This document shows, piece after piece, positions 1-64,000 of a stretch of DNA of 64,000 nucleotides; the first letter of the stretch is position 1, and every line of letters starts with the position of its first letter. The position numbers were made by a program, and so were the translations under genes. The stretch comes from a virus (Duplodnaviria; Heunggongvirae; Uroviricota; Caudoviricetes). Under the pieces are notes generated by a model. It did not search any database, was not told where the DNA came from, and worked only from the letters and a program-made list of their open reading frames with translations. The stretch lies in the IMG/VR virus record IMGVR_UViG_3300029732_000280. One strand, written 5' to 3'.

Positions 1-233
1 ACGCACTTGATCTCGCAGCTGTTGCTCACAGTCAGCTTCGGTGTCTTATGAGCTCCTGCATCCTCAGCCGTACAGTTCTGCACAGCTACCTGTTTTGCCT
101 CTCGGTTGTACAGAAAGCGATAGTGGGTTGGCCAGCCTAATGCTTCCAACGTGCTGCGGAAGATTGTGATCCTTCCATCCTCGACATTAAAAGTCAGACC
201 CAGCATCCGCTGGTTCCATATTCTTTCGTTCAC
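1..233 (-). CDS. Partial CDS (N-terminus in window, GTG start at 233). Third copy of a recombinase-associated domain, possibly DUF4368-like.
   Basis: RBS AAGGAGGGGAG precedes the GTG. The translation ...LTFNVEDGRITIFRSTLEALGWPTHYRFLYNREAKQVAVQ resembles the ITFNTAC/LRFNTAC region of ORF 290..982 and of the recombinase C-terminus at 975..2807. Confidence 0.4.
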   Translation of the reverse strand, partial: MNERIWNQRMLGLTFNVEDGRITIFRSTLEALGWPTHYRFLYNREAKQVAVQNCTAEDAGAHKTPKLTVSNSCEIKC

Positions 234-289
234 TACTCTCCCCTCCTTAAAAATGGGCGCACTTCCCCCTTGGAATCCTAGTGGCCGTT

Positions 290-982
290 TTAATCAAGCC
301 CGGTGTCGGGGACGGTCTTACCCGTCAGCATCCCCACTGATACATAGCCATCCATTTGCTTAACTTCAGATTCTTTCAGATGTTCTTCTACAGGTACGCC
401 AAAAGTACCCGCAATATCATCGGGGTAAAATCCCTTTCTGGTATTTGCAGGCTTTGTCTCTTGCGCATTTTTCTGGTCTGTTCCATTTTTTCGCTTCTGT
501 CCCTCATGGAAGATCTCCGGCACGAGCAGGTCAAAAACATACAGAGTTTCCCCTTCAAACGAAATTCTGTATCCAAGCATCTTATATCGGCAATCGGTAT
601 CCCAGCCCATTTCCTTATACACCAGTTCTGAAAACGGTTTGCAGGTCATCTTCCGGCTTTTACGTTTATCCGGCTTGGCGATGCACCAGCGCAGGGCATC
701 CTTGTCATTTTCATCACAGCCTCGCACAACAATGCGTTTCAACTCGCTGTTGAACATGACATGTACATAAACCACATCTTCCAGCCCGGTGATGCAGGCT
801 GTGTTAAATGTGATGCTGTCCTTGCGGATCACAATCGCGGGGTCACGAAGATGTGCAAACAGCTCCTTCCGCACGACCTGGTATCCATCATAGGAAAATG
901 TACTTTCTAATTCTTCCGCTCTTGCGTCTCTATCATTTTCTGCCTGCTCTTCCGGTGGCATGGCGTTCGTATTTTCATTCAT
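290..982 (-). CDS. Hypothetical protein sharing a domain with the C-terminus of the adjacent serine recombinase. Translationally coupled to it (ATGAATGA overlap).
   Basis: QVVRKELFAHLRDPAIVIRKDSITFNTACITGLEDVVYVHV aligns with EVVRAQYFATLQNPAMTISNGKLRFNTACLKKFEDVEYVEL of the 975..2807 product. Start verified as ATG. Confidence 0.6.
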   Translation of the reverse strand: MNENTNAMPPEEQAENDRDARAEELESTFSYDGYQVVRKELFAHLRDPAIVIRKDSITFNTACITGLEDVVYVHVMFNSELKRIVVRGCDENDKDALRWCIAKPDKRKSRKMTCKPFSELVYKEMGWDTDCRYKMLGYRISFEGETLYVFDLLVPEIFHEGQKRKNGTDQKNAQETKPANTRKGFYPDDIAGTFGVPVEEHLKESEVKQMDGYVSVGMLTGKTVPDTGLD

Positions 983-2807
983 CTGTGTCAGTCCATCCTT
1001 CCATTATTTTTTCCGCTTCATGGAGCAGAGCATTCAGGCCATCTGCGGTAAAAGTATTCATTTCTTCTATCTCTGCTGCCGGCCGGAGCACATCCCAGTT
1101 TCCTGCATAATGTTCCTGCTGCCAAATGCCAACCTGTGCAATACTTGTGATCGGTTTTCCAAAAGTACCTGCCCATTCTGGCGGGAAGATATAGATCGTC
1201 TGCTTGACGGTTTTTCCCTCTTCATCCTGTTCCTTGGATGGCAGGACAATTTCTTCCACCTTAACCATTTCCGGCTCATCCAGTTCAAACAGCATCAGCT
1301 TGTCATCGTTCTTTCCCACGAGCTGCCCACGGAAACGGTATTTCAAACCTTCTTCCCATTCCATCATGTCAAAAAGGGCTTTTGCCAGACCGCGGCATCC
1401 GAGTGTACTGGCGCACCAGCGTCCCTCTTTCAGTCTGCCCCAGCGGATTGCGTTCGGATTATCCTTTTCGCATGGGCGAATGGCAATGCAGCGGTCAACC
1501 GAATTCAGGAGCAGTTCTACATACTCCACATCTTCAAACTTTTTCAGGCAGGCTGTATTAAAACGCAACTTGCCATTGGAGATCGTCATAGCCGGATTCT
1601 GTAAAGTAGCAAAATACTGTGCCCGCACAACTTCATATCCGCTGAGGTCTAAACGGTTCATGACTTCTACCGTATCCTGCTGTTTTTCCCGCATGACGCT
1701 TTCAGATGCTTCCCGGTATTCTTCTGCCGAAAAGCCGGTCCAGTCCTTATCAAAAGGCACATATCCGCGTAAGATTCCATCATCCACCACACTCAGGACT
1801 GGAAGTGGGCGATTTTTCTTTGTATAACTCCGGGATGCCCGCAGATGATTTGCCGCATTATAGACTTCCCTGGACACGATTGCCTCATGATGATCTCTCT
1901 GCCGGTACTGCGTCCGGTCGTTATTGTTTTTCTTTGATTTATGCGTCAGGAAATTCGGTGTGAAGGTCTTCCTTGCCAACACATCCCCACAATGGCGTTC
2001 ATTAGCAATGACTCCTGCAAGAGTGCCGGGATTCCACTCCGTGTTCCCCAGTTTTGTCTTCCGGCCATAATCTGTCAGTAGCTCTGCAATCTCGGTGAAA
2101 GAAAATCCGTTCAGGTACAGATAGTAAATCACCTTCACCGTCTGTGCTTCGTTCTGATTCACCACAAGGCTGCCATCCTCGTCCTGGTCATATCCGAGCA
2201 GGGCCGGCGTAAGGAACAGTCCACGGCTGAACCTGCGGTCAATGGACCAGTTCATAATGATAGACTTGGAATGAGATTCTTCCTCTGCCACGGATGCCAA
2301 AATCGTCAGGATCATGCGGCCGTTACTGTCCAGTGTGTAGATGTTGTCCGCTTCAAATTTTACACCCACGGGCGGGTCAAGATTTTTCAGTGTTTCAATG
2401 ACGGAAAGACAGTCCACAATGTTTCTGGCGAAACGGGCGATGGACTTTGTGAGGATCAGGTCAATCTTTCCGGCCTTACAGTCCTCGATCAGCTGCTGCA
2501 TTCCTTTGCGATGCTCCAACGATGTACCGCTGATGCCTTCATCATCATAGATTCCAACGAATTCCCATCCCGGCTGTGCCTTGATATAATCCGTGTAATA
2601 ATTTTTCTGAAGTTCATACGAAGAAGTCTGTTCATCATTATCAGTGGAAACACGGACATATGCGGCAACACGACGGATAGAGGTGCTTTCTCCAAGCCCC
2701 TCCACAGTTTTTGCCGGGATAACTTCCAACTCAGAAGTATCCACGCCTTTATATCTGTCTCTGATTCTCTGCTTGCGGTCTGCCGCCTCTGCTCCACTGC
2801 TTATCAT
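975..2807 (-). CDS. Large serine recombinase/integrase (resolvase catalytic domain, recombinase domain, C-terminal accessory domain).
   Basis: AAYVRVSTDNDEQ catalytic-serine motif, SIARFARN and LILTKSI motifs, 610 aa, ATG with RBS. Confidence 0.9.
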   Translation of the reverse strand: MISSGAEAADRKQRIRDRYKGVDTSELEVIPAKTVEGLGESTSIRRVAAYVRVSTDNDEQTSSYELQKNYYTDYIKAQPGWEFVGIYDDEGISGTSLEHRKGMQQLIEDCKAGKIDLILTKSIARFARNIVDCLSVIETLKNLDPPVGVKFEADNIYTLDSNGRMILTILASVAEEESHSKSIIMNWSIDRRFSRGLFLTPALLGYDQDEDGSLVVNQNEAQTVKVIYYLYLNGFSFTEIAELLTDYGRKTKLGNTEWNPGTLAGVIANERHCGDVLARKTFTPNFLTHKSKKNNNDRTQYRQRDHHEAIVSREVYNAANHLRASRSYTKKNRPLPVLSVVDDGILRGYVPFDKDWTGFSAEEYREASESVMREKQQDTVEVMNRLDLSGYEVVRAQYFATLQNPAMTISNGKLRFNTACLKKFEDVEYVELLLNSVDRCIAIRPCEKDNPNAIRWGRLKEGRWCASTLGCRGLAKALFDMMEWEEGLKYRFRGQLVGKNDDKLMLFELDEPEMVKVEEIVLPSKEQDEEGKTVKQTIYIFPPEWAGTFGKPITSIAQVGIWQQEHYAGNWDVLRPAAEIEEMNTFTADGLNALLHEAEKIMEGWTDTDE

Positions 2808-2817
2808 TTGCTCCCTC

Positions 2818-3798
2818 TCATTCCTCCGGCTTCATGCTCCAGTACCACTGTCGCATCTTCCGATAACTCCGGATGCCGAGTTCTTTCTTTGTATTTTCTG
2901 CTGTCCTGCGGCTGATACCTTCATCGCTCATCCGCATATAGATTTCTCTGGATCTCATGTCACCCCCGGAAAGCAGCTTCTTGATCAGATACGCCGCCTT
3001 CTCAGATTTTGACTCAAAAACTGGTGTTTCCGGCTCCGCTGATGGATCTGGCTTAATTTCACACTCCAGCCATTTGAAGCCCTGCTCCGCTGTTATCGAG
3101 AATTTGATTTCACCATCTGACGGAGCCAGACTGTTTTTTATCTGCCGCACAATGCGGATATCTGACTTTTCCGCATCCCGTTCTACTTGTAGAACGCTCC
3201 GGGCAGCCGCAACAACATCGATGCTGCCAAGGCTCCGGTAAAGACCCTTTGTTCCCTCTTTTTTATTAAGGTGTCCGATCAGCACAATGGCACAGTCATA
3301 CATAGATGCCCACATGCCAAGACGCTGCATCAGCCTTCTGGCTCTTCCTGCAATCTGGAGGTCGGAATCACTTCCAAGATATGCCTGGATCGGATCGATA
3401 ACTACCAGCCGCGGCCGGAATTCTATAATAGCCTGCCGGATGCGCTCATCATCCAGTGTCAGGCCACTGTATGTTTCTTCATTTATGAAGGCCACATTCC
3501 TGCAATCTGCCCCACATTTTTCAAGCCGGGGCTTAATGGTATCTGAAATGTCATCTTCTGAGCACTGGTAAATAGCCCTTTGCGGCATTCCGATGGTTTT
3601 ACCATCTGGCAGGGTTCCTCCCTTAGACAGCTCGGCTATCAGGTGCATCATCATTGTGGATTTGCCATCACCGGGGTCACCTTGCAGCAATGTGATCTTT
3701 CCAACTGCTATGAATGGATACCACAGCCAACGAACAGAAGTCGCCTGTACATCACTGTATAATGTAAGAATCCCTTTTTCTCCTTTGTTCGTCATCAT
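2818..3798 (-). CDS. RecA-like AAA ATPase (AAA_25/DnaB-C-like), first gene of the operon divergent from the XRE repressor.
   Basis: Walker A GDPGDGKST, Walker B LVVIDPIQAY, typical of mobile-element RepA/primase-associated ATPases. Confidence 0.75.
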   Translation of the reverse strand: MMTNKGEKGILTLYSDVQATSVRWLWYPFIAVGKITLLQGDPGDGKSTMMMHLIAELSKGGTLPDGKTIGMPQRAIYQCSEDDISDTIKPRLEKCGADCRNVAFINEETYSGLTLDDERIRQAIIEFRPRLVVIDPIQAYLGSDSDLQIAGRARRLMQRLGMWASMYDCAIVLIGHLNKKEGTKGLYRSLGSIDVVAAARSVLQVERDAEKSDIRIVRQIKNSLAPSDGEIKFSITAEQGFKWLECEIKPDPSAEPETPVFESKSEKAAYLIKKLLSGGDMRSREIYMRMSDEGISRRTAENTKKELGIRSYRKMRQWYWSMKPEE

Positions 3799-3860
3799 CG
3801 TCCCTTTCTGTGTGCAGTCTTTTCTACATTTATATTATAAGGTTTGATCGATGATTTGAC

Positions 3861-3879
3861 TGCTACCTATCATGTAGCA
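3861..3879. promoter_or_regulatory. Operator palindrome O1 (TGCTAC-N7-GTAGCA) in the divergent promoter region. Overlaps a TTGACT -35 for the plus strand and AGTCAA-17-TATAAT for the minus strand.
   Basis: Perfect 6-bp inverted-repeat arms seen directly. Lies between the XRE gene and the divergent ATPase operon. Confidence 0.6.
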
Positions 3880-3890
3880 CGTTTCGCATT

Positions 3891-3911
3891 TTGCTACATA
3901 TCAGGTAGCAA
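3891..3911. promoter_or_regulatory. Operator palindrome O2 (TTGCTAC-N7-GTAGCAA).
   Basis: Perfect 7-bp arms, 12 bp from O1, same half-site. Confidence 0.6.
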
Positions 3912-3978
3912 AACAGCCTTAGACCACATAACAGATAGAGGTGTAGACCTTTGCGACCTTAGATTTCCTGTAATCAAG

Positions 3979-4047
3979 TTGCTATGTATTTTTCTCTGCG
4001 GGATAATCGTAACAGCCTTATGCGGGTACACATAAGGAGGAACATAC
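3979..4047 (+). promoter_or_regulatory. Promoter of the XRE gene: TTGCTAT-N17-GATAAT, then RBS AAGGAGG. A member of the repeated TTGCTAT...CTGCGG...ATTAT promoter family found in the accessory island.
   Basis: TTGCTATGTATTTTTCTCTGCGGGATAAT here, compared with TTGCTATATATGTGTTTCTGCGGCATTAT at 43805. Confidence 0.55.
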
Positions 4048-4389
4048 ATGGCTATTGATTATGAATCTTTAGGTAAACGTATCGCAAACGCACGTAAACA
4101 GACCGGAATCACACAGGAGGCTCTCGGTGAACAACTTAATATGACCCGAAAACACATCAGTGTTATCGAAACCGCCATTAATCGTCCCAGTCTTGATACA
4201 CTGGTTGATATTGCCAACGCACTAAATGTCTCAGCAGATGATCTTCTTGTAGACAGTTTGACGCACTCCGCATCCACTGCCGACTCCGAGATCCACCGTC
4301 TGCTTTTAGACTGTAATGCAATTGAGCAGGAGATTCTCACCCGGATGGTAAAGGAGATGAAAGCAATTTTATACGGCTTAGGAGTTTGA
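4048..4389 (+). CDS. XRE-family helix-turn-helix transcriptional repressor (CI-like, no peptidase domain).
   Basis: TQEALGEQLNMTRKHISVIETAINRPSLDTLVDIANALNVSADDLL is an HTH_3 signature. ATG with strong RBS, divergent from the ATPase operon with operators in between. Confidence 0.85.
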   Translation: MAIDYESLGKRIANARKQTGITQEALGEQLNMTRKHISVIETAINRPSLDTLVDIANALNVSADDLLVDSLTHSASTADSEIHRLLLDCNAIEQEILTRMVKEMKAILYGLGV

Positions 4390-4621
4390 TTTTATAACTT
4401 GTTGATCATATAACAAGAAGCCCGCATAAGCCACAACTGCACTTTGGAACACACCGAAGTGCTGTCTGTGGTTTATGCGGATAAGGACAAAAAAGAAGCC
4501 CACCAGCGTACCATGTAGGAATCTACACAATACGCCAGTGGGCCGATAAGTTTCAATTATGCACTTCTTTTCTCATCCAGTTCTTTTATCTCATCAACTG
4601 CAGACTTCTTAAATTCCTGTA

Positions 4622-5017
4622 TTATCTCTCTCCCCGCCTTAGACACCGATAAGCATCTTCGATAAAACTTATGAACTCCTCGCTGGCACACTCGATCAGG
4701 CATTTTCCATCCACGGCTTTCAACTTTTCAATAACCATTTCAGACAGTGCATTCCCATGCCCTCTCATCTTCTGAGTAGCAAACGCCACGGACTCATCGA
4801 TGAACGCAGCGTACTTTGCACCATCAATATTGCTTTGTACCGGCACGCCTTCGCCACTGTCAAGCCGGATCACTTTTGGCCCATACACAGCCCTCACCTT
4901 TCTCAGTGCCTCTGCCGGCTCCATGCTCTGGAGATATAATTTCATAGCACCGGCCGCCACAATCTCATCAGCTGTTGCACCATATTTTTCTGCCAGCATC
5001 CCAGCTACATCTTTCAT
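4622..5017 (-). CDS. Hypothetical protein (131 aa). True start is the ATG at 5017, not the GTG at 5026.
   Basis: RBS GAGGAG 8 nt upstream of ATG. Own promoter region containing a TATGTGTATTT x2 direct repeat. No recognisable domain. Confidence 0.45.
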   Translation of the reverse strand: MKDVAGMLAEKYGATADEIVAAGAMKLYLQSMEPAEALRKVRAVYGPKVIRLDSGEGVPVQSNIDGAKYAAFIDESVAFATQKMRGHGNALSEMVIEKLKAVDGKCLIECASEEFISFIEDAYRCLRRGER

Positions 5018-5162
5018 TCCAAACACTCCTCGCTATGTGTATTTTCTGTCGTATGTGTATTTCTCGCCACCCACAACATATAACAGGATTCTGCACATAG
5101 CAATCCTTACGGGTAAAAAAGACCAGACAAAAAACAGGCAAACTAGCAGCACAATAAAACCT

Positions 5163-5217
5163 TAAAAAACAAAAAAAGCCCTGCCAGATGCAGCCACAAA
5201 AGCCACACCCGGCAGGG
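5163..5217 (-). terminator. Rho-independent terminator after the second serine recombinase.
   Basis: Minus-strand hairpin GCCCTGCC...GGCAGGGC followed by TTTTTTTGTTTTTT. Confidence 0.75.
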
Positions 5218-5232
5218 TTCTGTCTCCTTTCA

Positions 5233-7533
5233 TCACACCGCTTCTTCCCTCTCGCGCTTCGCTGCAGTTGTCAGGTATCTGCGGTACTGAATGCTGAATC
5301 CGTACACCTTATAAGGAGCATCCACATAGACCACATTGCCGTCCATGTCACTCCGCTTATAACCCATGAAGCTGTCGAGCGTTCTGCGGTTGCCTTTTGA
5401 GGTCAGTGTCACACCGAAGTTTGTCTTATAGGTTGCCACATCCCCCTGCAGTACCCCGCTCTCAACAAAAGCACAGTAGATGCCTTTTTCAAAGTGGAGC
5501 ATATCTGGTGCTTCTGCGATCCGCTCAGGAGTCAGCTTGAGCTTTCCGCTGGTGATGGCACGTTTCCGGCCTTCGATGGCATTTCCGTCCACATCCCGAA
5601 GCAGGGTTCCCTGTACATCCAGACCGTTGACTCTCAGCGGCATTCCGCCTGCATTGGTATCCGGCAGTTCTTTCAGACAGGCAAGGAAGTATTCAAAGTT
5701 CTTTTTCATGATCGCCAGCACACCCTGTTCTTCCTCTATCGTCTGCCGTTCCTGTTGGAGTGTTTTCAGCCGTTCCTGCAGGTCGTTCACAAGTTCTGTA
5801 TAAATCTGGGCTTCCGAACCTTCCTCCGTTTCCGTTCCATAGAAGCTCACTCCGATGCTTCCCGGTGTCAGTCCGCTCCGGATGTCCAGGTCGATGTCAT
5901 CAATGGTCACCTCCCCGTTGGAAAGGGCTTCATTCAGTTCCACGTTCTGTTCCAGTGCAGCTTCCCGAAGCGCCGCCACCTGATGGCTGATGGCATCCTG
6001 CAGGCGTTCTTCCATCTCCTTGATCTGATTTTCTACCGTTGCCATCCTCTGCACCGAGATGCTGTTGTTATTCGCCAGCCGGACAGCCTGCTCATAGGCA
6101 TTGTCAAACATCGTCACGATCATGGAGGCATCACCGTGCTGTTCAAAGTCACGCTTCATGCTGTAGAGCAGTTCCATGAAACTCTGCTCCAGCGCACACT
6201 CATGGTAGCGTTCTGAGGGGCAGCGCTTGTTTGCCGCTTCCTTTTCCTCATCCGACATGCAGCCTTTCTTGCTCCGGCAATACGCTTTCTGGTCGGGAGA
6301 ACCGTTCTTCGGCGGCTCACCGTCCCGCTCCCCGACCTTACGCTTGCACCGCCAAACGGGATACGAATAGGTGTATTTTTCCAGATACTCTCCGGTATCC
6401 TCACCAGTCGCCTTAAGACTTCGCTCATCGCTGTAACCATTTGCCACACCCGTGTAGGTTGTACGGAAGAATCCCTCCCCGCAGGGCTTTCCGGCATCCG
6501 GCCCATTCTCCAGGATCGCACCGCAGCGCAGGTTTCCAAACGGAGAACCCTTAATGCTCTTTACCTTTTTCTTGCCGGGGCCTTTCGTCATATCTGCCCT
6601 CGGCTTCTCGAACAGCATGGTCTGTACCTTATCCCAAGTCACACGGTCGATGATGCCCACATGATGGTTCTTCACATAGTACCGGGGTGCTTCGCCCTTA
6701 TTGATGCTGGAACGGTGGGTAAGGAAGTCCTTCGTGATGGTCTTCTGCATCTCAATGTCGCCCACATACTTCTCATTCCGCAGGACGATCAGGATCGAGC
6801 TGGCACTCCACTTCTTCCCATTGACCGTGAACTTTTCCATCTGGTTCAGCTCCTGAGCGATCTTATTCGCCGTTTGGCCTTTCACGAAACGGTCAAAAAT
6901 GTAGCGGATGATCTCTGCCTGCTCCGGCACGATGACCCACTGCTTATTTTCCCCAAGCTCATATCCCAGCATCCGTTTCAGATTGATATGCGGGACACCA
7001 GACTGGAACTTCTTCTGGATGCTCCATCGGATGTTATCGGAAATGGAACGGCTCTCATCCTGTGCCAGTGCAGAAAGGATCGTCAGGATCAGCTCACCTT
7101 TGGCATCCAGCGTGTCGATATTTTCTTTCTCGAAATAGATACCCACTGGCGGCTTCAGCTGCCGAAGCTCACGGGTACATGTCAGGGAGTCAATGGTGTT
7201 TCGCGCGAATCGGGAAATGGACTTTGTAACGATGTAGTCCAGCTTTCCATCCATCGCATCTTTTATCATGCGGTTGAATTCTTCTCGATGTTCCCGGTTC
7301 GTACCAGATTTTGCTTCATCCGCGTAGATGCCGGCAAAGATCCAGCCGGGCTTCCGGGTGATGAGGTCTTTGTAGAATGCTTTCTGTGTCGTGTAGGAAG
7401 TCTGCTGGCTTTCATCTCCCGTGGAAACACGGCAGTAAGCCGCCACACGGATGTTGGTCTGGCTTTTCAGCTGCCCGCCGTTCTGTACCGAGCGCACACT
7501 GGCGGGGATCACATCCACTTTTTGTCTTGTCAT
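5233..7533 (-). CDS. Large serine recombinase (766 aa).
   Basis: AAYCRVSTGDESQ, SISRFARN, long coiled-coil C-terminal half. ATG with RBS GAAAGGAG. Confidence 0.9.
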   Translation of the reverse strand: MTRQKVDVIPASVRSVQNGGQLKSQTNIRVAAYCRVSTGDESQQTSYTTQKAFYKDLITRKPGWIFAGIYADEAKSGTNREHREEFNRMIKDAMDGKLDYIVTKSISRFARNTIDSLTCTRELRQLKPPVGIYFEKENIDTLDAKGELILTILSALAQDESRSISDNIRWSIQKKFQSGVPHINLKRMLGYELGENKQWVIVPEQAEIIRYIFDRFVKGQTANKIAQELNQMEKFTVNGKKWSASSILIVLRNEKYVGDIEMQKTITKDFLTHRSSINKGEAPRYYVKNHHVGIIDRVTWDKVQTMLFEKPRADMTKGPGKKKVKSIKGSPFGNLRCGAILENGPDAGKPCGEGFFRTTYTGVANGYSDERSLKATGEDTGEYLEKYTYSYPVWRCKRKVGERDGEPPKNGSPDQKAYCRSKKGCMSDEEKEAANKRCPSERYHECALEQSFMELLYSMKRDFEQHGDASMIVTMFDNAYEQAVRLANNNSISVQRMATVENQIKEMEERLQDAISHQVAALREAALEQNVELNEALSNGEVTIDDIDLDIRSGLTPGSIGVSFYGTETEEGSEAQIYTELVNDLQERLKTLQQERQTIEEEQGVLAIMKKNFEYFLACLKELPDTNAGGMPLRVNGLDVQGTLLRDVDGNAIEGRKRAITSGKLKLTPERIAEAPDMLHFEKGIYCAFVESGVLQGDVATYKTNFGVTLTSKGNRRTLDSFMGYKRSDMDGNVVYVDAPYKVYGFSIQYRRYLTTAAKREREEAV

Positions 7534-7567
7534 AATCTGCTCCTTTCTTCCAGCCTTGCAACTGGTC

Positions 7568-9928
7568 TTATCTTACATACCTCTTCCGCTGGCTGCCGTC
7601 GCGCATCGTATGCCCGTCATAATAGCTTGCGGTATTGCGGTAATCTTCGATATTGGAATCCATCTCTACCTCGGTCTTGGTGTCATCGAACCAGTGGACC
7701 GTAAACTTCAGCGGTGAATGGATCGTGATGGAGAGGAGGAATGCCTTGCAGTGTTCTTCGGTCACTTCATTCAGAAAGGCCACCGTACCATCCCGCCCCG
7801 CCGGGAGGTTCTTCATCCACTCGATTGCCTTTTCCCTTCGTTCATAGTCGCCCTCCAGTTCTTCCCAGTAGTCTTCCATATAGTCGAGCTGTTCGGTCAG
7901 TTTCTGCTCAGTGTCCGTGTCCTTCTGAATATCACACTCCAGTTTCTCAATGAGCTTTTTCTTCTCCTCAATAGAAGCAGGGTCGATCATCTCGTCACCG
8001 AGAAGTTCCAGACGGGTCTGCATCACATCCACCTGACTTTTCAGGATCCGGATCTTCTTACTGGTGCTTTCCACACTGGTGTGTGCGGCCGCTATCTGCT
8101 TTTTATAAAAAGCACGGTCGCGTTCCATAAAATCCAGCTTCTGAATGCTCTCCAGCCGTGCAAGCATCTGGCTTACAAAAGAATCTGCTTCCGTGGTGAA
8201 GTTGTCATACTGCTCTTTGAACCGGCCGCTCATGATGTCTGCCACAGCCACGTTGTCATGGATGGGCTTAAGCGTCAGCCGGAACCGCTCCAGAACTGCT
8301 TTACGGAAGGCTCGGACAACCTGTTCCTCGTATACTTTTTCTGCATGGCAGATACGTTTTCCTGTCGTCCGGCTGCTCGTCGGGCACCGCCAGATGGGAT
8401 AGTTCCCATTTCCGTTTGTCACATGGAAAAAGCGGCCGCACTCCCCGCAGATTAGTCTTTGGGAAAACGCTCTCGGCTTCTTGCTGGATCTTGTCCTGTT
8501 ATATAAATCGCTGTTTACTTTTACAACTTCCTGTGCCTTTTCAAACAGGTCCTCGTCAACGATTGCCGGATGATGGTTCCGGACAAAATACTGAGGAACT
8601 TCGCCTTTGTTGTCCCGGACTTCATGTGTCAGGTAATCCGATGTGAACTTCTTCTGGATAAGGACTGCACCCATGTACCGCTCGGCACGGACGATCCGCG
8701 TGATATTCCCGCCTGTCCATCCATCCAGCAGATCACTGTTTAACTGCCCTTTCTTGGATTTTTTCTTTCTTACTCTCACTGCGTCGGTGACAGGAGCCGG
8801 AATCTTGTCCATGTTCAGTCCCCTTGCAATCTCCGTATAGGCTTTCCCTTCCACAACTTCATGGAAAATGCGCCGGACGACCCTGGCTTCTTCCTCAACG
8901 ATCTCAATATCTTTATACTCATATCCGCTCTCGGAGGTAACCATCTTCCCATTGTAGCGGTATCCGTACATGATCTTGTTTGGAACATCCCCCTTCGGAA
9001 AGCGCATCTTCTGCCCCAGCCGGATGTTGCTGGAAATGCTGCGGCTTTCTTCCTGTGCAATGGCTGCCAGTGTCGTAAGGATGAAGTCGCTGGTCGGGTC
9101 TGCCGTATCCAGATTTTCTTTCTCGAACAGAATCGTTACCCCGCAGTCATGCAGGACATCCAGTGCACTCATAAAGTCAGCCGTGTTTCGGGCAAATCGT
9201 GATATGGACTTGCACACAATGCGGTCGATCTTCCCGTCCTTACAATGGCGCATCAGTCGGCGGAATCCGGTTCTCTTTTCCTTTGAAGTGCCGGAGATGC
9301 CGTAATCGGAGTACACACCGACTGCATTCCATGCCGGATTATTTTCAATCAGCTGGTTAAAGTATTTTTCCTGCGTTTCATAGGAGTTCTCTTGGTCGCT
9401 CATGTCCGTAGAAACGCGGATGTAAGCTGCCACATTAAGGGTTCCGGCTTTCTTTTTGGTAGCCCGGAAGGTCGCCGTCGAAACGAACTTGTTATCCTGC
9501 GGTTCTTCCGGTGTGAAGAGCTTCGTAAACTCACTCTCCATACTGCTCTGCAGCCGTTCTACAATGTCCGGCTCTGCCATGACCTTTTTGGCATCCAGAG
9601 CTTTCTGGATAAGAGCTGTGATACCGGCGTCCACGATGTCTTTTGATTTTTGGGGTGTCTGTTTTTTATCTGATGCGTTTTTGGGTTTTTGTTGAGTAGA
9701 CCTGCCCTGGTGCGTATCAGCCAGTGGTAAAAAAGAAGCTGTGGCAGCATCCGTACTTTGACGAACATCTGCCACAGCTTCCACAGGTTTCTTTTTCCCA
9801 AGAGCGGCTTCCAGTAAAGCCGAGACATCCACAGCAGATGCATTTACTCTCTTCTGCTGTTTCTGCTGTACTGTATTCTTCACAGTCTTTTTCTGCAGAT
9901 TTGCAAGGAAATCCGTACCAGTACTCAT
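7568..9928 (-). CDS. Large serine recombinase (786 aa) with a ~160-aa basic N-terminal extension.
   Basis: AAYIRVSTDMSDQ, SISRFARN, Cys-rich zinc-ribbon region CGECGRFFH...CPTSS. ATG with RBS GGAAAGGAG. Confidence 0.9.
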   Translation of the reverse strand: MSTGTDFLANLQKKTVKNTVQQKQQKRVNASAVDVSALLEAALGKKKPVEAVADVRQSTDAATASFLPLADTHQGRSTQQKPKNASDKKQTPQKSKDIVDAGITALIQKALDAKKVMAEPDIVERLQSSMESEFTKLFTPEEPQDNKFVSTATFRATKKKAGTLNVAAYIRVSTDMSDQENSYETQEKYFNQLIENNPAWNAVGVYSDYGISGTSKEKRTGFRRLMRHCKDGKIDRIVCKSISRFARNTADFMSALDVLHDCGVTILFEKENLDTADPTSDFILTTLAAIAQEESRSISSNIRLGQKMRFPKGDVPNKIMYGYRYNGKMVTSESGYEYKDIEIVEEEARVVRRIFHEVVEGKAYTEIARGLNMDKIPAPVTDAVRVRKKKSKKGQLNSDLLDGWTGGNITRIVRAERYMGAVLIQKKFTSDYLTHEVRDNKGEVPQYFVRNHHPAIVDEDLFEKAQEVVKVNSDLYNRTRSSKKPRAFSQRLICGECGRFFHVTNGNGNYPIWRCPTSSRTTGKRICHAEKVYEEQVVRAFRKAVLERFRLTLKPIHDNVAVADIMSGRFKEQYDNFTTEADSFVSQMLARLESIQKLDFMERDRAFYKKQIAAAHTSVESTSKKIRILKSQVDVMQTRLELLGDEMIDPASIEEKKKLIEKLECDIQKDTDTEQKLTEQLDYMEDYWEELEGDYERREKAIEWMKNLPAGRDGTVAFLNEVTEEHCKAFLLSITIHSPLKFTVHWFDDTKTEVEMDSNIEDYRNTASYYDGHTMRDGSQRKRYVR

Positions 9929-10028
9929 AGTTTTCGCTCCTTTCCTGCCCGTTTTCTTCTCTTTGGGCAGTCACATATTCCCTCTGTTTCGTGATATTAT
10001 CAAGTAATTTCGGCGCAGAAAGACGGAG

Positions 10029-10047
10029 AATAATCTGGGAGATTATT
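10029..10047. repeat. Perfect palindrome AATAATCT-GGG-AGATTATT about 100 bp upstream of the third recombinase gene. Candidate recombinase-binding or att-core-like site.
   Basis: 8-bp perfect inverted arms seen directly, in an AT-rich non-coding region. Confidence 0.3.
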
Positions 10048-10166
10048 GTCTTATCTGCACGATTTTTATTTTTATTTTGTTTCTTTTTCCAGTTGCGATT
10101 TTTCCGATTCCGCATATACTATTACTGAGCGTGATAGTTCACACGCCACAAATTATTCCAGAGTAC

Positions 10167-10194
10167 TTGTGTTCTGGTTATTTTGTGTTATAAT
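10167..10194 (+). promoter_or_regulatory. Strong sigma-A-type promoter: TTGTGT-N16-TGtTATAAT (extended -10).
   Basis: Seen directly. About 190 nt upstream of the 10392 CDS start. Confidence 0.6.
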
Positions 10195-10198
10195 GAAC

Positions 10199-10375
10199 TT
10201 AGAGGATAGCGGCATTGACCAGCTATCGTGGCGTTGAAGCAGTGGACTGGTTCGGTTTCAGCCGATTGTGGAGCCTGCCCGTGGGTTATGCGACAACCAC
10301 AAGCCGAATAGATTCTTTGAATCGAACAAAAACGCTTAATGAGAGCCTTGCTACGGCAGGGCTCTTATTTTTTGG
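10199..10375 (+). ncRNA. Candidate structured 5' leader or small RNA (about 175 nt) ending in an intrinsic terminator just before the CDS. Riboswitch/attenuator-like layout, class not recognised.
   Basis: Promoter, then a region with multiple stem possibilities (GATTGTGG...CCACAAG, GATTC..GAATC), then the terminator, then RBS AAAGGAG and ATG at 10392. Confidence 0.35.
10342..10375 (+). terminator. Intrinsic terminator/attenuator inside the leader.
   Basis: AGAGCCTTGC-TACG-GCAGGGCTCT stem (one G-U) followed by TATTTTTTGG. Confidence 0.7.
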
Positions 10376-10391
10376 CAAAGGAGATGATGGC

Positions 10392-10997
10392 ATGAGTACC
10401 GATATACTATATGAAGCGGCATTAACGTGGAAAGAACTAATGCAGTTCAATTACGTTTTTACATATGGCTACAAAAAGCAGCTTCATACCATCACTCTCG
10501 CTTTCCCACCTGAGCGATTTCCGCATCTTGCAGGTTTTCAATATTTGACTGATGTCAGTCTGCCACGATTCAACCGGTCAAAAACGCTTGACATGATCCT
10601 GCGTAAAAAAATCATGCTTTCTCAGATCGAAAAAGGCTCTCAATATCAGGAAAGTGTAAAGCCCCGCCTGGAAGCATTGGTTCGCTTAAAGCAAACAATT
10701 GAACAGGACTTTATCCTCCATTCCTACATGCCGCGTTTTTATTCCTTCAGCACCCAAATACAAGCTGATTACCTGATTTCTAAAGCTACACCGCCAATTG
10801 ATTTTATCTTTATCATCCGATCAACTTCATCAGGTGACATTTCCGTTTGTGATGTTGTTTGCTGCTCTGCTTTTACACAAACAGACCGAGATTACCGTGA
10901 GAACCAGCGCCCACGAACAATCCTGAAAAAAGAACGGATTTGCGTTTCAACATCTGAAACTGTTATCTTATATGATCGGCTAACCGGACAGGAATAG
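10392..10997 (+). CDS. Hypothetical 201-aa moron protein with its own promoter, leader and terminators, sitting between the lysis cassette and the recombinases. The ORF-track start at 10215 is a TTG reading through the leader; real start is the ATG at 10392.
   Basis: RBS AAAGGAG 8 nt upstream of the ATG. Plus strand, opposite to the phage genes. No confident family match. Confidence 0.55.
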   Translation: MSTDILYEAALTWKELMQFNYVFTYGYKKQLHTITLAFPPERFPHLAGFQYLTDVSLPRFNRSKTLDMILRKKIMLSQIEKGSQYQESVKPRLEALVRLKQTIEQDFILHSYMPRFYSFSTQIQADYLISKATPPIDFIFIIRSTSSGDISVCDVVCCSAFTQTDRDYRENQRPRTILKKERICVSTSETVILYDRLTGQE

Positions 10998-11009
10998 CCC
11001 ATTTTGAAA

Positions 11010-11042
11010 GGCACAGCCCACACCTGGTTCTGTGTCTTTTTT
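11010..11042 (+). terminator. Terminator after the moron gene. A second hairpin (CCCCGCC...GGACGGGG plus T5) lies at 11093..11122.
   Basis: GGCACAGCCCACACCTGGTTCTGTGTC hairpin followed by TTTTTT. Confidence 0.65.
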
Positions 11043-11120
11043 CATATTCTTTAACATTCAGCTAATTCACCTCGCAATAATGTTTATGTACGCCCCGCCC
11101 TGTAAGGACGGGGACTGTTT

Positions 11121-12584
11121 TTAGATACGGGATGCAAAGTCAAGTGCGATCCAGCCTGCACCGGATTTCAGCTTGCCCCAGCCCTTTGCAGAACCAGCAC
11201 CGGCAGCTTCTGCCACGATGGTAAACACGCCCTTTCCGGTGTAATAACCGGTCTTACCGTAATTCGTGCCCGGTCCCTTGCGGATGTTGAGGTCTTTAAT
11301 GGATACACGCACAGTGTACGGGACTGAAGACTTCGGTTCCGGGTAGACGGCCTTACCCGCCGGGTCAAAAACATAATAGCCCGGATTCTTATCCGCGCAC
11401 TGCTTTGCATAGGTGAGGTCGTGGAACGCACCTTTCTGGGAAGCGGCATTCTGCCAGCTCTTACGGACACGGTACCAGCCGGAAATGGTGGTGCTTCCAG
11501 CAGCCGCATTGTACTGCGTCAGGTTCCAACGCTCGATGATATTGCAGAGATCCTGCACATAGGTGTGACTGGTAGCATAGCCACCATCCTTGATGATCTG
11601 TGCCGCTTTCTTGTAATCAGTGCAGCCTGCCAGACCCTCGTAGCGTTTCCTGCTGCCGTTCATCGCACCGAGCAGATATGCCGCATGGTCGGCAATGGAG
11701 TCTTCCACACAGGCGTACTTACGGAAGTCAGCGGTGATCGTGACCATCGAACCGTCATCGTTCTGCTCCTGCGTTTTCTTGGTATAGACGGACTTGCCAT
11801 CCCAACTGCTGCCGCTCCAGCTGTTCCCGGAAAGCGAAGTCTTCATGCCGAAGCAGTTATTGGCATTCTGTGCCAGCTCAGATTTGCCGTAGCCGGATTC
11901 CAGAATGAACTGTGCCATCGACACGCAGGCAAGGATGCCCGTGGTTTTCTGGTTCGCAGTAAACAGCGGACCGATCTTTGCCACGGCTTCTGCTTCCGAG
12001 AGATTCTTGAGCGAAGAAGCCTGCATGCCGGATGAGGATGAACCGCCCAGTGCTACAGTTACCCTTGCGGCCAGATCACCCAGGCGGGCATACAGCCAGT
12101 TTCCAGGGCAGCTTTTGTTGGCAAACCAGCGGTGAACGGTCAGCACCATTTCATCTGCCGCCGGAACATAGTTGAGTGTCTTATTTTTATCACCCAGCCA
12201 CAGGAGCTTCTTCTTCCCGTTACGCTTGCAGATATCGATGCAGAGCTTGACGAGAGAGTCATATACGGCACTGTTCATGGCATACGGCTCATTCATGTCG
12301 CTGGCGCACTCGATGGTGACAGCCCTCTGGTCATTGGCATTGCTGGACGAACACCAGCTGCGGTTCTTTTCCTCGACACAAAGTGACACCCGCCCATCCG
12401 TACCGATGCCGTAGTTGCAGCTTGCCTGACGGCTCGTGCTGGTAAAGCAGCCGCAGATGCTCTCCGCAGAAAGCTGACCGACCACACAATGCGGTGTGAT
12501 GCGGTCGATACTGTGTGTCCTCTGCCCGGAATGGTTCGGGGAGAGCTTGGTGTAAACAACGAGTGGACTATTGGTATATCCCAT
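11121..12584 (-). CDS. Modular endolysin: N-acetylmuramoyl-L-alanine amidase (Amidase_2/PGRP-like), a glucosaminidase domain, a shared wall-binding domain, and a C-terminal SH3b domain.
   Basis: Amidase_2-like N-terminus. FILESGYGKSELAQNANNCFGMK is a glucosaminidase (LytD/FlgJ-type) motif. The C-terminal NIRKGPGTNYGK...GWGKL region is SH3b-like. Confidence 0.85.
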   Translation of the reverse strand: MGYTNSPLVVYTKLSPNHSGQRTHSIDRITPHCVVGQLSAESICGCFTSTSRQASCNYGIGTDGRVSLCVEEKNRSWCSSSNANDQRAVTIECASDMNEPYAMNSAVYDSLVKLCIDICKRNGKKKLLWLGDKNKTLNYVPAADEMVLTVHRWFANKSCPGNWLYARLGDLAARVTVALGGSSSSGMQASSLKNLSEAEAVAKIGPLFTANQKTTGILACVSMAQFILESGYGKSELAQNANNCFGMKTSLSGNSWSGSSWDGKSVYTKKTQEQNDDGSMVTITADFRKYACVEDSIADHAAYLLGAMNGSRKRYEGLAGCTDYKKAAQIIKDGGYATSHTYVQDLCNIIERWNLTQYNAAAGSTTISGWYRVRKSWQNAASQKGAFHDLTYAKQCADKNPGYYVFDPAGKAVYPEPKSSVPYTVRVSIKDLNIRKGPGTNYGKTGYYTGKGVFTIVAEAAGAGSAKGWGKLKSGAGWIALDFASRI

Positions 12585-12653
12585 AATGATTTCCTCCTGC
12601 TAAAAAGTCGAGGCCCAGATCACTCTGAACCTCGTGCTGTGGTTATTCTGTTG

Positions 12654-13382
12654 TTACGGGATCAGCAGTTTCATGCCGACCCGGATGGCGTTGGAAGTCA
12701 GCCCATTCAGCACACGGATATCTGCACAGCGGCTGCCGCTTCCCAGTTCCTTATCTGCGATCTTCCAGAGATTATCACCGGGAACAACGGTATAGATCCT
12801 GCCTGCTGTGAACGCATAGGTATCCGCACTGTTCAGGACATATGCCACACCGTCCTCTGCCTCGGCACACTTGATCTTCAGCCAGCCATCACAGAACTGC
12901 ACCACTTCCACAAGGGCATTCTTCTTATAGACCGCTACGACCTCCGCTTCCAGACTCGGCTTTTTGCGGATGTTCATGAGGGTCTTGAGCTTGCCGTAGG
13001 CAATGGTCGCCGGAAGCTCCTCCGCAGTCGGGAACTCATTCTCATCCACAGCGGACTCCTCATTCTTATCAACTTCATCCTCTGCTTCCTTTTCCGCCGG
13101 GGTATCTTCCACAGGGGTTGTGGTTTCCGGCTTATCTTCCGGGATATCGTCCACGACTGCTTTCTCCTCACTCTCATCTGCGCCGGTATCCGGGACAGCC
13201 TCTTCCGGATAGATCACGTTGCCGTCATTGTCGAACACTCGGCTGCCGGGGTTCTCATCGCACTTGGCTTTTGCATTCGCCAGCAGACGGTACGCGCCAA
13301 ACTGGGATGCCTCATCTTCCCAGACTTCACGCACACGGTAATAACCGGTCGTCAGTTTTGCGGGATACTCTTTCTTACTCAT
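12654..13382 (-). CDS. Cell-wall-binding protein: N-terminal domain shared with the endolysin, an acidic linker, SH3b and a C-terminal LysM.
   Basis: YTVVPGDNLWKIADKELGSGSRCADIRVLNGL is a LysM motif. GYYRVREVWEDEASQFGAY...ENPGSRVFDNDGNVIYPE is paralogous to GWYRVRKSWQNAASQKGAF...KNPGYYVFDPAGKAVYPE in the endolysin. Confidence 0.7.
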   Translation of the reverse strand: MSKKEYPAKLTTGYYRVREVWEDEASQFGAYRLLANAKAKCDENPGSRVFDNDGNVIYPEEAVPDTGADESEEKAVVDDIPEDKPETTTPVEDTPAEKEAEDEVDKNEESAVDENEFPTAEELPATIAYGKLKTLMNIRKKPSLEAEVVAVYKKNALVEVVQFCDGWLKIKCAEAEDGVAYVLNSADTYAFTAGRIYTVVPGDNLWKIADKELGSGSRCADIRVLNGLTSNAIRVGMKLLIP

Positions 13383-13396
13383 ATTGCTTTCCTCCT

Positions 13397-13430
13397 AAAA
13401 ATTGAGGGAGAGGCTGTTACACCTCTCCCC
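13397..13430 (-). terminator. Terminator plus RBS junction after the holin gene. A similar junction lies at 12601..12634.
   Basis: Minus-strand GGGAGAGG...CCTCTCCC hairpin followed by TCAATTTTTAGGAGG and ATG. Confidence 0.55.
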
Positions 13431-13435
13431 ATTGA

Positions 13436-13849
13436 TTACTCGTCCTTATTCTCCTTTTCTTCCTTCAACTGTGCCAGCATCTCCTTGAGCTTCTCCGGCA
13501 CCGGAAGACCGATAACGGCTGCGTTTTCGAGGCAGCTCAGGCCCTCATTCGCCAGATAGAAAAACACCACTGCTGTACGGATGGCCGCTCCATTCTGGAG
13601 GATCTGTGTGTCAATGATGTTGGCAATGCCGACCAGTACGAAGATGCACACCTTCTTGGCGATGCCCTTAAAGCCAACTTCAGAAGAAAGCTCATGCTTG
13701 ATCGCTGCCGCCAGCACTCCGGTGAAGTAGTCACAGACCACGAACACTACAAGTGCATACAGGAAGCCGTCAAACCCGCCAAAGAACCAGCCCAGGAAAC
13801 CACCCAGACCTGCGAACATCCATTCAATCTTGTCGATCACATTCTGCAT
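13436..13849 (-). CDS. Holin (toxin-secretion/phage-lysis holin family, TcdE-like), 137 aa from the MQNV start.
   Basis: Two to three TM helices, GFLGWFFGGFDGFLYALVVFVVCDYFTG, charged C-terminus. RBS GGAAAGGA precedes the second ATG; the upstream ATG has no RBS. Confidence 0.75.
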   Translation of the reverse strand: MQNVIDKIEWMFAGLGGFLGWFFGGFDGFLYALVVFVVCDYFTGVLAAAIKHELSSEVGFKGIAKKVCIFVLVGIANIIDTQILQNGAAIRTAVVFFYLANEGLSCLENAAVIGLPVPEKLKEMLAQLKEEKENKDE

Positions 13850-13978
13850 AATCTTGTCCTTTCCTGCCCATTTGGGCATAAAAATAGACGGTCAATGCCG
13901 CCTTGTGTATACTCCTTCTATAATGAACACCGTTTCACAGGCATTTGGGAGGTATGTCTGTCAGGGACGGTGGAAATT

Positions 13979-16432
13979 TTACAAACTTCTCATGAAGTTT
14001 TCGATAAATGTGGACTGATACTCATGCGCCCTCCAGTTCGGATGAGAGTTTGTATCAGACACCGTAAATGCCTTATTTCGGAGGTCTCCTGCTGTTTTAC
14101 ACAGACCAAGACTGTTTTCACGATACATCATAACAGGAACCTTATCATCTCCCATCATATCCAGATACGGAATGCCCCATTTAGCAGCCACCTCTCTGGT
14201 TGCCTGTCGATACTTCTCGCCACCGCGATCTGTAATGATAATACCGATTTTAGCAAACGGATAGTTTTTAATAAGATATTCCAGTACTACATTCCAAGCC
14301 CCATAAAAAGTGAGGTTCGTTGTATCTGCCAGTTCTCCCAGATTGGTATGTCCACTATCATTAATGCCAAACCACAGCGTAATATAGTCTGCATCTTTAG
14401 GAATCGCTTTGTACCGATTCAAGGAAAATGGATTTCTCGTAGTAATGGATACTTTGGTCGGGTCTGCTACATAACTCTTATCCAGAGCCATAATCGTTCC
14501 ACATTTTGCTTCATTGATGACGGTCATATTATTTCGCTTTCCAATAAAATACGGATAGACCTTTTTATTTCCATCGGCGTCTTTCCAATCAGAATCGGTT
14601 GCACCATTAAAGTCCCCTTCCGTAAAGCTGTCACCACAGGCAATCCATTTCTTACCCCACAATGGATTCGACGCTTTCAATGATTCTACCATCTTGTTCA
14701 TGCTTGCCAAATCAGACTCCAACGTATCAAGCTGTTCAACCATATTGGAATATTTAGTGCCCAATACATCTACAGTGTCTTTTAATTCCATACAGAGCCT
14801 ACTGTAAACAACATTTTCTGGGTCACCCCAAAAAACGCGATAATGGTTATACACCGTCTCCGCAAGTCCAGATAAGTTCCAAGAATCATTCCGATAAAAC
14901 ATGAGCCAGAAATCGTCCTCATATTCCCTCTTTACAAGGCCAGACTGAAGAAGCTGCTCATAAAGCTCATCAAATGCAGCCACAAACCACTTTTCCCTAA
15001 GAGGTTTGAAGAGCATCTGCACATCCACATAGGTTCCACCGCCCCAGGAGTGCCCGCCATTCAAGGCCATTCGTTTTAAGGGAAATGCTTCATCTCGACA
15101 AATAAGAACATCTTTGCCTTTTAGATAATCCAGTTTACCGAGATTCACGCTGAATCCAGCATCCCCAGCTCTCGGAGTGTCTTTATCAATGGCCATCAAA
15201 ACACTGCTCGTACTCAGAGTCACATTGACTGTTTTGATCCTGCTTGCATATCCCATTTTCTGAATGGCTTTTACTACGCCTGCATTATCTGAATATTCTG
15301 CTTTTCCTGCCTGTTCAGCCTGATTTGAATTTTCAGCATGCACAGACTCTAGCGAATGATATCCCTCATGGCTATATCCGGCAAAAGAACTCACAGGCAC
15401 AGCATCGTACCCCACAAGAGCTGCTCCCAGTGCGGTTGTATCATAAATAGAAAATCGAAATGCTGCTTCACCGGTGGGCGGCTGCATTTTACAGTCATCA
15501 TAGACACCAAACAGATAATGCAGGTAGAAATATTCGCAATCACTCTGGATTTTAAGTGCCTTGAAATCATCTGATCCACAGTCAATCCGAAGCTCATTGT
15601 ATCCTTTCTTCAAATGCATTACTTCCTGCAAGGTATAATTTCTTTTGTAACTGGTAAGGAATCCCCACCCCATCAGGACATCACACTCCACGGACGAGCA
15701 CACCTGAACGGTCATCAAATGACCGACATACATTTCCTGAAAGTCTGCCAATGGAATTGTGAAGAAGCCTCGAATAAAGTTCGACCCATTTTTATTGCAA
15801 TGCACATATGTCAATCTGACATCTGCTGCAACACATCTGCCTTCAGCGATAATTTGCTCTACCTGTCCTGTGCTCTCATTATCAGATTCTCCTTTGAGGG
15901 TTACCTTGCCGAGTCCAATTTCTACTTTCAACTCTGATCTTAAAGCACCATCAGTGCGGCGCAGTGCTGAACCAAGACTGGCATAGCCATGTCCATGAGC
16001 ATCTACCCGTGCATCCACAACCTCTGCTGCATAGTCCTTATCCTTGTCAGTCGAAGCAGACACATTAGCCTCCAGTCGCTTGTCCAACGTATCCATACGG
16101 CTGTTCAACTCTGCCTTGTTGCTATTAGTAAGGCTTTCAGCAGAATTCACCCGACTGTTCATGTTGGATTCTGCGGTATCCACATACTGGGTGAGACGTG
16201 CTTCTGTATCTTCCATTTCCTTGACAGCCTCTGCAATCTGTGCACTGTAAAGGCTGTATTGCATCCAGTAACTTTCATCTGAGATTGCAGTACCGACTGG
16301 CACAGGCTTTCTGCTGATATAGCTCTCACCGGACGCCTTATCCAGAACGATACTGAGTTCTTCGTATTCCTTATCGATTTCCCATACACCATCGTGTTTC
16401 GGAACAATTCTTCTTCCAATAAATTTAGACAT
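13979..16432 (-). CDS. Tail fibre/receptor-binding protein 2 with a C-terminal SGNH/GDSL hydrolase (carbohydrate esterase-like) domain.
   Basis: N-terminal MSKFIGRRIVPKHDGVWEIDKEYE is paralogous to fibre 1. The C-terminus has IACGDSFTEGDF (GDS block) and a DXXH-type end. Start is the ATG at 16432 with RBS AAGGGAG; the track start at 16456 is a TTG. Confidence 0.7.
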   Translation of the reverse strand: MSKFIGRRIVPKHDGVWEIDKEYEELSIVLDKASGESYISRKPVPVGTAISDESYWMQYSLYSAQIAEAVKEMEDTEARLTQYVDTAESNMNSRVNSAESLTNSNKAELNSRMDTLDKRLEANVSASTDKDKDYAAEVVDARVDAHGHGYASLGSALRRTDGALRSELKVEIGLGKVTLKGESDNESTGQVEQIIAEGRCVAADVRLTYVHCNKNGSNFIRGFFTIPLADFQEMYVGHLMTVQVCSSVECDVLMGWGFLTSYKRNYTLQEVMHLKKGYNELRIDCGSDDFKALKIQSDCEYFYLHYLFGVYDDCKMQPPTGEAAFRFSIYDTTALGAALVGYDAVPVSSFAGYSHEGYHSLESVHAENSNQAEQAGKAEYSDNAGVVKAIQKMGYASRIKTVNVTLSTSSVLMAIDKDTPRAGDAGFSVNLGKLDYLKGKDVLICRDEAFPLKRMALNGGHSWGGGTYVDVQMLFKPLREKWFVAAFDELYEQLLQSGLVKREYEDDFWLMFYRNDSWNLSGLAETVYNHYRVFWGDPENVVYSRLCMELKDTVDVLGTKYSNMVEQLDTLESDLASMNKMVESLKASNPLWGKKWIACGDSFTEGDFNGATDSDWKDADGNKKVYPYFIGKRNNMTVINEAKCGTIMALDKSYVADPTKVSITTRNPFSLNRYKAIPKDADYITLWFGINDSGHTNLGELADTTNLTFYGAWNVVLEYLIKNYPFAKIGIIITDRGGEKYRQATREVAAKWGIPYLDMMGDDKVPVMMYRENSLGLCKTAGDLRNKAFTVSDTNSHPNWRAHEYQSTFIENFMRSL

Positions 16433-16532
16433 AGGATTCTCCCTTCTGCCGGACAATTCCGGCTACAACTACTATCGGTTTATCCAGCAGATTGGGAGGC
16501 CCTGTCTTGGGGAAATCAAGGGTTACATAGTA

Positions 16533-16541
16533 CCCCCCCCC
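16533..16541. repeat. C9 homopolymer (G9 on the coding strand) in the intergenic region between the two fibre genes, 98 nt upstream of the fibre-2 start. Candidate slipped-strand phase-variation tract.
   Basis: Seen directly. On the coding strand it sits between the -35-like TCGTCA and TACTAT. Confidence 0.5.
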
Positions 16542-16592
16542 GAATTTTCTGACGATTCATCATATTGTTTCCTTTCCCGGCATAATGCCGTT

Positions 16593-19500
16593 TTATTTGC
16601 TGTCTTCCGTCAGCCATGCACGGATCTGGCAGTAATAGCCGTCTGCCCATGCCTGATAGCCTCTTCCGGAAGGATGGATACTGTTGGTCAGCGTCCGGCT
16701 GGTTTCCGTGAATCGGTTCGTCACCGGCTTATCCGAATACGGAAATGCCAGACGGCGGTCCGTGCGAAGACCGTGGGCAAAACAGGTCACGTTTTTGCGA
16801 TACTTGCCGGCATCAAATGCCTTGATCAGTGCAAGGTTCAGCGTGTTGATGCTCATATGGAAGATACCCATGCTGGAACCGCACTGATAAGAATAATCCG
16901 AGCCGGGACCACAAAGACCGATACCGATCTTGCAGTTCGGGAAGCCCGTTTCCTTATCCAGCAGCGCATCGATGAACTGCTTCGCCTGATCCACGAACTT
17001 CTGCACCTCTGCTTCCGTGCGGTACAGTGTAGTGCCCTGTGACACATCATTGGTGCCAAGTGCGATCAGGAAGTAATCGATGCCCTCATAGCCGTTGGTC
17101 TCGCAGTATTTCTGGAAATCCAGACGGCCTTTGATCTTGTCCCAGAACGCATTCGTTTTGCCGGCGTAATCCGTGTCTGCCAGATACCGGGCAAAGGTCC
17201 AGCTGCCGCGTCCTTCGTGCTTGCCGCCAGACGGTCCTCTCGTTCCCAGCTGGTGGATCACGCAGTCATTATCCTCTGCCAGCAGACGGTACACTTCTGT
17301 TGCCACAAAACCATTGTCCACGAGAGAGTCTCCACAGATGCAGATATTCTTCGTGAGCTTGTCCTTCAGCTTATGGTGGACCCTGACCTGGACAGGTTTG
17401 GACGATACCGTATGGCAGTCATCTTCATCCAGACGGCGGACGGTCAGTGCAAAATCCGTACTGTCCTTCGTCGGCGTGTAGTTCATGCAGTACTCGTTCC
17501 GGGTCAGGCTCGGTGCATTCGTGCCTCTGGCGAGCACATACAGATTTTCCTTGCCATCGTGGCGGGAAAGACAGTCAAAGAAGATGGAAAGCTGGCGTCC
17601 CTCCATGCAGTCCCAGTGGGACGGGGTCACGATGTCATCCTCTACAGCCGGAGTAATGGCTTTCTGCACATAATCCGTGATACGCTTCGGGATGAAAGAT
17701 GCCGCGTTATCTGCGAAGAGATCACCCGCTTTGTATTCCTTACCGCCCACAATGAACTTCACATCCGGGTGAATGTGCGGATTATACAGCTTGCTCTGAT
17801 ACCAGGATGCAATATAGAAACCATTCGTACCCAGCTTTCGGAACAGGCTGGTGTCGTACAGATTGATGGTTTTCGTACCGGCATCATAAGCGAGGATGCG
17901 CATCGGCATACCAAATGTCGAGCTGGGTGTGTTAAATGCCATCTCTACCGGATCGCCTGCCATGATCCACTCATAGTGGAACGTATCCGGAACACCCAGA
18001 CACTTGGTACTGACCTGGATCGTACCGGCATCCTGGTCAATGGTAATACCGCCGCTTGCCAGATACATATGGCGGGAATCCTTACCGGCAAGATCCGTGC
18101 GGAGCTGCTGAAAGCGGTCCTCATACTTCTTTTCGATATAGGAATCACGCCGTTCTTCATCGAAAAGCTCACCGGCCTTATAAGTCGTGCCATCCAGCAC
18201 AATGCTGAAAGAGGAACCCATGTGCGGATACCAGAAATGGTTTTCATACCATGCGGCGATATAGTAGCCATTTACTCCCAATGCCCGGAACTGCGCAGTA
18301 TTGTAAAGATTGATCTGATCTATGGACGAGTCATAGGCAAGGATCAGCATGTGATGCTTTTCTGCTTCCGTACTATCCAACATCGGTACCGGCTCCTCAC
18401 TAGCACTGATCCAGTAGTAAGCACCGTTATCGACAACCGCCAGGATACGTTTCGTGACCTGAATGGTGCGGTTGACCGTATCGATCGCAAACTGGCCTGT
18501 AGCGAGGAACATCTTTGCTGAACGGTACTTGTGCCAGGTCATCACAGTATTCGCAATCTTGGCTGGATTGCCATAATCGATCCCGTTGATGACTGTACCG
18601 CTGCTCGAAGGAGCTGCGTATACCACATTCCAGTCAAAAAAGACCGCAAACACAAAGCGGCCCTTTGTGAATAGATCGCCCCAGCTATCGCCGCTTGTAT
18701 TTTCCACCTTAATGACAGGGACTTCTGTCTTTTCTCCCGTCTCGTTTGCGGATGCTTCCGCACCATCATAGTAGATCGCCCACCATTTTCCCACTACTGC
18801 AAAGTCAAACGAGGTACTGTTTTCCGCCACCAGTTTCGTCTGCTCGTACTGTATACCATTTGTACGGCGGCAGACATATACACTCTTTCCCTCCGGGAAT
18901 GTGACTGTCACCTTGCTGCCCGTGAACCTGATATCCACGCTGCCGTTCATCCACTGCCAGCCTGTTGCGTAATTTGACAGCAATCTCATCGGGAGCATGT
19001 TGTCATAGAGGTACACCGAGAGCTTCGAAAACAGCTTTTCATTGGTGGTGACAGAGATGAAACGGGTATTCGGAAGTAGTGTGATCACATAGTTGTCATA
19101 GACCTTGCCGCTCTCTGCCCGGAAACACCCACCGAGGAACTTACGGTCCATGTCATAGCAGACCACGTTGTTATAGTCATCCCGGCCGCTCATATAGCCG
19201 AACTGACCGTCCACCAGAATCGCATCACCGCTGACCGGGACCATGTGCGCCACGCGCCAGCTTTCCGAAGCTACAAGGTTGCCGTTCTGGTTTGCGTAAC
19301 CATTTTTGATCACCCAGTTCTTCATGATATTCTGCATGGAACGCACCCTGCCGACCGCACGGATATTGTCACCGGCTGTGGGATAAGTCTTTCCCTCATC
19401 ATCCACACGGGCATCTACAAGCTCCTGTGCATAGTTGGCATTTTTATCTGTAGATGCCTTGACGTTGGCATTGATCTGGGCTTTCAGCGTTTCTGCAGTC

Positions 19501-19898
19501 TTATCCATCTCGGACTTACTGGCCGCAACCGCACTGTTTGCGGCATCGACCTTCTGGGTGATATCCGCTACATCCTGTGCGGTCATCTTGCGCAGGGCTG
19601 CCACATCTGATGCAGTATCTGCACGAAGCTGTTCTACATCTGCTGCAGTATCCTTGCGGAATTGCTCCACTTCTTCTGCCGTATTCTGGCGGTACAGAGC
19701 CATCTGCTCCGAGAACCGGGAACACATCGCCCAGTATTCCTCCTGTGACAGAAGTGTTCCGGCCGGCACAGGTTTCCGGCTCATATAGCTGTCGCCTGTG
19801 GATTCCTCATACACAATGGTAAGAGGCTCATATTCTTTTGCTTTGTCCCAGACACCATCATGGCGAGGGACGATTCGGTTGCCGATATATTCCGACAT
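16593..19898 (-). CDS. Tail fibre/receptor-binding protein 1 (1101 aa) with a C-terminal SGNH/GDSL hydrolase domain.
   Basis: N-terminal MSEYIGNRIVPRHDGVWDKAKEYE, paralogous to fibre 2. C-terminal ICICGDSLVDNG and LIALGTNDV are SGNH blocks I and III. ATG with RBS. Confidence 0.7.
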   Translation of the reverse strand: MSEYIGNRIVPRHDGVWDKAKEYEPLTIVYEESTGDSYMSRKPVPAGTLLSQEEYWAMCSRFSEQMALYRQNTAEEVEQFRKDTAADVEQLRADTASDVAALRKMTAQDVADITQKVDAANSAVAASKSEMDKTAETLKAQINANVKASTDKNANYAQELVDARVDDEGKTYPTAGDNIRAVGRVRSMQNIMKNWVIKNGYANQNGNLVASESWRVAHMVPVSGDAILVDGQFGYMSGRDDYNNVVCYDMDRKFLGGCFRAESGKVYDNYVITLLPNTRFISVTTNEKLFSKLSVYLYDNMLPMRLLSNYATGWQWMNGSVDIRFTGSKVTVTFPEGKSVYVCRRTNGIQYEQTKLVAENSTSFDFAVVGKWWAIYYDGAEASANETGEKTEVPVIKVENTSGDSWGDLFTKGRFVFAVFFDWNVVYAAPSSSGTVINGIDYGNPAKIANTVMTWHKYRSAKMFLATGQFAIDTVNRTIQVTKRILAVVDNGAYYWISASEEPVPMLDSTEAEKHHMLILAYDSSIDQINLYNTAQFRALGVNGYYIAAWYENHFWYPHMGSSFSIVLDGTTYKAGELFDEERRDSYIEKKYEDRFQQLRTDLAGKDSRHMYLASGGITIDQDAGTIQVSTKCLGVPDTFHYEWIMAGDPVEMAFNTPSSTFGMPMRILAYDAGTKTINLYDTSLFRKLGTNGFYIASWYQSKLYNPHIHPDVKFIVGGKEYKAGDLFADNAASFIPKRITDYVQKAITPAVEDDIVTPSHWDCMEGRQLSIFFDCLSRHDGKENLYVLARGTNAPSLTRNEYCMNYTPTKDSTDFALTVRRLDEDDCHTVSSKPVQVRVHHKLKDKLTKNICICGDSLVDNGFVATEVYRLLAEDNDCVIHQLGTRGPSGGKHEGRGSWTFARYLADTDYAGKTNAFWDKIKGRLDFQKYCETNGYEGIDYFLIALGTNDVSQGTTLYRTEAEVQKFVDQAKQFIDALLDKETGFPNCKIGIGLCGPGSDYSYQCGSSMGIFHMSINTLNLALIKAFDAGKYRKNVTCFAHGLRTDRRLAFPYSDKPVTNRFTETSRTLTNSIHPSGRGYQAWADGYYCQIRAWLTEDSK

Positions 19899-19920
19899 AT
19901 TTTCCCCTTTCCCGGCTCTA

Positions 19921-20589
19921 TCAGCCGTTTGCAAATTCTACGATCAATCGTCCATCACCATCCATCGAGAAGATGAGCTTCAGACCATCCTCGGTGGTGA
20001 AAGCAAGATAACCGTCATCCGTAACCGTACAGTTCAAAAGATTTTCGATGAATTTCTGGATTGTGCTGGATTCCGACTTGTCACTGAAGCCGAGTCCGTC
20101 CTCCGACACAATGGCAAAATAGCCATCGTCCGTGATATACACTTCCAGCAGTCCCTGGCGGATGGCTTCCACAACACCGGCGTAGGTATAAGTGGCGATC
20201 TTGCCGTTGTTGATGGCTGCCCGCTCCACCTTCAATGTGAGGGAGAACGAACCAAGGACATCACCCGCTGTGCTGAGCATAACAACATCCAGCGGAAACC
20301 GCCCGGCCTGTGCGGTCATGAAGGTCGTGATCGTAAAGACGACCGCCCCATTTTCAACAAACACAAGGTCGGATGCTGTTTCGCTGGTGTAGTGAAAGAT
20401 CGTACCGTCCGGTCTGGTACCGGAACAGGCAACGATGCAGTCCTGTGGCACGAAATACTGCACCGAGTTGTTATACAAAACACAGCGAACTTTCCGTGCT
20501 TTGTTGTCATACTGCTTAACCGGAACTGTCACCGGGATCAGGTTCTCCGTCAGCGACAGCTCCACTTCCTGATAAATGCTTGTGACCAT
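19921..20589 (-). CDS. Baseplate protein, BppU-N-like (upper baseplate / fibre attachment).
   Basis: Position between Tal and the fibres. N-terminal beta-rich region VELSLTENLIPVTVPVKQYDNKARKV resembles the BppU_N fold. Low sequence certainty. Confidence 0.35.
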   Translation of the reverse strand: MVTSIYQEVELSLTENLIPVTVPVKQYDNKARKVRCVLYNNSVQYFVPQDCIVACSGTRPDGTIFHYTSETASDLVFVENGAVVFTITTFMTAQAGRFPLDVVMLSTAGDVLGSFSLTLKVERAAINNGKIATYTYAGVVEAIRQGLLEVYITDDGYFAIVSEDGLGFSDKSESSTIQKFIENLLNCTVTDDGYLAFTTEDGLKLIFSMDGDGRLIVEFANG

Positions 20590-22538
20590 TACGCGCCCCC
20601 TCCTTCCTGATTGGTCTTCTTATCATCTGTTTCTTCTTTGCTCCCATTATCTTTTCCTTCGGTGTCCGGGTTCTCCGGTTCCGTCGGTGTGGTCGGTTCC
20701 GTTGGCTGTTCCGGCTCATAGCCGATGGTCTGCCACTGTTCTCCATCCCAGAGCTTTAACTGCAGGTTCTTCTTATCGACCCAGAGCGTATCTGCTGCCG
20801 GGACTTCCGGTGCGGTTTCCGATACCGGGACACTCGGCTGGTACTTTTCATCCAGTTCTTTTTCGACCTCTTCCGACAGCTTCTTCGCCGCACTGTATCT
20901 CTCGTCCAACTCCTTTTGCAGATCTTCTGAGATTTCCGTAAGGGTGCCATACCGCTTATCCAGTTTCTCATACAGCTCTTTGGACAGCTTTTTGGCAGTT
21001 TCGTACCGCTGATCGAGTGTTTTCTGAAGCTCGGCAGAGATAGCGGTCGCTGTTTTGTACCGCTCATCCAGTTCCTTCAGCAGCTCCTCGGAAAGCTCCG
21101 TGGCTTTCTTGTAGCGGTCATCCAGTTCCTTGAGGGTTTGTTCCAGCAGGATCGCCGTCCTGACTGCCGTGTCATCCGACTCCCAGCCATAGCCCCACGT
21201 TTTACCGCCATCCGTGGATACAAACAGCCCGGCAGAGCTGTTCTTCCATGCGACCGTGGACTGTTTCAAAGTTGCCGCATTGAATGCATAACGGGTCGTG
21301 TTTCCCTTGCTGTCCGTCTCATTTTTATAATGTAGTCCAAACAGCGCAGCAAAAAGCGTACCGTCATAAATGATGGATGCCGTGATTCCACCGACCTGCT
21401 CTCCCACTGCTGTCTCCGCACGGACTGCCGTATCGTAGGCAATCGTTGCTGTATTCCGGATGCTGTTGAGCGAACCAGTCAGAGAAGAATTCCGGCTGCT
21501 GACCGTGGAGTTCGACAGCGTAATGCTGTTATAGCGTTCCAGCAGCGCATCATACTCGGTTTCGGTGACTTTGGAACTGACCTCAATGCCCAGCTTTGAG
21601 ATATACACATGGACCGTATCGCAAAGGGAGACACGCTCTGCTTCCACGATGTCCTCATACCCCGGCGTATTCCAGAGCTGTAAAAAGTCGATCTTGATGT
21701 CGATCTCCGGCTCCGTTAAGTCCGTGGTGTCGATATAGTTCTGTGCGTATTCCCGGAGTGCCGCTTCACTCGGCTTTTCCTGAAAATTGCTGGTACAGTC
21801 CAGCACGGTAACCTTCTGGTAAGGAATTGACCGTTTGCTTTGCAGCACCACCTTCTCCGGCAGTTCCATAACCGCCTGGGTTTCATTGTCCACCCAGTAC
21901 GGATGCACACCAGTGATCGTATTCTCGATGGATTTCTCCATCTTGAAGTCTGTCAGGTTCTTCCCGTAGATGATGTGGACATTGTGATCCGCACCTCTGG
22001 TTTTATGAAACTTGACCGTGTAGCGATCCCACTCAAATTCACCGCCGAAGGTATCCAGCACGGAAGCATCCATGCCACCCAGACAGTTACGGAAGGACGA
22101 TGGAACGCCCAGCGTAAAAGTTGCACTGGAGTCCACATCCGTCCAGACATCGAAAGGGCAGTCAGAAGCAGCGTGGCTTTTCAGCCCCTGCATTGCTCCC
22201 GCACACCCAGTCACTGAGAACGGGGAAACTGTGATGAAGTTCAGCTGGTAGGAAATGTGCCGAGCCTGAACTTCCAGCTTTCCATCTATCGGGGTCGTGA
22301 TCTTGTAGATGCGGAACGGCTGAGACTGCATGGTATCGGATGGCTTGGCAAGGATGATATTCCCCTCCTCCAGCATCTCTGCATGGATGCCATCTGCCGG
22401 ACAGACCAGCTTCAGTTCATAGCTTCCGTTTCTCTTTTCCGTTACGGTACAAGACTGTGCATCTGCCAGCTTTCCAATACCGTTATGATTGAACTTCATC
22501 TCTGTTGATGCATATAAACATGGGATCACTGGCTGCAC
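20589..22538 (-). CDS. Tail-associated lysin/endopeptidase (Tal, prophage tail endopeptidase family) with C-terminal tandem coiled-coil repeats. Start is uncertain: GTG at 22538 or 22529, or ATG at 22499.
   Basis: Position after Dit. About 6 tandem ~17-aa repeats (LKELDERYKTATAISAE...), then a Pro/Thr/Glu-rich tail. Confidence 0.6.
   Translation of the reverse strand: MQPVIPCLYASTEMKFNHNGIGKLADAQSCTVTEKRNGSYELKLVCPADGIHAEMLEEGNIILAKPSDTMQSQPFRIYKITTPIDGKLEVQARHISYQLNFITVSPFSVTGCAGAMQGLKSHAASDCPFDVWTDVDSSATFTLGVPSSFRNCLGGMDASVLDTFGGEFEWDRYTVKFHKTRGADHNVHIIYGKNLTDFKMEKSIENTITGVHPYWVDNETQAVMELPEKVVLQSKRSIPYQKVTVLDCTSNFQEKPSEAALREYAQNYIDTTDLTEPEIDIKIDFLQLWNTPGYEDIVEAERVSLCDTVHVYISKLGIEVSSKVTETEYDALLERYNSITLSNSTVSSRNSSLTGSLNSIRNTATIAYDTAVRAETAVGEQVGGITASIIYDGTLFAALFGLHYKNETDSKGNTTRYAFNAATLKQSTVAWKNSSAGLFVSTDGGKTWGYGWESDDTAVRTAILLEQTLKELDDRYKKATELSEELLKELDERYKTATAISAELQKTLDQRYETAKKLSKELYEKLDKRYGTLTEISEDLQKELDERYSAAKKLSEEVEKELDEKYQPSVPVSETAPEVPAADTLWVDKKNLQLKLWDGEQWQTIGYEPEQPTEPTTPTEPENPDTEGKDNGSKEETDDKKTNQEGGGA
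20810..21150 (-). repeat. Tandem ~51-bp coding repeats (KELDERY units) inside the Tal gene.
   Basis: Protein-level repeats ELDDRYKKATELSEELLK / ELDERYKTATAISAELQK / TLDQRYETAKKLSKELYEK / LDKRYGTLTEISEDLQK / ELDERYSAAKKLSEEVEK. Approximate coordinates. Confidence 0.5.
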
Positions 22539-22545
22539 CTCCCTC

Positions 22546-23328
22546 TTACAGCGTCCACCAGCGTGGAGTCACCTCCACCGCCGTGATGCCGCCTGTCCAT
22601 GCGATTTGTGTCTTTCCCTCCGGCAGTTCCGGGAAATCATCCGAAAGGATGGTCTCATTGCAGAAGCCGGAAGCGTTGTAAGCGTTGTGCGTTTCACAGT
22701 TGAGCAGCACGTAGTCCTTGATGCTGTGGATGGTGATCTTCTCCTCACCCACATACAGTTCGCCGCCAGAATCCCCGTAGATCTTGAAGATAGGCTGTGC
22801 CGGAAAAGCGAAGGGGTTCTTTAAGGTCGACCTGCCATCCAGCCGGATCACCCTCTGCCCATCCACGCTCCAACGCTGGGGCTTACAGTTGAATGTCAGC
22901 TCCATCTCAGCGGCTTTCTGGGCTGTCACATCAAATTCCAGGGCGTCCTTGCAGACTGCCATCCGGAAGAAATCCGGGTCGTAGGTGTCCTGCAATTTCT
23001 GATACCCGATCGGAGATAACAGCCATGCCTTGACCGCTGCGGTCTTGGCAGGCAGACCGTTGAAGAAAAATGCCTTATACTTGATATCCACGTTCTGATA
23101 CCTACGCCTGCCTGTCCTTGCATTCTCGGTGATGATGTCCCCGTTCCTGCCGGGTACGGAGGTGCTCTCCACATCCGCAGCCGGGGAATCATACACACCG
23201 GGACCAGACAAATATAAAAGGAAGTCCTTGCTGGACTTCCCGGCAAAGGACAGATACTGTCTGGCATATCTGCCTTTGAGCTGAAACTGTGATACTGTCT
23301 GCTTTGGGGTGTTATAGCCCATACGCAT
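22546..23328 (-). CDS. Distal tail protein (Dit, siphovirus tail component family).
   Basis: Position immediately after the tape measure. 260 aa beta-rich. ATG with RBS AAAGGAGGAG. Confidence 0.65.
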   Translation of the reverse strand: MRMGYNTPKQTVSQFQLKGRYARQYLSFAGKSSKDFLLYLSGPGVYDSPAADVESTSVPGRNGDIITENARTGRRRYQNVDIKYKAFFFNGLPAKTAAVKAWLLSPIGYQKLQDTYDPDFFRMAVCKDALEFDVTAQKAAEMELTFNCKPQRWSVDGQRVIRLDGRSTLKNPFAFPAQPIFKIYGDSGGELYVGEEKITIHSIKDYVLLNCETHNAYNASGFCNETILSDDFPELPEGKTQIAWTGGITAVEVTPRWWTL

Positions 23329-23336
23329 CTCCTCCT

Positions 23337-26300
23337 TTACTTGAAGACCGAATCATCCTCGTGGATCATGCCGTTGATCTTATCGGCAACGGTCTGTGCG
23401 AGTTCATCATCGTTCCGGGCATTATAGCCGTTGACCGTGATATATACGCCACCAAGGTTGGTCGTCCGGGTGGTACCGCCTCCGGCCAGAGCCGCCTGCG
23501 GGAAATTCCAGCCAGAGCCATCGAAGTGCGGCAGGGTCAGTTCCGGCAGACTGAAGGAACTGATGCCCTCCATACCCTGCTGCACCTTTGCTGCCATCGA
23601 CCTGATCTGGCTGATTAGTCCGCCCTCGCCTTTCTTGATGCCGCCGGAAAGCAGCTTCATAAAGTCTGGCATATAGGTGTCCGCATCTGCCAGAGGTCCT
23701 TCATCCGGCACAGAGAAGTGCAGGAACGAACGGATACCGCTTGCCACACTCTTGACCGCACTGCCGACCCAGCTCACACCCTTCTTGATGCCTCCTGCAA
23801 TACCGCCAACGATATCCTTGCCCCAGCTGACTGCCGAGGAAGCCACGTTCTTGATACCGCCCCAGATGGACGATGCCACGTTGCCGATGGCAGAAGCCGC
23901 ATTGGAGATACCGTTCTTGATGGCATTTACTCCATTCGAGAATACCGAAGTGACCTTGTTCCAGATATTCGTGACTCCTTCCCGGAAGCCATCGCAGTTT
24001 TTCCAGAGAGCGGTCAGTCCAAGACCGATGCCGCCAACGGCCGCCACTGCGATACCTGCAGGACCCGCCAGACCAGCAAGTGCTGTGCCTGCGGATGCGA
24101 GGAAACCACCTGCGGAGCTTGCTACGCCTGCAAGAGCCGTACCCGCACCTGCCGCCAGACCAGATACGGCCGTGCCAACCGAGCCGAACAGTCCTGCGAT
24201 TGCGGAGCCGGCAGAACCAGCAATTCCGCCCAATGTGGAACCCACACCAGACAGAAGCCCAGAAAGACTGCCGCCTAAGCCACCGATCTTCGTCACTACA
24301 CCGGAAAGCAGCCCGCCCAGATTCGACAGGATTCCCCCACCGCTGGAGCCAAGGCTTCCCAGCTTCGAGATGATACCGGAGATTCCCTCTCCCAGACCAC
24401 CCATTTTGGAGGTCAGCCCGGAGATCAGGTTGCCAAAGTTCGACACGATCTGACCGCCGTCTGCACTGCCGATCTTCGACAGGAAACTGCCGAGGTTAGA
24501 CAGCAGACCGCCTCCGTTTTCGGAGCCAAGGACATTGCCGAGGTTCTGCAACGTACTTCCGAGGTTTCCGATGGTGTTCTTCATGGAGCCGAGCTTGTCC
24601 ACAAGACCAGTAACTGTATTGACCGTGTCACCGACTTTGTTGATGCCGCTTCCCAGGTTCTTTAGGAAGTCCGAATTGAAGGTATCGCCAAGGCTGCGGA
24701 TCGCATTCCCAAGGGAACTGGTCTGAGAACTCAGTTCTCCAATGGAATCCTTCATATCCGTAAAGCCCTGCTTCACTTCATCGCTCATACTGCCGACTGC
24801 AGTTTTGGTGATGCCCTGCAGGTCAGTCCAGAGCTGCTGGAACTGTGTTTTCAGCCCGGAAAGCCCGGTCATCAGCTGAGACTGGATACCGCTTCCCACA
24901 TCCCTTGCAGCACTGCCGACACCGCTCTGGCTTCTCTTGATCGTGGTAGCAAAACTGCCGACCACAGAATCCATCCAGTCGCCCAGAGAATCCACCGGAG
25001 TCGTGAGGTTACTGCTCATAGACCCGGCAAGCCCCTGCACAGCCTTCACCACCGACTTGACATTTTTCTTAATGCCGGTCGCCAGCAGCTTCATGAAGTC
25101 AGGCATATAGGTGTCTGCATCGGACAGAGGTCCTTCGTCCGGCACAGAGAAATGCAACAGACTTCTGACCCTGCTTGCAACATTTTCTGCCGCCGCGATC
25201 ACGGAACCAGCCGCTGCCCGGACACCTGCCGCCATCTGGGAACAGATATCTGCACCCCAGCGGTATGCCGAAGAAGCAATCGAACCGAGCGAGTTAAAGC
25301 TGCTCCTGATACTTGCAACACCAGAAGAAACCGTGCTGCGCAGGCTGGACATTGCCGAAGACACCGTGGACTTGATGCTGTTGAAAGCAGAGGTCGTAGT
25401 GGATTTCAGTGTGTTCCAGCCGCTTGTGACCGTACTACGGACAGCTGTGACAGAAGAAGTCGTAAGGGACTTGATACTATTCCATGCAGTCGTAATGACT
25501 GTTTTGATACCATTCCAGCTAGTGTTTGTCAGAGTTTTCACTGCGTTCCATGCGCTGGTCATGGACGATTTTACAGAAGCAGTCGCCGAAGTAGTCAGAG
25601 ACTTAATTCCGTTCCATGCTGTGGTGATAACGCTCTTGATTCCGTTCCAGCTGGTCGTTGTCAGCGACTTCACTGCATTCCATGCACTGGTCATGGACGT
25701 TTTCACTGCTACTGTTGCGGAAATCACATTAGATTTCACCGCCGCAAAGCTGGTTTGGATGGTGGTCTTGATGCTGTTCCATGTGCTGGTGGTACTGGTC
25801 GTAATGGAACTCCATGCGGATCTCATCGCGGCACTTACACCTGCCGTTCCGGTTCTTGCCGTCTGGCTGATGGCTGTCCAGCTCTTACTGTATGCCTGCT
25901 CCACTCCCCTCATGGAGTTGGTGATGGAGGTAGACAGCGTGGTGGACAGGTTCTCCGCCGCCGCAGTCACAAGGCTGGTGTTGGTCGTGATACCGTTTGC
26001 CAGACCCTGCATGAAGTCCGGCATCCAGCTTTCCATATCAGCCAGAGGTCCCTCATCCGGCACAGAGAAATGCAGGAAGGAACGGATACGGTCCGCCACT
26101 CCCGATACGGCACTTGCCACATCCTGAATCCTCGACTGGATACCCGACACAATGTTGCCAATCATGTCAGAGCCCCACGAGAATGCCTGTCCAGCCAGCC
26201 CCTTGATAAAGGAGACTGCACTGTTAAAGCCGTTCGTGATGGTGGTCTTGATACCGGAAATCGTAGAGGAAATCCCGGATTTCATCGAGTTAAAGGCTGT

Positions 26301-29246
26301 GGTCGCTGCGCTCTTGATGCTGTTACTGAGGGACGATACCGTGGATTTCATGGCATTCCAGCCGGAAGAAACCACCGATTTGATTCCATTTACCACACCA
26401 GAGATCTTGCTGCTGATGGCTCTCCAGATGGAAGAAACCGTGGACTGGATCGCAGAAAGGACTGTCGAAATGACCGTCTTGATCGCATTCCATGCCGTGC
26501 TCATCCTAGTCTGGATGCCAGTCAGCAGCGGAGACAGGAAGGATACAATGGCGTTCCATACAGTTGTCACTGCGGTCTGGATTGCAGTCAGCACCGTGGA
26601 GATGGCTGTCTGGATTGCCGACCAAACCGTAGAGAAAGTCGTCTGCAGTCCAGTCAGGAGCGGAGTCACAAAGGCGACGATAGCGTTCCAGATGGAAGTG
26701 ATCTTCGTCTGAATTGCGGTCAGTGCCACGCCGATCAGAATCTGGATCGCCTGCCAGATGGTCTCAAACAGATATTTGAACGCATCCAGCAAAGGCTTGA
26801 TGGTGTTGTAGATGCCGTTCCACACCGAAGTGATCGTCGTACTGATGGTGTTCATGACCGTAGAGATCGCGGTCGAGATCGCCGTCCACACAGTTGTCAC
26901 CGTGGTATGGATCGTATTCAGCACAGACGAAACTGCTGTGGAAATGGCCGTCCAGATGGTGCTGAAGGTCGTCTGGATACTCGTAAGGACAGTCGTAAAA
27001 AAGCTCGAAACCGCAGTGAACACAGTCGTCGCCACACTCTGGATAGCAGAAACTGTGTTTGAGAAGAAGCTGCTGATTCCGTTCCACACGGTCTCGAAGA
27101 AGTTCTTGATACTGCCCCAGACAGTCTGCCAGTCCGTACCGAACAGACCAAGGAACACATCCAGCGCACTCTTCAGAGCAGTAAGGGTCGTGGAGAAAAT
27201 GGACTTCACGCCATCCCAGATACTGGAGAAGATGCCCTTTGCCGCTTCCCATGCGCCGCTCCAGTTGCCGGAGAACACATTGGAAAAGACATCAAATAGA
27301 CCGAGCAGTGTATCCAGAACCGTACTCAATACCGTAGCCACAATCTGGAACGCTCCCTCAAACAGCGGTGCAAGCACCTGACAGAAGCCATCCCATACTG
27401 CCTTCAGTACCTCAGTGACATCCTTAAAATCAAAGCCCAGCCCATTGATCCGCTGTGTCAGCTGGTCGCAGAAGCCTTTCACCTTGGAAACGATGTCGTT
27501 CCAGATGCCGGTAATGGCAGTACGGAACTCCTCGTTGGTGTTCCAGAGATTCATGAACGACGCCACCAGTGTACCGACGACCGCCACCACTGCTACGACC
27601 GGGCCGGACAGACCACCCAGAACCACACCCAGCTTGCTGAACACACCGCTGGCACTGCCCACATGGGTGATAAGAAGCCGGACACCCTTTGCAAGAGAAC
27701 TGAATCCCCGCATCGCTGTGCCGACGGTCGATATGGTCTTGCCAAGCACAATGAGCAGCGGACCAATGGAGGCTGCCAGGAGTCCGATCTTGATGATCGT
27801 TTCCCTGGTACTTTCATCCATGCTGTTGAGCTTGTCCACGAACTGCTGCACGGCAGATACGATCTTGCGGATGGTGGGCATCAGAATGTCGCCAAAAGAA
27901 ATAGCCAGCTCCTCCAGCTGAGATTTCAGGATGGTGAGCTGACCATTTAAATTGTCCTGCATGGTCTCTGCCATGCTCTCGGATGCGCCATCGCAGTTTT
28001 CAATGGCTCCACGCAGTTTGTTGATGTCTGTCTCGCTGGAATTCATCAGGGCAAGGAAGCCGGACATGGCATTCTTGCCAACCAGTGCCTCTGCATTGGA
28101 TGCTTTTTCAGATTCAGTCAAGCCAGAAAATGCTACACGGCAGTCTGCAAGGATATCGTTCAGGCTCCTCATACTGCCATCTGCATTGCTGGTGGCAATC
28201 GTAACTTCACCGATGTTCTTGCCCGCAAAGGTCACTTCACCGGAAAGGTTGTTCATGATGGTACGAAGGGACGTACCAGCCTGCGAAGCCTTGATACCAC
28301 TGTTTGCCATCAGACCGATGGCTTCTGCGGTATCCTCTGCCGAGAACCCCAGCGCACCGGCGATAGGCGCGCAGTACTTGAACGTTTCGCCCATCAAGCT
28401 GACATTGGTGTTCGCATTGGAAGAAGCGGCTGCAAGGATATCTGCAAAATGCCCAGAATCCGCAGCGGATAAGCCGAACGCGGTAAGGGCATCGGTAACA
28501 ATATCTGAAGTCGTAGCGAGGTCTTCACCCGAAGCGGCCGCGAGGTTCATGATGCCCTCGATGCCGTTCAGCATGTCAGAAGTCTTCCATCCGGCCATGG
28601 CCATGTATTCCATCGCTGAAGCTGCCTCGGATGCAGAGAACTTGGTCTTTGCACCCATCTCACGGGCTTTCGCACGGAGCTGATCAAAGTCATCCCCGGT
28701 CGCACCGGAAATGGCAGAGACCTTACTCATCTCGGAATCGAAATCGGCTGCGGTCTTCACTGCTGCCGTACCAAGACCCGTTACAGTGGCAGTCACCGGC
28801 AGGAACTTCTTACCGACATTCTCCACAGAAGATCCGATGTTCTGGAGCTTTTCTCCGGCTTCATCGATTTTGGCAAGAGTCGCATTGGTAGTAGCCGCCT
28901 GATCCTGTAAGGATCGCAGATTCTGTTCGGTCTCCACGATCTCACGCTGAAGAGCATCGTACTGCTGCTGGGTGATCTCACCGTTGGCAAGCTGCTCATT
29001 GGCCTGCTGTGCGGCAGTTTTCAAAGTTGCCAGCTTTTCCTTAGTGGCTTCAATGGCATCCTTCAGCATCTTCTGCTTCTGGACAACCAGTTCTGTATTG
29101 GAGGGGTCCAGTTTCAGGAGTTTGTTGACATCCTTCAGTCCTGACTGCGTCCCCTTAATTGACTTGTTTACACTTTCCAGTGCTTTGGAGAGCTTTGTGG
29201 TATCGCCGCCGATCTCAACGGTGATGCCCTGGATTCTGGATGCCAT
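23337..29246 (-). CDS. Tail tape measure protein (1969 aa) with three internal copies of a ~35-aa motif and very long Thr/Ser/Ala-rich repeat stretches.
   Basis: AMEYMAMAGWKTSDMLNGIEGIMNLAAASGEDLATTSD is a TP901-type TMP core. The motif RSFLHFSVPDEGPLAD..YMPDFM occurs three times. Start is ATG 29246 with RBS AAGGAGGTG; the track start at 29291 has no RBS. Confidence 0.9.
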   Translation of the reverse strand: MASRIQGITVEIGGDTTKLSKALESVNKSIKGTQSGLKDVNKLLKLDPSNTELVVQKQKMLKDAIEATKEKLATLKTAAQQANEQLANGEITQQQYDALQREIVETEQNLRSLQDQAATTNATLAKIDEAGEKLQNIGSSVENVGKKFLPVTATVTGLGTAAVKTAADFDSEMSKVSAISGATGDDFDQLRAKAREMGAKTKFSASEAASAMEYMAMAGWKTSDMLNGIEGIMNLAAASGEDLATTSDIVTDALTAFGLSAADSGHFADILAAASSNANTNVSLMGETFKYCAPIAGALGFSAEDTAEAIGLMANSGIKASQAGTSLRTIMNNLSGEVTFAGKNIGEVTIATSNADGSMRSLNDILADCRVAFSGLTESEKASNAEALVGKNAMSGFLALMNSSETDINKLRGAIENCDGASESMAETMQDNLNGQLTILKSQLEELAISFGDILMPTIRKIVSAVQQFVDKLNSMDESTRETIIKIGLLAASIGPLLIVLGKTISTVGTAMRGFSSLAKGVRLLITHVGSASGVFSKLGVVLGGLSGPVVAVVAVVGTLVASFMNLWNTNEEFRTAITGIWNDIVSKVKGFCDQLTQRINGLGFDFKDVTEVLKAVWDGFCQVLAPLFEGAFQIVATVLSTVLDTLLGLFDVFSNVFSGNWSGAWEAAKGIFSSIWDGVKSIFSTTLTALKSALDVFLGLFGTDWQTVWGSIKNFFETVWNGISSFFSNTVSAIQSVATTVFTAVSSFFTTVLTSIQTTFSTIWTAISTAVSSVLNTIHTTVTTVWTAISTAISTVMNTISTTITSVWNGIYNTIKPLLDAFKYLFETIWQAIQILIGVALTAIQTKITSIWNAIVAFVTPLLTGLQTTFSTVWSAIQTAISTVLTAIQTAVTTVWNAIVSFLSPLLTGIQTRMSTAWNAIKTVISTVLSAIQSTVSSIWRAISSKISGVVNGIKSVVSSGWNAMKSTVSSLSNSIKSAATTAFNSMKSGISSTISGIKTTITNGFNSAVSFIKGLAGQAFSWGSDMIGNIVSGIQSRIQDVASAVSGVADRIRSFLHFSVPDEGPLADMESWMPDFMQGLANGITTNTSLVTAAAENLSTTLSTSITNSMRGVEQAYSKSWTAISQTARTGTAGVSAAMRSAWSSITTSTTSTWNSIKTTIQTSFAAVKSNVISATVAVKTSMTSAWNAVKSLTTTSWNGIKSVITTAWNGIKSLTTSATASVKSSMTSAWNAVKTLTNTSWNGIKTVITTAWNSIKSLTTSSVTAVRSTVTSGWNTLKSTTTSAFNSIKSTVSSAMSSLRSTVSSGVASIRSSFNSLGSIASSAYRWGADICSQMAAGVRAAAGSVIAAAENVASRVRSLLHFSVPDEGPLSDADTYMPDFMKLLATGIKKNVKSVVKAVQGLAGSMSSNLTTPVDSLGDWMDSVVGSFATTIKRSQSGVGSAARDVGSGIQSQLMTGLSGLKTQFQQLWTDLQGITKTAVGSMSDEVKQGFTDMKDSIGELSSQTSSLGNAIRSLGDTFNSDFLKNLGSGINKVGDTVNTVTGLVDKLGSMKNTIGNLGSTLQNLGNVLGSENGGGLLSNLGSFLSKIGSADGGQIVSNFGNLISGLTSKMGGLGEGISGIISKLGSLGSSGGGILSNLGGLLSGVVTKIGGLGGSLSGLLSGVGSTLGGIAGSAGSAIAGLFGSVGTAVSGLAAGAGTALAGVASSAGGFLASAGTALAGLAGPAGIAVAAVGGIGLGLTALWKNCDGFREGVTNIWNKVTSVFSNGVNAIKNGISNAASAIGNVASSIWGGIKNVASSAVSWGKDIVGGIAGGIKKGVSWVGSAVKSVASGIRSFLHFSVPDEGPLADADTYMPDFMKLLSGGIKKGEGGLISQIRSMAAKVQQGMEGISSFSLPELTLPHFDGSGWNFPQAALAGGGTTRTTNLGGVYITVNGYNARNDDELAQTVADKINGMIHEDDSVFK

Positions 29247-29304
29247 TTGCGTAACCACCTCCTTGCAGGCATGAAAAAAGCCCATCTGCACGGGACAGAC
29301 AGGC

Positions 29305-29360
29305 TAAAAATGGGTATAAAAATGGGTATAAAAATACCCCGTCAGATTTCTCCAACGGGG
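29305..29360 (-). terminator. Intrinsic terminator closing the AbiE cassette. Contains a duplicated 12-mer (TGGGTATAAAAA x2 on the plus strand).
   Basis: Minus-strand CCCCGTTGGAGAAATCTGACGGGG hairpin followed by TATTTTTATACCCATTTTTATACCCATTTTT. Confidence 0.75.
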
Positions 29361-29370
29361 TTGCTACCGA

Positions 29371-30210
29371 TTATTGAATTATACTCCATAAGAGCATTGT
29401 GCTCTCCATAATATCCTCATAGCTGATATCAGTAGCATACGGATATTTCTTCTGGTAGGACTTCCAAAGTGTATGTAACTGTGCGTCATCACTGACGGCA
29501 GCCATAATTTTGGGTGCTTCCTCTTTCAGATTTTCGGTGCTTCTTTTCTTACAGGTTGCCTCAAATGCCTTTTTCAGCACATCAGCATCGATGTCCTGCT
29601 CGTAAATAGAAAGCAGGGTCTTGATATCATAGAAGTCTCTCATTCGGGTATTCAAAAGACCTCTTGCAAGGACCGTCTGAAGTTTTTCTGCCAGAATTGT
29701 TTCCAAATTATACGACCAAAGGCTGATGGAACGGTCATCCAAGAGCAATTTATAGTTGTACTCGATTGCTCTTGGCGTGATAACATCTCCTGTAGAAATA
29801 TCAATCTTCATCGGTGTAACGAGTTTTCCCATCACGGCATTCATAGTAAACCGAATACCCGGATATTCCATTTCATCCATGATATTGGAAACTTCCTTAA
29901 CCTCAAAGGTCACTCCATCGCCAAGGTCGATGTCCTTGATTTCATCCACAATCCGTCTGGCATCTTCTGCCGACAGATTCTGATTTTTAATACTCGTATC
30001 GATATCCATCGTGGACCGCAATGCTACGCCAACCATTGCTGTCACCAGCATTCCGCCTTTGATGATAAAATTATCTTTATACTGCGAATTGGCAACTCTC
30101 TCAAGGAAACGCTCCATCATATAAATTCGCATGAGCGTTCTGGCATCTGCCTTGTTTTCCTTTGCCACATTCTTAATTCTTCCCTTAACCTGTTCAGGTG
30201 TCAGCTGCAT
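29371..30210 (-). CDS. abiEii: AbiEii-type nucleotidyltransferase toxin (type IV TA / abortive infection, DUF1814).
   Basis: FIIKGGMLVTAMVGVALRSTMDIDTS matches the GG..L....R.T.DID nucleotidyltransferase motif of AbiEii/AbiGii. Start is 1-2 nt after the AbiEi stop. Confidence 0.8.
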   Translation of the reverse strand: MQLTPEQVKGRIKNVAKENKADARTLMRIYMMERFLERVANSQYKDNFIIKGGMLVTAMVGVALRSTMDIDTSIKNQNLSAEDARRIVDEIKDIDLGDGVTFEVKEVSNIMDEMEYPGIRFTMNAVMGKLVTPMKIDISTGDVITPRAIEYNYKLLLDDRSISLWSYNLETILAEKLQTVLARGLLNTRMRDFYDIKTLLSIYEQDIDADVLKKAFEATCKKRSTENLKEEAPKIMAAVSDDAQLHTLWKSYQKKYPYATDISYEDIMESTMLLWSIIQ

Positions 30211-30211
30211 T

Positions 30212-30796
30212 TTACAATAATACCCCCATATATCTGCGGATCACATTATCAACCCGAAACAGCTTTGCATATTCCATGAGTCGATTTAGGTCCTTGTTTC
30301 TTCTGGAAACATATGTCTTCAGAACGGAATTGAAATCCTGTGCTTCAATACTGCTCCGGCTTCTCATCAGATCACAAATCGTTCGTTCCAAGTCATACAT
30401 TGGAATCATGTTCCCATCGTTGTCTTTCACAATGATCTTTCCGACATCCAGTAATTCCCGTTTTACCGTATATACTTTACAACTTCCATCCGCTATAAGT
30501 CGATGTGCATTGTAACCGCTGTATATGGTAAGTGTGTGGACAAACGGTTCTCTGTCTGTCAGACCATGATAATAAAAGGCCTCATCATGTGAAAAAACAG
30601 CATTCGGGCATCTCTTATGAAGCACATATAACTCATCGACCCAATCCGATCCCGTAGAATACACACCACGGCTGACCGGCTCCAATCCGTTTTCTCGAAC
30701 ATATTTGTAAAATTTAAATTTTGAAATTCCAGATTTTCCCGCGATTCTCGGCGTAAGGTAATCATGATTTTGAACTAATCTTGTCATCTCATTCAT
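30212..30796 (-). CDS. abiEi: AbiEi-type antitoxin/transcriptional autoregulator (N-terminal AbiEi_4 wHTH plus C-terminal AbiEi domain).
   Basis: GISKFKFYKYVRENGLEPVSRGVY is AbiEi_4-like. Gene order AbiEi then AbiEii. Operator palindromes lie in its promoter. Confidence 0.75.
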   Translation of the reverse strand: MNEMTRLVQNHDYLTPRIAGKSGISKFKFYKYVRENGLEPVSRGVYSTGSDWVDELYVLHKRCPNAVFSHDEAFYYHGLTDREPFVHTLTIYSGYNAHRLIADGSCKVYTVKRELLDVGKIIVKDNDGNMIPMYDLERTICDLMRSRSSIEAQDFNSVLKTYVSRRNKDLNRLMEYAKLFRVDNVIRRYMGVLL

Positions 30797-30813
30797 AGAA
30801 TCACCATCCTTCC

Positions 30814-30841
30814 GTGCTTATATTGTAATCGAAATAAGCAC
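30814..30841 (-). promoter_or_regulatory. AbiE promoter (TTGACT-17-TACAAT on the minus strand, about 30822..30852) overlapping inverted repeat IR1 (GTGCTTAT-N12-ATAAGCAC), a putative AbiEi operator.
   Basis: Perfect 8-bp arms. Near-consensus promoter hexamers seen directly. Confidence 0.6.
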
Positions 30842-30860
30842 GATAGTCAAGTAAAATCAA

Positions 30861-30900
30861 ACGAGCGTGCTTATTTCACATTTAATATATGCACGCTCGT
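30861..30900. promoter_or_regulatory. Inverted repeat IR2 (ACGAGCGTGC-N20-GCACGCTCGT), second putative AbiEi operator. GTGCTTAT half-site recurs inside.
   Basis: Perfect 10-bp arms seen directly upstream of the AbiE promoter. Confidence 0.5.
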
Positions 30901-30914
30901 CGAGTTTTATTCTG

Positions 30915-31456
30915 TCAAAATTTGTCAAAATCAGCTTGCGAGGCCAGCTCTTTGTACGGATAGTCGTCGTTCTGCCGTTCCGTGAACATATCATTGACCA
31001 ACCCGATGGTCAGCAGGTCGAGGTCGGCGATGCTGATACCGAGCTGTACACAGCGCAGCAGAAAGAGCGGGGTGGTCATTTCCCGCTCACTTTTGCGAGG
31101 TTTTTTCTGGATTCCACCTCGGTCTGCACATTCAGACCCCACAGTTCGATCAGCTGGGGCAGGATCTGATAAATGGAGAAGGTGTTGAACTGGTCCAGGA
31201 ACTCCTCCGGGCTGTCCGGCACCTTTGCCGGGTCTGCATGACGGGCCATCAGCCATGCCAGGTCCTCGAACATTTCCAGACTGAACAGGTCGAGGTTGGA
31301 ATTGTCCTCATCGTTCTCTCCCACGCTCTTTTCCAGCTGGCGCAGGTCTTTGTAAATGTCACGGCCAAACTTGATGCGGTACAGGCGGGGTACAGCGGCA
31401 CTTGCCTTAAAGGTGACTTCCTTGCCATCGATCTCGATTTTCTTCGTAACTGCCAT
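30915..31456 (-). CDS. Tail assembly chaperone GT fusion made by a -1 programmed frameshift at 31100..31106.
   Basis: The -1 frame after A_AAA_AAC continues as KKPRKSEREMTTPLFLLRCVQLGISIADLDLLTIGLVNDMF... to the stop at 30915. Confidence 0.6.
31076..31456 (-). CDS. Tail assembly chaperone G (gpG-like).
   Basis: Position between major tail protein and tape measure. KFGRDIYKDLRQLE motif. Slippery site near its 3' end. Confidence 0.7.
   Translation of the reverse strand: MAVTKKIEIDGKEVTFKASAAVPRLYRIKFGRDIYKDLRQLEKSVGENDEDNSNLDLFSLEMFEDLAWLMARHADPAKVPDSPEEFLDQFNTFSIYQILPQLIELWGLNVQTEVESRKNLAKVSGK
31100..31106 (-). other. -1 programmed ribosomal frameshift heptamer A_AAA_AAC (zero frame R-K-N).
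   Basis: Codon phasing verified against the gpG reading frame. Canonical X_XXY_YYZ slippery sequence. Confidence 0.65.
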
Positions 31457-31515
31457 AATCGTAATCCTCCATAAATTTCATGTAAAATTGGCAGAGCCGA
31501 AGCCCTGCCATATAT
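31457..31515 (-). repeat. Downstream copy of a ~50-bp direct repeat flanking the SPFH gene (hairpin GCAGGGCTTCGGCTCTGC, then TTACAT, then GGAGGATTACGATTATG).
   Basis: Compare with 32352..32405. Contains a terminator-like hairpin plus the RBS/start context of gpG. Confidence 0.55.
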
Positions 31516-31523
31516 CGTGTTTC

Positions 31524-32351
31524 TTACTCTGCCGAGTCAATGCTGACCAGTGCATTACCGCCGCTCACAGTGGGCAGCTTGCCATCCCACTTCTGAACCT
31601 TCTGGTAATCGATCAGCGTATCGGACAGGCTTTCTGCCAGTTTGCGGTTTGCCTCTGCCTGTGCGTCTGCGGCAATGGAAGTTTTCTGTGCTTCCGCCTC
31701 TGCATTGGTGATCGCCACCTGCTTATCCGCTTCTGCCTTGGCAATGGCAGCTTCATTCTCAATCTTCTGCTTATCTGCGTTCTGCTGTGCAATGGACTTC
31801 TGCTGGATGGCTTCGTTATAGGCATCCTCGAAATTCATGTCGTTGATGACGACCTTGTTTACGAACACAACGTCCTCACCATATTTCTGCACAATGGACT
31901 CTGCCAGCTTCTGCTGTGCCAGAGGCTCGATCTTGGTGCGGTTTGTCACCTCATTGGGGGCAAGTTCAGCCATCGCAGACTTAATGGCCGATGCCACCAG
32001 CTCGTCACCGACCAGACTCTTGATGTCGGACACATTCGCATACAGCCATGCACTCTTCTCAGGAAGCACCTGATAGGTCACGATCACATCAGCGGCATAC
32101 ACCGGAGTCTTGTCGGAGGCTTCGCCCCAGACCTGCGCTTCGATGTGCTTATCCTGCTGCTTGTTGTTGACCTTGTGGATGCTCTGCACAAAGGGAATGC
32201 AGAAGTTGAGCTTGCCGCTCTGGATGGTGGTTTCCTGGATCTGACCGAAGCTGGTCTTCACGCCCGTGTAACCGGTGGGGATGATGTGGAACGAGCAGAC
32301 AGCCAGCACCAGAACGATGATCACTGCGAACAAAGGAAAAATCTTCTTCAT
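31524..32351 (-). CDS. SPFH/band-7 (prohibitin/HflC-like) membrane protein, a moron inserted between the major tail protein and gpG.
   Basis: N-terminal TM helix. PTGYTGVKTSFGQIQETTIQSGKLNFCIPFVQSIHKV is an SPFH signature. Ala/Glu/Gln-rich coiled-coil C-terminus. Confidence 0.8.
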   Translation of the reverse strand: MKKIFPLFAVIIVLVLAVCSFHIIPTGYTGVKTSFGQIQETTIQSGKLNFCIPFVQSIHKVNNKQQDKHIEAQVWGEASDKTPVYAADVIVTYQVLPEKSAWLYANVSDIKSLVGDELVASAIKSAMAELAPNEVTNRTKIEPLAQQKLAESIVQKYGEDVVFVNKVVINDMNFEDAYNEAIQQKSIAQQNADKQKIENEAAIAKAEADKQVAITNAEAEAQKTSIAADAQAEANRKLAESLSDTLIDYQKVQKWDGKLPTVSGGNALVSIDSAE

Positions 32352-32405
32352 AATCGTATACCTCTTTATAATAATGTAAGCAGAGCCAAAGCCCTGCGGT
32401 GTGTG
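32352..32405 (-). repeat. Upstream copy of the SPFH-flanking direct repeat (hairpin GCAGGGCTTTGGCTCTGC, then TTACAT, then AGAGGTATACGATTATG).
   Basis: Seen directly. 18 of 19 hairpin identity and a shared GAGGwwTACGATTATG start context. Confidence 0.55.
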
Positions 32406-32413
32406 CCGGTCAC

Positions 32414-33028
32414 TTAGCCCTGCGGCTCCTCGGTATGACCGGTATCTTCGGTGTCCACAGCTTCTGCCTGCGGCTCATAGACCGCATCGTACCACTTGTT
32501 ATAGACATCATCGGTGGTGTTGGTACCGGTCTTGGCCTTGACATAACCGTTTGCCAGAGGGGTTGACTGCAGGTTCAGGGTGTCCGTCTTGACTTCCTTG
32601 CTGTCCTCGTTGGTCTCACCCTCGATGGACGGACGGCTTGCCACACAGTTGTACAGCACATGACGGATGTGGCGCTGGTCGCCATCGAACTCGAACAGGA
32701 AGGCGAAATGCTCCAGTTCCACATTGGCGTTCTCAGCAAGCACGCCGTTGCCATCCAGTTCCTCGTGCATGATGTCCGTGAGGAAACTCTCCGGGATCAG
32801 CGCGATCTCCAGATCACCCTCGTAGCCGGAGTTGTTATTCACGACATAATAGGCGATATTGTCCGCATAGAACGGCTCGATCTCACCGTTAGCATCCATA
32901 GAAAGACTGACTGCACCGGGGATGCGGACCGGCTTTGCATAGGTGACACTGCCATCTTCGTCAAAGGTTGCCTTAGCATAATGGCAGTTTTTCAGGCCAA
33001 ATTTGACCTTATTGCTTTTCTTCGACAT
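32414..33028 (-). CDS. Major tail protein (TP901-1/phi13-like).
   Basis: KFGLKNCHYAKATFDEDGS N-terminus typical of siphovirus major tail proteins. Position before gpG and tape measure. Confidence 0.8.
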   Translation of the reverse strand: MSKKSNKVKFGLKNCHYAKATFDEDGSVTYAKPVRIPGAVSLSMDANGEIEPFYADNIAYYVVNNNSGYEGDLEIALIPESFLTDIMHEELDGNGVLAENANVELEHFAFLFEFDGDQRHIRHVLYNCVASRPSIEGETNEDSKEVKTDTLNLQSTPLANGYVKAKTGTNTTDDVYNKWYDAVYEPQAEAVDTEDTGHTEEPQG

Positions 33029-33062
33029 AGTGTTCCTCCCATAAAAATATCCTGCATGAGCA

Positions 33063-33380
33063 TCACACGGTCAGCTCATACAGGACTTCATACATCTTTT
33101 CGGTTTCGATCCAGACTTCACTTTTCTCGTAGTAGAGTTCATGTGCAGTCAGGACTTCTTCAATATTTGCTTCCATATCCGGGTCTTTGTAATCGGTGTA
33201 CACCTCAATGTCCAGCCGGTTGAAATGATGGTACACAAGGTTATCCGCACCAAAGTTCTCGGCTTTCGGATACAGGAAGCAGATAAACGGTGGATCAGGA
33301 CTCTCCCCTTCTGCGAAATGGTCATACGCATAGGGAAGCCCCATCTCCTCCACCAGAGCTTTTACTTCTTCGTGGGTCAT
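33063..33380 (-). CDS. Tail terminator-like protein (position-based).
   Basis: 105 aa, located between the tail-completion protein and the major tail protein. Confidence 0.35.
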   Translation of the reverse strand: MTHEEVKALVEEMGLPYAYDHFAEGESPDPPFICFLYPKAENFGADNLVYHHFNRLDIEVYTDYKDPDMEANIEEVLTAHELYYEKSEVWIETEKMYEVLYELTV

Positions 33381-33389
33381 AGACTCCTC

Positions 33390-33767
33390 CTATTTCAGTG
33401 CCTTTTCGATAAGGGATTGGAGCTGCTCAATACCAGCCTGTTCTGCCGGAGCGATATGCGGTCTTCCTGCCACCCGGCCACCGCCGCGCTTGGCATGGCC
33501 TTTTTCCAGCAGATGTGCCAACTGGTAGCGGTTCTTGGAATGCACCACCATCTGAAAGCTCTGGCTGGATTCCGACTGTTTGGTCGCCACCCAGCTTCCT
33601 TTGTATGCTCCCGTTCTGGACGGTGCGCCGGACTGAATCTGCTCCTTGACGGTCTTGGCTGATTTTCTCACAGCCTTCTTGACCTCGGTGGAGGCAAGGG
33701 TCGCATACTCTTTCAGGCCTTCATTGATGGCATCTGCCATCTCATCGATGCTGACGGTTCTGCTCAT
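33390..33767 (-). CDS. HK97 gp10-family tail-completion / head-tail joining protein.
   Basis: Size, position and basic C-terminus. Overlaps the next gene. Confidence 0.45.
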   Translation of the reverse strand: MSRTVSIDEMADAINEGLKEYATLASTEVKKAVRKSAKTVKEQIQSGAPSRTGAYKGSWVATKQSESSQSFQMVVHSKNRYQLAHLLEKGHAKRGGGRVAGRPHIAPAEQAGIEQLQSLIEKALK

Positions 33768-34098
33768 CCGGCTGCCTCCTTTCCAAACGGCAATGAATCT
33801 TCAGGATCTTCTTCTGATAGTTCATCGGGTCAACGGATTCGATATTGTAGAGCTGCTCCCGGAAGCGGATACGGTAACCAGTGGAAGTCAATCCTCTCGT
33901 CTCACTGCACCAGCGAACCGTAAACACCACGCTCTTCTGTTCGGCTGTGACCTCACCCTCGTCTTCCTGCGCCTGATAGGTCGAAGCGTAGGCAAAGCAG
34001 GTGAAATATTCCTCCCATGTGTTCCGATGGTTTCCGACCTTATCGGTCACGACCGTGCTTTTCTCGATCGTGATCCGCTCATTCAGTTTCTCGATCAT
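33742..34098 (-). CDS. Head closure / head-tail adaptor protein.
   Basis: Position after the gp6-like connector. ATGA coupling at 34098. Confidence 0.5.
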   Translation of the reverse strand: MIEKLNERITIEKSTVVTDKVGNHRNTWEEYFTCFAYASTYQAQEDEGEVTAEQKSVVFTVRWCSETRGLTSTGYRIRFREQLYNIESVDPMNYQKKILKIHCRLERRQPDEQNRQHR

Positions 34099-34436
34099 CA
34101 GAACACCCCCTCCCTCACAGCAAACAGAATGGAACGAAGCGTCAGCATCAGCTGGTGATGGTCAGCTTCGTCCCGGTGCTCATAGAGATACCCCAGCGCA
34201 TACAGAATCGCCACAACGCAGGTGCTGCGCAGGGCTTCCAGTTCCCTTGTAGGCTGTACTCCGTTCTCCGCATCCCGGTCAGCGGCATTAACTGCCTCCC
34301 ACTGGTCTTCCGAAAGACGGCCCACGTCCTTGCACATCTGCTCCGCAGAAGATAAAAGGATGCCGATCAGGGCATCCTCATCACTGCTGTCTACGCGGAG
34401 ATAGGTCTTCGCTTCGTAAAGCGGGATCAGTGCCAT
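34098..34436 (-). CDS. gp6-like head-tail connector protein.
   Basis: AKTYLRVDSSDEDALIGILLSSAEQMC motif typical of the Phage_connect_1 family. Confidence 0.6.
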   Translation of the reverse strand: MALIPLYEAKTYLRVDSSDEDALIGILLSSAEQMCKDVGRLSEDQWEAVNAADRDAENGVQPTRELEALRSTCVVAILYALGYLYEHRDEADHHQLMLTLRSILFAVREGVF

Positions 34437-34462
34437 AACCGGCTCCTCCTTTCCTGGCTTTC

Positions 34463-35668
34463 TTAGCCCTGCGGTGCCATCTGCAGAAGCTGTACGGCTT
34501 CCGGCAGGATCAGCTTGCCATCCACACGCTGGGTGGTCAGGAAGCCGACCTGATCAGTACGGGCATACAGCTCGTTCAGACGGCGGAAGGTGCGGTTCTG
34601 GCGATCAGCCACCCAGTAGTAGCTGTAATCGCCAAAGGCCATGACCTTGCTGCCGCCCTTGATCTCCGGCATGAAGGCGGAAGTCTTCAGAGGACGGTTC
34701 AGCAGGGTATCAGGCTTGCCGATCTCCAGACCCGGCTTCCAGATATAGTTGCCGTTGTTGTCCTTGATGGTCATCAGCTGCAGCACCAGGGCTTCGTTGC
34801 AGAGGAACTGTGCCTTCTTGCGATACGGAGCCTTCAGTGCATAGTAGAGCTTGAAGATCTCATCGAAGGTAACGGCATCCTTCTGGGCAGCGGTCACACC
34901 GACCTTGGCACCGCCAGTCTCTGCCAGCAGACCCAGAGGCTTGCCCACACCATCGCCGGTGATAAAGGCGCGCTCCTCTGCGTTGCCCATACGCACACCG
35001 AAACGGCGGGCAATATAGGTGGCAAGGTCGAATGCGGAGTCGTTCAGAAGCTCGTTAGAAATCTTGATCATAGTGCCCAGCTTGTACGCAGACAGCATGG
35101 TCTGACCGAAGGTGGTATCGCTCTCCGGGATCTCCTCACCCTCATCGATCCAGCTTGCCTCACCGGTATCCTCTGCGATGGGGATCTTACGGGTGCCGGA
35201 GCTGGTGCGGATGACGGTCGCCAGACCACGGAAGATGTTGTTCTCCTCCAGTGCCTCCACCAGTTTCTTCTCGAACTCGTCGGGAACGGTAAAGCCGCCC
35301 TCGGTATCCTCACCCACAGACAGGGCATTGCGGACCTCGCCGTAATGGCCGCGGTTGCGGATCATGTTCCAGAAGTTATCGGCATACTCGGCAGTGGCGG
35401 TCGGCTTGACATCCTTCTTGGCACCGTTCTTCGGGTCAGTGTGGACAGGACTGGAAGTCGGTGCGGACAGCTGTGCCTCGATCTGTGCCTGCTGCTCCAG
35501 ACGCTCGATCTCTGCACCCAGGTCCTTGACCTCCTGTGCCATCTTGTTGTACTGCTCCACGGCTTCAGCCTTAACCAGACCGTTCTCGCCGCGGTTCTTC
35601 TCCAGAAAGTCCTTGGTCTGCTCCCAGAGAGTGTTGCGCTTGGTGCGCAGTTCCAGAATCTTACTCAT
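34463..35668 (-). CDS. Major capsid protein, HK97 fold.
   Basis: 401 aa. N-terminal coiled-coil delta-like region then capsid core. Follows the ClpP-like prohead protease. Confidence 0.9.
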   Translation of the reverse strand: MSKILELRTKRNTLWEQTKDFLEKNRGENGLVKAEAVEQYNKMAQEVKDLGAEIERLEQQAQIEAQLSAPTSSPVHTDPKNGAKKDVKPTATAEYADNFWNMIRNRGHYGEVRNALSVGEDTEGGFTVPDEFEKKLVEALEENNIFRGLATVIRTSSGTRKIPIAEDTGEASWIDEGEEIPESDTTFGQTMLSAYKLGTMIKISNELLNDSAFDLATYIARRFGVRMGNAEERAFITGDGVGKPLGLLAETGGAKVGVTAAQKDAVTFDEIFKLYYALKAPYRKKAQFLCNEALVLQLMTIKDNNGNYIWKPGLEIGKPDTLLNRPLKTSAFMPEIKGGSKVMAFGDYSYYWVADRQNRTFRRLNELYARTDQVGFLTTQRVDGKLILPEAVQLLQMAPQG

Positions 35669-35725
35669 AGTGTTTTTCCTCCATAGATTGATTTGTGGTG
35701 ATATGAAAAACAGCCCGAATGCACA

Positions 35726-36592
35726 TCACTTCATGCACTCAAGCTGCTTCATCAGGATATTGTAGGGGATACTGCCATCCTCGGTCTTGCCGTCCATGTC
35801 AAGGACAGGCCCCGGATTGGCAGGCGGTTCTGCCGGAGGGGTTTTCTCCGGCTCTTTGGCTTTTGGCTCGGTCTGTTCCGGCTTCACACCCAGACGGTTC
35901 AGGACGATTAGATCCATCTGACGGCTGGAGAAAAGATGCCCTGCCGTATCCTTTTGGAACGGCTTCTTTTCTCCGCCCCCGCCCGGTTCACTGTCGGGGT
36001 CTTCTTCCGGATCCTCCGGGTCTGCCGGGTCACTGTCCGGCTCCTCCTCTTTCTTTGCAAAGAGGATCTCGTCTGCAAAGCCCAGCTCCACCGCCTTCTT
36101 CGCATTCATCCAGGTCTCATTGCTCATGAGGTTGGCGATACGGGCATGGCTGAGGCCGCTCTTCGCTGCGTAGGCATTGATGATGCTCTCCTTGACTTCG
36201 TTCAGCACCTCGATGGCTTTCTCCATGTCCTTGGTGTTGCCCATCGCAACGGTGCTGGGGTCATGGATCATCAGCATGGCAACGGGACTCATCTGAACAG
36301 TATCACCGGCCATCGCCACAACGGATGCCGCCGAAGCTGCAATCGCATCGACCTTGACCGTAATGCTACCCTTGTAGTCCTTAAGCATGGTATAGATCTC
36401 GGCAGCGGCGAACACATTGCCGCCCGGAGAGTTGATCCAGACGGTCACATCCCCCTCGCCGGATTCCAGCTCATCCCGGAACATCTGCGGCGTGATCTCA
36501 TCACCCCAGAACGATTCCTCATCAATGGGGCCTTCCAGCCGGAGGATTCTGGTATCGTCACTGTTTTTGATCCAGTTCCAGAATTTCTTCAT
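35726..36592 (-). CDS. Prohead maturation protease, ClpP/S14 family.
   Basis: INSPGGNVFAAAEIY...SAASVVAMAGD ClpP-like catalytic region. Acidic Pro-rich C-terminal scaffold-like tail. Confidence 0.85.
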   Translation of the reverse strand: MKKFWNWIKNSDDTRILRLEGPIDEESFWGDEITPQMFRDELESGEGDVTVWINSPGGNVFAAAEIYTMLKDYKGSITVKVDAIAASAASVVAMAGDTVQMSPVAMLMIHDPSTVAMGNTKDMEKAIEVLNEVKESIINAYAAKSGLSHARIANLMSNETWMNAKKAVELGFADEILFAKKEEEPDSDPADPEDPEEDPDSEPGGGGEKKPFQKDTAGHLFSSRQMDLIVLNRLGVKPEQTEPKAKEPEKTPPAEPPANPGPVLDMDGKTEDGSIPYNILMKQLECMK

Positions 36593-37995
36593 CGGGTTCT
36601 CCTTCCATTTTTCCGTGGCTTATTCTCACTCAGCCGGTTATCGCTGTCAGGTTCTTCTTCCGGGTCTTGTTCCTCTGGCTGTGTCTGCTTGGGCTGATTC
36701 TGCTGGACGGCGGCCGCTTTGTTCTGCTGCGCCGCCCCTGCATCCTTCAGCTTCACATAGCCGCCGTTCAGGTAGTAGTCGTCACCGCCCTCCTCTGCCG
36801 GGATGAGATCCATGTTCTCCAGACGATGCACATCATTCGGAGAGAGGAAACCGTTGCTGATTCCGGTCGCATAACCGTTCATCCGGCTCTGGTAATCGCC
36901 ACGGAGCAGACCATCCACATTGAATTTCGGGAAGTAGGTATCCTGCTCCTCCTCCAGCAGCAGATCCTTGATGATGCCCTGCTCGATGCGGACAAGCCAC
37001 GGGGTCAGGGAGTGCATTACGAAGTTCAGCGACTGGTATTCAATGTTGGAGAAGGTCGCCCTGGACAGATCGGCTACCAGATGCGGCGGCACACGGAAGA
37101 TGCGGCAGATTTCCGTCACGGAAAACTGCTTTGTCTCCAAAAACTGGCTGTCCTCCGGTGGCAGGGAGATCGGTTTGTAGGCCATACCCTCTTCCAGCAC
37201 TGCCACACGATGGGCATTGGCTGCACCGCCATATGCTGCCTCCCAGCTATCCCGGATACGGTTCGGGTCTTTCACAACGCCGGGATGTTCCAGCACACCG
37301 CTTGGCTGTGCGCCGTTCTTGAAGAAGGACGAGCCATACTTGTCCACCGCAATGGATGTGCCGAGGCTGTTCTTCATCATGGCGATCGGTGAAAAACCGA
37401 TCAGACCATTGAAGCCCAGTCCCGGCACATGGAAGATCTCGTCCCGGCGGAAGTAGAGATCTTTATTCTGCTCTCCCGGAACTTCATCCGTGTATGCGTG
37501 GTAGATATAGTAGAGCTCGCCGCTCTCATCCCGGTCCACTTCGACATTTTCCGGTAAAAGCGGATACAGACCCAGTACCGTATTCTTGCCATCCCGGACG
37601 ATCTGTGCGTAGGCGTTGCCCCAGAGGAGCAGATGGGTCATCAGCGTTTCCCAGAAGACAAAGGATGTCATCTCCGGGTTGGGCTGGCGATACAGAATCT
37701 TGTACAGCGGATGATCCCGCGCCTTTTCCTTGTTTCCATTATCGTCTGTCACCCGGTAGAGATGCAGCGGCAGTGCCGCAATGGACTCCGCCAGCAGACG
37801 AACACAGGCATACACAGTCGGGATCTGCATGGCGGCTTTCTCATCCACCTGCTCCCCGGCATTGGAACGCCCAAACACAAAGGTCTGCCCGGAATCGCGG
37901 ACGTTATCCGTGACCTTCGGCAGACCTTCTTTTGGCTGTTCTGTTTTGGGAGAATCCCTTGGATTCTCAAACCCCATCCATTCCCAGAATCCCAT
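36589..37995 (-). CDS. Portal protein, HK97 family.
   Basis: 468 aa. FVFWETLMTHLLLWGNAYAQIVRD portal core. Between TerL and the protease. Confidence 0.9.
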   Translation of the reverse strand: MGFWEWMGFENPRDSPKTEQPKEGLPKVTDNVRDSGQTFVFGRSNAGEQVDEKAAMQIPTVYACVRLLAESIAALPLHLYRVTDDNGNKEKARDHPLYKILYRQPNPEMTSFVFWETLMTHLLLWGNAYAQIVRDGKNTVLGLYPLLPENVEVDRDESGELYYIYHAYTDEVPGEQNKDLYFRRDEIFHVPGLGFNGLIGFSPIAMMKNSLGTSIAVDKYGSSFFKNGAQPSGVLEHPGVVKDPNRIRDSWEAAYGGAANAHRVAVLEEGMAYKPISLPPEDSQFLETKQFSVTEICRIFRVPPHLVADLSRATFSNIEYQSLNFVMHSLTPWLVRIEQGIIKDLLLEEEQDTYFPKFNVDGLLRGDYQSRMNGYATGISNGFLSPNDVHRLENMDLIPAEEGGDDYYLNGGYVKLKDAGAAQQNKAAAVQQNQPKQTQPEEQDPEEEPDSDNRLSENKPRKNGRRTR

Positions 37996-38210
37996 TAAGC
38001 CTTATCTCCTTTCTCCAGTTCCGGCAGGCCGGCAAGGCTGGTACCAAGGGACGTAACACCTGCCACAATAGCCGCGCTGCCAACTGCAACCCAGTCCACA
38101 GTGCCGCCGGGCATCTGTGTCACGACCAGAGCCGCACCAGTCTGGAACATCGTCTTTGCAGCACGGATGCCGGCTGCCTTCCACCATTCTGCACTCATCA
38201 GATACTTCAT
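37995..38210 (-). CDS. Small membrane protein (71 aa) between TerL and portal. Holin-like in shape, function unknown.
   Basis: Start ATG 38210 with RBS GGAGGA (the track start at 38225 is a TTG). Two hydrophobic segments. Confidence 0.4.
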   Translation of the reverse strand: MKYLMSAEWWKAAGIRAAKTMFQTGAALVVTQMPGGTVDWVAVGSAAIVAGVTSLGTSLAGLPELEKGDKA

Positions 38211-38234
38211 TGTGTTTTCCTCCAAATCTTCATA

Positions 38235-39860
38235 TCAAAAAACGATCATGTCACGTTCGTCGTAGACGCTTCCCTGCTGCTGACCTTCATTTCGGATGCA
38301 GCGGTCCAGTGCCATGATCGCAGCGACGATACCATCGATCTTCTCCGGCGACTTCGCCTTGGTCGGCTTGATGTTGCCAGCCGGGTCGGTATCCACGACC
38401 ACATTCCCCGCCATCCATGCCATAACCGGATTGCCGCCGTGGATGATCCTGCCTTCCATCAGGAGCTTGTAGAACTCCTTGGTAGGCGGGCTCATATCTT
38501 TAAAGCCCTGACCGAAAGGAACGACTGTGAATCCCATCCCCTCAAGATTCTGGGTCATCTGCACGGCTCCCCATCGGTCAAAGGCAATCTCTAAAATATG
38601 GTAGGTCTTGCCTAGTTCCTCGATGACCTTTTCAATAAATCCGTAGTGGATGACATTGCCTTCTGTCGCCATCAGGTAGCCCTGCTGATACCAGACATCA
38701 TACGGAACGGATGCCCTGCGCACCCGCTGGGGGATCGTATCCTCCGGTATCCAGAAAAACGGAAGCATGATGTACTTCTCCTCTGGAACTCTGGGCGGGA
38801 ACATCAGCACAAAAGCCGTGATATCTCCGGTGCTGGACAAGTCCAGTCCTCCATAACAGTCACGGCCTTTGAGGGCTTCCATATCGATTGGCTGATTGCC
38901 GAGGTTGTAGATGTGTTCCGGTATAAACCGGGTCAGCGAGGACACCCACATATTCAGACGAAGCTGCTTGAATACATTCTCCTCCGCCGGGTTGTCCAGT
39001 GCTTCCTGATACGCATCCCGGACACGCTGGATCTGAATGGTCTGCCCCAATGAGGGATTTGCCTTATACCAGTTGGCTTCATCATGCCAGTCATCCTCAT
39101 CTGTCAGTCCATAGACCACAGGATAAAAGGTGTGGTCGATCTTACGTCCAGCCAGCAGGTCAAGGGCTTTCATGTGGAGCTCGTAGCAGATGCTCTCCTT
39201 GTCCGTGCCGGCCGTGGTGATCAGGAAGAACAACGGCTGCTCACGGGCATCACCGGAACCTTTGGTAAGGACATCGTAGAGTTTTCGGTTTGGCTGAGCA
39301 TGAACCTCATCCAGAACAAGACCTGACACGTTCAGACCGTGCTTCGTACCAACTTCGGCAGACAGAACCTGATAAAATCCTGCGTTCCCGTAGTTCACGA
39401 TGCGCTTGGTGGCTGCCATGATCTTGCACCGTTTCAAAAGTGCCGGGGTCATCTGCACCATCTGGTGGGCAACATCAAAAACAATGGATGCCTGCTGGCG
39501 GTCAGCCGCCGCACCATAGACTTCGGCAGATGGCTCATTATCGGCAAAAAGCAGATACAAGGCCACCGCAGCGGCAAGTTCGGACTTGCCGTTCTTCTTA
39601 CCTATTTCGACATAAGCCGTGCGAAACTGACGGTTTCCCTTTTCATCCACGATGCCGAACACATCCCGGATGATCTGCTCCTGCCAAGGAAGCAGCCAGA
39701 ACCGCTTGCCCGCCCACTTGCCTTTGGTATGACGCAGGTTTTCGATAAAAGTCACTGCCCGGTCTGCTTTTGCGGCATCGTAATGGCAGCTGGGAAGCAT
39801 GAACCGGCTGGGTTTGTAGTCCTTCAGTTTCGGATAGTTTTGGGGTCTGCACTCTGCCAT
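38235..39860 (-). CDS. Terminase large subunit (Terminase_1 family).
   Basis: 541 aa. ATPase region VEIGKKNGKSELAAAVALYLL and a C-terminal nuclease region. Confidence 0.9.
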   Translation of the reverse strand: MAECRPQNYPKLKDYKPSRFMLPSCHYDAAKADRAVTFIENLRHTKGKWAGKRFWLLPWQEQIIRDVFGIVDEKGNRQFRTAYVEIGKKNGKSELAAAVALYLLFADNEPSAEVYGAAADRQQASIVFDVAHQMVQMTPALLKRCKIMAATKRIVNYGNAGFYQVLSAEVGTKHGLNVSGLVLDEVHAQPNRKLYDVLTKGSGDAREQPLFFLITTAGTDKESICYELHMKALDLLAGRKIDHTFYPVVYGLTDEDDWHDEANWYKANPSLGQTIQIQRVRDAYQEALDNPAEENVFKQLRLNMWVSSLTRFIPEHIYNLGNQPIDMEALKGRDCYGGLDLSSTGDITAFVLMFPPRVPEEKYIMLPFFWIPEDTIPQRVRRASVPYDVWYQQGYLMATEGNVIHYGFIEKVIEELGKTYHILEIAFDRWGAVQMTQNLEGMGFTVVPFGQGFKDMSPPTKEFYKLLMEGRIIHGGNPVMAWMAGNVVVDTDPAGNIKPTKAKSPEKIDGIVAAIMALDRCIRNEGQQQGSVYDERDMIVF

Positions 39861-40339
39861 CAGCTTCCACCTCCTCCCAGCAGATTCTCCATCTCATCAG
39901 CTGCATCCGCAGGACCGCCGTCCGAAGCAATGATCCGGCTTCGGGAGGACGGGGTCAGACCGAATTGCTCTGCAAACTTGTTCATGATCTTCAGATAGGT
40001 CTGGGCGATGGACACCTGCGGCACCTGCTGCCAGTACCCGGACGGGGTCTTGACGATAGTGCCGTGCTGGGTGATGAACTCCTCTGCCTCCTTCCATCGG
40101 GCATACGCCTGACAGTAACCGGCAAAGGCCGCCATGTCCACTTCGGTCAGGATGCCGATGGCTTCCATCTGTTTGGCAAGTCTACGCCACTCTTTCTTTG
40201 CTTCCGGCTCCAGCCACTTCGGACAGGCCGGTGCTTTCTTATTGGGCTTCGGTTCGCTGGTGTTCAGCGGATGCTTGCTCGGATTACCTTCCAGTTCCTT
40301 CATGGCGGTCGGCTTTGGTTTTCTGCCTCTGGTAGCCAT
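39860..40339 (-). CDS. Terminase small subunit, P27 family.
   Basis: MATRGRKPKPTAMKELEGNP N-terminus. Start ATG 40339 with RBS AAAGGAGGAG; the longer track ORF lacks an RBS. Confidence 0.8.
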   Translation of the reverse strand: MATRGRKPKPTAMKELEGNPSKHPLNTSEPKPNKKAPACPKWLEPEAKKEWRRLAKQMEAIGILTEVDMAAFAGYCQAYARWKEAEEFITQHGTIVKTPSGYWQQVPQVSIAQTYLKIMNKFAEQFGLTPSSRSRIIASDGGPADAADEMENLLGGGGS

Positions 40340-40530
40340 TGGCATCTCCTCCTTTCTGCAAAAATGGGTAAGGAAAAAGGACCTCCAAAGAAGTCCTCGA
40401 AATATCATTTTCCTAAACAAGAAACTTTTCTGTATAACTAACAAATAGTTTCCCATTTCGGCAACTTTATATAAAACACATCGGATACGAGGCACAGCCC
40501 CTTTTCGGGGCGTGTACCTTTTGGGTGCTG

Positions 40531-40908
40531 TTAGGCGTTGGGGTTGGCTTCCTTCCAAGCCTCGTATTCATCGACCAGCTCCGCTTCCTCGATGACCTGC
40601 CAGACGCTGCAGAAGCGGCTTCTCTGCTGCTCGATCTCCGCTTCCGTCCAGTCTTCCGGCTTGCGGCTCATGTCGTGGTAGGCGTCCATCTCCGCTTTCG
40701 TCCGGAAGAAAAGGATCTGCTTCAGCTTCAGCGTTTCCTCATTGTTACGCAGGCTGTACCGCCTGTCTTCTGCCGCCCTGCAAAGGCTTCCGAGGTCGCT
40801 GCAGCTGAGGGTCATGTCCTGCTTGAAGGCGATCTCGATGCCAATCAGCTTCTTCTCGGTGTCGGCTCCCTGAATGTTCTTAAGGTAGGTTTTTGCTTTG
40901 TTCGTCAT
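40531..40908 (-). CDS. Hypothetical protein (125 aa), accessory-island cassette 1.
   Basis: Start MTNKAKTYLK with RBS ACGGAGGA. Preceded by promoter-leader copy A. Confidence 0.5.
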   Translation of the reverse strand: MTNKAKTYLKNIQGADTEKKLIGIEIAFKQDMTLSCSDLGSLCRAAEDRRYSLRNNEETLKLKQILFFRTKAEMDAYHDMSRKPEDWTEAEIEQQRSRFCSVWQVIEEAELVDEYEAWKEANPNA

Positions 40909-40995
40909 GGTCTGTATCCTCCGTGTGTTTTGTTTTCCGTAGGGCTTTCCCCTTCGTTGTGACTGTATATTACCGTCACTGCCCGGACATAGCAA
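40909..40995 (-). promoter_or_regulatory. Promoter-leader module copy A: TTGCTA-N17-TAATAT then a conserved ~60-nt 5'UTR (ACAGTCAC..CGAAGGGGAAAGCCC..GGAAAACAAAACACACGGAGGA).
   Basis: Seen directly. Family consensus described in findings. Confidence 0.6.
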
Positions 40996-41107
40996 GCGGC
41001 TATGCTGCACGATCATACACACCTCTTTTTGTCGGATTTATGTGTATTTCCACACTGGAAGAATCCACCACTACGAGCAAAAGCCCCCGAAGGAGCTCTG
41101 CCCTTTT

Positions 41108-41392
41108 TCAGTGTGCGTTCCTGATGCACCACTCGATTGCGTGACCGGCATCCGTGTAGGTCTCATCGGAAATCTTCAGAAGTTCCAGCCGGCATTCAAT
41201 CGGTGACCAGCCTTCCTCCGGGTCTTCCACAAAGCCGTATACCGCTCCCTCCAGCATGCCATTCCAGTTCATCTGGGCAACCAGAACCCGGTCACTGAAC
41301 TGCATGATGCTATCGTAGCAAGGTCTGAGCCGGTCGTAGAAGCTCTCGATGCTGATGTTGTTTTCCGGGAAGTCGATCAAATGCTTTTTCAT
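41108..41392 (-). CDS. Hypothetical acidic protein (94 aa), cassette 2.
   Basis: ATG with RBS GGAGGA. Preceded by module copy B and followed by a hairpin plus TTTTGC terminator. Confidence 0.5.
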   Translation of the reverse strand: MKKHLIDFPENNISIESFYDRLRPCYDSIMQFSDRVLVAQMNWNGMLEGAVYGFVEDPEEGWSPIECRLELLKISDETYTDAGHAIEWCIRNAH

Positions 41393-41478
41393 AGTGAATT
41401 CCTCCGTGTTTTCGTTTTTTCCTTGGGGCTTTCCCCTTTCGGTATGTGCATATTACCGTCAGGTGCAGCAGATAGCAA
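41393..41478 (-). promoter_or_regulatory. Promoter-leader module copy B: TTGCTA-N17-TAATAT then the TGCACATACCGAAAGGGGAAAGCCCC leader.
   Basis: Seen directly. Confidence 0.6.
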
Positions 41479-41527
41479 GCGGCTAAAGTACACGATCTTC
41501 TGCCCGGAATACCAAGCAGAATGTACA

Positions 41528-41734
41528 TCACTCTGCATCCTGTTCCATGAGTTCCACAATGGTATCGTAGAAGAACTGCGGGTCATATGCCAGCGGTTCC
41601 CGTCCGGCTTCCTTATCCATCCTGATCTGGTCTTCCACCATATCCTCGGCATCCTCCAGCGTAAAGGCATCCTTATCGCTGTCATCCATGTGGTTGTAGA
41701 TTTCCACGATGACATCCATCATCCGCTCTTCCAT
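41528..41734 (-). CDS. Hypothetical very acidic protein (68 aa, MEERMMDVIVEIYNHMDDSDKD...).
   Basis: ATG 41734 with RBS AAAGGAGAAG. No module copy upstream; instead a TGCCACCCGTGGCA palindrome and a GCCCCTGTGT direct repeat lie upstream. Confidence 0.45.
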   Translation of the reverse strand: MEERMMDVIVEIYNHMDDSDKDAFTLEDAEDMVEDQIRMDKEAGREPLAYDPQFFYDTIVELMEQDAE

Positions 41735-41864
41735 GTGCTTCTCCTTTCTGGCGCATCCACGCCGCCACATCTGCCCCTGTGTTGGACGTTGTCGGTTCAT
41801 TCGGATCGTTTTTTGCCACCCGTGGCACAAGCCCCTGTGTGGGGCTGTGTCGGGGGCTGTCGGT

Positions 41865-42056
41865 TTATCTGGTCATCCGTCCCAGCAGGTAGGCTTCTTC
41901 CATTGCTTTCTGGATGCCCCAGACCGGAACCTCAATGAAGTCCTCGCTGTCATTATCGCGGGCTTCGAGGTCGCCCCGGCTGTCTACCGCTGCCATCAGG
42001 CGCTTGGCGATCTCCAGCAGGGCTTTTTCCTCTTCCTTGGTGATGTTCTTCTTCAT
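41865..42056 (-). CDS. Hypothetical protein (63 aa), cassette 3.
   Basis: ATG with RBS. Preceded by module copy C. Confidence 0.45.
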   Translation of the reverse strand: MKKNITKEEEKALLEIAKRLMAAVDSRGDLEARDNDSEDFIEVPVWGIQKAMEEAYLLGRMTR

Positions 42057-42129
42057 GGTGGTTTCCTCCGTTTTTCTTGGTTTTCCGTTTCGGTATGTGC
42101 ATATTACCGTCTATGTCACACACTATCAA
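42057..42129 (-). promoter_or_regulatory. Promoter-leader module copy C: TTGATA-N17-TAATAT then the TGCACATACCGAAACGGAAAACC leader.
   Basis: Seen directly. Confidence 0.6.
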
Positions 42130-42226
42130 GCGGCTATACTACACAAATATGTTCCCCCGGAACTGTGCGTATTACGGCAGAAGAAAAGGGCCGCCGTTTC
42201 CGGCAAGCCCCATGTGTTTCTCTGGC

Positions 42227-42676
42227 TTAGTAGTCTTCATCGTCCTCGTAATCTTCCTCTTCGTCCCAGTCATCTTCCTCTTCATCCCAGCTGTCATCCT
42301 GGTCTTCTTCCTCATCTTCGAAGTCCCACATATCTTCAGTCGGCTGGTTTCTAAGGTCTGGGTTCTGCTCGACATAGTCGGCAACCGCTCCGCAAAGGAT
42401 GTCCAGAACCTTTTCGTAGGCTTCCTCGCTGTAGACTGCCCAGGCATCTGCAGTCAGCTTTGCGATTTTGTCGTTGCCCTTGACTCCAAGGAACCGCCCT
42501 GCAGGGTTGCAGGTTTCCTTGCCGTAGCCGATGCCCAGCTGGTCGCCATCGTTGTAAAAGCGGTATCCGATGCGGCTCATTGCCCTTACCAGCTCCCCTG
42601 CGAGGCTGTCTGCCTTGCCCGTCTCCGGTACCAGTTCCTTGAAAAGTTTATTGATGCGTTCTTCGTTCTTCGTCAT
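42227..42676 (-). CDS. Hypothetical protein (149 aa) with an extreme poly-acidic C-terminal tail (DEEEDQDDSWDEEEDDWDEEEDYEDDEDY), cassette 4.
   Basis: Start MTKNEERINK with RBS ACGGAGGA. The longer track ORF simply translates the leader (..SDGNIQ..). Confidence 0.5.
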   Translation of the reverse strand: MTKNEERINKLFKELVPETGKADSLAGELVRAMSRIGYRFYNDGDQLGIGYGKETCNPAGRFLGVKGNDKIAKLTADAWAVYSEEAYEKVLDILCGAVADYVEQNPDLRNQPTEDMWDFEDEEEDQDDSWDEEEDDWDEEEDYEDDEDY

Positions 42677-42749
42677 TGTCGTATCCTCCGTTTTTGTTGT
42701 TTTCCCCTTTCGGTGACTGTATATTACCGTCACCTCGGAGCACTATCAA
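42677..42749 (-). promoter_or_regulatory. Promoter-leader module copy D: TTGATA-N17-TAATAT then the ACAGTCACCGAAAGGGGAAAAC leader.
   Basis: Seen directly. Confidence 0.6.
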
Positions 42750-42878
42750 GCGGCTAAACTACACGATCATTCAATCCTGTAATTGTCATATTTATGTGCT
42801 TCTCATGCCAGCTTTCGGAAGACAGACACGAGCAAAAGGCTGGTCATTTCCAGCCCCTTGCGCCTGTCGGTCTTGCCT

Positions 42879-43139
42879 TTAGCGGATGATTTCAAGGTAG
42901 CTTACGTTGCCCCAGCAGTCCGTTCCCTTGAAGCGGATGCGCTTGTCGTTCTCCCTGTCGAGGGTGAATTTCCGCAGGAGCTTCATCTTCTGGATGCGGT
43001 TCAGAAGGTCCTTGCCGTTCTTCGCATCCTCAACGGCATCCCTGATCTCGACCACCGCGCTGTCGCTTCCGTACCAGAGGTTGCTGAGTGCCTCTGGAAT
43101 TCCGTTTGCAATGTAAAGGCTGATTTTTGTGTAGGTCAT
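42879..43139 (-). CDS. Hypothetical protein (86 aa), second gene of cassette 5.
   Basis: ATG with RBS GAGGAG, 11 nt after the upstream gene. Confidence 0.45.
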   Translation of the reverse strand: MTYTKISLYIANGIPEALSNLWYGSDSAVVEIRDAVEDAKNGKDLLNRIQKMKLLRKFTLDRENDKRIRFKGTDCWGNVSYLEIIR

Positions 43140-43150
43140 GTTTTTTCTCC

Positions 43151-43357
43151 TCAGAATGTCATCGTTTCCAGAATCTCATCCATGCCTGTCTCCCAGTCAT
43201 GGCAGCTAAGTTCGATTTTGCTGTACATCTCTGCGCTGTCCGGCTCATCGAAAAGCCGGAAGCATTCTCTTGCCAGCTCCTCGCTGGTGTGCTGCTGGAT
43301 TTCATCCGGCTGTCCATCCAGCCGTGTAAAGATAATCTCGTAAGTGTAGCGTTCCAT
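43151..43357 (-). CDS. Hypothetical acidic protein (68 aa), first gene of cassette 5.
   Basis: ATG with RBS AAAGGGG. Preceded by module copy E. Confidence 0.45.
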   Translation of the reverse strand: MERYTYEIIFTRLDGQPDEIQQHTSEELARECFRLFDEPDSAEMYSKIELSCHDWETGMDEILETMTF

Positions 43358-43416
43358 GTTCTTTGCCCCTTTCGTTTTGGTAGCTGTATATTACCGTCAC
43401 TGCCGGACACTATCAA
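43358..43416 (-). promoter_or_regulatory. Promoter-leader module copy E: TTGATA-N17-TAATAT with a shortened leader.
   Basis: Seen directly. Confidence 0.55.
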
Positions 43417-43497
43417 GCGGCTAAAGTACACGATCATCTGCGCCCTGAACTGGTGGATTTATGCGTTTATCCGGGGAAGTTTCCCTCCCCGTTTTTC

Positions 43498-43674
43498 TTA
43501 GCTGAACATCTCTGCCGTGTCATCGTCGATCCAGAGGTGCATGCCGTCTGCTTCCATGATTGCGTGGTCTTCATGAACCTCGGTGATGATTCCTTCCCGG
43601 CTTCCGCTACCATCGAATTCGTCCCAGTGCCATGTTGTCTTTCTTCCTTTTTTCCATGTTCTCCAATCAGCCAT
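43498..43674 (-). CDS. Hypothetical acidic protein (58 aa), cassette 6.
   Basis: Start MADWRTWKKG with RBS AAAGGAGGA. Preceded by module copy F. Confidence 0.45.
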   Translation of the reverse strand: MADWRTWKKGRKTTWHWDEFDGSGSREGIITEVHEDHAIMEADGMHLWIDDDTAEMFS

Positions 43675-43734
43675 TCTGCTGTCCTCCTTTGCTTTTTGTA
43701 GCTGTATATTACCGTCACTGCCCTGTGATAGCAA
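43675..43734 (-). promoter_or_regulatory. Promoter-leader module copy F: TTGCTA-N17(ending GACGG)-TAATAT with a short leader.
   Basis: Seen directly. Confidence 0.55.
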
Positions 43735-43804
43735 GGCCATAAAACCTCATATTATCAACGATCTTCGTCCCTCATGTTTGGTACATATATGACCCCTGAT
43801 TGAC

Positions 43805-43883
43805 TTGCTATATATGTGTTTCTGCGGCATTATACACACAACGAAAGCAAAGAAAACCAAACCAAAAACGGAGGACAAAAACC
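43805..43883 (+). promoter_or_regulatory. Promoter-leader module copy G on the plus strand (TTGCTATATATGTGTTTCTGCGG-CATTAT ... CAACGAAAGCAAAG...ACGGAGGA).
   Basis: Same architecture in inverted orientation. Drives the plus-strand gene at 43884. Confidence 0.55.
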
Positions 43884-44135
43884 ATGAAAAAGACCATTAC
43901 AGAAGTTGAAAACGCAATCGAAAACCGCATCGCAGAGCTTGAAGAAGAATACGAGCTGGACATTTACGACCGCAACGACATCCGAGAAGAAGAATACCAG
44001 AAAGCCGGATGGCGGCACGACCCTTTCCCAGAGGAACTTGAGGAAGAAGCCGAAGAAGAGGAAGAGGATTGGCACTACCACAGCATGGAGGAACGACTGA
44101 ACGAGGTCGGCATGAGCATGAGGGATTTCTTCTAA
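43884..44135 (+). CDS. Hypothetical very acidic protein (83 aa, EELEEEAEEEEEDWHYH).
   Basis: ATG with RBS ACGGAGGA. Followed by two plus-strand hairpin plus T-tract terminators (about 44148..44200 and 44224..44255). Confidence 0.5.
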   Translation: MKKTITEVENAIENRIAELEEEYELDIYDRNDIREEEYQKAGWRHDPFPEELEEEAEEEEEDWHYHSMEERLNEVGMSMRDFF

Positions 44136-44254
44136 GGAATCCCCAGAGGCTCCCCAGCAGAGGCTGGGGCTCTGCCTCGTATCCCCCGTTTTGGTTTGGT
44201 ATGATACACAAAACCGCTGCCAGATGTTTGTGTACATTATGGCGGCGGTTTTCC

Positions 44255-44330
44255 TTGCTATCGTTGCTTTCCAGAGGTAATATACAGTAAACTGGAAGGG
44301 GGTTCTCATTCTTTTGAGGCCCCCATTTTC
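44255..44330 (+). promoter_or_regulatory. Promoter module copy H on the plus strand (TTGCTA-N17-TAATAT) followed after ~15 nt by a GGGGG-N17-CCCCC hairpin plus ATTTTCC. No downstream ORF with an RBS. Possible short RNA or decaying copy.
   Basis: Seen directly. The downstream plus-strand ORF 44361..44861 lacks an RBS and is antisense to real minus-strand genes. Confidence 0.35.
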
Positions 44331-44333
44331 CGT

Positions 44334-44525
44334 CTAATCGGCTTCGCCCTGTATTGCCTGATGCATCACCCTGCGGTTATGCGCTCTGGCTTTCTTTTTC
44401 AGATTTCTTTTCCATCTGCGGATGGTCATCGCCTTGCAGTGATTTCTCGACCATTCGTATTCATCCAGAATGTATCTGCCGCCGTGTTCCCTCTCGCCAT
44501 AAGCAGGCATCTTCCTGTGTCCCAT
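44334..44525 (-). CDS. Hypothetical small basic protein (63 aa).
   Basis: ATG with RBS AGGAGGAG. Last gene of the GGCT-1 operon. Confidence 0.45.
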   Translation of the reverse strand: MGHRKMPAYGEREHGGRYILDEYEWSRNHCKAMTIRRWKRNLKKKARAHNRRVMHQAIQGEAD

Positions 44526-44596
44526 AGGCTCCTCCTGTTAAACCAAGCCCTCCCGGTCTTTTCTGGCCGAGAGGGTATTTTTCTGATTGTGCTATC

Positions 44597-44968
44597 TTAT
44601 TCCGGCTTCGTTCCGTCATCCATCTGGATGACTGCCATCTGCCCGAACATGCTGACGAATGCCTCCGGCACCCAGAAGCGTTCCCTGAATTTCTGGATGA
44701 GATCCTGGGGCAGCTCTGCGAAATCTTCCTCGCCCAATCCGCAGATGAAGAAGTTCCCCTTGATGGGCTGCTCCAGTTCCGGGATGTATCTGCTGAATGA
44801 CTTCTCAGTGAACAGCCCGTTGTCATCGGTGACCAGGGCGGCGCGTTCTTCCCACGGGTAGGTGGCTGTGATACAGTCGCAGTCGAGGATGCGGTAGAAC
44901 TCTTTCAGGGAGTTTTCAATGTCCACCACCTGCGGATGCTCCATCGGTTTGATCAGAAGAACCTTCAT
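44597..44968 (-). CDS. Hypothetical protein (123 aa), DUF3846-like N-terminus (MKVLLIKPMEHPQVVDIENSL...).
   Basis: RBS GAAAGGAGG. ATGA overlap with the upstream gene. Confidence 0.45.
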   Translation of the reverse strand: MKVLLIKPMEHPQVVDIENSLKEFYRILDCDCITATYPWEERAALVTDDNGLFTEKSFSRYIPELEQPIKGNFFICGLGEEDFAELPQDLIQKFRERFWVPEAFVSMFGQMAVIQMDDGTKPE

Positions 44969-45432
44969 TCGACCCAGCCTCCTTTCACGATTGCCCAGTC
45001 TGCAAGATGCATCTTCTGCTGTCCGCCCCATGCAATGTCCTCTAATGCTTCCTCCGTTCCGCAGCGGTTGCAGATCTGAATGGCCGCCCTTCGGCTGAGC
45101 GCCTGCTGCTGATGGTCGTAGCAGTCAGGCTTTGCTCCGCACCTGGGGCAACGTGGGCCGGTCTGTCGCGTTTTACCAAGGCGGTCGAGCGACACCTTGA
45201 CCTCGGCATCCGTTGCCACACGGTGGCAACTGTCCGCACCGTAGGCAACGTTCAGATGGCTTCCGGTATCCCAACTCACCAAGATGTTTCCGGCATCATC
45301 GACCCCGTTGCAGGTTCCCTGCGTTCCGATGGGCGGTGCCTGCCTGTCATCCATCTCATCGAGAACGATCCGGCATCCGACCGGGAACTCTTTTCTCAAC
45401 TTCTTGACCATTTTCTGATCTGCGAAATTCAT
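44965..45432 (-). CDS. Hypothetical Cys-rich (zinc-ribbon-like) protein (155 aa).
   Basis: CPRCGAKPDCYDH...ICNRCG motifs. RBS GAGGAGGTG. 4-nt overlap with GGCT-1. Confidence 0.45.
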   Translation of the reverse strand: MNFADQKMVKKLRKEFPVGCRIVLDEMDDRQAPPIGTQGTCNGVDDAGNILVSWDTGSHLNVAYGADSCHRVATDAEVKVSLDRLGKTRQTGPRCPRCGAKPDCYDHQQQALSRRAAIQICNRCGTEEALEDIAWGGQQKMHLADWAIVKGGWVE

Positions 45433-45908
45433 GCCTGCACCTCCTCGATCATCTGCTGGGCGGCATCCTTATCCATGCATTCCTTCAGCGCACCTTCGAG
45501 GATGTGCATCGGGAAGTGGAATGCCTTGTAGCCGTCATGCAAAACTTTGTAGTAATACCGGCTCGGTGCGCGGTGTCCGAAGTCATTCTCCATGATATAT
45601 ACCATTGCGGTCACCATCTCCGGTTCTGCCCCTTCCCGGAGCAGTTCGATGTTCAGGTCTTCCTTGCGGTAGTAGTTCGGGTAGCCCTCATAGAGGTCGA
45701 GGTTTCCTTCGTCTCTTTCCGAGATCTCCCACACCAGAACCGGCGTGTTCTTCTTCGGGTTCGGTGCGATGGTGGCGCAGCCGCGGAACAAAAGCTCCCA
45801 GCCGGCCAGCACCGCCTGCCCTGCAATTTTTGCATCCGGGCATCGGTCTGCCATCTGCTCCACCGACAGGTTGCTGCCGTAGGCGATGTAATATTTCTTG
45901 TTCTTCAT
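45429..45908 (-). CDS. GGCT/AIG2-like (gamma-glutamyl cyclotransferase fold) protein, paralog 1.
   Basis: N-terminal YYIAYGSNLSVEQMADRCP matches the YxAYGSNL motif of GGCT-like enzymes. Preceded by module copy I. Confidence 0.6.
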   Translation of the reverse strand: MKNKKYYIAYGSNLSVEQMADRCPDAKIAGQAVLAGWELLFRGCATIAPNPKKNTPVLVWEISERDEGNLDLYEGYPNYYRKEDLNIELLREGAEPEMVTAMVYIMENDFGHRAPSRYYYKVLHDGYKAFHFPMHILEGALKECMDKDAAQQMIEEVQA

Positions 45909-45985
45909 TTGAATCTCTCCCTTCGGTTTTCTCCGCTCTTGTCTGGCGGTATGGTATATATCACTCTTCTGCCCTGATTTATCAA
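45909..45985 (-). promoter_or_regulatory. Promoter-leader module copy I, diverged: TTGATA-N17-GATATAT then ACCATACCG..GGAGAAAACCGAAGGGAG.
   Basis: Seen directly. Confidence 0.5.
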
Positions 45986-46038
45986 GGCCGATGAGCATCA
46001 TATACTGCACAATGTTTTTTGCTTTTGATCGTGTACTC

Positions 46039-46560
46039 TTACATCATCTGCCGCTTCTTCAGATACCGGATGGCTTCCGCCCTTCCGATACTGGCTGCCA
46101 GTCCACGCTTCAGTGTGTCCAGCGGAAACTCCCAGTCGCTGTATCCGCCCTGCAGCAGTTCAAAATACTCGGCATCCGGGCAGCCAAGCCGCCGGTCCTC
46201 GTGCATCACATAAGCGATGCAGGGCTTTGCCTTTTTCATGCGGTTCCCGTTCAGGTTCCAGACCGGAAGCTGGAACTGCTTCTTGTAGTAGTATCGTGGG
46301 CAGCCCTCGTACCGGTCCAGCAGGAGTTCATCGTATTCCGAGAGTTTCCAGACCACCGCAGGTACGCTTTCATTGGCATCCTGCTCGATGGTGGCATAGC
46401 AGCCGGTCTTGCTCTTTTTGAACAGAAGCCGGTAGCCCTTGATCTCGGTCGTGCCGACCACCACAGCGTAGGGGCATCTCTTTCCCATCCGCTCCATGTC
46501 GAGGTTGCTTCCGTAGGCAAGATAATATCTGGATGGGACTCGGCTGATCAACTCAAACAT
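46039..46560 (-). CDS. GGCT/AIG2-like protein, paralog 2.
   Basis: RYYLAYGSNLDMERMGKRCP motif. Start overlaps the stop of the upstream 78-aa gene by 8 nt. Confidence 0.6.
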   Translation of the reverse strand: MFELISRVPSRYYLAYGSNLDMERMGKRCPYAVVVGTTEIKGYRLLFKKSKTGCYATIEQDANESVPAVVWKLSEYDELLLDRYEGCPRYYYKKQFQLPVWNLNGNRMKKAKPCIAYVMHEDRRLGCPDAEYFELLQGGYSDWEFPLDTLKRGLAASIGRAEAIRYLKKRQMM

Positions 46561-46789
46561 CTGCCTCACCGTCCTCCCTGCCAGTGAATTCCACGCCCTG
46601 GAAATCCTCTGTCCCAAGCTCGATCTGGCTGTCCTGCCACCAGTCCTCTGCCACACGCTGTGCTTCCTCCACGGTCGGCTCTTTCATCTCGGATTCATAA
46701 ATGGTCACCGTTCTCTGGTAGGTCTCGGTGATGGTCACCTTAAAGGTTCTGCCACCCGGTGTGTTTTCATTTTTTAACGTGCTTTTCAT
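46553..46789 (-). CDS. Hypothetical small protein (78 aa) between the amidoligase and GGCT-2.
   Basis: ATG with RBS GAAGGAGGTG. Translationally coupled to GGCT-2. Confidence 0.45.
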   Translation of the reverse strand: MKSTLKNENTPGGRTFKVTITETYQRTVTIYESEMKEPTVEEAQRVAEDWWQDSQIELGTEDFQGVEFTGREDGEADV

Positions 46790-46856
46790 AGACCTGCACC
46801 TCCTTCTACCACCTCAAGGGCGGTTGCCCGCCCAAAAGGTGCCCGTGCATCCCGGC

Positions 46857-47795
46857 TTATTTGTTCCGCCAGGATGCGTTGCCCTCCATGTTCCGCAGAA
46901 GGATTTCCCTTGCCGTTGCAAATTCATCCCCGATGAATCCCAGCCTCAGCATCCAGCACCGCATCGCATACTTTTCATTGTCGGTCTGCTGGGGCTTTGG
47001 GCTTGCCGTCCTGACCATCTTGGCAAGCTGGCTCATTGCGAGGCAAAGCTGGATATAGGCTTTCATCTCACCGGCGTGCAGTCCGTTGCGCTTTCCGTCC
47101 GCTGGGTCTGCGAATTGGAAAAGGCGGAATTCAATGGTCCCTTTTGTAAAGGTGGCATGGAGGTTCAGCATATGGTACCGGCTTGAATTGTAGTGGGCAT
47201 TCCGGTTTTCCCAGCTGGAACCGTTGCCTTCGTACCAAATGTCTTCCAGCTTGCGCATGGTGGTCGGCTTCTCGCGGTTCAGCCGGTCGAGGAAGCGATG
47301 GTTGACCACCTGGCAATATTGTCCGGTGCGCCCTGCATCGATTCGGATGGCTCTGCCGATCTGCTGTTCGTGCGCCGCCATGATATTCACAAGGTTGCGG
47401 ATGGTCTTTGCGGTGTGGTCGCCTTTGCCGATGTGGATGTGAACCCCGCATCCGCGGCTTGGGCCGCTCTTTGCGCCTGCCTTTCGGAGCAGTCGGATAA
47501 TCTCCTGCAGGGTTTCGATGTCGTCGTAGGTGAGGATCGGGGTGACCAGTTCGCATTTTTCTGCGTCCGGTCCGTAGATGCTCACATCCCTCTGGAATTT
47601 CCAAACCCTGCCCTGTCCATCCTTGCAAGCCCAGCTGTAATATCCGTACTCGCTGGCCGCGTTCCATGCTCTGGTTCCGAAGTACTCGGCGACCTTTCTT
47701 GCCGCTTTTTCTCTGGTGATGTTGTTCATCTCGATCTCAACCCCGATGGTCTGGTTCTTCATGGCTTCAATCTGCTCTCTTGTTTTATCGTTCAT
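46857..47795 (-). CDS. Amidoligase (glutamine-synthetase-like carboxylate-amine ligase fold, Amidoligase_2-like), 312 aa.
   Basis: IGVEIEM (E-x-E strand) and GCGVHIHIGKGD (H-x-H) motifs typical of GS-like/GCS2-like amidoligases. Firmicute-type neighbourhood with AIG2/GGCT-like genes. Start ATG 47795. Confidence 0.55.
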   Translation of the reverse strand: MNDKTREQIEAMKNQTIGVEIEMNNITREKAARKVAEYFGTRAWNAASEYGYYSWACKDGQGRVWKFQRDVSIYGPDAEKCELVTPILTYDDIETLQEIIRLLRKAGAKSGPSRGCGVHIHIGKGDHTAKTIRNLVNIMAAHEQQIGRAIRIDAGRTGQYCQVVNHRFLDRLNREKPTTMRKLEDIWYEGNGSSWENRNAHYNSSRYHMLNLHATFTKGTIEFRLFQFADPADGKRNGLHAGEMKAYIQLCLAMSQLAKMVRTASPKPQQTDNEKYAMRCWMLRLGFIGDEFATAREILLRNMEGNASWRNK

Positions 47796-47880
47796 GGTAT
47801 GTTCTCCTTTGTTTTTTCCTTGTTTTCCCTTTCGGTATGTGCATATTACCGTCATTACCGTCAGGTGCGGATAATAGCAA
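47796..47880 (-). promoter_or_regulatory. Promoter-leader module copy J: TTGCTA...GACGGTAAT GACGGTAATAT (9-bp internal duplication) then the TGCACATACCGAAAGGGAAAAC leader.
   Basis: Seen directly. Confidence 0.55.
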
Positions 47881-48036
47881 GGATATAAAAGAACATATAT
47901 TCGACAAATATAAGGCAGAATGATCGTGTACATTTCTGCAGTTTTTCCGCTTGATAATATACATTTTCAGAGCTAATATCGGTACAATGGAAGAGGGTCT
48001 CGCATATTTTCCGGCCCCCATTGGGGGATTGGGAGC

Positions 48037-49221
48037 TTACGCTCCCGCCTCCAGCATCTGCGCCGTGTCTGCCCCACAATCGGGCTGTGTCGGCTGGTTT
48101 TCTTCCTGTTCGACCGTTTCCCCTGTGGCAGGATCGCCGTTCTGTGCCGCCAGTTTCGCGGCTTTCAGGGCATCCCGTTTTGCCTTTTCCCTTGCAAGGA
48201 ACTTCTGTGCTTCCTCATCCGTGCGGAAAGCCGCATGGCCGGAAAGGTTCTCCATGAGGATCTTGCGTGTCTCTTTGAAATCCGGACCGTTCATCCCCAG
48301 CCGCAGGAGCCATGTGCGGAGTGCGTATTTCTCATTCTCATCGTTGACATCCTTTGCCTGGATGCGCTTCTGGCTGATAGCCTGCTGGTTCATCAGCACC
48401 GCCAGCTGTGCAAAAGCCGTCAGATGTTCGTGGTCCGGTGCAGTCGGGAAGCCGGTAAAGGTGACCTTCTCGGTGGTGATCTTCAGGCCTTCCAGTGCAG
48501 CACCATGTTCAGTCTCATAGTCGCTGACCGCATTGATGAAGTTCATGATGGCAAAGGTGCAGCTATCGTCCTTCAGCTTCTCGACCAGCCCCTCTTCCAC
48601 ATGGAAGTGTCCTCCAGTCGCCTTGCCGATGAGCTTGCCGCGGCTGTAAAGAAGGTTGACCAGGTTGCGGAGTGTCACACCGTTGTGCTGGCTGACCGGG
48701 AATGCAAGTTCCAAGTCCAGCGGCACCTCTTCCGGCTGATCTTCTGTCTCCTGCGATTCTGCATCCGGCTCATCCTCTATGGTATCATCCTCAGCCGTAT
48801 TGTCCGGCTCCAATGCATCCTCGGCTCCTGCTTCCGCAGGTTCATCTTCTGCGGTATCTGCATCTTCGGATTCCTGCTCGTCCAGAACCTCCAGCTCTGC
48901 TTCGGGCATCTGCTCAGTTTCCGCTTCGGTCACAGGCTCCTCATCCATATCCGCTGTCAGCTCTGTGTCCTCCGGCTGGTCATCCGTGCTCTCAATACTC
49001 TCGCCGCCGCGGATCAGTCCCTCATTCAGCAGGGTCGTCAGCAGCTCGGCATCTGCATTCTCCGGCTCGACCAGAAGGTTGCCATTCCGGTCGATGGTGT
49101 AGCTCCCGATGTCGTAAGAATACAGAGGTGCTTTGGTATAGTAAGGGTGGATGCCGGTCAGCTCCTCCATGCGTTTTGCGAGGGTCTTTCTCTCGGCTAC
49201 GTTCAGTTTAAATTTCAACAT
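48037..49221 (-). CDS. Hypothetical 394-aa protein: unknown N-terminal domain, a ~100-aa poly-acidic linker, and a C-terminal region homologous to the amidoligase C-terminus.
   Basis: NDENEKYALRTWLLRLGMNGPDFKETRKILMENL here, compared with TDNEKYAMRCWMLRLGFIGDEFATAREILLRNM in the amidoligase. Preceded by module copy K. Confidence 0.5.
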   Translation of the reverse strand: MLKFKLNVAERKTLAKRMEELTGIHPYYTKAPLYSYDIGSYTIDRNGNLLVEPENADAELLTTLLNEGLIRGGESIESTDDQPEDTELTADMDEEPVTEAETEQMPEAELEVLDEQESEDADTAEDEPAEAGAEDALEPDNTAEDDTIEDEPDAESQETEDQPEEVPLDLELAFPVSQHNGVTLRNLVNLLYSRGKLIGKATGGHFHVEEGLVEKLKDDSCTFAIMNFINAVSDYETEHGAALEGLKITTEKVTFTGFPTAPDHEHLTAFAQLAVLMNQQAISQKRIQAKDVNDENEKYALRTWLLRLGMNGPDFKETRKILMENLSGHAAFRTDEEAQKFLAREKAKRDALKAAKLAAQNGDPATGETVEQEENQPTQPDCGADTAQMLEAGA

Positions 49222-49312
49222 AATTCATCGCTCCTTTTCGTTCATTTGTTTTTGTGCATCCCGATGTTCTTTTCGGTAGCACATATATCACTCTAAAACG
49301 GATGAATAGCAA
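49222..49312 (-). promoter_or_regulatory. Promoter-leader module copy K, diverged: TTGCTA-N17-GATATAT then TGTGCTACCGAAAAGAACA...AAAGGAG.
   Basis: Seen directly. Confidence 0.5.
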
Positions 49313-49444
49313 GGCCATTTCCCGATATTCTTCATGTTCGACCATTTACACAAGGGACCGCAAAATCTGTTGTGTAAATAGGACCAATATGTAAGCCCAC
49401 CATATCAACAGGTCGCTTTCTACCTAGTAATATAGCGGGCCAGT

Positions 49445-51694
49445 TTATTCTTCCAGACCTGCACACCACGCGATGCCGGCCAGAACAAAGAATGCGTTGG
49501 CTAAGCAAATGCCGTTGCCCCAGATACGGTACTCTGCCGAATCCGTATATGGGTCAGCCAGCCATTTCCGGATCTGCTTCTCCGTCTTCGGCTTCTTGGC
49601 ATGGGTCACGATCTTACGGTGTGTTTCAAACACATCCGCCCAGAACGCCAGATCTTCCTCGGTTGGGTTTTCCGTTCCGAGATCTCTGCACCACCAGTCA
49701 GGGAATCCCTGCAGTCTGGCACACTCGGTCGGTGTCAAACGGCGGACGGTATAGGTCACAGGTGCGGGCTGTGCTTCCGGATTGTCGATGACCAGACGGT
49801 CATTGAAGGCATCCTGCCCGTTGAAGCCGCTGGGATGTGCCCCGGTTACCACGGTTCCCATGACACCCTCGTTCAGATGCGGCACCGGTGCGATAGTGGT
49901 TGGGTCTTTGTAGTCCCGTGCCATCAGGGTCGGTGCGACTTCTTTTGCCACCTGCATATAGGAGCCGGTGGTCATGGCATACACATCCTCCGGTGCGCAG
50001 ACTGCATGGCGGTCAGTGGCATCCAGTGTAAAGCAGACATCCTCATTGACGCCATCCCCCTGCGGACCGTTCTCATCCTTGCGGCCGATCATGTTGCCCT
50101 GCAGGACGAAGGTCTGCATCTGGTCACTCCGGGTCGCCATCAAAGCGCCGGATTTGCCATGCAGATCGATCAGCTCATTGCGCTGGTTCACATGGAACGC
50201 AGTCATCTCTTCCGGCTGTGCCACAAAGGTCTGCTGCTTCATCCCCGGCTCTGCTGCCAGTGCCGCTGACTTCTCTCCCAGATCCCTGACTTCATCCCTC
50301 TGATTCTGGGTAAAGGCGACCGGCTCTACCACACAGATGCCGCCCTGATTGCAGGTCGGGTCACCACCGCTGCGGTCCAGTGTCCGGGAGGTCTCCGCTT
50401 CATAGAAACCGCTATGCGGATTGTCGGACATCATGGAGTGGCTGGCTTTGGAGCAGACACCATAGCATTTCGGAACGAACAGTGTCTGGTCGTTATTGCA
50501 GCCGAGTGTGGCAGATTTTTCTTCCTGCCAAATGGCTCCCTTGCCGCCACCCTCGCAACCGGAACGGATCTTCAGCGTGACTGCCGGGGAGTTTTCAACT
50601 TCTTTCACCGGACTTTCCACTGAATTTTCAACAGCGTCTATGACCATCGGGACATTACCGCCACCTGTACCGCACCGGCTTGTCAGTGTCTGCACCTTAC
50701 CATCCTCGGAAATCTTCACCCGGCTGTCAGCAGGATGATTTTCCAGTGCGATGGCGGCAGGCACAACACCAGCCCGGAGGGTCGGTGAGCGTTCCTCCTC
50801 GTATCCGATGCTTCTGGCATCTGCCGAATGCTCGGTACAGAAACCGGCAGCTTCTAGAACACACGGCTGATGTCCATGCTCCTCTGCCCGGAGGGTACCG
50901 GTCACATCCTGGGAAACATCCATCTGCTTACCGCCCTGGTCGTTCAGACAGATCCGCCCTCCTGCTCCGCTGAAGCCTGCCTCTCCAGTGCCGCTTTCAG
51001 CACCGGCGGCAGCTCTTTGCCACGCATGGAAGCCCTCCGCAGAATACCGAGACACGCCTTCGGACTCAAATAGTACCTTTGGGGCACTCTGGTCTGCAAA
51101 ATCTGCGACAAGGTAGATACGTTTTCTTCTTTGGGGAACGCCCCACCATTGTGCATCAAGAACTCGATACGCGACGCTCCATCCGTCTCCCACGTAGTAG
51201 TCAGCGTCGGGCCATCCTTTCTTCTCAGGCGCAGGCACCGAGGCGGACGGTTCTTTAACACCGATGACTGCTTCGAGGACTGCTTTGAAGTCCTGCCCTT
51301 TGTTTGAGGAGAAGGCCCCTGGCACATTCTCCCACACGATAAATCTTGGTTTTTCTCCATTGGTCTTACACCTCATTTCTTTCACGATTCGGATTGCTTC
51401 GTAAAACAGACTGGACCGTGAACCATCCAGACCGTCCCGCTTACCGGCGATGGACATATCCTGACAGGGACTGCCAAAGGTGATGATGTCCACAGGCGGC
51501 AGGTCTGCGCCGCTGATGGCGGATACATCTCCGTAGTGCCTCACCTGTGGCAGACGTTTGGTCGTGACCCGGATGGCAAAGGGCTCGATCTCGCTGCTCC
51601 ACAGCGGAGTGATCTGCCCGGTCAACAGACCGCCCAATGGAAAACCCCCGGAGCCATCAAAGAGGCTGCCGAGGGTCAACTGTTTATTCTCCAT
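49445..51694 (-). CDS. DNA (cytosine-5)-methyltransferase, 749 aa, with an unusually long variable region (multispecific-like).
   Basis: Motif I LFDGSGGF, motif IV GSPCQDMS, motif VI FIVWENVPG, motif VIII QRRKRIYLV, C-terminal RLQGFPDWW. About 450 aa lie between motifs VIII and IX. Confidence 0.9.
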   Translation of the reverse strand: MENKQLTLGSLFDGSGGFPLGGLLTGQITPLWSSEIEPFAIRVTTKRLPQVRHYGDVSAISGADLPPVDIITFGSPCQDMSIAGKRDGLDGSRSSLFYEAIRIVKEMRCKTNGEKPRFIVWENVPGAFSSNKGQDFKAVLEAVIGVKEPSASVPAPEKKGWPDADYYVGDGWSVAYRVLDAQWWGVPQRRKRIYLVADFADQSAPKVLFESEGVSRYSAEGFHAWQRAAAGAESGTGEAGFSGAGGRICLNDQGGKQMDVSQDVTGTLRAEEHGHQPCVLEAAGFCTEHSADARSIGYEEERSPTLRAGVVPAAIALENHPADSRVKISEDGKVQTLTSRCGTGGGNVPMVIDAVENSVESPVKEVENSPAVTLKIRSGCEGGGKGAIWQEEKSATLGCNNDQTLFVPKCYGVCSKASHSMMSDNPHSGFYEAETSRTLDRSGGDPTCNQGGICVVEPVAFTQNQRDEVRDLGEKSAALAAEPGMKQQTFVAQPEEMTAFHVNQRNELIDLHGKSGALMATRSDQMQTFVLQGNMIGRKDENGPQGDGVNEDVCFTLDATDRHAVCAPEDVYAMTTGSYMQVAKEVAPTLMARDYKDPTTIAPVPHLNEGVMGTVVTGAHPSGFNGQDAFNDRLVIDNPEAQPAPVTYTVRRLTPTECARLQGFPDWWCRDLGTENPTEEDLAFWADVFETHRKIVTHAKKPKTEKQIRKWLADPYTDSAEYRIWGNGICLANAFFVLAGIAWCAGLEE

Positions 51695-52955
51695 CAGCGA
51701 CCTCCCTTTCCGGCTCGAAGGTTGCCACTTCCTCGAACTTCAGCTTCTGGCCGTCACGGACAACAAACACATCATCGTAGTGACCATCGCTGTGTTCGAT
51801 GTACCGCTTCACAATCACATCCACGAACTTCGGGTCCAGCTCGATACCCCGGCACACACGGTCGGTCTCTTCACAGGCGATCAGGGTCGAGCCGCTGCCG
51901 AGGAACGGATCGAGGACGATGCCGTTGGTCATAGTGGAATTGCGGATCGGATAGCTCATCAGGCCAATGGGCTTCATGGTCGGGTGGTCCTTGTTGGACT
52001 TCGGCCGGTCATACTCCCATATGGTCGTCTGCTTCCGGTCGGAATACCACTGGTGCTTCCCCTTTTGCTTCCAGCCGTAAAGACACGGTTCGTGCTGCCA
52101 CTGGTAAGGACTGCGGCCCAGCACCAGCGCATTCTTCTTCCAGATACAGCACCCGGACAGGTAGAACCCTGCATCCTTGAATGCCTTTCTAAAGTTCAGC
52201 CCTTCCGTATCTGCATGGAAGATGTAGATGGAGCCGTCGTCTGCAAGATGGCCGTACATCTGCTGGAAAGCTGCCAGAAGGAACTGGTAGAATTCCGAAT
52301 CGCCCATGTTGTCATTCATGATCTTACCGGCAGTCTCTTCCACATCCACGTTATAAGGGGGATCGGAAAGGACCAGATTTGCCTTGGTTCCGTCCATCAG
52401 GGTGTCGTAGCATTCTGCTTTGGTGGAATCCCCGCACAGAACGATGTGCTTTCCCAGATGCCAGAGGTCACCATCTTTGGAGAAGCATGGCTGCTTCAGC
52501 TCGGATTCCACATCGAAGTCATCTTCCTTGACCTCTTTGCTGTGGACTTTGTTGAACAGCGTCTCAATCTCCGGCGGCTCAAAGCCGGTCTTACCAAGGT
52601 CGAAGTTGGAATCCTCGATGTCCTTCAAAAGATCAGCCAGCAGAGAATCATCCCATGCACCCGTAATCTTATTGAGCGCAATGTTCAGGGCTTTCTCCCT
52701 GGTCTTGTCGATGTCCACCACCGCACAAGGCACTTCGGTGTAGCCCAGCTCCATCGCTACGGTCAGTCTCTGGTGGCCGCCGATGATCGTCATATCGGCA
52801 TTGACCACCAAAGGATCTGCGAACCCGAACTCCGTGATGGAGTTCTTGATCTTCTCGTACTCTTTATCCCCCGGCTTCAGCTTTTTCCGGGGATTGTATG
52901 CGGCCGGCTTGAGTACGGACACCGGCAGCATCTTCAGTTCAGCAGTCGCTTTCAT
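51684..52955 (-). CDS. ParB-like N-terminal nuclease domain fused to a DPPY-class (N6-adenine/N4-cytosine) DNA methyltransferase.
   Basis: IIGGHQRLTVAMELG is a ParB/Srx motif. VLSDPPYNV is MTase motif IV. FLGSGSTLIA is the AdoMet-binding motif. Confidence 0.85.
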   Translation of the reverse strand: MKATAELKMLPVSVLKPAAYNPRKKLKPGDKEYEKIKNSITEFGFADPLVVNADMTIIGGHQRLTVAMELGYTEVPCAVVDIDKTREKALNIALNKITGAWDDSLLADLLKDIEDSNFDLGKTGFEPPEIETLFNKVHSKEVKEDDFDVESELKQPCFSKDGDLWHLGKHIVLCGDSTKAECYDTLMDGTKANLVLSDPPYNVDVEETAGKIMNDNMGDSEFYQFLLAAFQQMYGHLADDGSIYIFHADTEGLNFRKAFKDAGFYLSGCCIWKKNALVLGRSPYQWQHEPCLYGWKQKGKHQWYSDRKQTTIWEYDRPKSNKDHPTMKPIGLMSYPIRNSTMTNGIVLDPFLGSGSTLIACEETDRVCRGIELDPKFVDVIVKRYIEHSDGHYDDVFVVRDGQKLKFEEVATFEPEREVADGE

Positions 52956-52976
52956 GTAAGCCCTCCTAATTCAGAT

Positions 52977-53201
52977 TCACATGCGCATGACCCCGGAGAA
53001 CGGCACGAAAAAGGAGCCGAACAAAAAGCCCGACTCCATCTCATCTCCATCTTCCTGCGGCTGTTCAGCCATCTCGCACCATTCCGGGTTTTCCCCGTTC
53101 ACGGATGCCAGGACCTTATCTTCCGCATCGTCAATCGCATGTACACAGATACCCCCGGTGTTGAACATCGGAAACACACCGATAATCTTACTCACCCTCA
53201 T
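52977..53201 (-). CDS. Hypothetical small acidic protein (74 aa).
   Basis: ORF only. Compact operon context. Confidence 0.3.
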   Translation of the reverse strand: MRVSKIIGVFPMFNTGGICVHAIDDAEDKVLASVNGENPEWCEMAEQPQEDGDEMESGFLFGSFFVPFSGVMRM

Positions 53202-53688
53202 CCACTCCCTTCATCCCGTATCGATAATCCCAGTAACAATTCAGACTGCAGAACTTCCGCTGCCGTTTTCCTTCATCTACGGCATGGAACTCCCTTCCAC
53301 AGTTTTTACAGACCGCGATCCGAAAAGGCTTATGCTGCCTGTAATATTCCTCCCGGCAATCAGGAGAACAGAACCGTCTCCGACCACTGTTCCCTCTCTG
53401 TACGAGAATGCGTCCGCAAACCGGACAGCGCCGTTCCCCCGACCCATCCGGTGGCTGTAACTGGCAGCTCCCCGTTTCCGGCAGACCCAGTTCCCGGCAG
53501 TAATCTGTGACCTGTTCCAAAGAAAGCCCTGTGTTTTCTGCGATCTCCACACATTCAAACCCTGCAAGCCGCTGGCTTCGGACTTCTTCTCTCTCCGGGC
53601 GGTACTCATAGCCCTCAAACACACAGTCCAGCCGGACACCGTTCTTTACCACATCACGTTCTATGTTCAGCGGTTCTTCCATTTGCAT
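53188..53688 (-). CDS. Hypothetical Cys-rich protein with repeated RRFCSxxC / RKFCSxxC zinc-ribbon-like motifs.
   Basis: Start ATG 53688 with RBS GGAAGGAGGG. Paralogous motifs shared with 53654..53974. Confidence 0.45.
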   Translation of the reverse strand: MQMEEPLNIERDVVKNGVRLDCVFEGYEYRPEREEVRSQRLAGFECVEIAENTGLSLEQVTDYCRELGLPETGSCQLQPPDGSGERRCPVCGRILVQRGNSGRRRFCSPDCREEYYRQHKPFRIAVCKNCGREFHAVDEGKRQRKFCSLNCYWDYRYGMKGVDEGE

Positions 53689-53974
53689 CGCCCTCCTTCC
53701 AGCGTCCTTTGTTTGCACAGGCACGGCTGCAATATTTCCGTTCCAGACCATACTGGTGCCGGTAGGAAAACTCCCTGCCGCACACCGGGCAGATCTTCGA
53801 CCGCACGGTCTTCCAGTTCTCCGGCTTTGGATGGGTGTTGTTCCACCGTGACCGGCATTCCGGTGAGCAGAACTTCCGTGGTCTGCCTTTATGGTTTGGT
53901 ACGATTGCCGTACCGCACTGAGGGCAGAAGGAAAAAGCCATGTCCCTGATCATCTCAGCCGTGTAATCTTCCAT
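53654..53974 (-). CDS. Hypothetical Cys-rich protein (106 aa), paralog of the preceding gene (RKFCSPEC, RKYCSRAC).
   Basis: ATG with RBS GAGGTGAGGG. Confidence 0.45.
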   Translation of the reverse strand: MEDYTAEMIRDMAFSFCPQCGTAIVPNHKGRPRKFCSPECRSRWNNTHPKPENWKTVRSKICPVCGREFSYRHQYGLERKYCSRACANKGRWKEGDANGRTAEHRT

Positions 53975-54375
53975 CTGCCCTCACCTCACTCTCATTTTTC
54001 GCCGTTTCTTCGGCGGTTTCTTAGAAAAATTTCAAAATACATACGAAAAGCAGCGAAGTTGAAATCGGCACTGCCCCGCCAGGTTGGATCGTTGTTGCGA
54101 CGGCCGATTCCCGCTCGCCCCTGCTCCTCCCGGAACAAGCTAAAATGTGCGAAAGCTCCCTGTTTACGAGAGGTTTCACACACATTGGTTCATTTCGGGG
54201 AAAAAGAATGGCACCGGAACCGAAGCTCCGATGCCTGTACATTTTCCTGTTTCATTTTGCGCCGTTAATCCTCTGACCCCCGGCCTATCAATTTTGCGGT
54301 TTTTCACAGAAAAGGGCGCACCGGTCTCCGTGTGACTTCACTGTAGAGAAGTGACCCCGGCCCCGGTGGGGGGTG

Positions 54376-54735
54376 TCAGTAGGTGTAGGTCGGGTTGATG
54401 TCCTCGGTCAGCGTCTTCTTATCGTGGCAGTTCTTGCAGAGAGCCTGCCAGTTGTTCTGGTCCCAGAAAAGTTTCTGGTCACCACGGTGCGGAATGATGT
54501 GATCCACCACCGTTGCCCGGACGTACTTACCCTGCTTGGCGCACTGCACACAGAGCGGATGAGCTTCGAGATATGACTTTCGGGCTTTCTGCCACCGCCT
54601 GTTGTATCCACGCTTCGCCGCCGGGCGGGTTACTTCCGGGTGGAGAAGCAGGTGCTTCTCACAGTAGAGCCGGCCGGCTTCCACCAGCTCCGGGCAGCCG
54701 GGATGATGGCACGGTGTCTTTGGTCTGTACGGCAT
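54376..54735 (-). CDS. HNH endonuclease.
   Basis: CxxC...H-N-H arrangement (CEKHLL...VDHIIPHRGD...CKNCHDKKT). Confidence 0.8.
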   Translation of the reverse strand: MPYRPKTPCHHPGCPELVEAGRLYCEKHLLLHPEVTRPAAKRGYNRRWQKARKSYLEAHPLCVQCAKQGKYVRATVVDHIIPHRGDQKLFWDQNNWQALCKNCHDKKTLTEDINPTYTY

Positions 54736-54738
54736 GGG

Positions 54739-55806
54739 TCAGTCCTCCCACGGAAGACCAGCCTTGCCGAAGTGACCGTAAGCACTGACCTTGTTGTAAT
54801 CTACATCCAGCAGTCCCAGCCGCTTGATGATACCCTGCGGGGTCAGGTCGTAGCTGTCATGGACGTAGGCTTCGATGAAGTCAAGGGACTGGTGCTCCGT
54901 ACCGAAGCACTCCACCGACACACCCACCGGCTGTACCACACCAATGGCGTAGGCCAGCTGGACTTCGCACTTGTCAGCGTAGCCCGCCTGCACGATGTCC
55001 TTGGCAATCTTCCTCGCCATGTATGCTGCGGAACGGTCCACCTTGGTGGGATCTTTACCGCTCAGAGCGCCACCACCCATGCGACCGATGCCACCGTAGG
55101 TATCGCACGCCAGCTTCCGGCCAGTCACACCACAGTCGGCGTAGCTGCCGCCCAGCACGAAACGACCGGTCGGATTGACGAGCTTCGTGAAGTCACCGTC
55201 CAGACCGTATTCGCAGGCGGCCAGTACCATCATGGATTCGATGATGTGCCGGAAGTCGCTGACCTCCACATCCGGGCTGTGCTGTACGGAGCAGAGGAAG
55301 GTAGTGATGCGTCCGGTGTCGTAGTCGTAGCTGACCTGTGCCTTGGCATCTGCACGGAACATCTTGGACGGATGATTCTTCAACAGCTGCAGGAACTTGG
55401 TGGCGACCATGTACGGAATCGGCATCTGCTCTGCCGTTTCATTGGTGGCATAGCCATACATGATGCCCTGGTCACCTGCACCGCCCTTGTCCACACCGAG
55501 CGCAATATCCGAGGACTGCTTGTCCACCAGAATGCCGACGCGAAGAAGCTCGGTCAGGTTCCACCCCAGCTTTTCGGCACCGACGAGGTTGAACACATTG
55601 TGGACGATCTGGTTGTAGTTTGGCCGGTAGTCGGTGGTGACCTCACCGGCAATAAAAAGCTGGCTCTTTTTCAGCAGACACTCGATTGCCACACGGGCGT
55701 TCCTGTCATGCTGAAGGATGTCGGTCACGATGGCATCTGCGATCTGGTCACAGATCTTATCGGGATGGCCATTGCTGACCTGTTCACAAGTGATGATCTT
55801 ACTCAT
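54739..55806 (-). CDS. metK: S-adenosylmethionine synthetase (MetK), phage-encoded, compact (355 aa).
   Basis: GHPDKICDQIADAI, GAGDQGIMYGYA, GGGALSGKDPTKVDRSAAY signature motifs. Confidence 0.9.
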   Translation of the reverse strand: MSKIITCEQVSNGHPDKICDQIADAIVTDILQHDRNARVAIECLLKKSQLFIAGEVTTDYRPNYNQIVHNVFNLVGAEKLGWNLTELLRVGILVDKQSSDIALGVDKGGAGDQGIMYGYATNETAEQMPIPYMVATKFLQLLKNHPSKMFRADAKAQVSYDYDTGRITTFLCSVQHSPDVEVSDFRHIIESMMVLAACEYGLDGDFTKLVNPTGRFVLGGSYADCGVTGRKLACDTYGGIGRMGGGALSGKDPTKVDRSAAYMARKIAKDIVQAGYADKCEVQLAYAIGVVQPVGVSVECFGTEHQSLDFIEAYVHDSYDLTPQGIIKRLGLLDVDYNKVSAYGHFGKAGLPWED

Positions 55807-55944
55807 GTTCTATCCTCTCTTTCCTATATCACAAAGCAGGCCGTTTTTGTCCTTGCCCACAAATAGGCTCCCACAAAGACTGCCTGCCCTGTCTCAGTTC
55901 ATGGTTTCCGTTCATTCTCTTATTTTGCTTTCTTCTTCTCAACT

Positions 55945-55972
55945 CATGTAGCATGTAGCAACCATGTAGCTG
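55945..55972. promoter_or_regulatory. Triple direct repeat CATGTAGC(A) (CATGTAGCATGTAGCAACCATGTAGCTG) sharing the GTAGCA half-site of the XRE operators. Candidate repressor-controlled early promoter or origin iterons.
   Basis: Seen directly between the primase stop and the MetK start. Followed by a ~60-bp AT-rich tract. Confidence 0.45.
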
Positions 55973-56030
55973 AATTTTATATAAGAAAGCTATAAAAGAA
56001 AGTAATAATAAAAAAGGTTATGAAATCTCG

Positions 56031-56054
56031 GCTACAAATCAGCTACATGCTACA
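56031..56054. promoter_or_regulatory. Inverted partner of the repeat at 55945 (GCTACAAATCAGCTACATGCTACA, the reverse complement TGTAGCATGTAGCT), flanking the AT-rich tract.
   Basis: Seen directly. Confidence 0.45.
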
Positions 56055-56078
56055 AAGCACCCAAAATCAGAAAAAAGA

Positions 56079-58508
56079 TCACAAAAGGCTGTCCTTTGGC
56101 TTATATGCATCCTGTACCGTCAGGTCTTCTGCTCCATCTTCTACTTCCTTGAACTTGCAGTCCATGATCAACGTAGTCTGTCCGCCACCACCTTTGGGGC
56201 GCTTTCGGACCACTTTGAAATGCACGCCGATAGCATTTTTAAAGTTCTTCTGGTTCTCCGAGGAATACCCGTTCTCCTCACACCACTTTGTGTACAGCTG
56301 GTATGCTGCTGCCGTCCGAAGTTCCGATCCTTCCTCTTTTTCAAGCCACGCCTCAATGAACTGTCCGATCCGATCAGAATCATCCTTGTAATCTTCCGTG
56401 GCTTTCGTGACAGCCTGCGGAAGTTCCAAACCCCGCTGGCAGAACTTTTTGTACCCTTCCAGACACCAGTTGAAAATACCTGACAGGTTCTCCGGCTTCG
56501 CAAACTGCCCCTTCAGCCCCTGATCCTGTTCTCCCTCTTCAAAGTGACGGTTAAACGGGATGATCTTCAGTCGGCCGGATTGGAACAAGGTCATATCATT
56601 GACATTGGGCAGGTAGTTCGTATTGATAAAAATCTTGAAAACCGGCACAAAATCAAAGCTGTTCTCATTCAGGAATCGAGCATTGATGGTGTCGTTGCCA
56701 GTCATTCTTTTTACGAGAGCCGCATTAAATGTGATCTTCTTCTCCGGCTCAGAGATATTTACAAATCTGGAGCCAACCAGACGAGCTACTTCTTCCGAAG
56801 GTCCGCCTGTGTTCCCACCACGGAATTTAGCTGCCAGCATATCCGGATTCGATGTCTTTCCATAGTCGCCCATGATCTTCAGAAATGTTTCCATTGCAGT
56901 GCCTTTGCCGTTTCGGGAAGTGGCACCGTAAAGGATAAACATACACTCCTGCGAGGTATCTCCTGTCAGAGCGTATCCCAAAGAACGCTGAAGGAAGTCT
57001 GCCAGATCCGCATCCCCGCACATGACCTCCTTGATAAACGAGTGCCAGCGTGGACAGTCTGCTTCCGGGTCGTAGGTAATACCGGATTCCATTGTGAGAT
57101 AATCCTCCGGCCGATGCTCCCTGAATTCCAGTGTCCGCATATCCAGCGTTCCATTTTTGCAGTTGAAGAAATACTTATTCCTGTCGAATGCCTGCATGGA
57201 GATCGGGTACACGGACATGGCATCTCTTAACATCGTTTCCCGATTCTTACGCAGCTGCAGTTTTCGGACACGGTCGATGAACCGCTTCCTGGCATCCTCT
57301 TCGGTGATCGTCAGGGCAAACACATACAGCTTGTCAGCCAGCAGCTTTGCCAGTTCCGACACCTTGAGATTGCCTTTGTCCGGCCGCCAGACAGATCCGT
57401 CATAGACATACCAGCCTTTACGTTCACTGTTGTACCGGGCAATCTGCTTGAAATAATCCGCAAACATATTGCCCATGCCGATCTCATTTCTGCCATACCG
57501 GGCATTTGTGTGCGGTGCCATTTCTTCCAGCGTGATCGTAATTTTGGTAAGATCCGGCTGGAACTCGATATAGTCATCCTCATCCAGCTTGGAAAACTCT
57601 TCATCCACGATATCCTGTGCGTTGACCGGCATATAGACGGCCGCACAGGTATTGACCGTGTTACGGATAGAGATTGCACCGTAGGTCGAACCAGCCTGTT
57701 TTCGGTCCCACTTGGGGCGCATCAGACCAGATGTGCGGAAGATACGGTCCATCTGCTCCTCATCACAGCCGCACCAGAATGCCAGGATAGACAAGAGTGC
57801 CATGTCTGCATCCGACTGGCTGCCGTAGAGGTCTTCCCACTCACCGGCAAAGAGCTTTTTGAACTTTTCAGAGTTACTGGCCTCGTTAGCGTGTGTGATA
57901 ACAGCCTCATCATCCAGATACGAATGGTGCTGAAAATGAGTCTGCTGTACCTGTTTGTTCCGCTTCATGAGCGTATCGAGCAGTGTGGTCATCGCCGTTT
58001 CATCGTTGGGAATTTCACCTGTGCGGTAAACATCTCCCGTTACGGTGACGAAGCGGTTTGTCGCACCGGGCATATACACTTCCAGACCTTTGCTGCGGTT
58101 GTTGATGTAGTAGACCGTCTTGTCGTAGACGTAGTCTTCTGGCACATGGAAGAATCCACGCAGACCTTTGCCGGACGGTGACTTCTCTACATACGCTGTA
58201 GAAAAGATTGAAAGTACGGTGTCCGCTGTGTCATTCAGCGTCCCGTCCTCACGGATACAGTGGTCGATGTCAAAAGCTCCGATACCACTGCCCACAGCAA
58301 TGCCGATGCCGTCATAGCCGCCCATTGCATAAGTGACAAGCGTGGTCTTGAAATCTGCAAAGGTGCGGAGATCATTGATCCTGGCTCTATCACCATTCGC
58401 CGGGTTATACGGCATCTTGGTCTTCTGACCGTTTCGCTTTTCAAATTTCCAGACACAAAACCGGCAGGAGGTCTTCAGCTCCGCCGGGATATTTTTGATA
58501 TCCACCAT
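56079..58508 (-). CDS. Bifunctional primase-polymerase (PrimPol N-terminus) fused to a D5/P4-type SF3 helicase (phage/plasmid primase).
   Basis: GIGIAVGSGIGAFDIDHC is the PrimPol DxD motif. FILYGATSRNGKGTAMETF is Walker A. 809 aa. Confidence 0.85.
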   Translation of the reverse strand: MVDIKNIPAELKTSCRFCVWKFEKRNGQKTKMPYNPANGDRARINDLRTFADFKTTLVTYAMGGYDGIGIAVGSGIGAFDIDHCIREDGTLNDTADTVLSIFSTAYVEKSPSGKGLRGFFHVPEDYVYDKTVYYINNRSKGLEVYMPGATNRFVTVTGDVYRTGEIPNDETAMTTLLDTLMKRNKQVQQTHFQHHSYLDDEAVITHANEASNSEKFKKLFAGEWEDLYGSQSDADMALLSILAFWCGCDEEQMDRIFRTSGLMRPKWDRKQAGSTYGAISIRNTVNTCAAVYMPVNAQDIVDEEFSKLDEDDYIEFQPDLTKITITLEEMAPHTNARYGRNEIGMGNMFADYFKQIARYNSERKGWYVYDGSVWRPDKGNLKVSELAKLLADKLYVFALTITEEDARKRFIDRVRKLQLRKNRETMLRDAMSVYPISMQAFDRNKYFFNCKNGTLDMRTLEFREHRPEDYLTMESGITYDPEADCPRWHSFIKEVMCGDADLADFLQRSLGYALTGDTSQECMFILYGATSRNGKGTAMETFLKIMGDYGKTSNPDMLAAKFRGGNTGGPSEEVARLVGSRFVNISEPEKKITFNAALVKRMTGNDTINARFLNENSFDFVPVFKIFINTNYLPNVNDMTLFQSGRLKIIPFNRHFEEGEQDQGLKGQFAKPENLSGIFNWCLEGYKKFCQRGLELPQAVTKATEDYKDDSDRIGQFIEAWLEKEEGSELRTAAAYQLYTKWCEENGYSSENQKNFKNAIGVHFKVVRKRPKGGGGQTTLIMDCKFKEVEDGAEDLTVQDAYKPKDSLL

Positions 58509-58513
58509 AGCGG

Positions 58514-59164
58514 TTAGACCTCCTTCCTGCTGTATACAGTGTTGCTGCCGTAATTGGCATTGCTGCCGCGCACAGCATTTTCGTCTGTATTTTGTTTGTT
58601 TTTCTTAGTACTGTGCATATCAAACTGTCTTGCCACAGCCTGTTCAATCTCCTGCTTTTTCTCAGCAGAGATCACCCTGCAAAGGCGTCCAAACAGTGCC
58701 GACTGGTCGATCGTTGTGATCTGCTCGACCAGCAAAATGGAATCCTCCAGTCGTTCCGCTCTGAGCATCTCACAATGTGCTTCTGTCAGCACGATATGTG
58801 TTGGCAGGTCGAGCTTTTTCATCTTGCTCGTAAGCGGAATAACTGTGAAGGTCTGCGAATAACGGTTCGCAATATCGTTTGTCAGGATCAGCACCGGACG
58901 GTTCCCACTCTGCACACAGGTGCCATAATGGTTACCAAGCTCTGCAAACCAGATCTCATACTGCTTCGGGATTCTGGTCGTCGGCCAGTTGTAAGCGGGG
59001 AAGCTGTCATAAGTTGTGTGGCTGCTTTCCTGCTGCTTTTCGGTGCTGTGGTTATGCGTGGCGGCGCTTTTATGCTTGGTGCAGCCACGCTTGTTGATGT
59101 ACTTGTTCACATGGATCTTCCTGCCACGCGGCAGAATCCGTGCGTTGCTTTTCTTTCTCCCCAT
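58514..59164 (-). CDS. MazF/PemK-fold protein with a ~100-aa basic N-terminal extension.
   Basis: YEIWFAELGNHYGTCVQSGNRPVLILTNDIANRYSQTFTVIPLTS fits the MazF/PemK G..RP.LV.S.D....V.P.T pattern. Start ATG 59164 with RBS GAGGTG. Confidence 0.55.
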   Translation of the reverse strand: MGRKKSNARILPRGRKIHVNKYINKRGCTKHKSAATHNHSTEKQQESSHTTYDSFPAYNWPTTRIPKQYEIWFAELGNHYGTCVQSGNRPVLILTNDIANRYSQTFTVIPLTSKMKKLDLPTHIVLTEAHCEMLRAERLEDSILLVEQITTIDQSALFGRLCRVISAEKKQEIEQAVARQFDMHSTKKNKQNTDENAVRGSNANYGSNTVYSRKEV

Positions 59165-59364
59165 TCTGGATTTCACCTCTTCTCTCCTGATACAAAAACA
59201 GCCGTTCGGAATCCGAATCCGTGACGGCATAACATGTAAAAAGCGGATAAAAATACCGGGCAGCTTTCGCTCCCAGCACTCTTATCCGCTCCCGGTTTTA
59301 TCTTATTTTCCTAGTATAAAGTATAGCAAAAAGCCGATGTACGCATAAGAAGCAGTTTTCCTAA

Positions 59365-59835
59365 TTAACTGCTGTTTTTCCTGAAAAAGCCCTCTTTTTC
59401 CAAATTTACTACAAATTCTTTGAAGCCTTTTCCCTTGTAATAATCTGCCCTGCTTTTTCCAAAAGAACAGCCGTTGGAATCCTTCATCGACTTCAACGGA
59501 ATACGCTCAAAATAGAACTGTCTGACTGCTACCCTCGCATCAGAATCAGACACCCGGCTCAGAGCCAGTTCCATAATACGAAGCCGTGTGCTCTGCTTAT
59601 CGTATTCCCTTTTGCACTCCGTATACATCTCTTCCTTGATGCCGCGCTCCAAATCGGAGATAGCCGCTGCCTGTTCCTGTTTGATCTCGGCCAGCATTTT
59701 CTCCTTTTCTGCAATGTCTGCCTTGAGTTTTTCATAACCGCCGCAGGCATCTTTTGCTATGGCTTCATGCCGTTTATCCGGCTGAAAACTCCACTTAATC
59801 GGTCTTCCCACATTCTCCCCTCCTGTGTCTGTCAT
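59365..59835 (-). CDS. Hypothetical protein (156 aa), 41-nt overlap with the upstream gene.
   Basis: ORF with coiled-coil region. No recognised domain. Confidence 0.4.
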   Translation of the reverse strand: MTDTGGENVGRPIKWSFQPDKRHEAIAKDACGGYEKLKADIAEKEKMLAEIKQEQAAAISDLERGIKEEMYTECKREYDKQSTRLRIMELALSRVSDSDARVAVRQFYFERIPLKSMKDSNGCSFGKSRADYYKGKGFKEFVVNLEKEGFFRKNSS

Positions 59836-60337
59836 GCAAACGGATCACATCCGCAATCCCCTGCAATGCAGTTTCTTTCTCTCGCTCCACCACCCGGCGG
59901 CTTAAAGTTCTCCCATCCAAACCAGTGATCTCCGACTGCTTTCTGCCGTCCACAAAGAGCTGCTCTGCCACGATCCGCGTACACCCCCGAAGACTGCGCA
60001 GTCCAACCTCGAACAGCTCAATATCTTCACAGACCTTGTAATAGGGTTCCAGAAACTGCTCGGTGCGCTGGGTCTGCACTTCCCGGTTCATGGATGCCAG
60101 CACCTTGTCACAGTTCAGCACGGTGCGCTCCACCGGATTTGATGTACCGCTGGTCTGGACACGCTCGGATTCCTCATGTGCGCCCTGCGACAACTTGTAG
60201 ATGATCTCGTCCTTAGTGTAAAACCAGGACCGGGAATCCTCGTACTGCTGCCGGAGCATATCCCGCCTGTGTACCAGCAGCCTATAGGAATCAGCCAGTT
60301 CCTTTGCCTGTTCCATATAATCCATCTCGTCTGCCAT
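59795..60337 (-). CDS. Putative transcriptional regulator with a sigma-70 region-4-like HTH (candidate late-gene activator).
   Basis: C-terminal RIVAEQLFVDGRKQSEITGLDGRTLSRRV HTH-like segment. Weak assignment. Confidence 0.35.
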   Translation of the reverse strand: MADEMDYMEQAKELADSYRLLVHRRDMLRQQYEDSRSWFYTKDEIIYKLSQGAHEESERVQTSGTSNPVERTVLNCDKVLASMNREVQTQRTEQFLEPYYKVCEDIELFEVGLRSLRGCTRIVAEQLFVDGRKQSEITGLDGRTLSRRVVEREKETALQGIADVIRLHDRHRRGECGKTD

Positions 60338-60370
60338 ACTGCACCTCCTGTTCTGGTCTATTTATTTTTA

Positions 60371-60751
60371 TCACGCAATATCACCTAATGCCCGGATGTT
60401 CTCTGGAGTCAGAGCAGCACCGGCTTCCGTGAGCAGCTTCACGAGCTTTTTCATCTCTCGCTCCGCTTTCCGGCGCAGGTTTTCTGCCCTCCTCCTTCTA
60501 CGCTCCACAGCTTCAACCTTCACTCTTGCCTGCACGCCTGATATGAGTGTGCAGGCATCCAGATCCGTCAGCGTATTGTACCAGTTGGAGTGAAAGAAAC
60601 CTTCCAGCCTCTTTTTCTCAAATTGCGCATCCCGATTGTTTGGATGATCCTCCAAACGGAACAGTACGGTTTTGTAATCCTTAACAGCCTGCAGGATGAT
60701 TGCATTCGCCAGATTCTCGTAGCATTCCAGATTGTCCGCTGCCATTCCCAT
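60371..60751 (-). CDS. Hypothetical protein (126 aa).
   Basis: ATG with ATGA coupling to the upstream gene. Arg-rich coiled coil. Confidence 0.4.
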   Translation of the reverse strand: MGMAADNLECYENLANAIILQAVKDYKTVLFRLEDHPNNRDAQFEKKRLEGFFHSNWYNTLTDLDACTLISGVQARVKVEAVERRRRRAENLRRKAEREMKKLVKLLTEAGAALTPENIRALGDIA

Positions 60752-61518
60752 CAGTCGTTCACCCTGCCCTTTCCTGAATCATTCTCTTTTGTGTCGTACC
60801 ACGGTGCCGGCACCTTCTGTTCATCCAATCCATACTTGAACATATAGATGGAATACCATGCCGCCTCATACATGCAGTCGATCAGTTTGCGGTTCGGCTC
60901 CGGCATCAGGGCTGCATTCCGCACAAACAGGTCAACAAAGTTTTCTTTTTCTTCCCTGTCTGTCACCAGACGGTGCTCCTTCGCGTCGATCAGGATCTCA
61001 GCAAAGCGATAGCACTTCCTCTTGTTCTGCTGAATCCAATCGAAACGCCAGGTAACCGCATCCAGAATCGTCTGTCTGGTATCCTCCGCCGTCAGCTTCG
61101 GTGCATCCGGGTGTTTGCCTGCCGCCACTGCTTTCGCATAGCATTCCTCCGCACGGTCTTCCGCACAGAAACGCTTGTGAAACTGAAGCTCGTAGGCTTT
61201 TGCCTGACACATGAGCAGTTCGATCTCATGCTCATAGGCTTCCTTCGCCAGCATATCCTGTGTAACTCGCAGGTCAGAGGTCTTACGTGCGGGTGTTTCC
61301 CCGAAGATCGCACAGAGCAGGCCGGTGCCACTGTACGGACGGAACATCGCATACGGTGTGAAAAATCCGTCACTGTCGCGCTTCCGCTTGCCGGTCTGCA
61401 CATGCGTTGCAGTCTTGTAGTGATATCGGTCCGTGTCCATAACACTGGAGCTGCGCTTTCTCTCTGCGGCGCGGTCCTTTGCATTCAGAAATTTGTAATT
61501 GCTCGTATTCTTTTCCAT
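60751..61518 (-). CDS. Hypothetical replication-module protein (255 aa).
   Basis: ORF in an operon with the helicase. No recognised domain. Confidence 0.4.
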   Translation of the reverse strand: MEKNTSNYKFLNAKDRAAERKRSSSVMDTDRYHYKTATHVQTGKRKRDSDGFFTPYAMFRPYSGTGLLCAIFGETPARKTSDLRVTQDMLAKEAYEHEIELLMCQAKAYELQFHKRFCAEDRAEECYAKAVAAGKHPDAPKLTAEDTRQTILDAVTWRFDWIQQNKRKCYRFAEILIDAKEHRLVTDREEKENFVDLFVRNAALMPEPNRKLIDCMYEAAWYSIYMFKYGLDEQKVPAPWYDTKENDSGKGRVND

Positions 61519-61527
61519 AATCTTCTC

Positions 61528-62910
61528 CTACTCCTCCAGCCGTGCTCTGACGGCAGATATCAGCTTTTCCTGTGTCATGTCCTTCTGCTCCAGCGCAGCC
61601 ATGACATCCTCGTCTACTGTGTTTTTCGTGATGATGTGGTGAATGGTCACCACATGGGTCTGTCCCTGCCGCCAAAGCCGGGCATTGGTCTGCTGATACA
61701 ACTCCAAAGACCAGGTCAGCCCAAACCAGATCAGGATGTGTCCGCCCTGCTGGATGTTCAGACCATGTCCGGCCGATGCAGGGTGGATCAGTGCGACCGG
61801 GATGTTCCCGGCATTCCAGTCCTTGATGTCAGTGCTGCTCTTGATGTCCCGAACTTTGATTTTCAGCTTCGACAGATGGCTGATGATACGCTCCCTGTCA
61901 TGCTTAAACCAATAAGCTACCAGCACCGGCTGTCCGTTGGCGGCTTCGATCAGGTCTTCGAGAGCTTCCAGCTTGTGATCGTGAATGACTCTCGCCTTGC
62001 CATTCTCGTCATATACCGCGCCATTGCTCATCTGCAACAGCTTCCCTGTCAGTGATGCAGCATTGGCAGCGTCTATGTCACCGTCTTTCAGCGGAATCAA
62101 AAGATCCTGCCGGAGCATATCGTAGAGTTCCCTTTCCTGCGTGTTCATCTCAACTTCATACCTTGTAGGTACACAATCCGGCATATTGAGATAATCCAGA
62201 GCCTTCATAGAAATCGTGATGTCAGAGATCCGCTGGTAGATCATCTCCTCTGCTCCCTGTCTGGGCACATACTGGAACACGATTCCTGTTGCCGGGTTCA
62301 TCGACCCAGCCTTAAAGTAGGCTTCCCGGTAGCGGCCGATAAACTTTCCAAGGCGCTCCCCGCCATCCAGAATCCCAATCTCTGCCCACAAATCCATAAG
62401 GCCGTTGGAAGAAGGTGTGCCGGTCAGACCAACCCACCGCTTCACAAACGGGCGGACTTTTCGCAGGAACTTAAAACGCTGGGACTGATAGTTTTTGAAC
62501 GATGACAGCTCATCGATCACAACCATGCCAAAATCCCAGCGCATGCCATTTTTCTCGTAATACTCCACCAACCACTTGATGTTCTCCCGATTGACAATGT
62601 AGATCATCGCCGGGTGGTGGACTGCCGCAATCCGGGTCTTAACATCTCCAACAATAACGGAAATGTCCAGACCTTTCAGATGGTCCCATTTCTCGATTTC
62701 TGCCGGCCATGTGTCACGGGCAACTCGCAGCGGTGCGATGATGAGGACCTTGTTGACCTCAAAAGTCTCAAGCATAAGGTCTTTGATGGCAGAAAGTGTA
62801 ATAACGGTCTTTCCTTAACCCAAGCCCATATCCAAGAAAAGTGCTGCAATCGGGTGCGTTTTAATATACTCGGTGCAGTAACTCTGATAATCGTGTGGAA
62901 TGAACTTCAT
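61528..62910 (-). pseudogene. SNF2-family (SF2) helicase interrupted by an in-frame TAA inside the Walker A motif (DMGLG*GKT). The N-terminal 31 codons run 62818..62910 and the rest is ORF 61528..62775.
   Basis: MKFIPHDYQ...LFLDMGLG then TAA (minus-strand codon, 62815..62817) then GKTVITLSAIKDLMLETF..., all in the same frame. Deleting 6 nt (TTAAGG) would restore DMGLGKT. DEAH-like VIDELSS and the helicase C-domain are present downstream. Confidence 0.6.
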
Positions 62911-62917
62911 AGCGGCA

Positions 62918-63325
62918 TCACCTCCTCCCGGCATCCTGTGCCCGTGTTTCCGGCTCATCGCTTTGTGTATCTCCCTGCGGCAGCGTAACTTCCGGCATCT
63001 CCGGGATCTTTGCTCCGATTCCCTGTGGGAGAGGTTCACCCGGCGTCCAGTGCAGGAGTGCGTCCACCGCAGGCTGAATCTGCTCCAAACGGTCAACGCA
63101 GAACACTGGAAAGCCCAGTGCCTCCAGCTGCTGTCTGCGCTTCCGCTGAAGGATTCGCATCTGCTTGCCCGGAGCTTTCAGCTCCACAAACGCACACTTG
63201 CCACCGATCAGTAGAACCAACCGATCCGGCACGCCGTTCATAGTCTGACTGGTAAATTTAAGGGCCTGTCCTCCGACGGCCCTTACTGCTTCCACAAACC
63301 GCTTTTCGACTTCATTCTCCCTCAT
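62918..63325 (-). CDS. VRR-NUC domain nuclease (PD-(D/E)xK).
   Basis: MNGVPDRLVLLIGGKCAFVELKAPGK motif. Start ATG 63325 with RBS GAGGAGG. Classic partner of phage SNF2 helicases. Confidence 0.75.
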   Translation of the reverse strand: MRENEVEKRFVEAVRAVGGQALKFTSQTMNGVPDRLVLLIGGKCAFVELKAPGKQMRILQRKRRQQLEALGFPVFCVDRLEQIQPAVDALLHWTPGEPLPQGIGAKIPEMPEVTLPQGDTQSDEPETRAQDAGRR

Positions 63326-63518
63326 CCGACTTCGCCTCCTCTGCCCGCCATACACCGATGCGTGGGCGTTTTCTTTTCTTGTGTTTTTTCTTGCCTTCTT
63401 CCCGGATCACATTACTGATGGCTTCATCTGCAGTCGGGTCCGGGTGGCTGTGGCTGACTTTCCTGTTCGGAGGGTTCTCCTCTTTGTGTTCTGTAACCCA
63501 GTGAATGACATCTTCCAT
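63312..63518 (-). CDS. Hypothetical small basic protein (68 aa).
   Basis: ORF. KKKHKKRKRPR tract. Confidence 0.3.
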   Translation of the reverse strand: MEDVIHWVTEHKEENPPNRKVSHSHPDPTADEAISNVIREEGKKKHKKRKRPRIGVWRAEEAKSDEGE

Positions 63519-63527
63519 ACCGTCACC

Positions 63528-63983
63528 TCACTGATTGATCTGCTTCCACTGCTGCAGCTCCATCGTGGCGACCTGCCAGCCGATGCCTTCCAGTGTGGTG
63601 GCACGGTCATAGGAAACCACGTCCTGCGATGCGCGGGTCACCGCATTGGAAAGGCCGTACAGAGAAAGGTCGCCGCCTTCGATGAGGTACTTGAGGATGC
63701 CTTCCTGCTCCTCGGCATTGATGCCGTAGCTCTGGGCAGTCAGCTGCACCACGTCCTGCACCTTGCCGGTGATCGGTACTGCCATAGATTCCTGCAGGCG
63801 ACCGACCACCTGAGAGAAGCGGCTCTCATCAATAGCTGCCATCGTAGTGTCACGCAGCTTCAAGAGGAAAGCCTTGTCCTCCGCTTCCATTGTCTCATCG
63901 GAATACAGTGCAAAACTGTCCTCCACTGCCTTTGCCTGACGGCCCACATGATGACGGCGTTCGCCCATGTCATTGACCACCAT
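63528..63983 (-). CDS. Hypothetical phage protein (151 aa, possibly longer; start near the window edge).
   Basis: ORF in replication-module orientation. Confidence 0.4.
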   Translation of the reverse strand: MVVNDMGERRHHVGRQAKAVEDSFALYSDETMEAEDKAFLLKLRDTTMAAIDESRFSQVVGRLQESMAVPITGKVQDVVQLTAQSYGINAEEQEGILKYLIEGGDLSLYGLSNAVTRASQDVVSYDRATTLEGIGWQVATMELQQWKQINQ

Positions 63984-64000
63984 GCCGTTGGTGCAGACCA

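Follow-up and report, generated by a model that had tools for sequence, protein, structure and literature searches.

How a lone plus-strand gene with a long structured leader comes to stand among minus-strand phage genes, and what its leader does, are the questions raised by positions 10160-10997 of a 64,000-nucleotide stretch of DNA from a Caudoviricetes virus (hereafter the window). The surrounding phage genes are on the minus strand, with serine recombinases at 5233-9928, an endolysin gene at 11121-12584 and long ORFs running from the endolysin to about 40.5 kb; a Pfam scan of these neighbours covered the recombinases, the endolysin and a LysM/SH3 protein only. A preliminary description had taken the gene for an independent moron, flanked by lysis genes on one side and recombinases on the other, and the minus-strand neighbours and the locus's own promoter bear this out. 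The anatomy that it proposed is also real. A promoter, a structured RNA of about 175 nt, an intrinsic terminator, a ribosome-binding site (RBS) and a 201-aa ORF follow one another on the plus strand, with the leader and terminator just 5' of the RBS:

10167..10194, plus strand: sigma-A-type promoter, read from the sequence and conserved in homologous loci
10205..10227, plus strand: P0, a 5'-terminal hairpin GGAUAGCGGCAUUGACCAGCUAUC, lying 5' of the Rfam drum model and present in the minimum-free-energy fold
10229..10340, plus strand: drum RNA core (Rfam RF02958), identified by cmscan, with helices P1, P2, P3 and P4 and a pseudoknot
10340..10373, plus strand: intrinsic terminator, seen in the fold and conserved in homologous loci
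10378-10383, plus strand: Shine-Dalgarno sequence AAGGAG, read from the sequence, 8 nt 5' of the ATG
10392..10997, plus strand: PBECR4-family gene (Pfam PF18813), 201 aa, ATG at 10392
11098..11123, either strand: terminator-like hairpin from a consensus scan, CCCTGTAAGGACGGGG then ACTGTTTTTA, a weak call

The promoter is composed of a -35 element TTGTGT (10167-10172), a 16-nt spacer and a -10 element TATAAT (10189-10194) that is extended by TGTGt at 10184-10188, giving TGTGtTATAAT across 10184-10194. A consensus scanner missed it because the -35 element matches the consensus at only 3/6 positions. The motif TTGTGT-N16-TGtTATAAT had been picked out in the preliminary description and it stands, since TTGAnn-N16-18-TAnnnT recurs at an equal distance from the RNA in 67 of the 77 unique homologous loci used for promoter and terminator counts. 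A conserved (T)AGAGG begins roughly 7 nt past the -10 element in these homologous loci, and transcription is predicted to start near A10201.

At the other end of the RNA, the terminator is a GC-rich hairpin of 10-14 bp at 10340/10342-10367 (14 bp in the fold), whose core stem pairs 10342-10351 with 10356-10365 around a UACG loop and is followed by T6 at 10368-10373. The consensus scanner missed this element as well, and its equivalents were counted with our own scan. They are present in all 77 unique loci, never more than 10 nt from the drum RNA and 0-3 nt past it in 75, and seven of the eight stem pairs covary (alignment A5). The terminator originally placed at 10342..10375 is thereby confirmed; it is predicted to form the 3' end of a small RNA and to attenuate transcription into the ORF. 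Only 18 nt separate its U-tract from the start codon in the window, which leaves no room for a separate PBECR4 promoter, and in homologous loci this interval holds the RBS alone, arranged as in the window, and no promoter. Expression of PBECR4 presumably depends on transcripts that start at the drum promoter and read through the terminator. The read-through transcript likely ends at the hairpin at 11098..11123, which sits between the convergent PBECR4 (plus) and endolysin (minus, ending at 11121) genes.

The leader belongs to a catalogued RNA family that the preliminary description had missed. The Rfam scan that it recommended returned a full-length match to drum, with 91.9 bits against a gathering score of 43, an E-value of 6.7e-18 and coverage of model positions 1-112 of 112. 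This is the sole Rfam match above the gathering score within the 64-kb window. In an Rfam E-value scan, tRNA-like and other known RNAs could be set aside, as drum was accompanied only by chance matches to isrJ, istR and BTnc005. A search of annotated phage records for similar DNA yielded a single match, MT837643.1, which is short, lacks annotation and lies in the RNA region. The window RNA is a full-length member of the published motif, with all helices, the 3' terminator and an associated protein gene nearby.

Its structure is supported by both folding and comparison, as had been anticipated for the leader. The region 10195-10395 folds at -66.2 kcal/mol (z = -2.4), and in an alignment of 65 distinct drum sequences (A3) 90.9% of cells are paired and 15 of 24 pairs are changed on both sides. 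None of 500 shuffles attains these values, slid controls are 27-40% paired, and the result was repeated on alignment A5. The pseudoknot joins the P2 loop UCGGU (10252-10256) to GCCGA (10303-10307); it is 96% paired and shows three compensatory changes in homologous locus L080. The P0 hairpin, which may serve as a 5' stabiliser, is 97.4% paired with five of eight pairs changed on both sides (A5, 57 sequences).

Drum is among the few widespread, highly conserved bacterial RNAs of the 2017 survey by Weinberg et al. still without an assigned function, and we found no published function in the literature searched. Its discoverers judged that its properties fit RNAs with a 'sophisticated biochemical function', considered such motifs improbable riboswitches and described as compelling the association of drum with a neighbouring protein, which can lie in either orientation (Weinberg et al., 2017; PMC5737381). 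The association with this neighbour, which they left unnamed, was their sole clue. To that description we add a conserved promoter and P0, both outside the Rfam model, the identity of the partner as Pfam PBECR4, the co-occurrence of the two measured in both directions, and a functional hypothesis.

The protein had been thought to match no nameable family, which proved incorrect. It is a member of Pfam PF18813, PBECR4 (108.2 bits against a threshold of 27, E 8.6e-31), with residues 5-196 aligned to profile positions 1-187 of 188, and all 401 homologues that we collected also belong to PF18813. Invariant residues include H45, within an FPHLAGF motif, R92, T121, D126, S159, R166, Q172, R173 and K180; H45, R92, T121 and S159 are unvarying among 58 homologues. 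PBECR4 is predicted to be a metal-independent BECR-type endoRNase and is a candidate toxin. An AlphaFold2 model made here reached a pLDDT of 82; fold searches with it returned no significant match of any kind and did not confirm the predicted BECR fold. Profile and single-sequence searches of all PDB chains for relatives of ToxN, CptN or TenpN gave nothing relevant, no PADLOC defence model matches, NCBIfam has no match for the protein, and PHROGs gives only a weak match to a family of unknown function. The literature searched offered no experimental evidence that PBECR4 is toxic, cleaves RNA or binds drum, and nothing linking either partner to toxin-antitoxin systems.

The Pfam name derives from domains of phage polyvalent proteins, and the window protein fits the model bearing that name. 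Its N-terminal helical motif contains a conserved histidine, as described for most PBECR families, and the domain occurs here as a solo phage version (Iyer et al., 2017; PMC5512222). PBECR domains were proposed there to be injected anti-host or anti-CRISPR effectors. A term search of that paper brought up no mention of a partner RNA (PMC5512222), whereas the solo PBECR4 of the window is a moron linked to an RNA gene and would be expressed from the lysogen.

We measured the association of RNA and protein from both sides. Starting from the protein, we assembled 80 loci in which the start of a window-type PBECR4 gene is preceded by 200 nt or more of sequence. Drum lies upstream on the same strand in 78 of them, down to 33% protein identity, always in the order drum, terminator, gene and with its end about 50-70 nt from the start codon in nearly all. 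The two exceptions are a truncated gene and a locus with a different RNA and the same terminator and RBS. These loci come from hosts assigned to several Bacillota families (Lachnospiraceae, Faecalibacterium), apart from a few metagenome bins labelled otherwise, and their flanks are unrelated. Starting from the RNA, PBECR4 adjoins 86 of 136 evaluable drum copies, near-identical contigs being counted separately: it is downstream on the same strand in 74, convergent in 12 and not detected adjacent in about 50 (~37%). The protein is thus almost never without the RNA and the RNA is often without the protein, a pattern expected of a toxin and its antitoxin.

Drum and its terminator are an autonomous small-RNA unit. 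Promoter and terminator are often kept in orphan drum loci, two drum copies lie inside phage tRNA arrays, and others are found in viral-collection contigs of 89-233 kb, the size of jumbo phages. These comparative data favour the alternative that the preliminary description had offered in passing, namely a small RNA with read-through into the ORF. PBECR4 copies that are truncated, frameshifted or disrupted by insertion sequences also occur, and in some loci the RNA is kept after the PBECR4 gene has been lost. In the 49 genomic loci whose flanks are complete, no gene other than PBECR4 is conserved beside drum (47/49, the next family 5/49), and clustering of the neighbours found no third gene of the module.

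[quoted passage not shown] The observation itself was correct: Tandem Repeats Finder (TRF) at its lowest score threshold reports none in the leader, and none are found in 9900-11200 save an ATTTTT run. The ground for dropping the idea did not stand, as repeats are found in a second PBECR4 subfamily (Pfam E 2.3e-29). In every locus of this sister subfamily that we examined, a promoter is followed by a 5' hairpin, 52-nt repeats, a terminator, an RBS and the gene. The repeat unit is present as two tandem copies (52-nt period, 2.2 copies, 90% matches), and the RNA is not in Rfam. [quoted passage not shown] The two subfamilies have the histidine motif in common; compared directly, they are only weakly similar (hhalign E 8e-4). 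Together with the documented RNA antitoxins that lack repeats, AvcI (PMC10511110) and RCd22 (10.1101/2025.04.15.648962), the sister layout makes the type III idea the best-supported one.

Compared point by point with type III systems (ToxIN, CptIN, TenpIN), the window locus and 78 of the 80 homologous loci likewise have an RNA gene upstream of a candidate toxin gene, on the same strand and under one promoter, and a Rho-independent terminator intervenes in 77 of 77 unique loci, so that the toxin would be made by read-through. The toxin in both kinds of system is an endoRNase, by prediction in the case of PBECR4, both are small mobile two-part modules of phages, plasmids and defence islands, and both have orphan RNA copies in phages. 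The differences lie in the molecules. The tandem-repeat antitoxin of the type III systems is found in the sister subfamily and not in the window, whose RNA is a single pseudoknotted unit of about 112 nt with flanking hairpins. Homology to ToxN/AbiQ, CptN or TenpN is absent too, as the only Pfam match is PBECR4, a family unrelated to these toxins by sequence and without a fold match.

A closer architectural parallel is RCd22 of the phi027 prophage of Clostridioides difficile, which belongs to the abiF motif, another RNA of the 2017 Weinberg survey (10.1101/2025.04.15.648962). There, a sigA promoter, the ncRNA, a terminator and the toxin gene follow one another with no promoter before the toxin, and direct binding by the RNA neutralises AbiF, whether the RNA is supplied in cis or in trans; the short RNA is the main product, accompanied by a read-through co-transcript (10.1101/2025.04.15.648962). 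The drum locus has the same order of parts and is likewise prophage-borne in a gut clostridial host. In contrast, AbiF_Cd is an Abi_2/AbiF protein (HEPN-like, Cas13-related) rather than a PBECR4, and its RNA consists of two abiF hairpins of 33-35 nt rather than the drum pseudoknot. We also considered whether the locus is itself an abiF-motif system. Pfam returned PBECR4 only and Rfam drum only, with no abiF RNA motif (RF03085), and the likeness is one of architecture, not homology.

The AvcID system shows that an RNA antitoxin can do without repeats. AvcI is a non-repeat small RNA and AvcID is nevertheless classified as type III; the RNA, in excess, binds and inhibits the toxin, which is activated when a phage shuts off transcription (PMC10511110). 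Unlike the predicted RNase of the drum locus, its toxin deaminates dCTP/dCMP; avcI and avcD have no predicted terminator between them, and neither the RNA nor the protein is related to drum or PBECR4.

On balance, we lean towards reading the locus as a type III-like RNA-antitoxin/toxin moron for abortive infection, analogous to AbiF/RCd22. The sigma-A promoter with its extended -10 element would drive an RNA of about 170 nt consisting of P0, the pseudoknotted drum core and the terminator hairpin. Most transcripts would end at the intrinsic terminator and yield an abundant drum small RNA, while a minority would continue into PBECR4, whose ORF is supplied with an RBS only and lacks a promoter. 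On the model of ToxIN, AbiF/RCd22 and AvcID, the drum RNA would bind and neutralise PBECR4. If transcription of the locus were shut off, for example by a superinfecting phage, drum would decay and PBECR4 would be freed to cut cellular or phage RNA, with the result that the infection is aborted or the prophage stabilised. We infer RNA-protein binding, toxicity, RNase activity, the read-through ratio and the anti-phage role from these analogous systems.

Control of PBECR4 by drum as a cis-acting leader, in which the RNA senses a ligand or PBECR4 itself and sets read-through of the terminator, is a further way to read the same architecture, and we consider it distinctly improbable. In the subfamily to which the window protein belongs, drum always precedes the gene in the same orientation and abuts the terminator, the gene lacks its own promoter, and in 27 of 44 sequences the 3' arm of the terminator finds its best upstream pairing in GGAGCC, the 3' strand of P1. 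RCd22, too, was initially called 'riboswitch-like', and in cis it reduces the expression of abiF 17-fold (10.1101/2025.04.15.648962). However, the search for alternative terminator and antiterminator folds that the preliminary description had called for went the other way. Duplex energies of the terminator arms with upstream RNA, set against those of shuffled arms in 44 sequences, revealed no conserved antiterminator: the mean z was +0.16 for the 5' arm and -0.68 for the 3' arm, no more complementarity than shuffled arms have. The terminator stem (mean -13.0 kcal/mol) is also stronger than the best alternative pairing (-9.5 kcal/mol), and in 46 of 57 sequences the terminator is retained in the minimum-free-energy fold. 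The riboswitch reading is therefore not supported. Obligate placement in a 5'-UTR does not hold either, as the RNA-terminator unit stands without a detected PBECR4 neighbour in many loci, is convergent to the gene in 12 and also occurs in tRNA arrays; this too speaks against the riboswitch, T-box or attenuator first proposed for the leader. Weinberg et al. thought riboswitch function improbable for these motifs (PMC5737381), and a constitutive terminator suffices to explain the layout.

The same independence of the RNA could mean that it is a partner of the protein rather than its inhibitor, which we think unlikely, if less so than the cis-acting leader. Drum would then scaffold, guide or activate PBECR4 in a ribonucleoprotein; PBECR4 might instead process or stabilise an RNA that acts in trans (for example on the ribosome, tRNA or RNA polymerase). 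Orphan drum would on this view work with a protein encoded elsewhere or alone. This would agree with the pseudoknot fold and the extreme conservation of unpaired drum nucleotides, with the judgement of sophistication and the protein association in either orientation reported by the discoverers (PMC5737381), and with the persistence of the drum sequence in the ~50 loci without detected PBECR4, jumbo-phage contigs among them. Against it, the order of promoter, RNA, terminator and gene would put the RNA in excess over the protein, as is typical of antitoxins and has a precedent in RCd22, the sister subfamily carries short tandem repeats like those of classical type III antitoxins, and it is the protein that is almost never found without the RNA, the reverse being frequent. 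Finally, the two could be coincidental neighbours, with drum an independent small RNA of phages and mobile elements, perhaps a marker of insertion hotspots, and PBECR4 unrelated cargo. The varied genes found behind drum suggest as much, since it is followed by an AAA_21 ATPase pair (L120), an IS200-type transposase and AIPR (L106), an endolysin (L105), or a GNAT and a SecB-like gene. The co-occurrence statistics nevertheless disfavour coincidence, which we regard as very improbable: in 78 of 80 cases drum accompanies PBECR4 with constant spacing and orientation, in hosts assigned to several families and amid unrelated flanks, PBECR4 has no promoter of its own, and the sister subfamily holds an analogous RNA unit in the same position.

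Taking the antitoxin reading further, we tentatively propose, with rather less than even confidence, that PBECR4 defines a new type III-like family of RNA-protein toxin-antitoxin or abortive-infection systems, in which the toxin is unrelated to ToxN, CptN and TenpN and the antitoxin comes in two interchangeable forms, 52-nt repeats or the drum pseudoknot. Orphan drum in large phages, beside lysis genes or in tRNA arrays, would then be an antitoxin mimic that disarms host PBECR4. Such a role recalls the pseudo-ToxI antitoxin mimic of phage PhiTE. What is new here is that the neighbour of drum is the predicted RNase PBECR4, that an RNA unit with a terminator practically always precedes the gene, that a sister subfamily carries type III repeats, and that the RNA unit is autonomous and also occurs alone in large phages. 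If the proposal is true, it would provide a function for an orphan RNA that the 2017 survey placed among the 'sophisticated' ones and a new toxin family for type III systems, and a single complex pseudoknot could do the work of a repeat array in an RNA antitoxin. Lachnospiraceae and Faecalibacterium of the human gut would then share a common defence carried by prophages, and their phages possibly an RNA-based counter-defence.

We found no single alternative partner protein for the orphan drum copies. In the PBECR4-less loci whose same-strand downstream content was inspected, which were some of the total, the cargo is varied and also includes an ATPase_2/DUF234 protein, a DUF2290 protein beside a long helicase-looking ORF, and an acidic ORF of 210 aa. 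The drum sequence is far more conserved than the protein, with 81% mean column identity and many invariant unpaired bases, and this strong conservation persists in loci without PBECR4. A simple antitoxin that co-evolves with its toxin would not usually be so conserved, which may point to another conserved partner or activity of drum.

The plus-strand drum-PBECR4 unit of the window sits between two large serine recombinase genes and an endolysin gene:

5233-7533, minus strand: serine recombinase gene (Pfam)
7568-9928, minus strand: second serine recombinase gene (Pfam)
10167-10172, plus strand: -35 element TTGTGT (read from the sequence)
10184-10194, plus strand: extended -10 element TGTGtTATAAT (read from the sequence)
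10340-10373, plus strand: intrinsic terminator, a GC-rich hairpin followed by T6 (sequence and fold)
10378-10383, plus strand: ribosome-binding site (RBS) AAGGAG (read from the sequence)
10392-10997, plus strand: PBECR4 open reading frame of 201 codons, ATG at 10392 (read from the sequence)
11121-12584, minus strand: endolysin gene (Pfam)

The -35 and -10 elements are separated by a 16-nt spacer, and the RNA that follows the promoter, about 140 nt, folds well. The preliminary description had proposed a promoter, a structured leader, a terminator before the RBS and a 201-aa ORF, and all of these are present in the window sequence and fold; a simple consensus scanner overlooked the promoter and terminator, which were recovered by folding and by comparison with homologous loci. 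Beyond the endolysin, long minus-strand ORFs extend as far as about 40.5 kb. The prophage end adjoining the module carries the two adjacent recombinases (766 and 786 aa, with Resolvase and Recombinase domains), and no family matches the 132-aa ORF at 9717-10115 on the minus strand.

The leader is a known structured RNA. In an Rfam scan, 10229..10340 matches the drum RNA (RF02958) over its full length (91.9 bits, gathering score 43, E 6.7e-18), and no other Rfam family exceeds its threshold within the 64-kb window. The protein, previously said to match no family, belongs to Pfam PF18813, PBECR4 or ‘phage-Barnase-EndoU-ColicinE5/D-RelE like nuclease 4’ (108 bits, E 8.6e-31), as do all of its 401 homologues in a large protein database; the few homologues with a named source come from Blautia, Lachnospiraceae and Clostridiales genomes or bins. 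PADLOC and NCBIfam hold no model that matches the window protein, and PHROGs gave just a weak match to a function-less family. Both family memberships are already known biology. Drum was first described by Weinberg et al. 2017, who deemed motifs of this type improbable riboswitches, and whose passages on drum propose no function and note its co-location with a protein left nameless (PMC5737381). Iyer et al. 2017 defined the PBECR domains, predicted to be metal-independent RNases, which occur in the polyvalent proteins of phages and also as solo phage versions (PMC5512222).

Because PDB sequence searches with PBECR4 gave no match, the predicted BECR assignment depends on the Pfam family name; a ToxN, CptN or TenpN relative was clearly rejected, again with no PDB sequence match. 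A confident AlphaFold2 model (58-sequence alignment, pLDDT 82, pTM 0.80) has an N-terminal beta hairpin, helices and then six strands. The invariant residues H45 (in FPHLAGF), R92, T121, D126, S159, R166, Q172, R173 and K180 are candidates for the active site. A 260-aa TTG-started ORF in the window (10215-10997, plus strand) is the PBECR4 ORF extended upstream through drum and the terminator. Gene callers often over-extend PBECR4 in this way (P0001, P0014, P0035 and other homologous proteins), many database entries being 255-300 aa long, and drum is hidden in annotated genomes because of these extensions across the RNA and terminator. The plausible start is the ATG that follows the RBS and gives 201 aa.

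Co-occurrence was examined among 80 genomic and 24 viral-contig loci encoding PBECR4 relatives. All 17 diverse loci submitted to the Rfam scan carry drum on the strand of the gene, down to 33% protein identity; the distance from the RNA end to the start codon is about 50-70 nt in 16 of them and about 215 nt in the remaining locus, L020. A covariance model built from Rfam drum hits detected drum in 78 of 95 scanned sources, and the 17 negatives include 10 without upstream sequence and five 5'-truncated gene remnants, one of them IS-disrupted. Where the PBECR4 5' end and enough upstream sequence are available, drum is present in 78 of 80 loci. One exception (L072) is a 3'-truncated PBECR4 gene with no RNA; in the other (L078), the gene is preceded by a different RNA, with the terminator and RBS arrangement unchanged. 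This L078 RNA (3820-4002), upstream of a PBECR4 of the window protein's subfamily and unrecognised by the drum model, could represent a third type of RNA or a drum copy in advanced decay. PBECR4 is the only conserved neighbour of drum (47/49 genomic loci with full flanks; runner-up family, 5/49), which makes the pair a mobile module of two parts, complete in itself.

The transcription unit is likewise conserved. An intrinsic terminator lies within 10 nt of the drum end in 77 of 77 unique loci (0-3 nt in 75), and TTGAnn-N16-18-TAnnnT stands about 35 nt upstream of drum in 67 of the 77. A conserved hairpin, P0 (GGAUAGCGGCnnUGACCAGCUAUC), lies after the predicted transcription start and 5' of the Rfam model; it is 97% paired in a 57-sequence extended alignment, with 5/8 pairs changing on both sides. 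The structure noticed in the window leader is conserved across homologous loci: the Rfam helices are supported by covariation at 15 of 24 pairs, values reached by 0 of 500 shuffles, and the extended alignment supports these helices too; 7/8 pairs of the terminator stem covary in it. In the same alignment a pseudoknot between the P2 loop UCGG(N) and CCGA (10252-10256 with 10303-10307 in the window) is 96% paired, and one locus, L080, carries three compensatory changes in it. The distance from the U-tract to the start codon leaves space for an RBS alone, and PBECR4 is therefore presumably expressed via read-through from the drum promoter.

To avoid circularity, drum was also sought RNA-first: viral and metagenome contigs were searched with a degenerate DNA pattern, and the covariance model served to confirm the matches. 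This yielded 155 copies, near-identical contigs included, of which 19 were too close to a contig end and 136 were evaluable. A window-type PBECR4 lies directly downstream on the same strand in 74/136, a convergent PBECR4 of a distant subfamily has its stop codon 54-64 nt after drum in 12/136, and no PBECR4 is detectable beside about 50/136. There is a clear asymmetry: PBECR4 almost never occurs without drum, whereas drum often occurs without PBECR4. The PBECR4-less copies often keep the promoter, P0 and terminator, and their settings vary among loci.

Diverged drum copies (49-90 bits) occur in seven viral contigs of jumbo-phage size, 89-233 kb (L121, L122, L125, L126, L130, L132 and L133), where PBECR4 is absent beside them. 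Here drum lies 30 nt after a 136-aa ORF, downstream of an M23-like 457-aa protein and small membrane-protein-like ORFs, by eye a probable lysis cassette, and is convergent with an acidic 206-213-aa ORF lacking a Pfam match. Phage PhiTE mimics an antitoxin with pseudo-ToxI; the orphan copies carried by large phages would be consistent with mimicry of this kind and may be antitoxin-mimic or counter-defence RNAs. Elsewhere, other cargo lies beyond drum and its terminator in the same orientation: an AAA_21/AAA_15 ATPase and its 247-aa partner (L120 6201-8650, minus), an AIPR abortive-infection gene behind an IS200-type transposase (L106 3368-5624, minus), or, directly adjacent, an endolysin gene (L105 7228-8725, minus). 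These loci suggest replacement of cargo downstream of a retained RNA unit. Some PBECR4-less copies adjoin GNAT and SecB-like genes. Weak variants lie within phage tRNA arrays, on the tRNA strand (L117 4289-4397, 65 bits; L136 2850-2956, 56 bits). Colicin D and E5-type BECR nucleases target tRNA, and this placement would be suggestive if PBECR4 does so.

The PBECR4 proteins convergent to drum form a second subfamily (Pfam match E 2.3e-29) with weak profile-profile similarity to the window type (E 8e-4), centred on the F-x-H-x-x-G-F motif. Eight loci from diverse members, four of them distinct, gave no match in an Rfam scan. Immediately upstream of each gene stand, in order, a promoter, ‘AGG’ with a 5' hairpin, 52-nt repeats, a strong terminator and an RBS. 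The repeats are two tandem copies (TRF: period 52, 2.2 copies, 90% matches) whose unit contains …GAUGCAGGGCRUAGGGACCUGAGGUUGGCGGRCAACGAUAAAAYC…. Repeat RNA units ahead of this subfamily include:

L263, 2740-3003
L265, 2745-3003
L267, 2760-3003
L269, 2760-3003
L157, 4880-5140, minus strand
L173 and L187, further loci

This order, with a candidate toxin gene last, is the defining type III toxin-antitoxin layout as read from the sequence, and drum stands in the place of the repeats in the window-type subfamily. The preliminary description had looked for a type III arrangement and found no tandem repeats; TRF also finds none in the window leader, and the layout, with 52-nt tandem repeats and terminator, occurs in the sister subfamily. 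The repeat RNA has the look of a so far undescribed RNA antitoxin of the repeat type, and the system is a candidate for a new type III family.

The 52-nt motif precedes every convergent subfamily-2 gene of the RNA-first set and is kept in about a dozen loci where that gene is gone. In eleven loci (L179, L188, L189, L193, L205, L206, L213, L221, L235, L249 and L261) a single copy lies about 130-150 nt past the drum terminator on the opposite strand with no subfamily-2 PBECR4 in between; the candidate toxin gene appears to have been deleted and both RNAs retained. In Faecalibacterium loci L003 (about 6700) and L006 (about 6701, minus strand) the motif lies about 2.1 kb downstream of drum-PBECR4, which hints that both module types share one island.

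The preliminary description had likened the locus to a gene controlled by a riboswitch, T-box or attenuator, with an sRNA read through into the ORF as its alternative. The real terminator arms are no better matched to upstream RNA than shuffled ones (mean z over 44 sequences: 5' arm +0.16, 3' arm -0.68). With a mean of -13.0 kcal/mol the terminator stem is stronger than the best alternative pairing (-9.5), and the terminator persists in the minimum-free-energy fold of 46/57 sequences; a terminator/antiterminator switch is thus not supported. The 3' arm has a recurrent best upstream partner, GGAGCC, the 3' strand of helix P1 (27/44 sequences; alignment columns 80-89, window about 10273-10282), and this pairing is weak (mean -9.5 kcal/mol) and non-significant against shuffles. 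Because of these results and the stand-alone and convergent drum copies, drum is unlikely to sense a ligand and regulate in cis; the layout is explained by a constitutive terminator setting a high RNA:protein ratio.

The best-supported explanation, towards which we lean on balance, is that the locus is a type III-like module of RNA antitoxin and protein toxin carried as a prophage moron, whose effect would be abortive infection or the exclusion of superinfecting phages, perhaps with prophage addiction as well. This reading is plausible because of two experimentally studied systems. AbiF_Cd/RCd22 of a C. difficile prophage has, like drum-PBECR4, the order sigA promoter, ncRNA, terminator and toxin without its own promoter; its RNA, also carrying a motif from the 2017 Weinberg survey, neutralises AbiF_Cd in cis and in trans (10.1101/2025.04.15.648962). 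In AvcID, the antitoxin is a non-repeat sRNA, as is the drum of the window, and disappears upon transcription shut-off (PMC10511110). The main rival has drum acting as a cofactor or partner RNA that does more than inhibit; it is favoured by how extremely conserved the unpaired bases of drum are, also where PBECR4 is missing, and we consider it rather unlikely. Less likely than either are a cis-regulatory leader, which we find improbable, and a coincidental neighbourhood of drum and PBECR4, which we find very improbable indeed.

We searched the literature for drum linked with PBECR4 or toxin-antitoxin systems and found no such paper. New relative to this literature are the identification of drum's partner as PBECR4, the co-occurrence statistics in both directions, the extended transcription unit (promoter, P0, pseudoknot, terminator and RBS), the tandem-repeat counterpart of the sister subfamily and the resulting type III-like hypothesis. 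Weinberg et al. suspected kinship of drum with DUF3800-associated RNAs (PMC5737381), and a DUF3800-XI RNA (59.8 bits) lies at 1872-1919 of locus L013, about 1.9 kb upstream of its drum-PBECR4 unit.

Follow-up and report, generated by a model that had tools for sequence, protein, structure and literature searches.

A hypermutable G tract in a leader open reading frame as a candidate translational switch for a second esterase fibre of gut prophages

Introduction

Phase variation through promoter spacers is known in bacteria from porA, opc and fetA of Neisseria and from fim of Bordetella. Coupling of translation through hairpins that sequester a Shine-Dalgarno (SD) sequence is known from the leader peptides of ermC and cat, and from the coat-replicase and lysis genes of the RNA phage MS2. 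Among phages, hypermutable polyG tracts have been described in the receptor-binding protein (RBP) genes of Campylobacter phages (Sorensen et al. 2021, Cell Rep 35:109214; cited in PMC12823448), and simple-sequence repeats giving reversible frameshifts and bet-hedging have been described in T2, T4 and other coliphages (Gomez, Barrick & Waters 2025, bioRxiv, PMC12633550). Other routes to fibre diversity are the invertible G/C segments of Mu and P1 and the diversity-generating retroelement of Bordetella phage BPP-1 (refs 56-57 in PMC12823448).

Host range of temperate phages in the gut is a central unknown for microbiome ecology and for phage therapy. We have analyzed a fibre locus in a 64,000-nt stretch of DNA from a Caudoviricetes virus (IMG/VR record IMGVR_UViG_3300029732_000280; the whole stretch is referred to here as the window), for which an original prediction, made from the sequence alone, had proposed a phase-variable fibre controlled by the spacing of a promoter. 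In the open-access literature, phage polyG and contingency loci were found, whereas a polyG switch gated by an upstream open reading frame (uORF), or an element of this kind in Faecalibacterium prophages, was not; this absence is not proof of novelty.

Results

Gene Layout and the Two Fibre Proteins

All genes at the locus lie on the minus strand, and the element that carries them is a temperate siphophage. The fibre-1 CDS (16593..19898, minus strand) encodes 1101 aa with an N-terminal anchor and a C-terminal GDSL/SGNH esterase, and the fibre-2 CDS (13979..16432, minus strand) encodes 817 aa, combining a conserved anchor at the N-terminus with a distal part that is exchangeable and a GDSL/SGNH esterase. 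The N-termini of both proteins were paralogous (42% identity over 188 aa, E = 3e-37) and the rest of the sequences unrelated, whereas Pfam domains above the curated cut-offs were found at both C-termini (PF00657 in fibre-1, 34.1 bits vs. 23.6; PF13472 in fibre-2, 35.9 bits vs. 32.9). Alignment and Pfam thus bore out the two paralogous SGNH-esterase fibres, with a common anchor and a different remainder, that had been anticipated from the sequence. The GDS, G-x-N-D and H-P motifs, for which a check of the catalytic residues had been proposed, were visible in both translations, as CGDSL, GTND and IHP in fibre-1 and as CGDSF, GIND and SHP in fibre-2, both being predicted esterases. The distal cassette of fibre-2 was exchanged relative to a common 760-aa variant.

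The 160-nt gap between the two genes (16433-16592) contains, as originally described, a C9 run on the plus strand, that is, a G9 tract on the coding strand (16533..16541, minus strand), the end of which lies 100 nt from the fibre-2 ATG. Fibre-1 starts 22 nt after the preceding gene, with no switch there; fibre-2 is the gene that the switch proposed below would govern.

The 50,697 phage records searched by megablast with the fibre region yielded no match and included no annotated close relative; in the same collection, tblastn with the anchor domain recovered distant matches only (29-49% identity), in crAss-like phages and an Eggerthella phage. The whole fibre-2 protein retrieved only two partial matches among related loci, because its distal part is a swapped cassette; relatives were gathered by means of exact DNA patterns flanking the tract together with alignment of the anchor domain. 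The exact fibre-2 protein was indexed in 755 assembly blocks, with matches that include isolates labelled Faecalibacterium and Blautia.

Length Variation and Positional Conservation of the G Tract

Tract length was hypervariable among close relatives. Thirty near-identical contigs with near-invariant flanks displayed G7 (two contigs), G8 (one), G9 (six), G10 (14, the modal length), G11 (three), and G12 (four). Lengths ranged from G9 to G12 and from G7 to G12 in two sets of contigs whose 1450-nt flanks were 100% identical, and the tract was the sole recurrent indel site in 1450 nt (26 contigs). The five contigs that carried the window's exact fibre-2 protein presented G9 in three cases, G11 and G13. 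All these values are consensus lengths from short-read assemblies, with some error, and several contigs were of low coverage; the tract was also found in isolate genomes. Invariance of the tract in related strains, which had been named in advance as the observation that would speak against phase variation, was looked for, and lengths from G7 to G13 were obtained among near-identical contigs. The tract therefore appears to behave as a slipped-strand contingency tract, being both polymorphic and long enough to slip (at least about 7-8 nt). A form of the G run recoded so as to lock the tract would be GGAGGTGGA.

The position of the run was conserved to a much wider extent. In a survey of 116 anchor-family fibre genes, the 41 second or third fibre genes all presented an upstream spacer of 132-251 nt with a G7-G17 run, whereas none of the 75 first fibre genes had a G run upstream, and the gap preceding these 75 tract-less genes was only -1 to 81 nt. 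The run was always of G on the coding strand and had kept its place in six or more phage lineages whose flanks have diverged beyond alignment; one of the relatives, L093, carried two candidate switches in tandem.

These data bear on the possibility that the tract has no function and is a neutral mutational hotspot, or an artefact of assembling or sequencing homopolymers. Homopolymer lengths are indeed prone to error in short-read assemblies, some of them of low coverage here, and composition alone does not make the run rare, G/C runs of at least 9 nt having arisen in 43% of 300 shuffles that preserved the dinucleotides of the window. The window is, on the other hand, otherwise purged of such runs (a single G6 is the only other G/C run of at least 6 nt, and neither fibre gene contains one of at least 7 nt), the 7-17 range goes beyond plausible miscalling, isolate genomes carry the tract, and neither the constant position and orientation in lineages with unalignable flanks nor the 41/41 vs. 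0/75 distribution would be expected of a hotspot. Absence of function thus seems very improbable indeed. The decisive evidence against chance is comparative, namely a length that varies in otherwise identical relatives and a position kept in diverged lineages.

Predicted Sequestration of the Fibre-2 SD by a Conserved Hairpin

The leader of fibre-2 folded into a long imperfect hairpin (16427..16507, minus strand), with an anti-SD motif CUCCC (16498-16494) in the 5' arm and the fibre-2 SD GGGAG (16443-16439) and AUG (16432-16430) in the 3' arm. The minimum free energy (MFE) of the 186-nt leader was -62.2 kcal/mol (z = -3.4), and none of 200 shuffles was equally stable. The CCGGA hairpin noted originally (GCCGGAAUUGUCCGGC, 16448..16463, minus strand; read from the sequence as arms GCCGGA and TCCGGC around ATTG) is present but not free-standing, since it forms one arm of this larger conserved structure that sequesters SD and AUG. 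In this local fold the 3' arm would pair with itself and the SD would be free; the MFE favours the long-range pairing.

Pairing between SD and anti-SD was predicted in all the related groups (33 MFE folds). Most of the folds had every SD base paired with a CUCC motif lying upstream, and in the remainder the SD was at least largely paired (4/5 bases in three of the 33). Hairpin ΔG values varied from -22 to -56 kcal/mol across groups (z from about -0.6 to -8), the weakest being those of group B, where the anti-SD partner was also weaker (CUUC or similar). At first fibres, SD sequestration was found in one case out of 75. Since the window lineage showed too little variation (six of eight changes in the hairpin keep pairing, all of them by wobble, which is not significant), the evidence of covariation was taken from other lineages. 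In group C, 92% of cells were paired, as compared with 40-48% when partners were slid, and nine pairs presented compensatory double changes; none of 500 shuffles reached any of the five measures. A scan of positions 16300-16750 with Rfam 15 gave no family at the gathering score, with two sub-threshold chance matches only.

The same hairpin could act instead as an intrinsic terminator, in a pyrBI-like attenuation blocked by a ribosome that follows closely behind RNA polymerase in the long frame of the leader ORF described below. Groups C and D, as well as L101, do present a U-rich run after the 3' arm and just before the fibre AUG (GGAGAUUUUUUAUG, GGAGAAUUUUCAUUAUG). Nevertheless, no U-run follows the hairpin in the window lineage or in groups B and E (GGGAGAAUCCUAUG), the terminator scan made no call in L061, in L056, or at the window hairpin, and the feature common to all groups is sequestration of the SD; attenuation is on these grounds decidedly improbable.

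A Leader ORF Whose Frame Depends on Tract Length

The G tract is located within the uORF, which at G9 extends over 16516..16563 (minus strand; ATG 16563-16561, TGA 16518-16516) and encodes MMNRQKIRGGVLCNP; a further ATG begins at 16560. A Shine-Dalgarno sequence read from the DNA (AAAGGA, 16570..16575, minus strand) lies 6-7 nt before its ATG. Between this SD and the fibre-1 stop codon there is a small hairpin, CGGCAUUAUGCCG (16578..16590, minus strand), with no U-run after it on the coding strand; variants of this hairpin in relatives keep its pairing by G-U wobble alone and are not decisive. With tract lengths of n = 1 mod 3 (G7, G10, G13) the uORF ends at a TAA (16523..16525, minus strand) after a 13-aa peptide. 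With n = 2 mod 3 (G8, G11) it continues in a long frame of 45-46 aa until another TAA (16425..16427, minus strand), which overlaps the fibre-2 start as AUGUCUAA; the 46-aa ORF was called by the gene caller in L112, whose tract is G11.

This arrangement was recurrent among relatives. An SD-like motif preceded the uORF ATG in 30 of 33 distinct related sequences, the exceptions being L101, without an ATG uORF, and L098 and L109, without a clear SD. Two of the uORF frames end 7-14 nt past the tract in the window lineage, and 0-29 nt past it across at least six groups, and exactly one of the three frames passes through the anti-SD in every group. That two frames should be closed and one open is only modestly improbable in any single lineage. 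Depending on the group, the read-through frame terminates within the 5' arm, immediately ahead of the SD, or 5 nt beyond the fibre AUG. In this frame the anti-SD was read as Pro-Pro in 26/26 sequences with CCUCC, and as Pro-Pro-stop in two groups; both are known contexts of slow termination. The idea that the 45-aa peptide of the long frame is itself a conserved protein was considered and rejected, given that the peptides of different groups show no relationship beyond the Pro-Pro that the anti-SD dictates; within the window lineage the peptide displayed three synonymous and five non-synonymous changes plus one indel. The read-through frame was the one set by the tract in nine of 53 unique contexts (17% vs. 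33% for equal frames), so that either the 'on' state is rare in assemblies or the assignment of frames is incomplete.

It had been suggested originally that the tract acts through promoter spacing, setting the distance from a -35-like TCGTCA (16555-16550) to a -10-like TACTAT (16532-16527) and thereby tuning transcription of fibre-2. Both hexamers do flank the tract, with a spacer of 17 nt at G9 and 18 nt at the modal G10, near the sigma-70 optimum, and the lengths most often observed (G9, G10) would then be 'on'. The hexamers match at only 4/6 positions each (8/12 in total), below the threshold of the promoter scan, and they are not conserved: other tract-bearing lineages present TACTCC, TAAAAC or TATCGG downstream, without the invariant final T of a -10 element, the upstream hexamer is likewise not conserved in them, and no sigma-70-like site was called in the L061 or L056 spacers. 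In addition, transcripts are expected to run through from fibre-1 anyway, as the coding strand has no terminator behind that gene, and promoter spacing would leave unexplained the conserved uORF, its frame-specific stops, the SD-sequestering hairpin and the exclusive orientation of G on the mRNA. We consider it quite improbable. Of the phase-variable fibre originally envisaged, the association of the second fibre with a hypermutable contingency tract has been retained, and the promoter-spacing mechanism has not been borne out.

Proposed Gating of Fibre-2 Translation

The reading that we favour, with a probability of roughly 60%, is that slippage in tract length switches the frame of the uORF and so gates translation of fibre-2 through opening of the hairpin. 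The fibre-2 SD and start codon would be locked by pairing of the CUCCC anti-SD with the GGGAG SD. In two of the three length classes an early stop in the uORF would keep the hairpin closed, with little translation of fibre-2. At tract lengths of the remaining class (n = 2 mod 3 in this phage: G8, G11) ribosomes would continue across the anti-SD arm and end at the UAA overlapping the fibre-2 AUG (AUGUCUAA), with the hairpin opened and translation coupled into fibre-2. Slippage during replication would make the progeny heterogeneous, only a minority of the genomes giving virions with the second esterase fibre, a possible bet-hedging of host range. From the arrangement of the sequence we infer both that translation of the uORF opens the hairpin, thereby turning fibre-2 on, and that this is of biological benefit.

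The assignment of length classes as 'on' or 'off' is derived from RNA-folding predictions and a crude constraint representing the ribosome footprint. In this model the SD had an unpaired probability of at most 0.006 in groups A, C, D, and E, and of about 0.2 in group B, when no ribosome was present, and placing a terminating ribosome in the long frame raised this probability to 0.3-1.0. Partial opening (0.44) was predicted for the G9 class of the window, so the switch may be graded and not binary; the G9 of the window would accordingly represent a short-frame state, off or mostly off, or at most partly open.

The same conserved uORF, anti-SD and hairpin would also serve a non-heritable recoding, in which RNA polymerase slips on the G run or the ribosome shifts frame on its GGG codons, a fixed small fraction of read-through sets a low stoichiometry of fibre-2, and variation in DNA length is a by-product. 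Such recoding would account for the short-frame majority in assemblies while the fibre gene remains intact, and the pairing of the G run with a C/U-rich stretch just downstream, predicted in several groups, could be a stimulatory structure. Against it, genomes that are otherwise identical frequently differ in the tract at the DNA level, and by wide margins (G7-G13), which means that heritable switching must occur, and transcriptional slippage of high efficiency is known chiefly from A/T runs. We regard recoding as an unlikely replacement for gating by heritable changes in tract length, alongside which it may nonetheless operate.

Discussion

Extending the proposed gating beyond the window, a modular and horizontally shared poly-G leader switch may be a standard device of a broad group of human-gut Clostridia prophages, by which auxiliary esterase fibres with exchangeable cassettes would be added stochastically through choice of uORF frame and translational unmasking, neither promoter spacing nor the coding frame of the fibre gene being involved; we hold the chances of this wider proposal to be evenly balanced. 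If it is true, tandem switches such as those of L093 would give combinatorial populations of virions. Confirmation of the switch would mean that very common human-gut prophages hedge their receptor specificity, and would add translational unmasking gated by uORF frame to the mechanistic classes of phase variation. The switch would be compact and predictable, leaving the fibre gene intact and needing no invertase or reverse transcriptase. It would also serve as a warning that functionally distinct subpopulations are hidden by consensus assemblies. As the motif is searchable, switchable fibres could be annotated in metagenomes, and the design of uORF, G run and anti-SD is small enough for reuse as a synthetic stochastic switch.

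The present locus would have in common with Mu, P1, and BPP-1, as these are cited in PMC12823448, that a single phage lineage varies the specificity of its tail fibres at random. Those phages use site-specific inversion or mutagenic retrohoming, whereas the element analyzed here includes no reverse transcriptase and no segment flanked by an invertase. The likeness to the polyG system of Campylobacter phages, as reported in the same source, consists in a phage-encoded poly-G contingency tract that would diversify receptor-binding proteins among progeny. In that system, however, the tract is inside the RBP CDS and frameshifts the RBP itself, whereas here it lies outside the CDS, preceding the fibre-2 ATG by 100 nt and belonging to a leader ORF of its own, and the fibre ORF is intact in all states. 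The phages also differ, being temperate siphophages of gut Clostridia (with matches labelled Faecalibacterium and Blautia) here and virulent myophages of Campylobacter there. In T2 agt and T4 rIIA the repeat likewise lies within the affected gene (PMC12633550), in contrast with the leader location upstream of fibre-2, and the abstract of that work mentions neither a leader ORF nor an SD-sequestering hairpin such as are proposed for this locus.

In its outward layout, a homopolymer upstream of the gene that it would regulate, the locus resembles porA, opc, and fetA of Neisseria and fim of Bordetella, from which it departs in that the -35 and -10 hexamers flanking the tract are not conserved. 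The likeness to ermC, cat, and MS2 lies in the masked downstream SD and in a hairpin 5' arm that can be covered by ribosomes on an upstream ORF, and the stop/start overlap AUGUCUAA is typical of termination-reinitiation coupling. Opening of the hairpin is due in those systems to drug-induced stalling or to constitutive upstream translation, whereas at the fibre-2 leader it is proposed to follow from a heritable and reversible change in the length of a homopolymer.

Organization of the fibre locus

The minus strand carries every gene in this part of the window, and PHROG matches gave the order tape measure (29285..23337), Dit, Tal, a 222-aa protein, fibre-1 (19898..16593, minus strand, 1101 aa), a gap of 160 nt (16433-16592), fibre-2 (16432..13979, minus strand, 817 aa), holin, two endolysins and a large serine integrase, with terminase and major head protein further upstream of this block. 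The region corresponds to the tail-tip/lysis end of a temperate siphophage, the element being marked as temperate by the 786-aa large serine recombinase past the lysis genes (9928..7568, minus strand; PHROG integrase and DNA invertase matches). As the original prediction held, the fibres are paralogous SGNH esterases with a common anchor: an N-terminal domain of ~190 aa was common to both (42% identity, E = 3e-37) and the remainder was unrelated, each ended in a GDSL/SGNH hydrolase domain scoring above the Pfam curated cut-offs, and the GDS, GxND and H-P blocks were seen in both translations.

Compared at the DNA level with a common relative (L003), fibre-1 was 98.1% identical across 3.5 kb. 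Identity in fibre-2 was 96.6% over the first 533 nt past the tract, absent for ~2 kb, and 100% over the last 147 nt before the holin; the distal two-thirds of the gene (13979-16000) is an exchanged cassette. Fibre-2 in most relatives had 760 aa, with another body and another GDSL domain. Some near-identical contigs contained truncated fibre-2 ORFs of 199, 279 and 636 aa (L015, L019 and L021), which could reflect pseudogenisation of a switchable fibre or low-coverage assembly errors. In five related loci (L110-L114), the opposite strand encoded a protein of 260 aa matching PF18813 (PBECR4), ~120 nt beyond the gene for a 487-aa endolysin.

The homopolymer predicted in the fibre-1/fibre-2 gap was located at 16533-16541 and reads as G9 in the coding direction, C9 on the plus strand. 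No other G/C run in the 64 kb reached 7, and a single G6 was the only other one of at least 6. Since runs of at least 9 arose in 43% of dinucleotide-preserving shuffles, where runs of 8-10 were usual, composition alone does not give the tract its significance; what stands out is that it lies isolated, G/C homopolymers being strongly depleted elsewhere in the window. A small hairpin follows the fibre-1 stop (16578-16590), with a T-run only on the plus (antisense) strand, where the scan listed terminator-like CGGCATAATGCCG TTTTATTT; small hairpins also occupied the equivalent position in spacer groups B and C (see below).

Length variation of the tract

An exact-match pattern of the 13 + 11 bases flanking the tract gave 9 matches among viral contigs, 18 among contigs from human-gut metagenomes and 2 among isolate genomes (Faecalibacterium intestinale and Blautia faecis). 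Together with the window, these 29 loci displayed G7 (2), G8 (1), G9 (6), G10 (14), G11 (3, one of them broken as G8TGG in L028) and G12 (4) between nearly invariant flanks, these lengths being the consensus of short-read assemblies. Coverage was low in some of these, and the IMG/VR and ENA contigs may in part come from shared samples. No recurrent indel site except the tract was found in 26 contigs aligned over 1450 nt, and it ranged over G9-G12 and G7-G12 in two contig sets whose flanks were 100% identical. The exact fibre-2 protein of the window was indexed in 755 assembly blocks; five places among the matches listed had G9, G13, G11, G9 and G9. The tract thus behaved as a hypermutable one, as anticipated, with G7-G13 seen among near-identical contigs; constancy among relatives, which would have spoken against the original prediction, was not observed. 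The two isolate genomes, labelled Faecalibacterium intestinale (NZ_JBBMEN010000005.1, G11, read-through frame) and Blautia faecis (NZ_JAJCIA010000004.1, G12), carried an identical phage segment, the 1450-nt flanks being the same as in other contigs; its presence in two bacterial families could indicate a broad lysogenic host range, contamination or mislabelling.

Conservation of the tract in diverged phages

An anchor-domain alignment from distant homologues retrieved 78 viral loci, in which the sole G/C runs of at least 7 were coding-strand G runs (G7 to G17), each with a fibre start codon ~70-160 nt downstream. The tract was linked to the second fibres. Among the 116 anchor-family fibre genes of these loci, all 41 second or third fibres had a G run of at least 7 in their upstream gap (132-251 nt) and none of the 75 first fibres did (gap of -1 to 33 nt, one of 81). 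The Shine-Dalgarno sequence (SD) was sequestered in the MFE structure in 24/41 of the former under a strict all-four-bases criterion, and in 1/75 of the latter. One locus (L093) contained two complete poly-G leader modules in tandem, at positions 2339 and 4885 (G13 and G12), each ahead of an anchor-family fibre gene; the two genes would be switchable independently, and a first fibre, if present, would be situated upstream of the sequence retrieved. The longest tracts were G17 (L059, position 9961) and G15 (L109, position 9999), compared with G7-G13 in the window's lineage.

The spacers fell into at least six groups not alignable with one another (among them A, which includes the window, A', B, C, D and E), indicating that the tract was kept, or re-acquired with its module, while its surroundings changed. 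This divergence bears on the mechanism first put forward, in which tract length sets the distance between a -35-like TCGTCA and TACTAT and thereby switches fibre-2. Both hexamers do surround the tract in the window, 17 nt apart; however, the pair is only an 8/12 match, absent from the promoter-scan list, the post-tract sequence was TACTAT, TACTCC, TAAAAC, TATCGG or AACTCC depending on the group, mostly without the final -10 T, and the sequence at the -35 position was not kept among groups. Nor did the promoter scan give a sigma-70-like site in the spacers of L061 and L056. The idea of a phase-variable receptor-binding protein therefore stands in substance, whereas promoter spacing as its mechanism is not supported.

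The SD-sequestering hairpin

The window's 186-nt leader RNA was predicted to fold at -62.2 kcal/mol (z = -3.4; 0/200 shuffles as stable). Its dominant predicted element (16507-16427) paired an anti-SD, CUCCC (16498-16494), with the fibre-2 SD, GGGAG (16443-16439), the AUG also being paired. The CCGGA...TCCGG hairpin of the original prediction was present (16463-16448), as an alternative pairing of the 3' arm. SD/anti-SD pairing was predicted in every group, with every SD base paired in most of 33 distinct sequences and no fewer than 4/5 paired in the rest; ΔG ranged from -22 to -56 kcal/mol (z about -0.6 to -8), group B being the weakest, with a CUUC-type partner for the SD. The inner stems of group C (8 sequences) were unrelated in sequence and nevertheless complementary, and they covaried: over 23 pairs, 92.3% of cells were paired vs. 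40-48% when the 3' partners were slid by 1-3 columns, nine pairs presented compensatory double changes, and 0/500 column shuffles matched the observed value on any of five measures. Pairing was kept in 6/8 changes, all by wobble, in the window's own lineage, which varied too little for a covariation test. No Rfam family matched the fibre-1/fibre-2 leader region. A U-rich run followed the hairpin in groups C and D and in L101, where transcription attenuation may add to control; the window's lineage has no such run.

A leader ORF running into the tract

An SD motif lay 5-12 nt ahead of an ATG in 30/33 distinct sequences, and the short ORF from that ATG (uORF) runs into the tract, flanked as C-Gn-TA in 29/32. 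Two of the three frames met a stop codon 0-29 nt past the tract; exactly one, the long frame, read on through a CCUCC or UCUCC motif. This frame ended directly past the motif in groups C and D (peptides ending in SPP or TPP), 7-23 nt short of the fibre ATG in groups A' and E, and 5 nt past it in groups A (including the window) and B, as ATGNCTAA. Downstream of the anti-SD motif, a variable stem-loop preceded the fibre SD (GGAGG or GGGAG), itself followed by the fibre ATG. In the window, n = 0 mod 3 (G9, G12) gives MMNRQKIRGGVLCNP (TGA 16518-16516), n = 1 mod 3 (G7, G10, G13) a 13-aa peptide (TAA 16525-16523), and n = 2 mod 3 (G8, G11) a 45-46-aa peptide whose TAA (16427-16425) overlaps the fibre-2 ATG (16432-16430); gene calling gave a 46-aa ORF spanning the gap in a G11 contig with the exact fibre-2 protein.

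The long frame read the anti-SD as Pro-Pro in 26/26 cases, with a stop directly after it (Pro-Pro-stop) in groups C and D; these are contexts of slow elongation and slow termination. The G-only orientation in the mRNA fits a translated tract, G runs encoding Gly where C runs would give poly-Pro; a strand-specific mutation bias is another possible cause. In several groups, a C/U-rich stretch just past the tract (16511-16532 in the window and its equivalents; UACUCCUCCC in group C) was predicted to base-pair with the G run; it may be a slippage stimulator or a second anti-SD. Some modules looked degenerate (L028, L098, L101 and L109): the first uORF ATG was changed to ACG in L098, no uORF starting with ATG was present in L101, and no clear SD lay ahead of the uORF in L109.

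A proposed translational switch

The most economical reading is translational, and we consider it probable (around 60%), judging from sequence, that this uORF/hairpin switch gates fibre-2 translation by tract length. The fibre-2 ribosome-binding site would be closed by default and opened only when ribosomes translating the uORF enter the anti-SD arm, G-run length modulo 3 deciding whether they reach it; a pause at the Pro-Pro anti-SD would keep the hairpin open. Fibre-2 output would follow uORF translation, and mixed virion populations would result.

In a crude footprint model, ~30 nt under a terminating ribosome were forced unpaired and pairing probabilities recomputed. The unpaired probability of the SD was at most 0.006 in groups A, C, D and E and ~0.2 in group B without a ribosome, 0.3-1.0 with one terminating in the long frame, and ~0 for most short-frame terminations. 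The exceptions, the window's G9 class (0.44) and one group E class (0.59), suggest that output may be graded. The read-through frame occurred in 9/53 unique contexts, below the one-third expected for equiprobable frames, and G10, the commonest length in the window's lineage, belongs to a short-frame class. Possible explanations are the equilibrium of tract lengths in prophages, a fitness cost of fibre-2, or slippage at the RNA level that additionally gives 'off' genomes low expression.

Comparison with known systems

Promoter-spacer homopolymers are classical in Neisseria and Bordetella, as are hairpins that mask an SD and are opened by translation of a leader, in ermC and MS2. In phages, polyG contingency tracts are known within the genes for Campylobacter phage receptor-binding proteins (Sorensen et al. 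2021, as cited in PMC12823448), and PMC12633550 names repeats in T2/T4 genes, agt and rIIA among them. Unlike gene-internal or promoter homopolymers, the present tract is in neither the regulated gene nor its promoter; it is in a leader ORF, whose reading frame would gate the unmasking of a downstream SD. We did not find such a combination described in the open-access papers searched, one on Faecalibacterium prophages among them. Two known ideas, the contingency homopolymer and the leader-opened SD hairpin, are joined in one element that, by sequence analysis, is conserved, modular, abundant in human-gut prophages, mechanistically unusual and directly testable.

Follow-up and report, generated by a model that had tools for sequence, protein, structure and literature searches.

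The window analyzed here, a 64,000-nt stretch of viral DNA, carries a complete and intact AbiE pair between the GT tail chaperone gene and that of the tape measure protein. Very likely, a temperate siphovirus of gut Clostridia has acquired the cassette horizontally as a "moron" within its tail operon, and with it a complete AbiE toxin–antitoxin/abortive-infection system (Table 1). Large serine recombinases, an endolysin, and head and tail genes make up the temperate-phage context within the window. A first-pass annotation had recognized the AbiEi/AbiEii pair and proposed its insertion as a moron at this position. All of the sequence features that it listed were found again on re-examination of the window. 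The identity of the two proteins is upheld by PADLOC profiles and by resemblance, over the full length, to the S. agalactiae proteins of solved structure, and the insertion is upheld by comparison with relatives, in which the same position is a variable hotspot that is empty or differently loaded.

Table 1 Positions of the AbiE cassette, its control elements and the flanking tail genes in the window.
Feature	Position	Strand	Details
AbiE cassette genes	abiEi 30212-30796, abiEii 29371-30210	both -	Adjacent ORFs, 1-nt gap, antitoxin gene first
Major tail protein gene	32414-33028		phrog_88 1e-57, Pfam tail tube
Putative tail assembly chaperone G	31076..31456	-	126 aa; between major tail protein and tape measure genes; phrog_709 1e-39
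T extension of GT fusion	30915..31106	-	Slippery heptamer A_AAA_AAC 31106-31100; stop at 30915
IR2 palindrome, ACGAGCGTGCaTAT-N12-ATAAGCACGCTCGT	30861..30900	.	Candidate upstream AbiEi operator; also a hairpin with U-rich flanks and left border of the slot
abiE promoter	30822..30850	-	-35 TTGACT 30850-30845, 17-nt spacer, -10 TACAAT 30827-30822
IR1 palindrome, CGTGCTTAT-N12-ATAAGCACG	30813..30842	.	Perfect, 9-nt arms; encloses -10 box and likely transcription start
abiEi, antitoxin and autoregulator (role by homology)	30212..30796	-	194 aa; PADLOC AbiEi 7.9e-63
abiEii, DUF1814 nucleotidyltransferase toxin (function by homology)	29371..30210	-	279 aa
Terminator T1, cassette end	29326..29361	-	ACCCCGTTGGAGAAATCTGACGGGGT then AUUUUUAUAC; hairpin 29361..29336
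Tandem 12-mer duplication	29305..29328	.	TAAAAATGGGTA x2 on + strand
Backbone terminator-like hairpin T2	29273..29305	-	AGCCTGTCTG-N7-CAGATGGGCT and T-run, immediately before tape measure RBS; hairpin 29305..29279
Tape measure gene	23337..29264	-	RBS AAGGAGGTG 29264-29256, start ATG 29246; phrog_1272 1.9e-169

AbiEii belongs to the DUF1814/COG2253 nucleotidyltransferase toxins. The DUF1814 profile proposed as a check in the first-pass annotation, Pfam PF08843, matches at 6.3e-42 over model positions 1-236 of 238, the PADLOC AbiEii profile matches at 1.5e-99, and residues 16-277 align with PDB 9HLO_B at 1.1e-48. The residues of nucleotidyltransferase motifs I–IV (GG, R..DxD, K..R, D) and the phospho-acceptor threonine are all aligned, with G52/G53, R65, T67, D69, D71, K176, R183, and D195 corresponding to the S. 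agalactiae GG, R63, T65, D67, D69, K173, R180, and D192. In S. agalactiae AbiEii, T65 is the phospho-acceptor (bioRxiv 10.64898/2026.01.19.700257), and the motif residues are required for toxicity except the second glycine, the substituted toxin being still active (PMC3985639; bioRxiv 10.64898/2026.01.19.700257).

Immediately upstream, AbiEi has the two-domain architecture of COG5340 antitoxins, an N-terminal winged helix and a C-terminal antitoxin domain, and aligns with S. agalactiae AbiEi (PDB 6Y8Q) at 3.2e-18 over residues 10-190 of 194. No Pfam profile, including the AbiEi_4 model named as a second check, matches AbiEi at E ≤ 0.01, and none does in NCBIfam or PHROG; family membership comes instead from PADLOC and the similarity to the PDB entry. 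Elsewhere in the window, tblastn (E < 0.1) revealed no AbiEi paralogue. Purifying selection on both genes is strong, with a dN/dS of 0.02-0.05 for abiEi against its relatives (pS up to 0.84) and of 0.04 for abiEii where it is estimable.

The near-consensus promoter described in the first-pass annotation, TTGACT-17-TACAAT, is present upstream of abiEi and is the best promoter-like match in a 4-kb scan (10/12), although that scan as a whole was not significant (9 sites against 5.0 ± 2.3 expected). Together with the perfect inverted repeat that overlaps it (IR1), likewise confirmed at 9 nt per arm, the promoter recurs at an unchanging distance upstream of AbiEi homologues that share 54-99% identity. 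Across 23 distinct AbiEi upstream regions the half-sites of IR1 are invariant and the spacer is variable, and in the homologue with 54% identity the palindrome has changed symmetrically to CATGCTTAT..ATAAGCATG. When the window was searched for GTGCTTAT-N12-ATAAGCAC with up to three mismatches, IR1 and the upstream palindrome IR2 were the only sites in 64 kb (chance expectation 0.13), and none of 100 shuffles yielded two or more; single half-sites are absent from the rest of the window, apart from one 8-mer. AbiEi proteins bind inverted repeats over their own promoters (PMC7319586, PMC3985639), and IR1 is probably the AbiEi operator. A phage-wide regulator as the palindrome-binding protein was rejected for this window, since the motif occurs nowhere else in the 64 kb and the tblastn search gave no AbiEi paralogue.

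The genes on either side of the cassette are those of a tail assembly operon. G and its T extension are overlapping ORFs located between the tail tube and tape measure genes and predicted by sequence to be joined by a programmed -1 frameshift; within the G frame, A_AAA_AAC is the sole heptamer of the canonical X_XXY_YYZ form, and from it the -1 frame stays open down to 30915. The best-matching family of G, phrog_709, has no named function, nor does phrog_3033, which the T extension matches at 4e-23; Pfam and NCBIfam likewise yielded no named match for G or T, and the chaperone function of G is assigned from synteny and the frameshift site. On the other side, the first-pass annotation had set the lower boundary of the cassette at 29292, resting on a GTG at 29291. 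This boundary is not retained: tblastn alignments of relatives begin at tape measure residue 1-5 counted from ATG 29246, mostly at residue 1, and by this homology ATG 29246 is most likely the start of the tape measure gene.

The cassette has the properties expected of a moron. Its GC content, 40-42% compared with 52-57% in the flanks, is unlike that of the neighboring genes, and other cargo types found at this position have 37-45% GC. It carries, at the level of sequence, its own promoter and terminator, and it separates genes that are adjacent in relatives. In the close relative L027, the T stop and the tape measure ATG are only 76 nt apart, and in 23 more distant genomes with G at 66-81% identity the junction is also empty, with 182-360 nt from the end of G to the start of the tape measure gene. 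In 34 others, with G at up to 83% identity, the same gap measures 729-3242 nt. The junctions of related phages sort into 15 gap clusters, whose contents range from an empty slot to a complete AbiE, AbiEi alone with other modules, or unrelated cargo. The alternative cargo includes AbiD (4.7e-57), SoFic (1.3e-118), ParE/Phd, YoeB, DUF6036, PDC-M13 (DUF3990/DUF3791), and PDC-S27 (ATPase_2+DUF234). The comparison of the GT-to-tape-measure junction suggested in the first-pass annotation thus identifies a variable insertion hotspot, and the chaperone-to-tape-measure junction is an exchangeable cargo slot in related phages. The P2 and P4 defense hotspots resemble this slot in that one fixed backbone position holds many alternative defense cassettes; they differ in position, the present slot being inside the tail operon, and in host group, here gut Clostridia. 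A literature search for a published defense hotspot at the chaperone/tape-measure junction found the HK97 precedent only. Megablast of the cassette against PLSDB returned nothing, and a plasmid origin was rejected; in a search for close cultured relatives, the 5.6 kb surrounding the cassette was compared by megablast with deposited phages, which gave just a tape-measure match at 74% and one short fragment.

Two hairpins lie between abiEii and the tape measure gene. T1, which folds at -19.6 kcal/mol (z -4.3), is shared with other same-strand cargo types (L001, L065, and L071, the last with compensatory changes). T2, absent from the first-pass annotation, folds at -15.4 kcal/mol (z -3.3). T2 is present in the empty-slot close relative L027, 27 of the 28 junction variants from occupied relatives have a hairpin with a T-run at its position, with unrelated sequence in several, and T2-type hairpins also occur in many distant relatives with an empty slot. 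The earlier proposal that the cassette's own terminator sits directly upstream of the tape measure gene therefore needs amending: T1 lies at the cassette end, but the hairpin proximal to the tape measure gene, T2, belongs to the phage backbone. Because T2 is a backbone hairpin, the read-through that precedes the tape measure gene characterizes the phage group and is not brought about by AbiE. The earlier claim that tape measure expression needs either read-through or a cryptic promoter in the duplicated 12-mer accordingly holds for read-through, group-wide, whereas the cryptic promoter is unlikely and was rejected because the duplication is private to this window: the 12-mer is present in none or one copy at the 14 other loci checked (all nine other complete-AbiE, two divergent AbiE, two lone-AbiEi, and one ATPase locus).

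The role of IR2 at the left border is less clear-cut. The first-pass annotation had described a second upstream repeat, ACGAGCGTGC-N20-GCACGCTCGT, in an arrangement for AbiEi autoregulation. The repeat is present, and is better read as 14-nt arms with one mismatch, with the N12 spacing and half-site of IR1; its tie to AbiEi is not borne out. Of 50 relatives lacking AbiEi, 46 keep an IR2-type palindrome immediately behind the T stop, and since IR2 also occurs where AbiEi is absent, its function as an AbiEi operator is doubtful. It may instead delimit the cargo slot, with a hairpin that sets the cargo apart from the GT gene as a transcription terminator or insulator, a reading that we regard as a serious possibility, if somewhat short of even. 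Consistent with such a hairpin, IR2 folds as RNA at -21.6 kcal/mol (z -4.4) with U-rich flanks in the window, and AbiEi genes that occur without abiEii carry IR1 only and lack IR2. In the relatives without AbiEi, the T-run following the palindrome is on the cargo (opposite) strand, and the palindrome and the cargo's own hairpin form a tandem terminator (-40.5 kcal/mol, z -7.2). However, a core of 16 nt identical to the IR1 half-sites is invariant in 19 variants, amid variation at 5 of 12 spacer positions and at most outer stem positions, a pattern that fits sequence-specific binding of a protein better than a simple hairpin. IR2 also accompanies AbiE into unrelated contexts outside the tail genes (L092, L097, and L220), and operator and border roles could coexist. 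A known RNA family in the region was rejected: searched by E-value over 27000-34000, Rfam yielded nothing but a match of chance level at IR2 (16.9 bits; gathering score 290.8).

A broader reading, which we consider improbable, is that the junction forms a structured exchangeable defense dock, with an AbiEi-operator-type palindrome on the left and a conserved terminator hairpin on the right, and that AbiEi acts in trans. The palindrome persists with invariant half-sites in phages lacking AbiEi, and the lone AbiEi genes of relatives are under purifying selection (dN/dS 0.05-0.09), from which an action of AbiEi in trans between related phages would follow. If true, such an AbiEi could serve as an antitoxin-type counter-defense where an AbiE prophage is resident, or form a roadblock to a rival transcribing into its tape measure gene.

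We compared the cassette with systems of known structure or function. The S. agalactiae AbiE (PDB 6Y8Q, 9HLO) is likewise bicistronic with the antitoxin first, has a DUF1814 AbiEii with the motif I–IV residues and the phospho-acceptor threonine, an AbiEi that is similar over its full length with winged-helix and C-terminal domains, and inverted repeats over a promoter with a 17-nt spacer. The similarity is nevertheless distant, as the aligned AbiEi residues agree only partly. The operators also differ: the window has two palindromes with 9-nt half-sites and a 12-nt gap, 53 bp apart, whereas in S. agalactiae 3 bp separate two repeats of 23 bp (PMC7319586). In the window 1 nt lies between the two genes, which overlap by 4 nt in S. 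agalactiae. Unlike the S. agalactiae AbiE, the pair in the window is located inside a phage tail operon. In M. tuberculosis, the promoter of the AbiE homologue Rv2827c/Rv2826c (MenA4/MenT4-type) has two inverted-repeat pairs with a gap of ~13 bp within each, resembling the N12 palindromes of the window in layout (PMC7319586); that locus is chromosomal, its repeats are 23 bp long and its pairs are 4 bp apart, and binding there is negatively cooperative (PMC7319586). The lactococcal AbiE is the phenotypic prototype of AbiE systems.

The closest precedent for the location is HK97 gene 15, the first described "moron", which lies between the tail chaperone and tape measure genes and excludes other phages from the lysogen (PMC3594210). 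Like the cassette, it occupies this junction, has a GC content foreign to its surroundings, and brings a promoter and terminator of its own (PMC3594210). Gene 15 encodes a small inner-membrane protein that blocks DNA entry rather than a two-gene toxin–antitoxin, and HK97 is a lambdoid phage of E. coli, unrelated in phage and host to the phage in the window.

By homology, a sigma-70-type promoter in the lysogen would drive a bicistronic abiEi-abiEii mRNA ending at T1. AbiEi, through its winged helix, would repress the operon by binding IR1, which spans the -10 box and start site, and possibly IR2 as well; IR2 is 53 bp upstream of IR1, approximately five helical turns, and would therefore present itself on the same DNA face. 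The C-terminal domain of AbiEi is predicted to silence AbiEii, which in S. agalactiae proceeds via autophosphorylation of the threonine that aligns with T67. Upon infection by a foreign phage, free AbiEii may transfer nucleotides to RNA; for the related MenT toxins the targets are tRNA acceptor ends. We propose that AbiEii would thereby halt translation, so that no phage emerges from the infected cell and the lysogens as a population, together with their prophage, are protected. The AbiE pair could also penalize loss of the prophage. Late phage transcripts have to pass IR2, T1, and T2 to reach the tape measure gene.

An anti-phage phenotype is what we infer for the cassette, but such a phenotype is not to be assumed from homology, because the S. 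agalactiae AbiE operon expressed in E. coli gave zero protection against 32 coliphages (bioRxiv 10.64898/2026.01.19.700257). The same result favors the view that the pair is mainly an addiction module stabilizing the integrated prophage, as do passages in the literature that describe AbiE stabilizing plasmids and an integrative conjugative element (PMC3985639; PMC11062541) and the classical toxin–antitoxin pairs among the slot cargo (ParE/Phd, YoeB). Other cargo of the slot consists of recognized or candidate defense systems (AbiD, SoFic, PDC-M13, PDC-S27), however, and the lactococcal AbiE is an abortive-infection system (bioRxiv 10.64898/2026.01.19.700257). Addiction and defense roles are moreover compatible, and we judge a mainly addictive function to be rather unlikely.

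Relatives lack the cassette, so it is not needed by the phage, and this dispensability would suit an inactive remnant that is passively carried. Such a remnant is strongly disfavored and very improbable: both ORFs are full length relative to the solved homologues with complete motif residues, the dN/dS values of 0.02-0.05 persist despite near-saturated synonymous change, and promoter and operator alike show conservation. The sole support for the AbiE proteins being conserved tail-assembly or structural components of the phage group is where they lie, within the block of tail genes. Here the comparative data are decisive, and the chance of this being so is negligible. The junction is empty in one close and 23 distant relatives, others hold unrelated cargo, the GC content of the cassette is foreign, and in L092 the AbiE operon lies beside serine recombinases and a flavodoxin gene. 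Structural components, which the first-pass annotation had named as the finding that would overturn the moron reading, are thus refuted.

The AbiE cassette reveals no new kind of system; since relatives have the slot empty or occupied by a dozen other defense or toxin–antitoxin modules, it is a good example of a known phenomenon. AbiE systems are widespread, yet seldom described on phages. The PHROG library lacks an AbiEi family, and only 16 deposited phage records contain an AbiEii relative, every one below 42% identity. In the window, a temperate phage abundant in human-gut metagenomes has a complete AbiE operon at the classic moron junction. This junction is a busy exchange point for defense and toxin–antitoxin cargo, and its variants form a natural series of near-isogenic phages, useful for examining the effect of AbiE on the lysogen, the swapping of cargo, and how tail genes are expressed despite terminators before the tape measure gene.

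The abiEi and abiEii ORFs, separated by 1 nt from the abiEi stop to the abiEii ATG, together occupy the whole interval. AbiEii covers nearly the full Pfam model PF08843 (AbiEii; 6.3e-42) and matches its PADLOC model (1.5e-99), and AbiEi is recognised by PADLOC (7.9e-63) with no family match in Pfam, NCBIfam or PHROG. The AbiEi/AbiEii pair proposed in the first-pass annotation is therefore recovered, with the DUF1814 profile it suggested finding the toxin in Pfam and the antitoxin found, among the profile sets, only by PADLOC. Residues 16–277 of AbiEii align with Streptococcus agalactiae AbiEii (PDB 9HLO_B, 1.1e-48) and residues 10–190 of AbiEi with S. agalactiae AbiEi (PDB 6Y8Q, 3.2e-18). Mutagenesis of S. 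agalactiae AbiEii showed that toxicity needs the first glycine of the motif I GG, R63, D67, D69, K173, R180 and D192, and survives a change of the second glycine alone (PMC3985639); the aligned counterparts here are G52/G53, R65, D69, D71, K176, R183 and D195. T67 aligns with the phospho-acceptor T65 (bioRxiv 10.64898/2026.01.19.700257). Both genes are under purifying selection, with dN/dS of 0.03–0.05 against same-site relatives whose synonymous sites are near saturation (pS 0.71–0.84) and 0.02–0.04 against a closer relative. Full-length matches, aligned motif residues and low dN/dS together indicate an intact AbiE system under selection.

Features of the cassette and of the surrounding window
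Feature	Position	Strand	Details
abiEi	30212-30796	-	194 aa
abiEii	29371-30210	-	279 aa
Promoter-like site	30850..30822	-	TTGACT-17-TACAAT; top match in 4-kb scan
IR1	30813-30842		palindrome CGTGCTTAT-N12-ATAAGCACG; -10 box within 12-nt spacer
IR2	30861-30900		IR1 half-site with one mismatch, same N12 spacing
T1 hairpin	29361..29336		-19.6 kcal/mol, z -4.3
T2 hairpin	29305..29279		-15.4 kcal/mol, z -3.3; directly before tape measure RBS
Tape measure start (most likely)	29246		ATG behind AAGGAGGTG
G chaperone gene	31076-31456		A_AAA_AAC -1 site at 31106; T extension ends 30915
Hairpin, terminator-like	31510..31489		after SPFH/Band-7 gene
SPFH/Band-7 gene	31524-32351	-	Pfam 1.1e-16; phrog_200 'lipoprotein'
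Major tail protein gene	32414-33028
Large serine recombinases, tandem	5233-7533; 7568-9928	-	766 and 786 aa
drum RNA (Rfam RF02958)	10229-10340	+	91.9 bits (gathering score 43); between serine recombinase and endolysin genes
C5 and N6/N4 DNA methylase genes	49445-52955	-	adjoining; N6/N4 one fused to ParB-like domain

The cassette is flanked by the major tail protein, SPFH-domain, G chaperone (with a canonical -1 frameshift site) and tape measure genes. The remainder of the window encodes large serine recombinases, an endolysin, head proteins and replication proteins, a gene content that identifies the phage as a temperate siphovirus. GC content falls to 40–42% in the cassette from 52–57% in its surroundings. 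The SPFH/Band-7 gene, which has no PADLOC match, is flanked by the major tail protein and G genes; it is missing from two relatives (L036, L054) and truncated in seven others (L006, L038, L044, L059–L062), a pattern that suggests a second variable (moron) slot in the tail operon. Near-identical phages (G at least 98% identical, first 250 tape measure residues 98–99%) are integrated in cultured Blautia, Clostridium fessum and Faecalibacterium intestinale isolates (contigs L098–L102). Since these hosts represent different families of bacteria, the phage would seem to have an unusually broad host range or to have been transferred very recently.

To place the cassette among relatives, we kept 80 of 333 confirmed IMG/VR matches, all encoding G at 98% identity or more to that of the window, and could read both junction edges in 61. 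DUF3990/DUF3791 modules occupy 19 of these junctions, ParE/Phd 16, Abi_2 nine, AbiEi with AbiEii seven, AbiEi alone followed by other modules four, ATPase_2 with DUF234 three, and a YoeB pair and Fic one each; the last (L027) is empty, with 76 nt from T stop to tape measure ATG. By Pfam and PADLOC several of these cargos are known or candidate defence systems: AbiD (4.7e-57), SoFic (1.3e-118), PDC-M13 and PDC-S27. Among phages in bacterial genomes, 23 junctions are empty (G 66–81% identical; 182–360 nt between the end of G and the tape measure start) and 34 others (G up to 83%) have gaps of 729–3242 nt. Two divergent phages (L090, L091) carry a correspondingly divergent AbiE at the same junction, and in another locus (L092) the same operon with both palindromes adjoins serine recombinase and flavodoxin genes. 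The insertion hotspot claimed in the first-pass annotation is thus supported by empty junctions in L027 and 23 distant relatives and by varied cargo elsewhere. The same empty or otherwise filled junctions, together with the L092 context, rule out the AbiE proteins as conserved structural components. One slot (L032, about 8080–9965) also holds a group II intron (RF02003, RF00029; 429-aa reverse transcriptase) directly before the tape measure RBS.

The promoter and overlapping inverted repeat noted earlier are present. The 4-kb promoter scan as a whole is at chance level (nine sites against 5.0 +/- 2.3 expected), and the promoter-like site is credible because its layout with the palindrome is repeated, always equally far from the start codon, in 23 distinct AbiEi upstream regions (homologues 54–99% identical). 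The IR1 half-sites are unchanged down to 65% AbiEi protein identity while the spacer varies, and a 54% homologue has a symmetric variant, CATGCTTAT..ATAAGCATG. This is the pattern expected for a dimeric operator across the -10 box and start site, and IR1 as a candidate operator agrees with the autoregulation known for AbiEi proteins (PMC3985639, PMC7319586). IR2 is centred 53 bp upstream of the IR1 centre, and the motif pair is unique to the abiE upstream region within the 64-kb window (0.13 expected).

Intact abiEi genes lacking abiEii occur in five slots (L001, L032, L065, L079, L103), are under purifying selection (dN/dS 0.05–0.09) and are followed by ParE/Phd or by an HTH gene with a DUF6036 nucleotidyltransferase; the first four have IR1 only. 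In L001 and L032, ~13 nt from the start of abiEii come after the lone gene, succeeded by a second, degenerate T-gene 3′ end, an arrangement that points to cargo stacking through recombination at this sequence.

An IR2-type palindrome also directly follows the T stop in 46 of 50 AbiEi-less relatives, which were sampled through the G gene and hence without bias toward the motif. All 46 have zero mismatches within 16 core nucleotides; across 19 distinct variants the core is constant, in contrast to five of the 12 positions in the spacer and to most of those in the outer stem. An exact-pattern scan of IMG/VR found matches in 108 loci: 70 after GT without AbiEi, 11 as IR1 of the AbiE operons of this phage group, three upstream of AbiEi in other contexts, and 24 with neither AbiEi downstream nor G upstream. 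About 20 of the latter are in unrelated contexts, and four lie near a tape measure start and probably belong to this phage group, their G gene falling outside the locus. Cargo in AbiE-less loci is mostly on the opposite strand, where a T-run follows the palindrome, forming with the cargo's own hairpin a tandem terminator (-40.5 kcal/mol, z -7.2). A strand-specific terminator role would account for the kept hairpin but not for the invariant half-sites; the palindrome is possibly left over from an ancestral AbiE border, or could be bound by AbiEi that is supplied in trans.

Just after the palindrome in five loci (L041, L023, L038, L026, L056), and upstream of the Abi_2 gene in L048, lies a conserved ~120-nt segment (…GAAGGTGGCCCGAAGGTCATCTTCCCGGTCTCGGACCTCGCAAGGTTACCGAAACCTGAT…) that opposite-strand cargos of different types have in common. 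A strong hairpin and U-run form its end; Rfam gave no match to it, and it could be a leader or a small RNA. L048 additionally carries an HDV-like ribozyme (RF02682, HDV-F-prausnitzii, 75.6 bits; 10359–10429, +), absent from the window, which lies ~2.5 kb past the tape measure start and probably inside that gene.

We place the tape measure start at the tabulated ATG because alignments to relatives begin at residues 1–5, in most at residue 1. Two hairpins separate it from the abiEii stop. T1 is common to other same-strand cargos and, given compensatory changes in L071, behaves as a cassette terminator. T2 is also present in the empty-slot phage L027; a hairpin with T-run occupies its position in 27 of 28 junction variants, several with unrelated sequences, the stem kept and the loop variable, and in many distant empty-slot relatives, others lacking it. 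A terminator-like structure does stand directly before the tape measure gene, as first annotated, but these comparisons indicate that having to pass one is a trait of the phage group rather than a product of AbiE. The suggested cryptic promoter in the duplicated 12-mer is unlikely: the duplication is private to the window among 15 loci compared, the other 14 (nine with complete AbiE) having none or one copy, and looks like a slippage event.

The best-supported reading is an autoregulated AbiE toxin-antitoxin system expressed from the prophage. AbiEi would repress the promoter at IR1 and silence the AbiEii nucleotidyltransferase; infection by another phage would release AbiEii, and the free, presumably toxic enzyme would arrest translation and abort the infection. 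The main rival, an addiction module stabilising the prophage, is compatible with the same cassette anatomy, and studies of AbiE on other mobile elements lend it support (PMC3985639, PMC11062541). That the S. agalactiae system did not protect E. coli from any of 32 coliphages is a warning against presuming defence (bioRxiv 10.64898/2026.01.19.700257).

Every feature testable here assigns the cassette to the AbiE family and makes it a textbook moron in the archetypal place, the junction that holds HK97 gene 15, the very first "moron" (PMC3594210). Unlike S. agalactiae AbiE, it is carried within a phage tail operon and has an operator of two N12 palindromes 53 bp apart, a layout that the paired repeats of Rv2827c resemble more closely (PMC7319586). 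Few phage-borne AbiE systems appear in reference sets, and we found no description of this slot in the literature on defence hotspots. What merits further attention is the cargo slot, together with the orphan palindrome and the AbiEi genes that stand alone.
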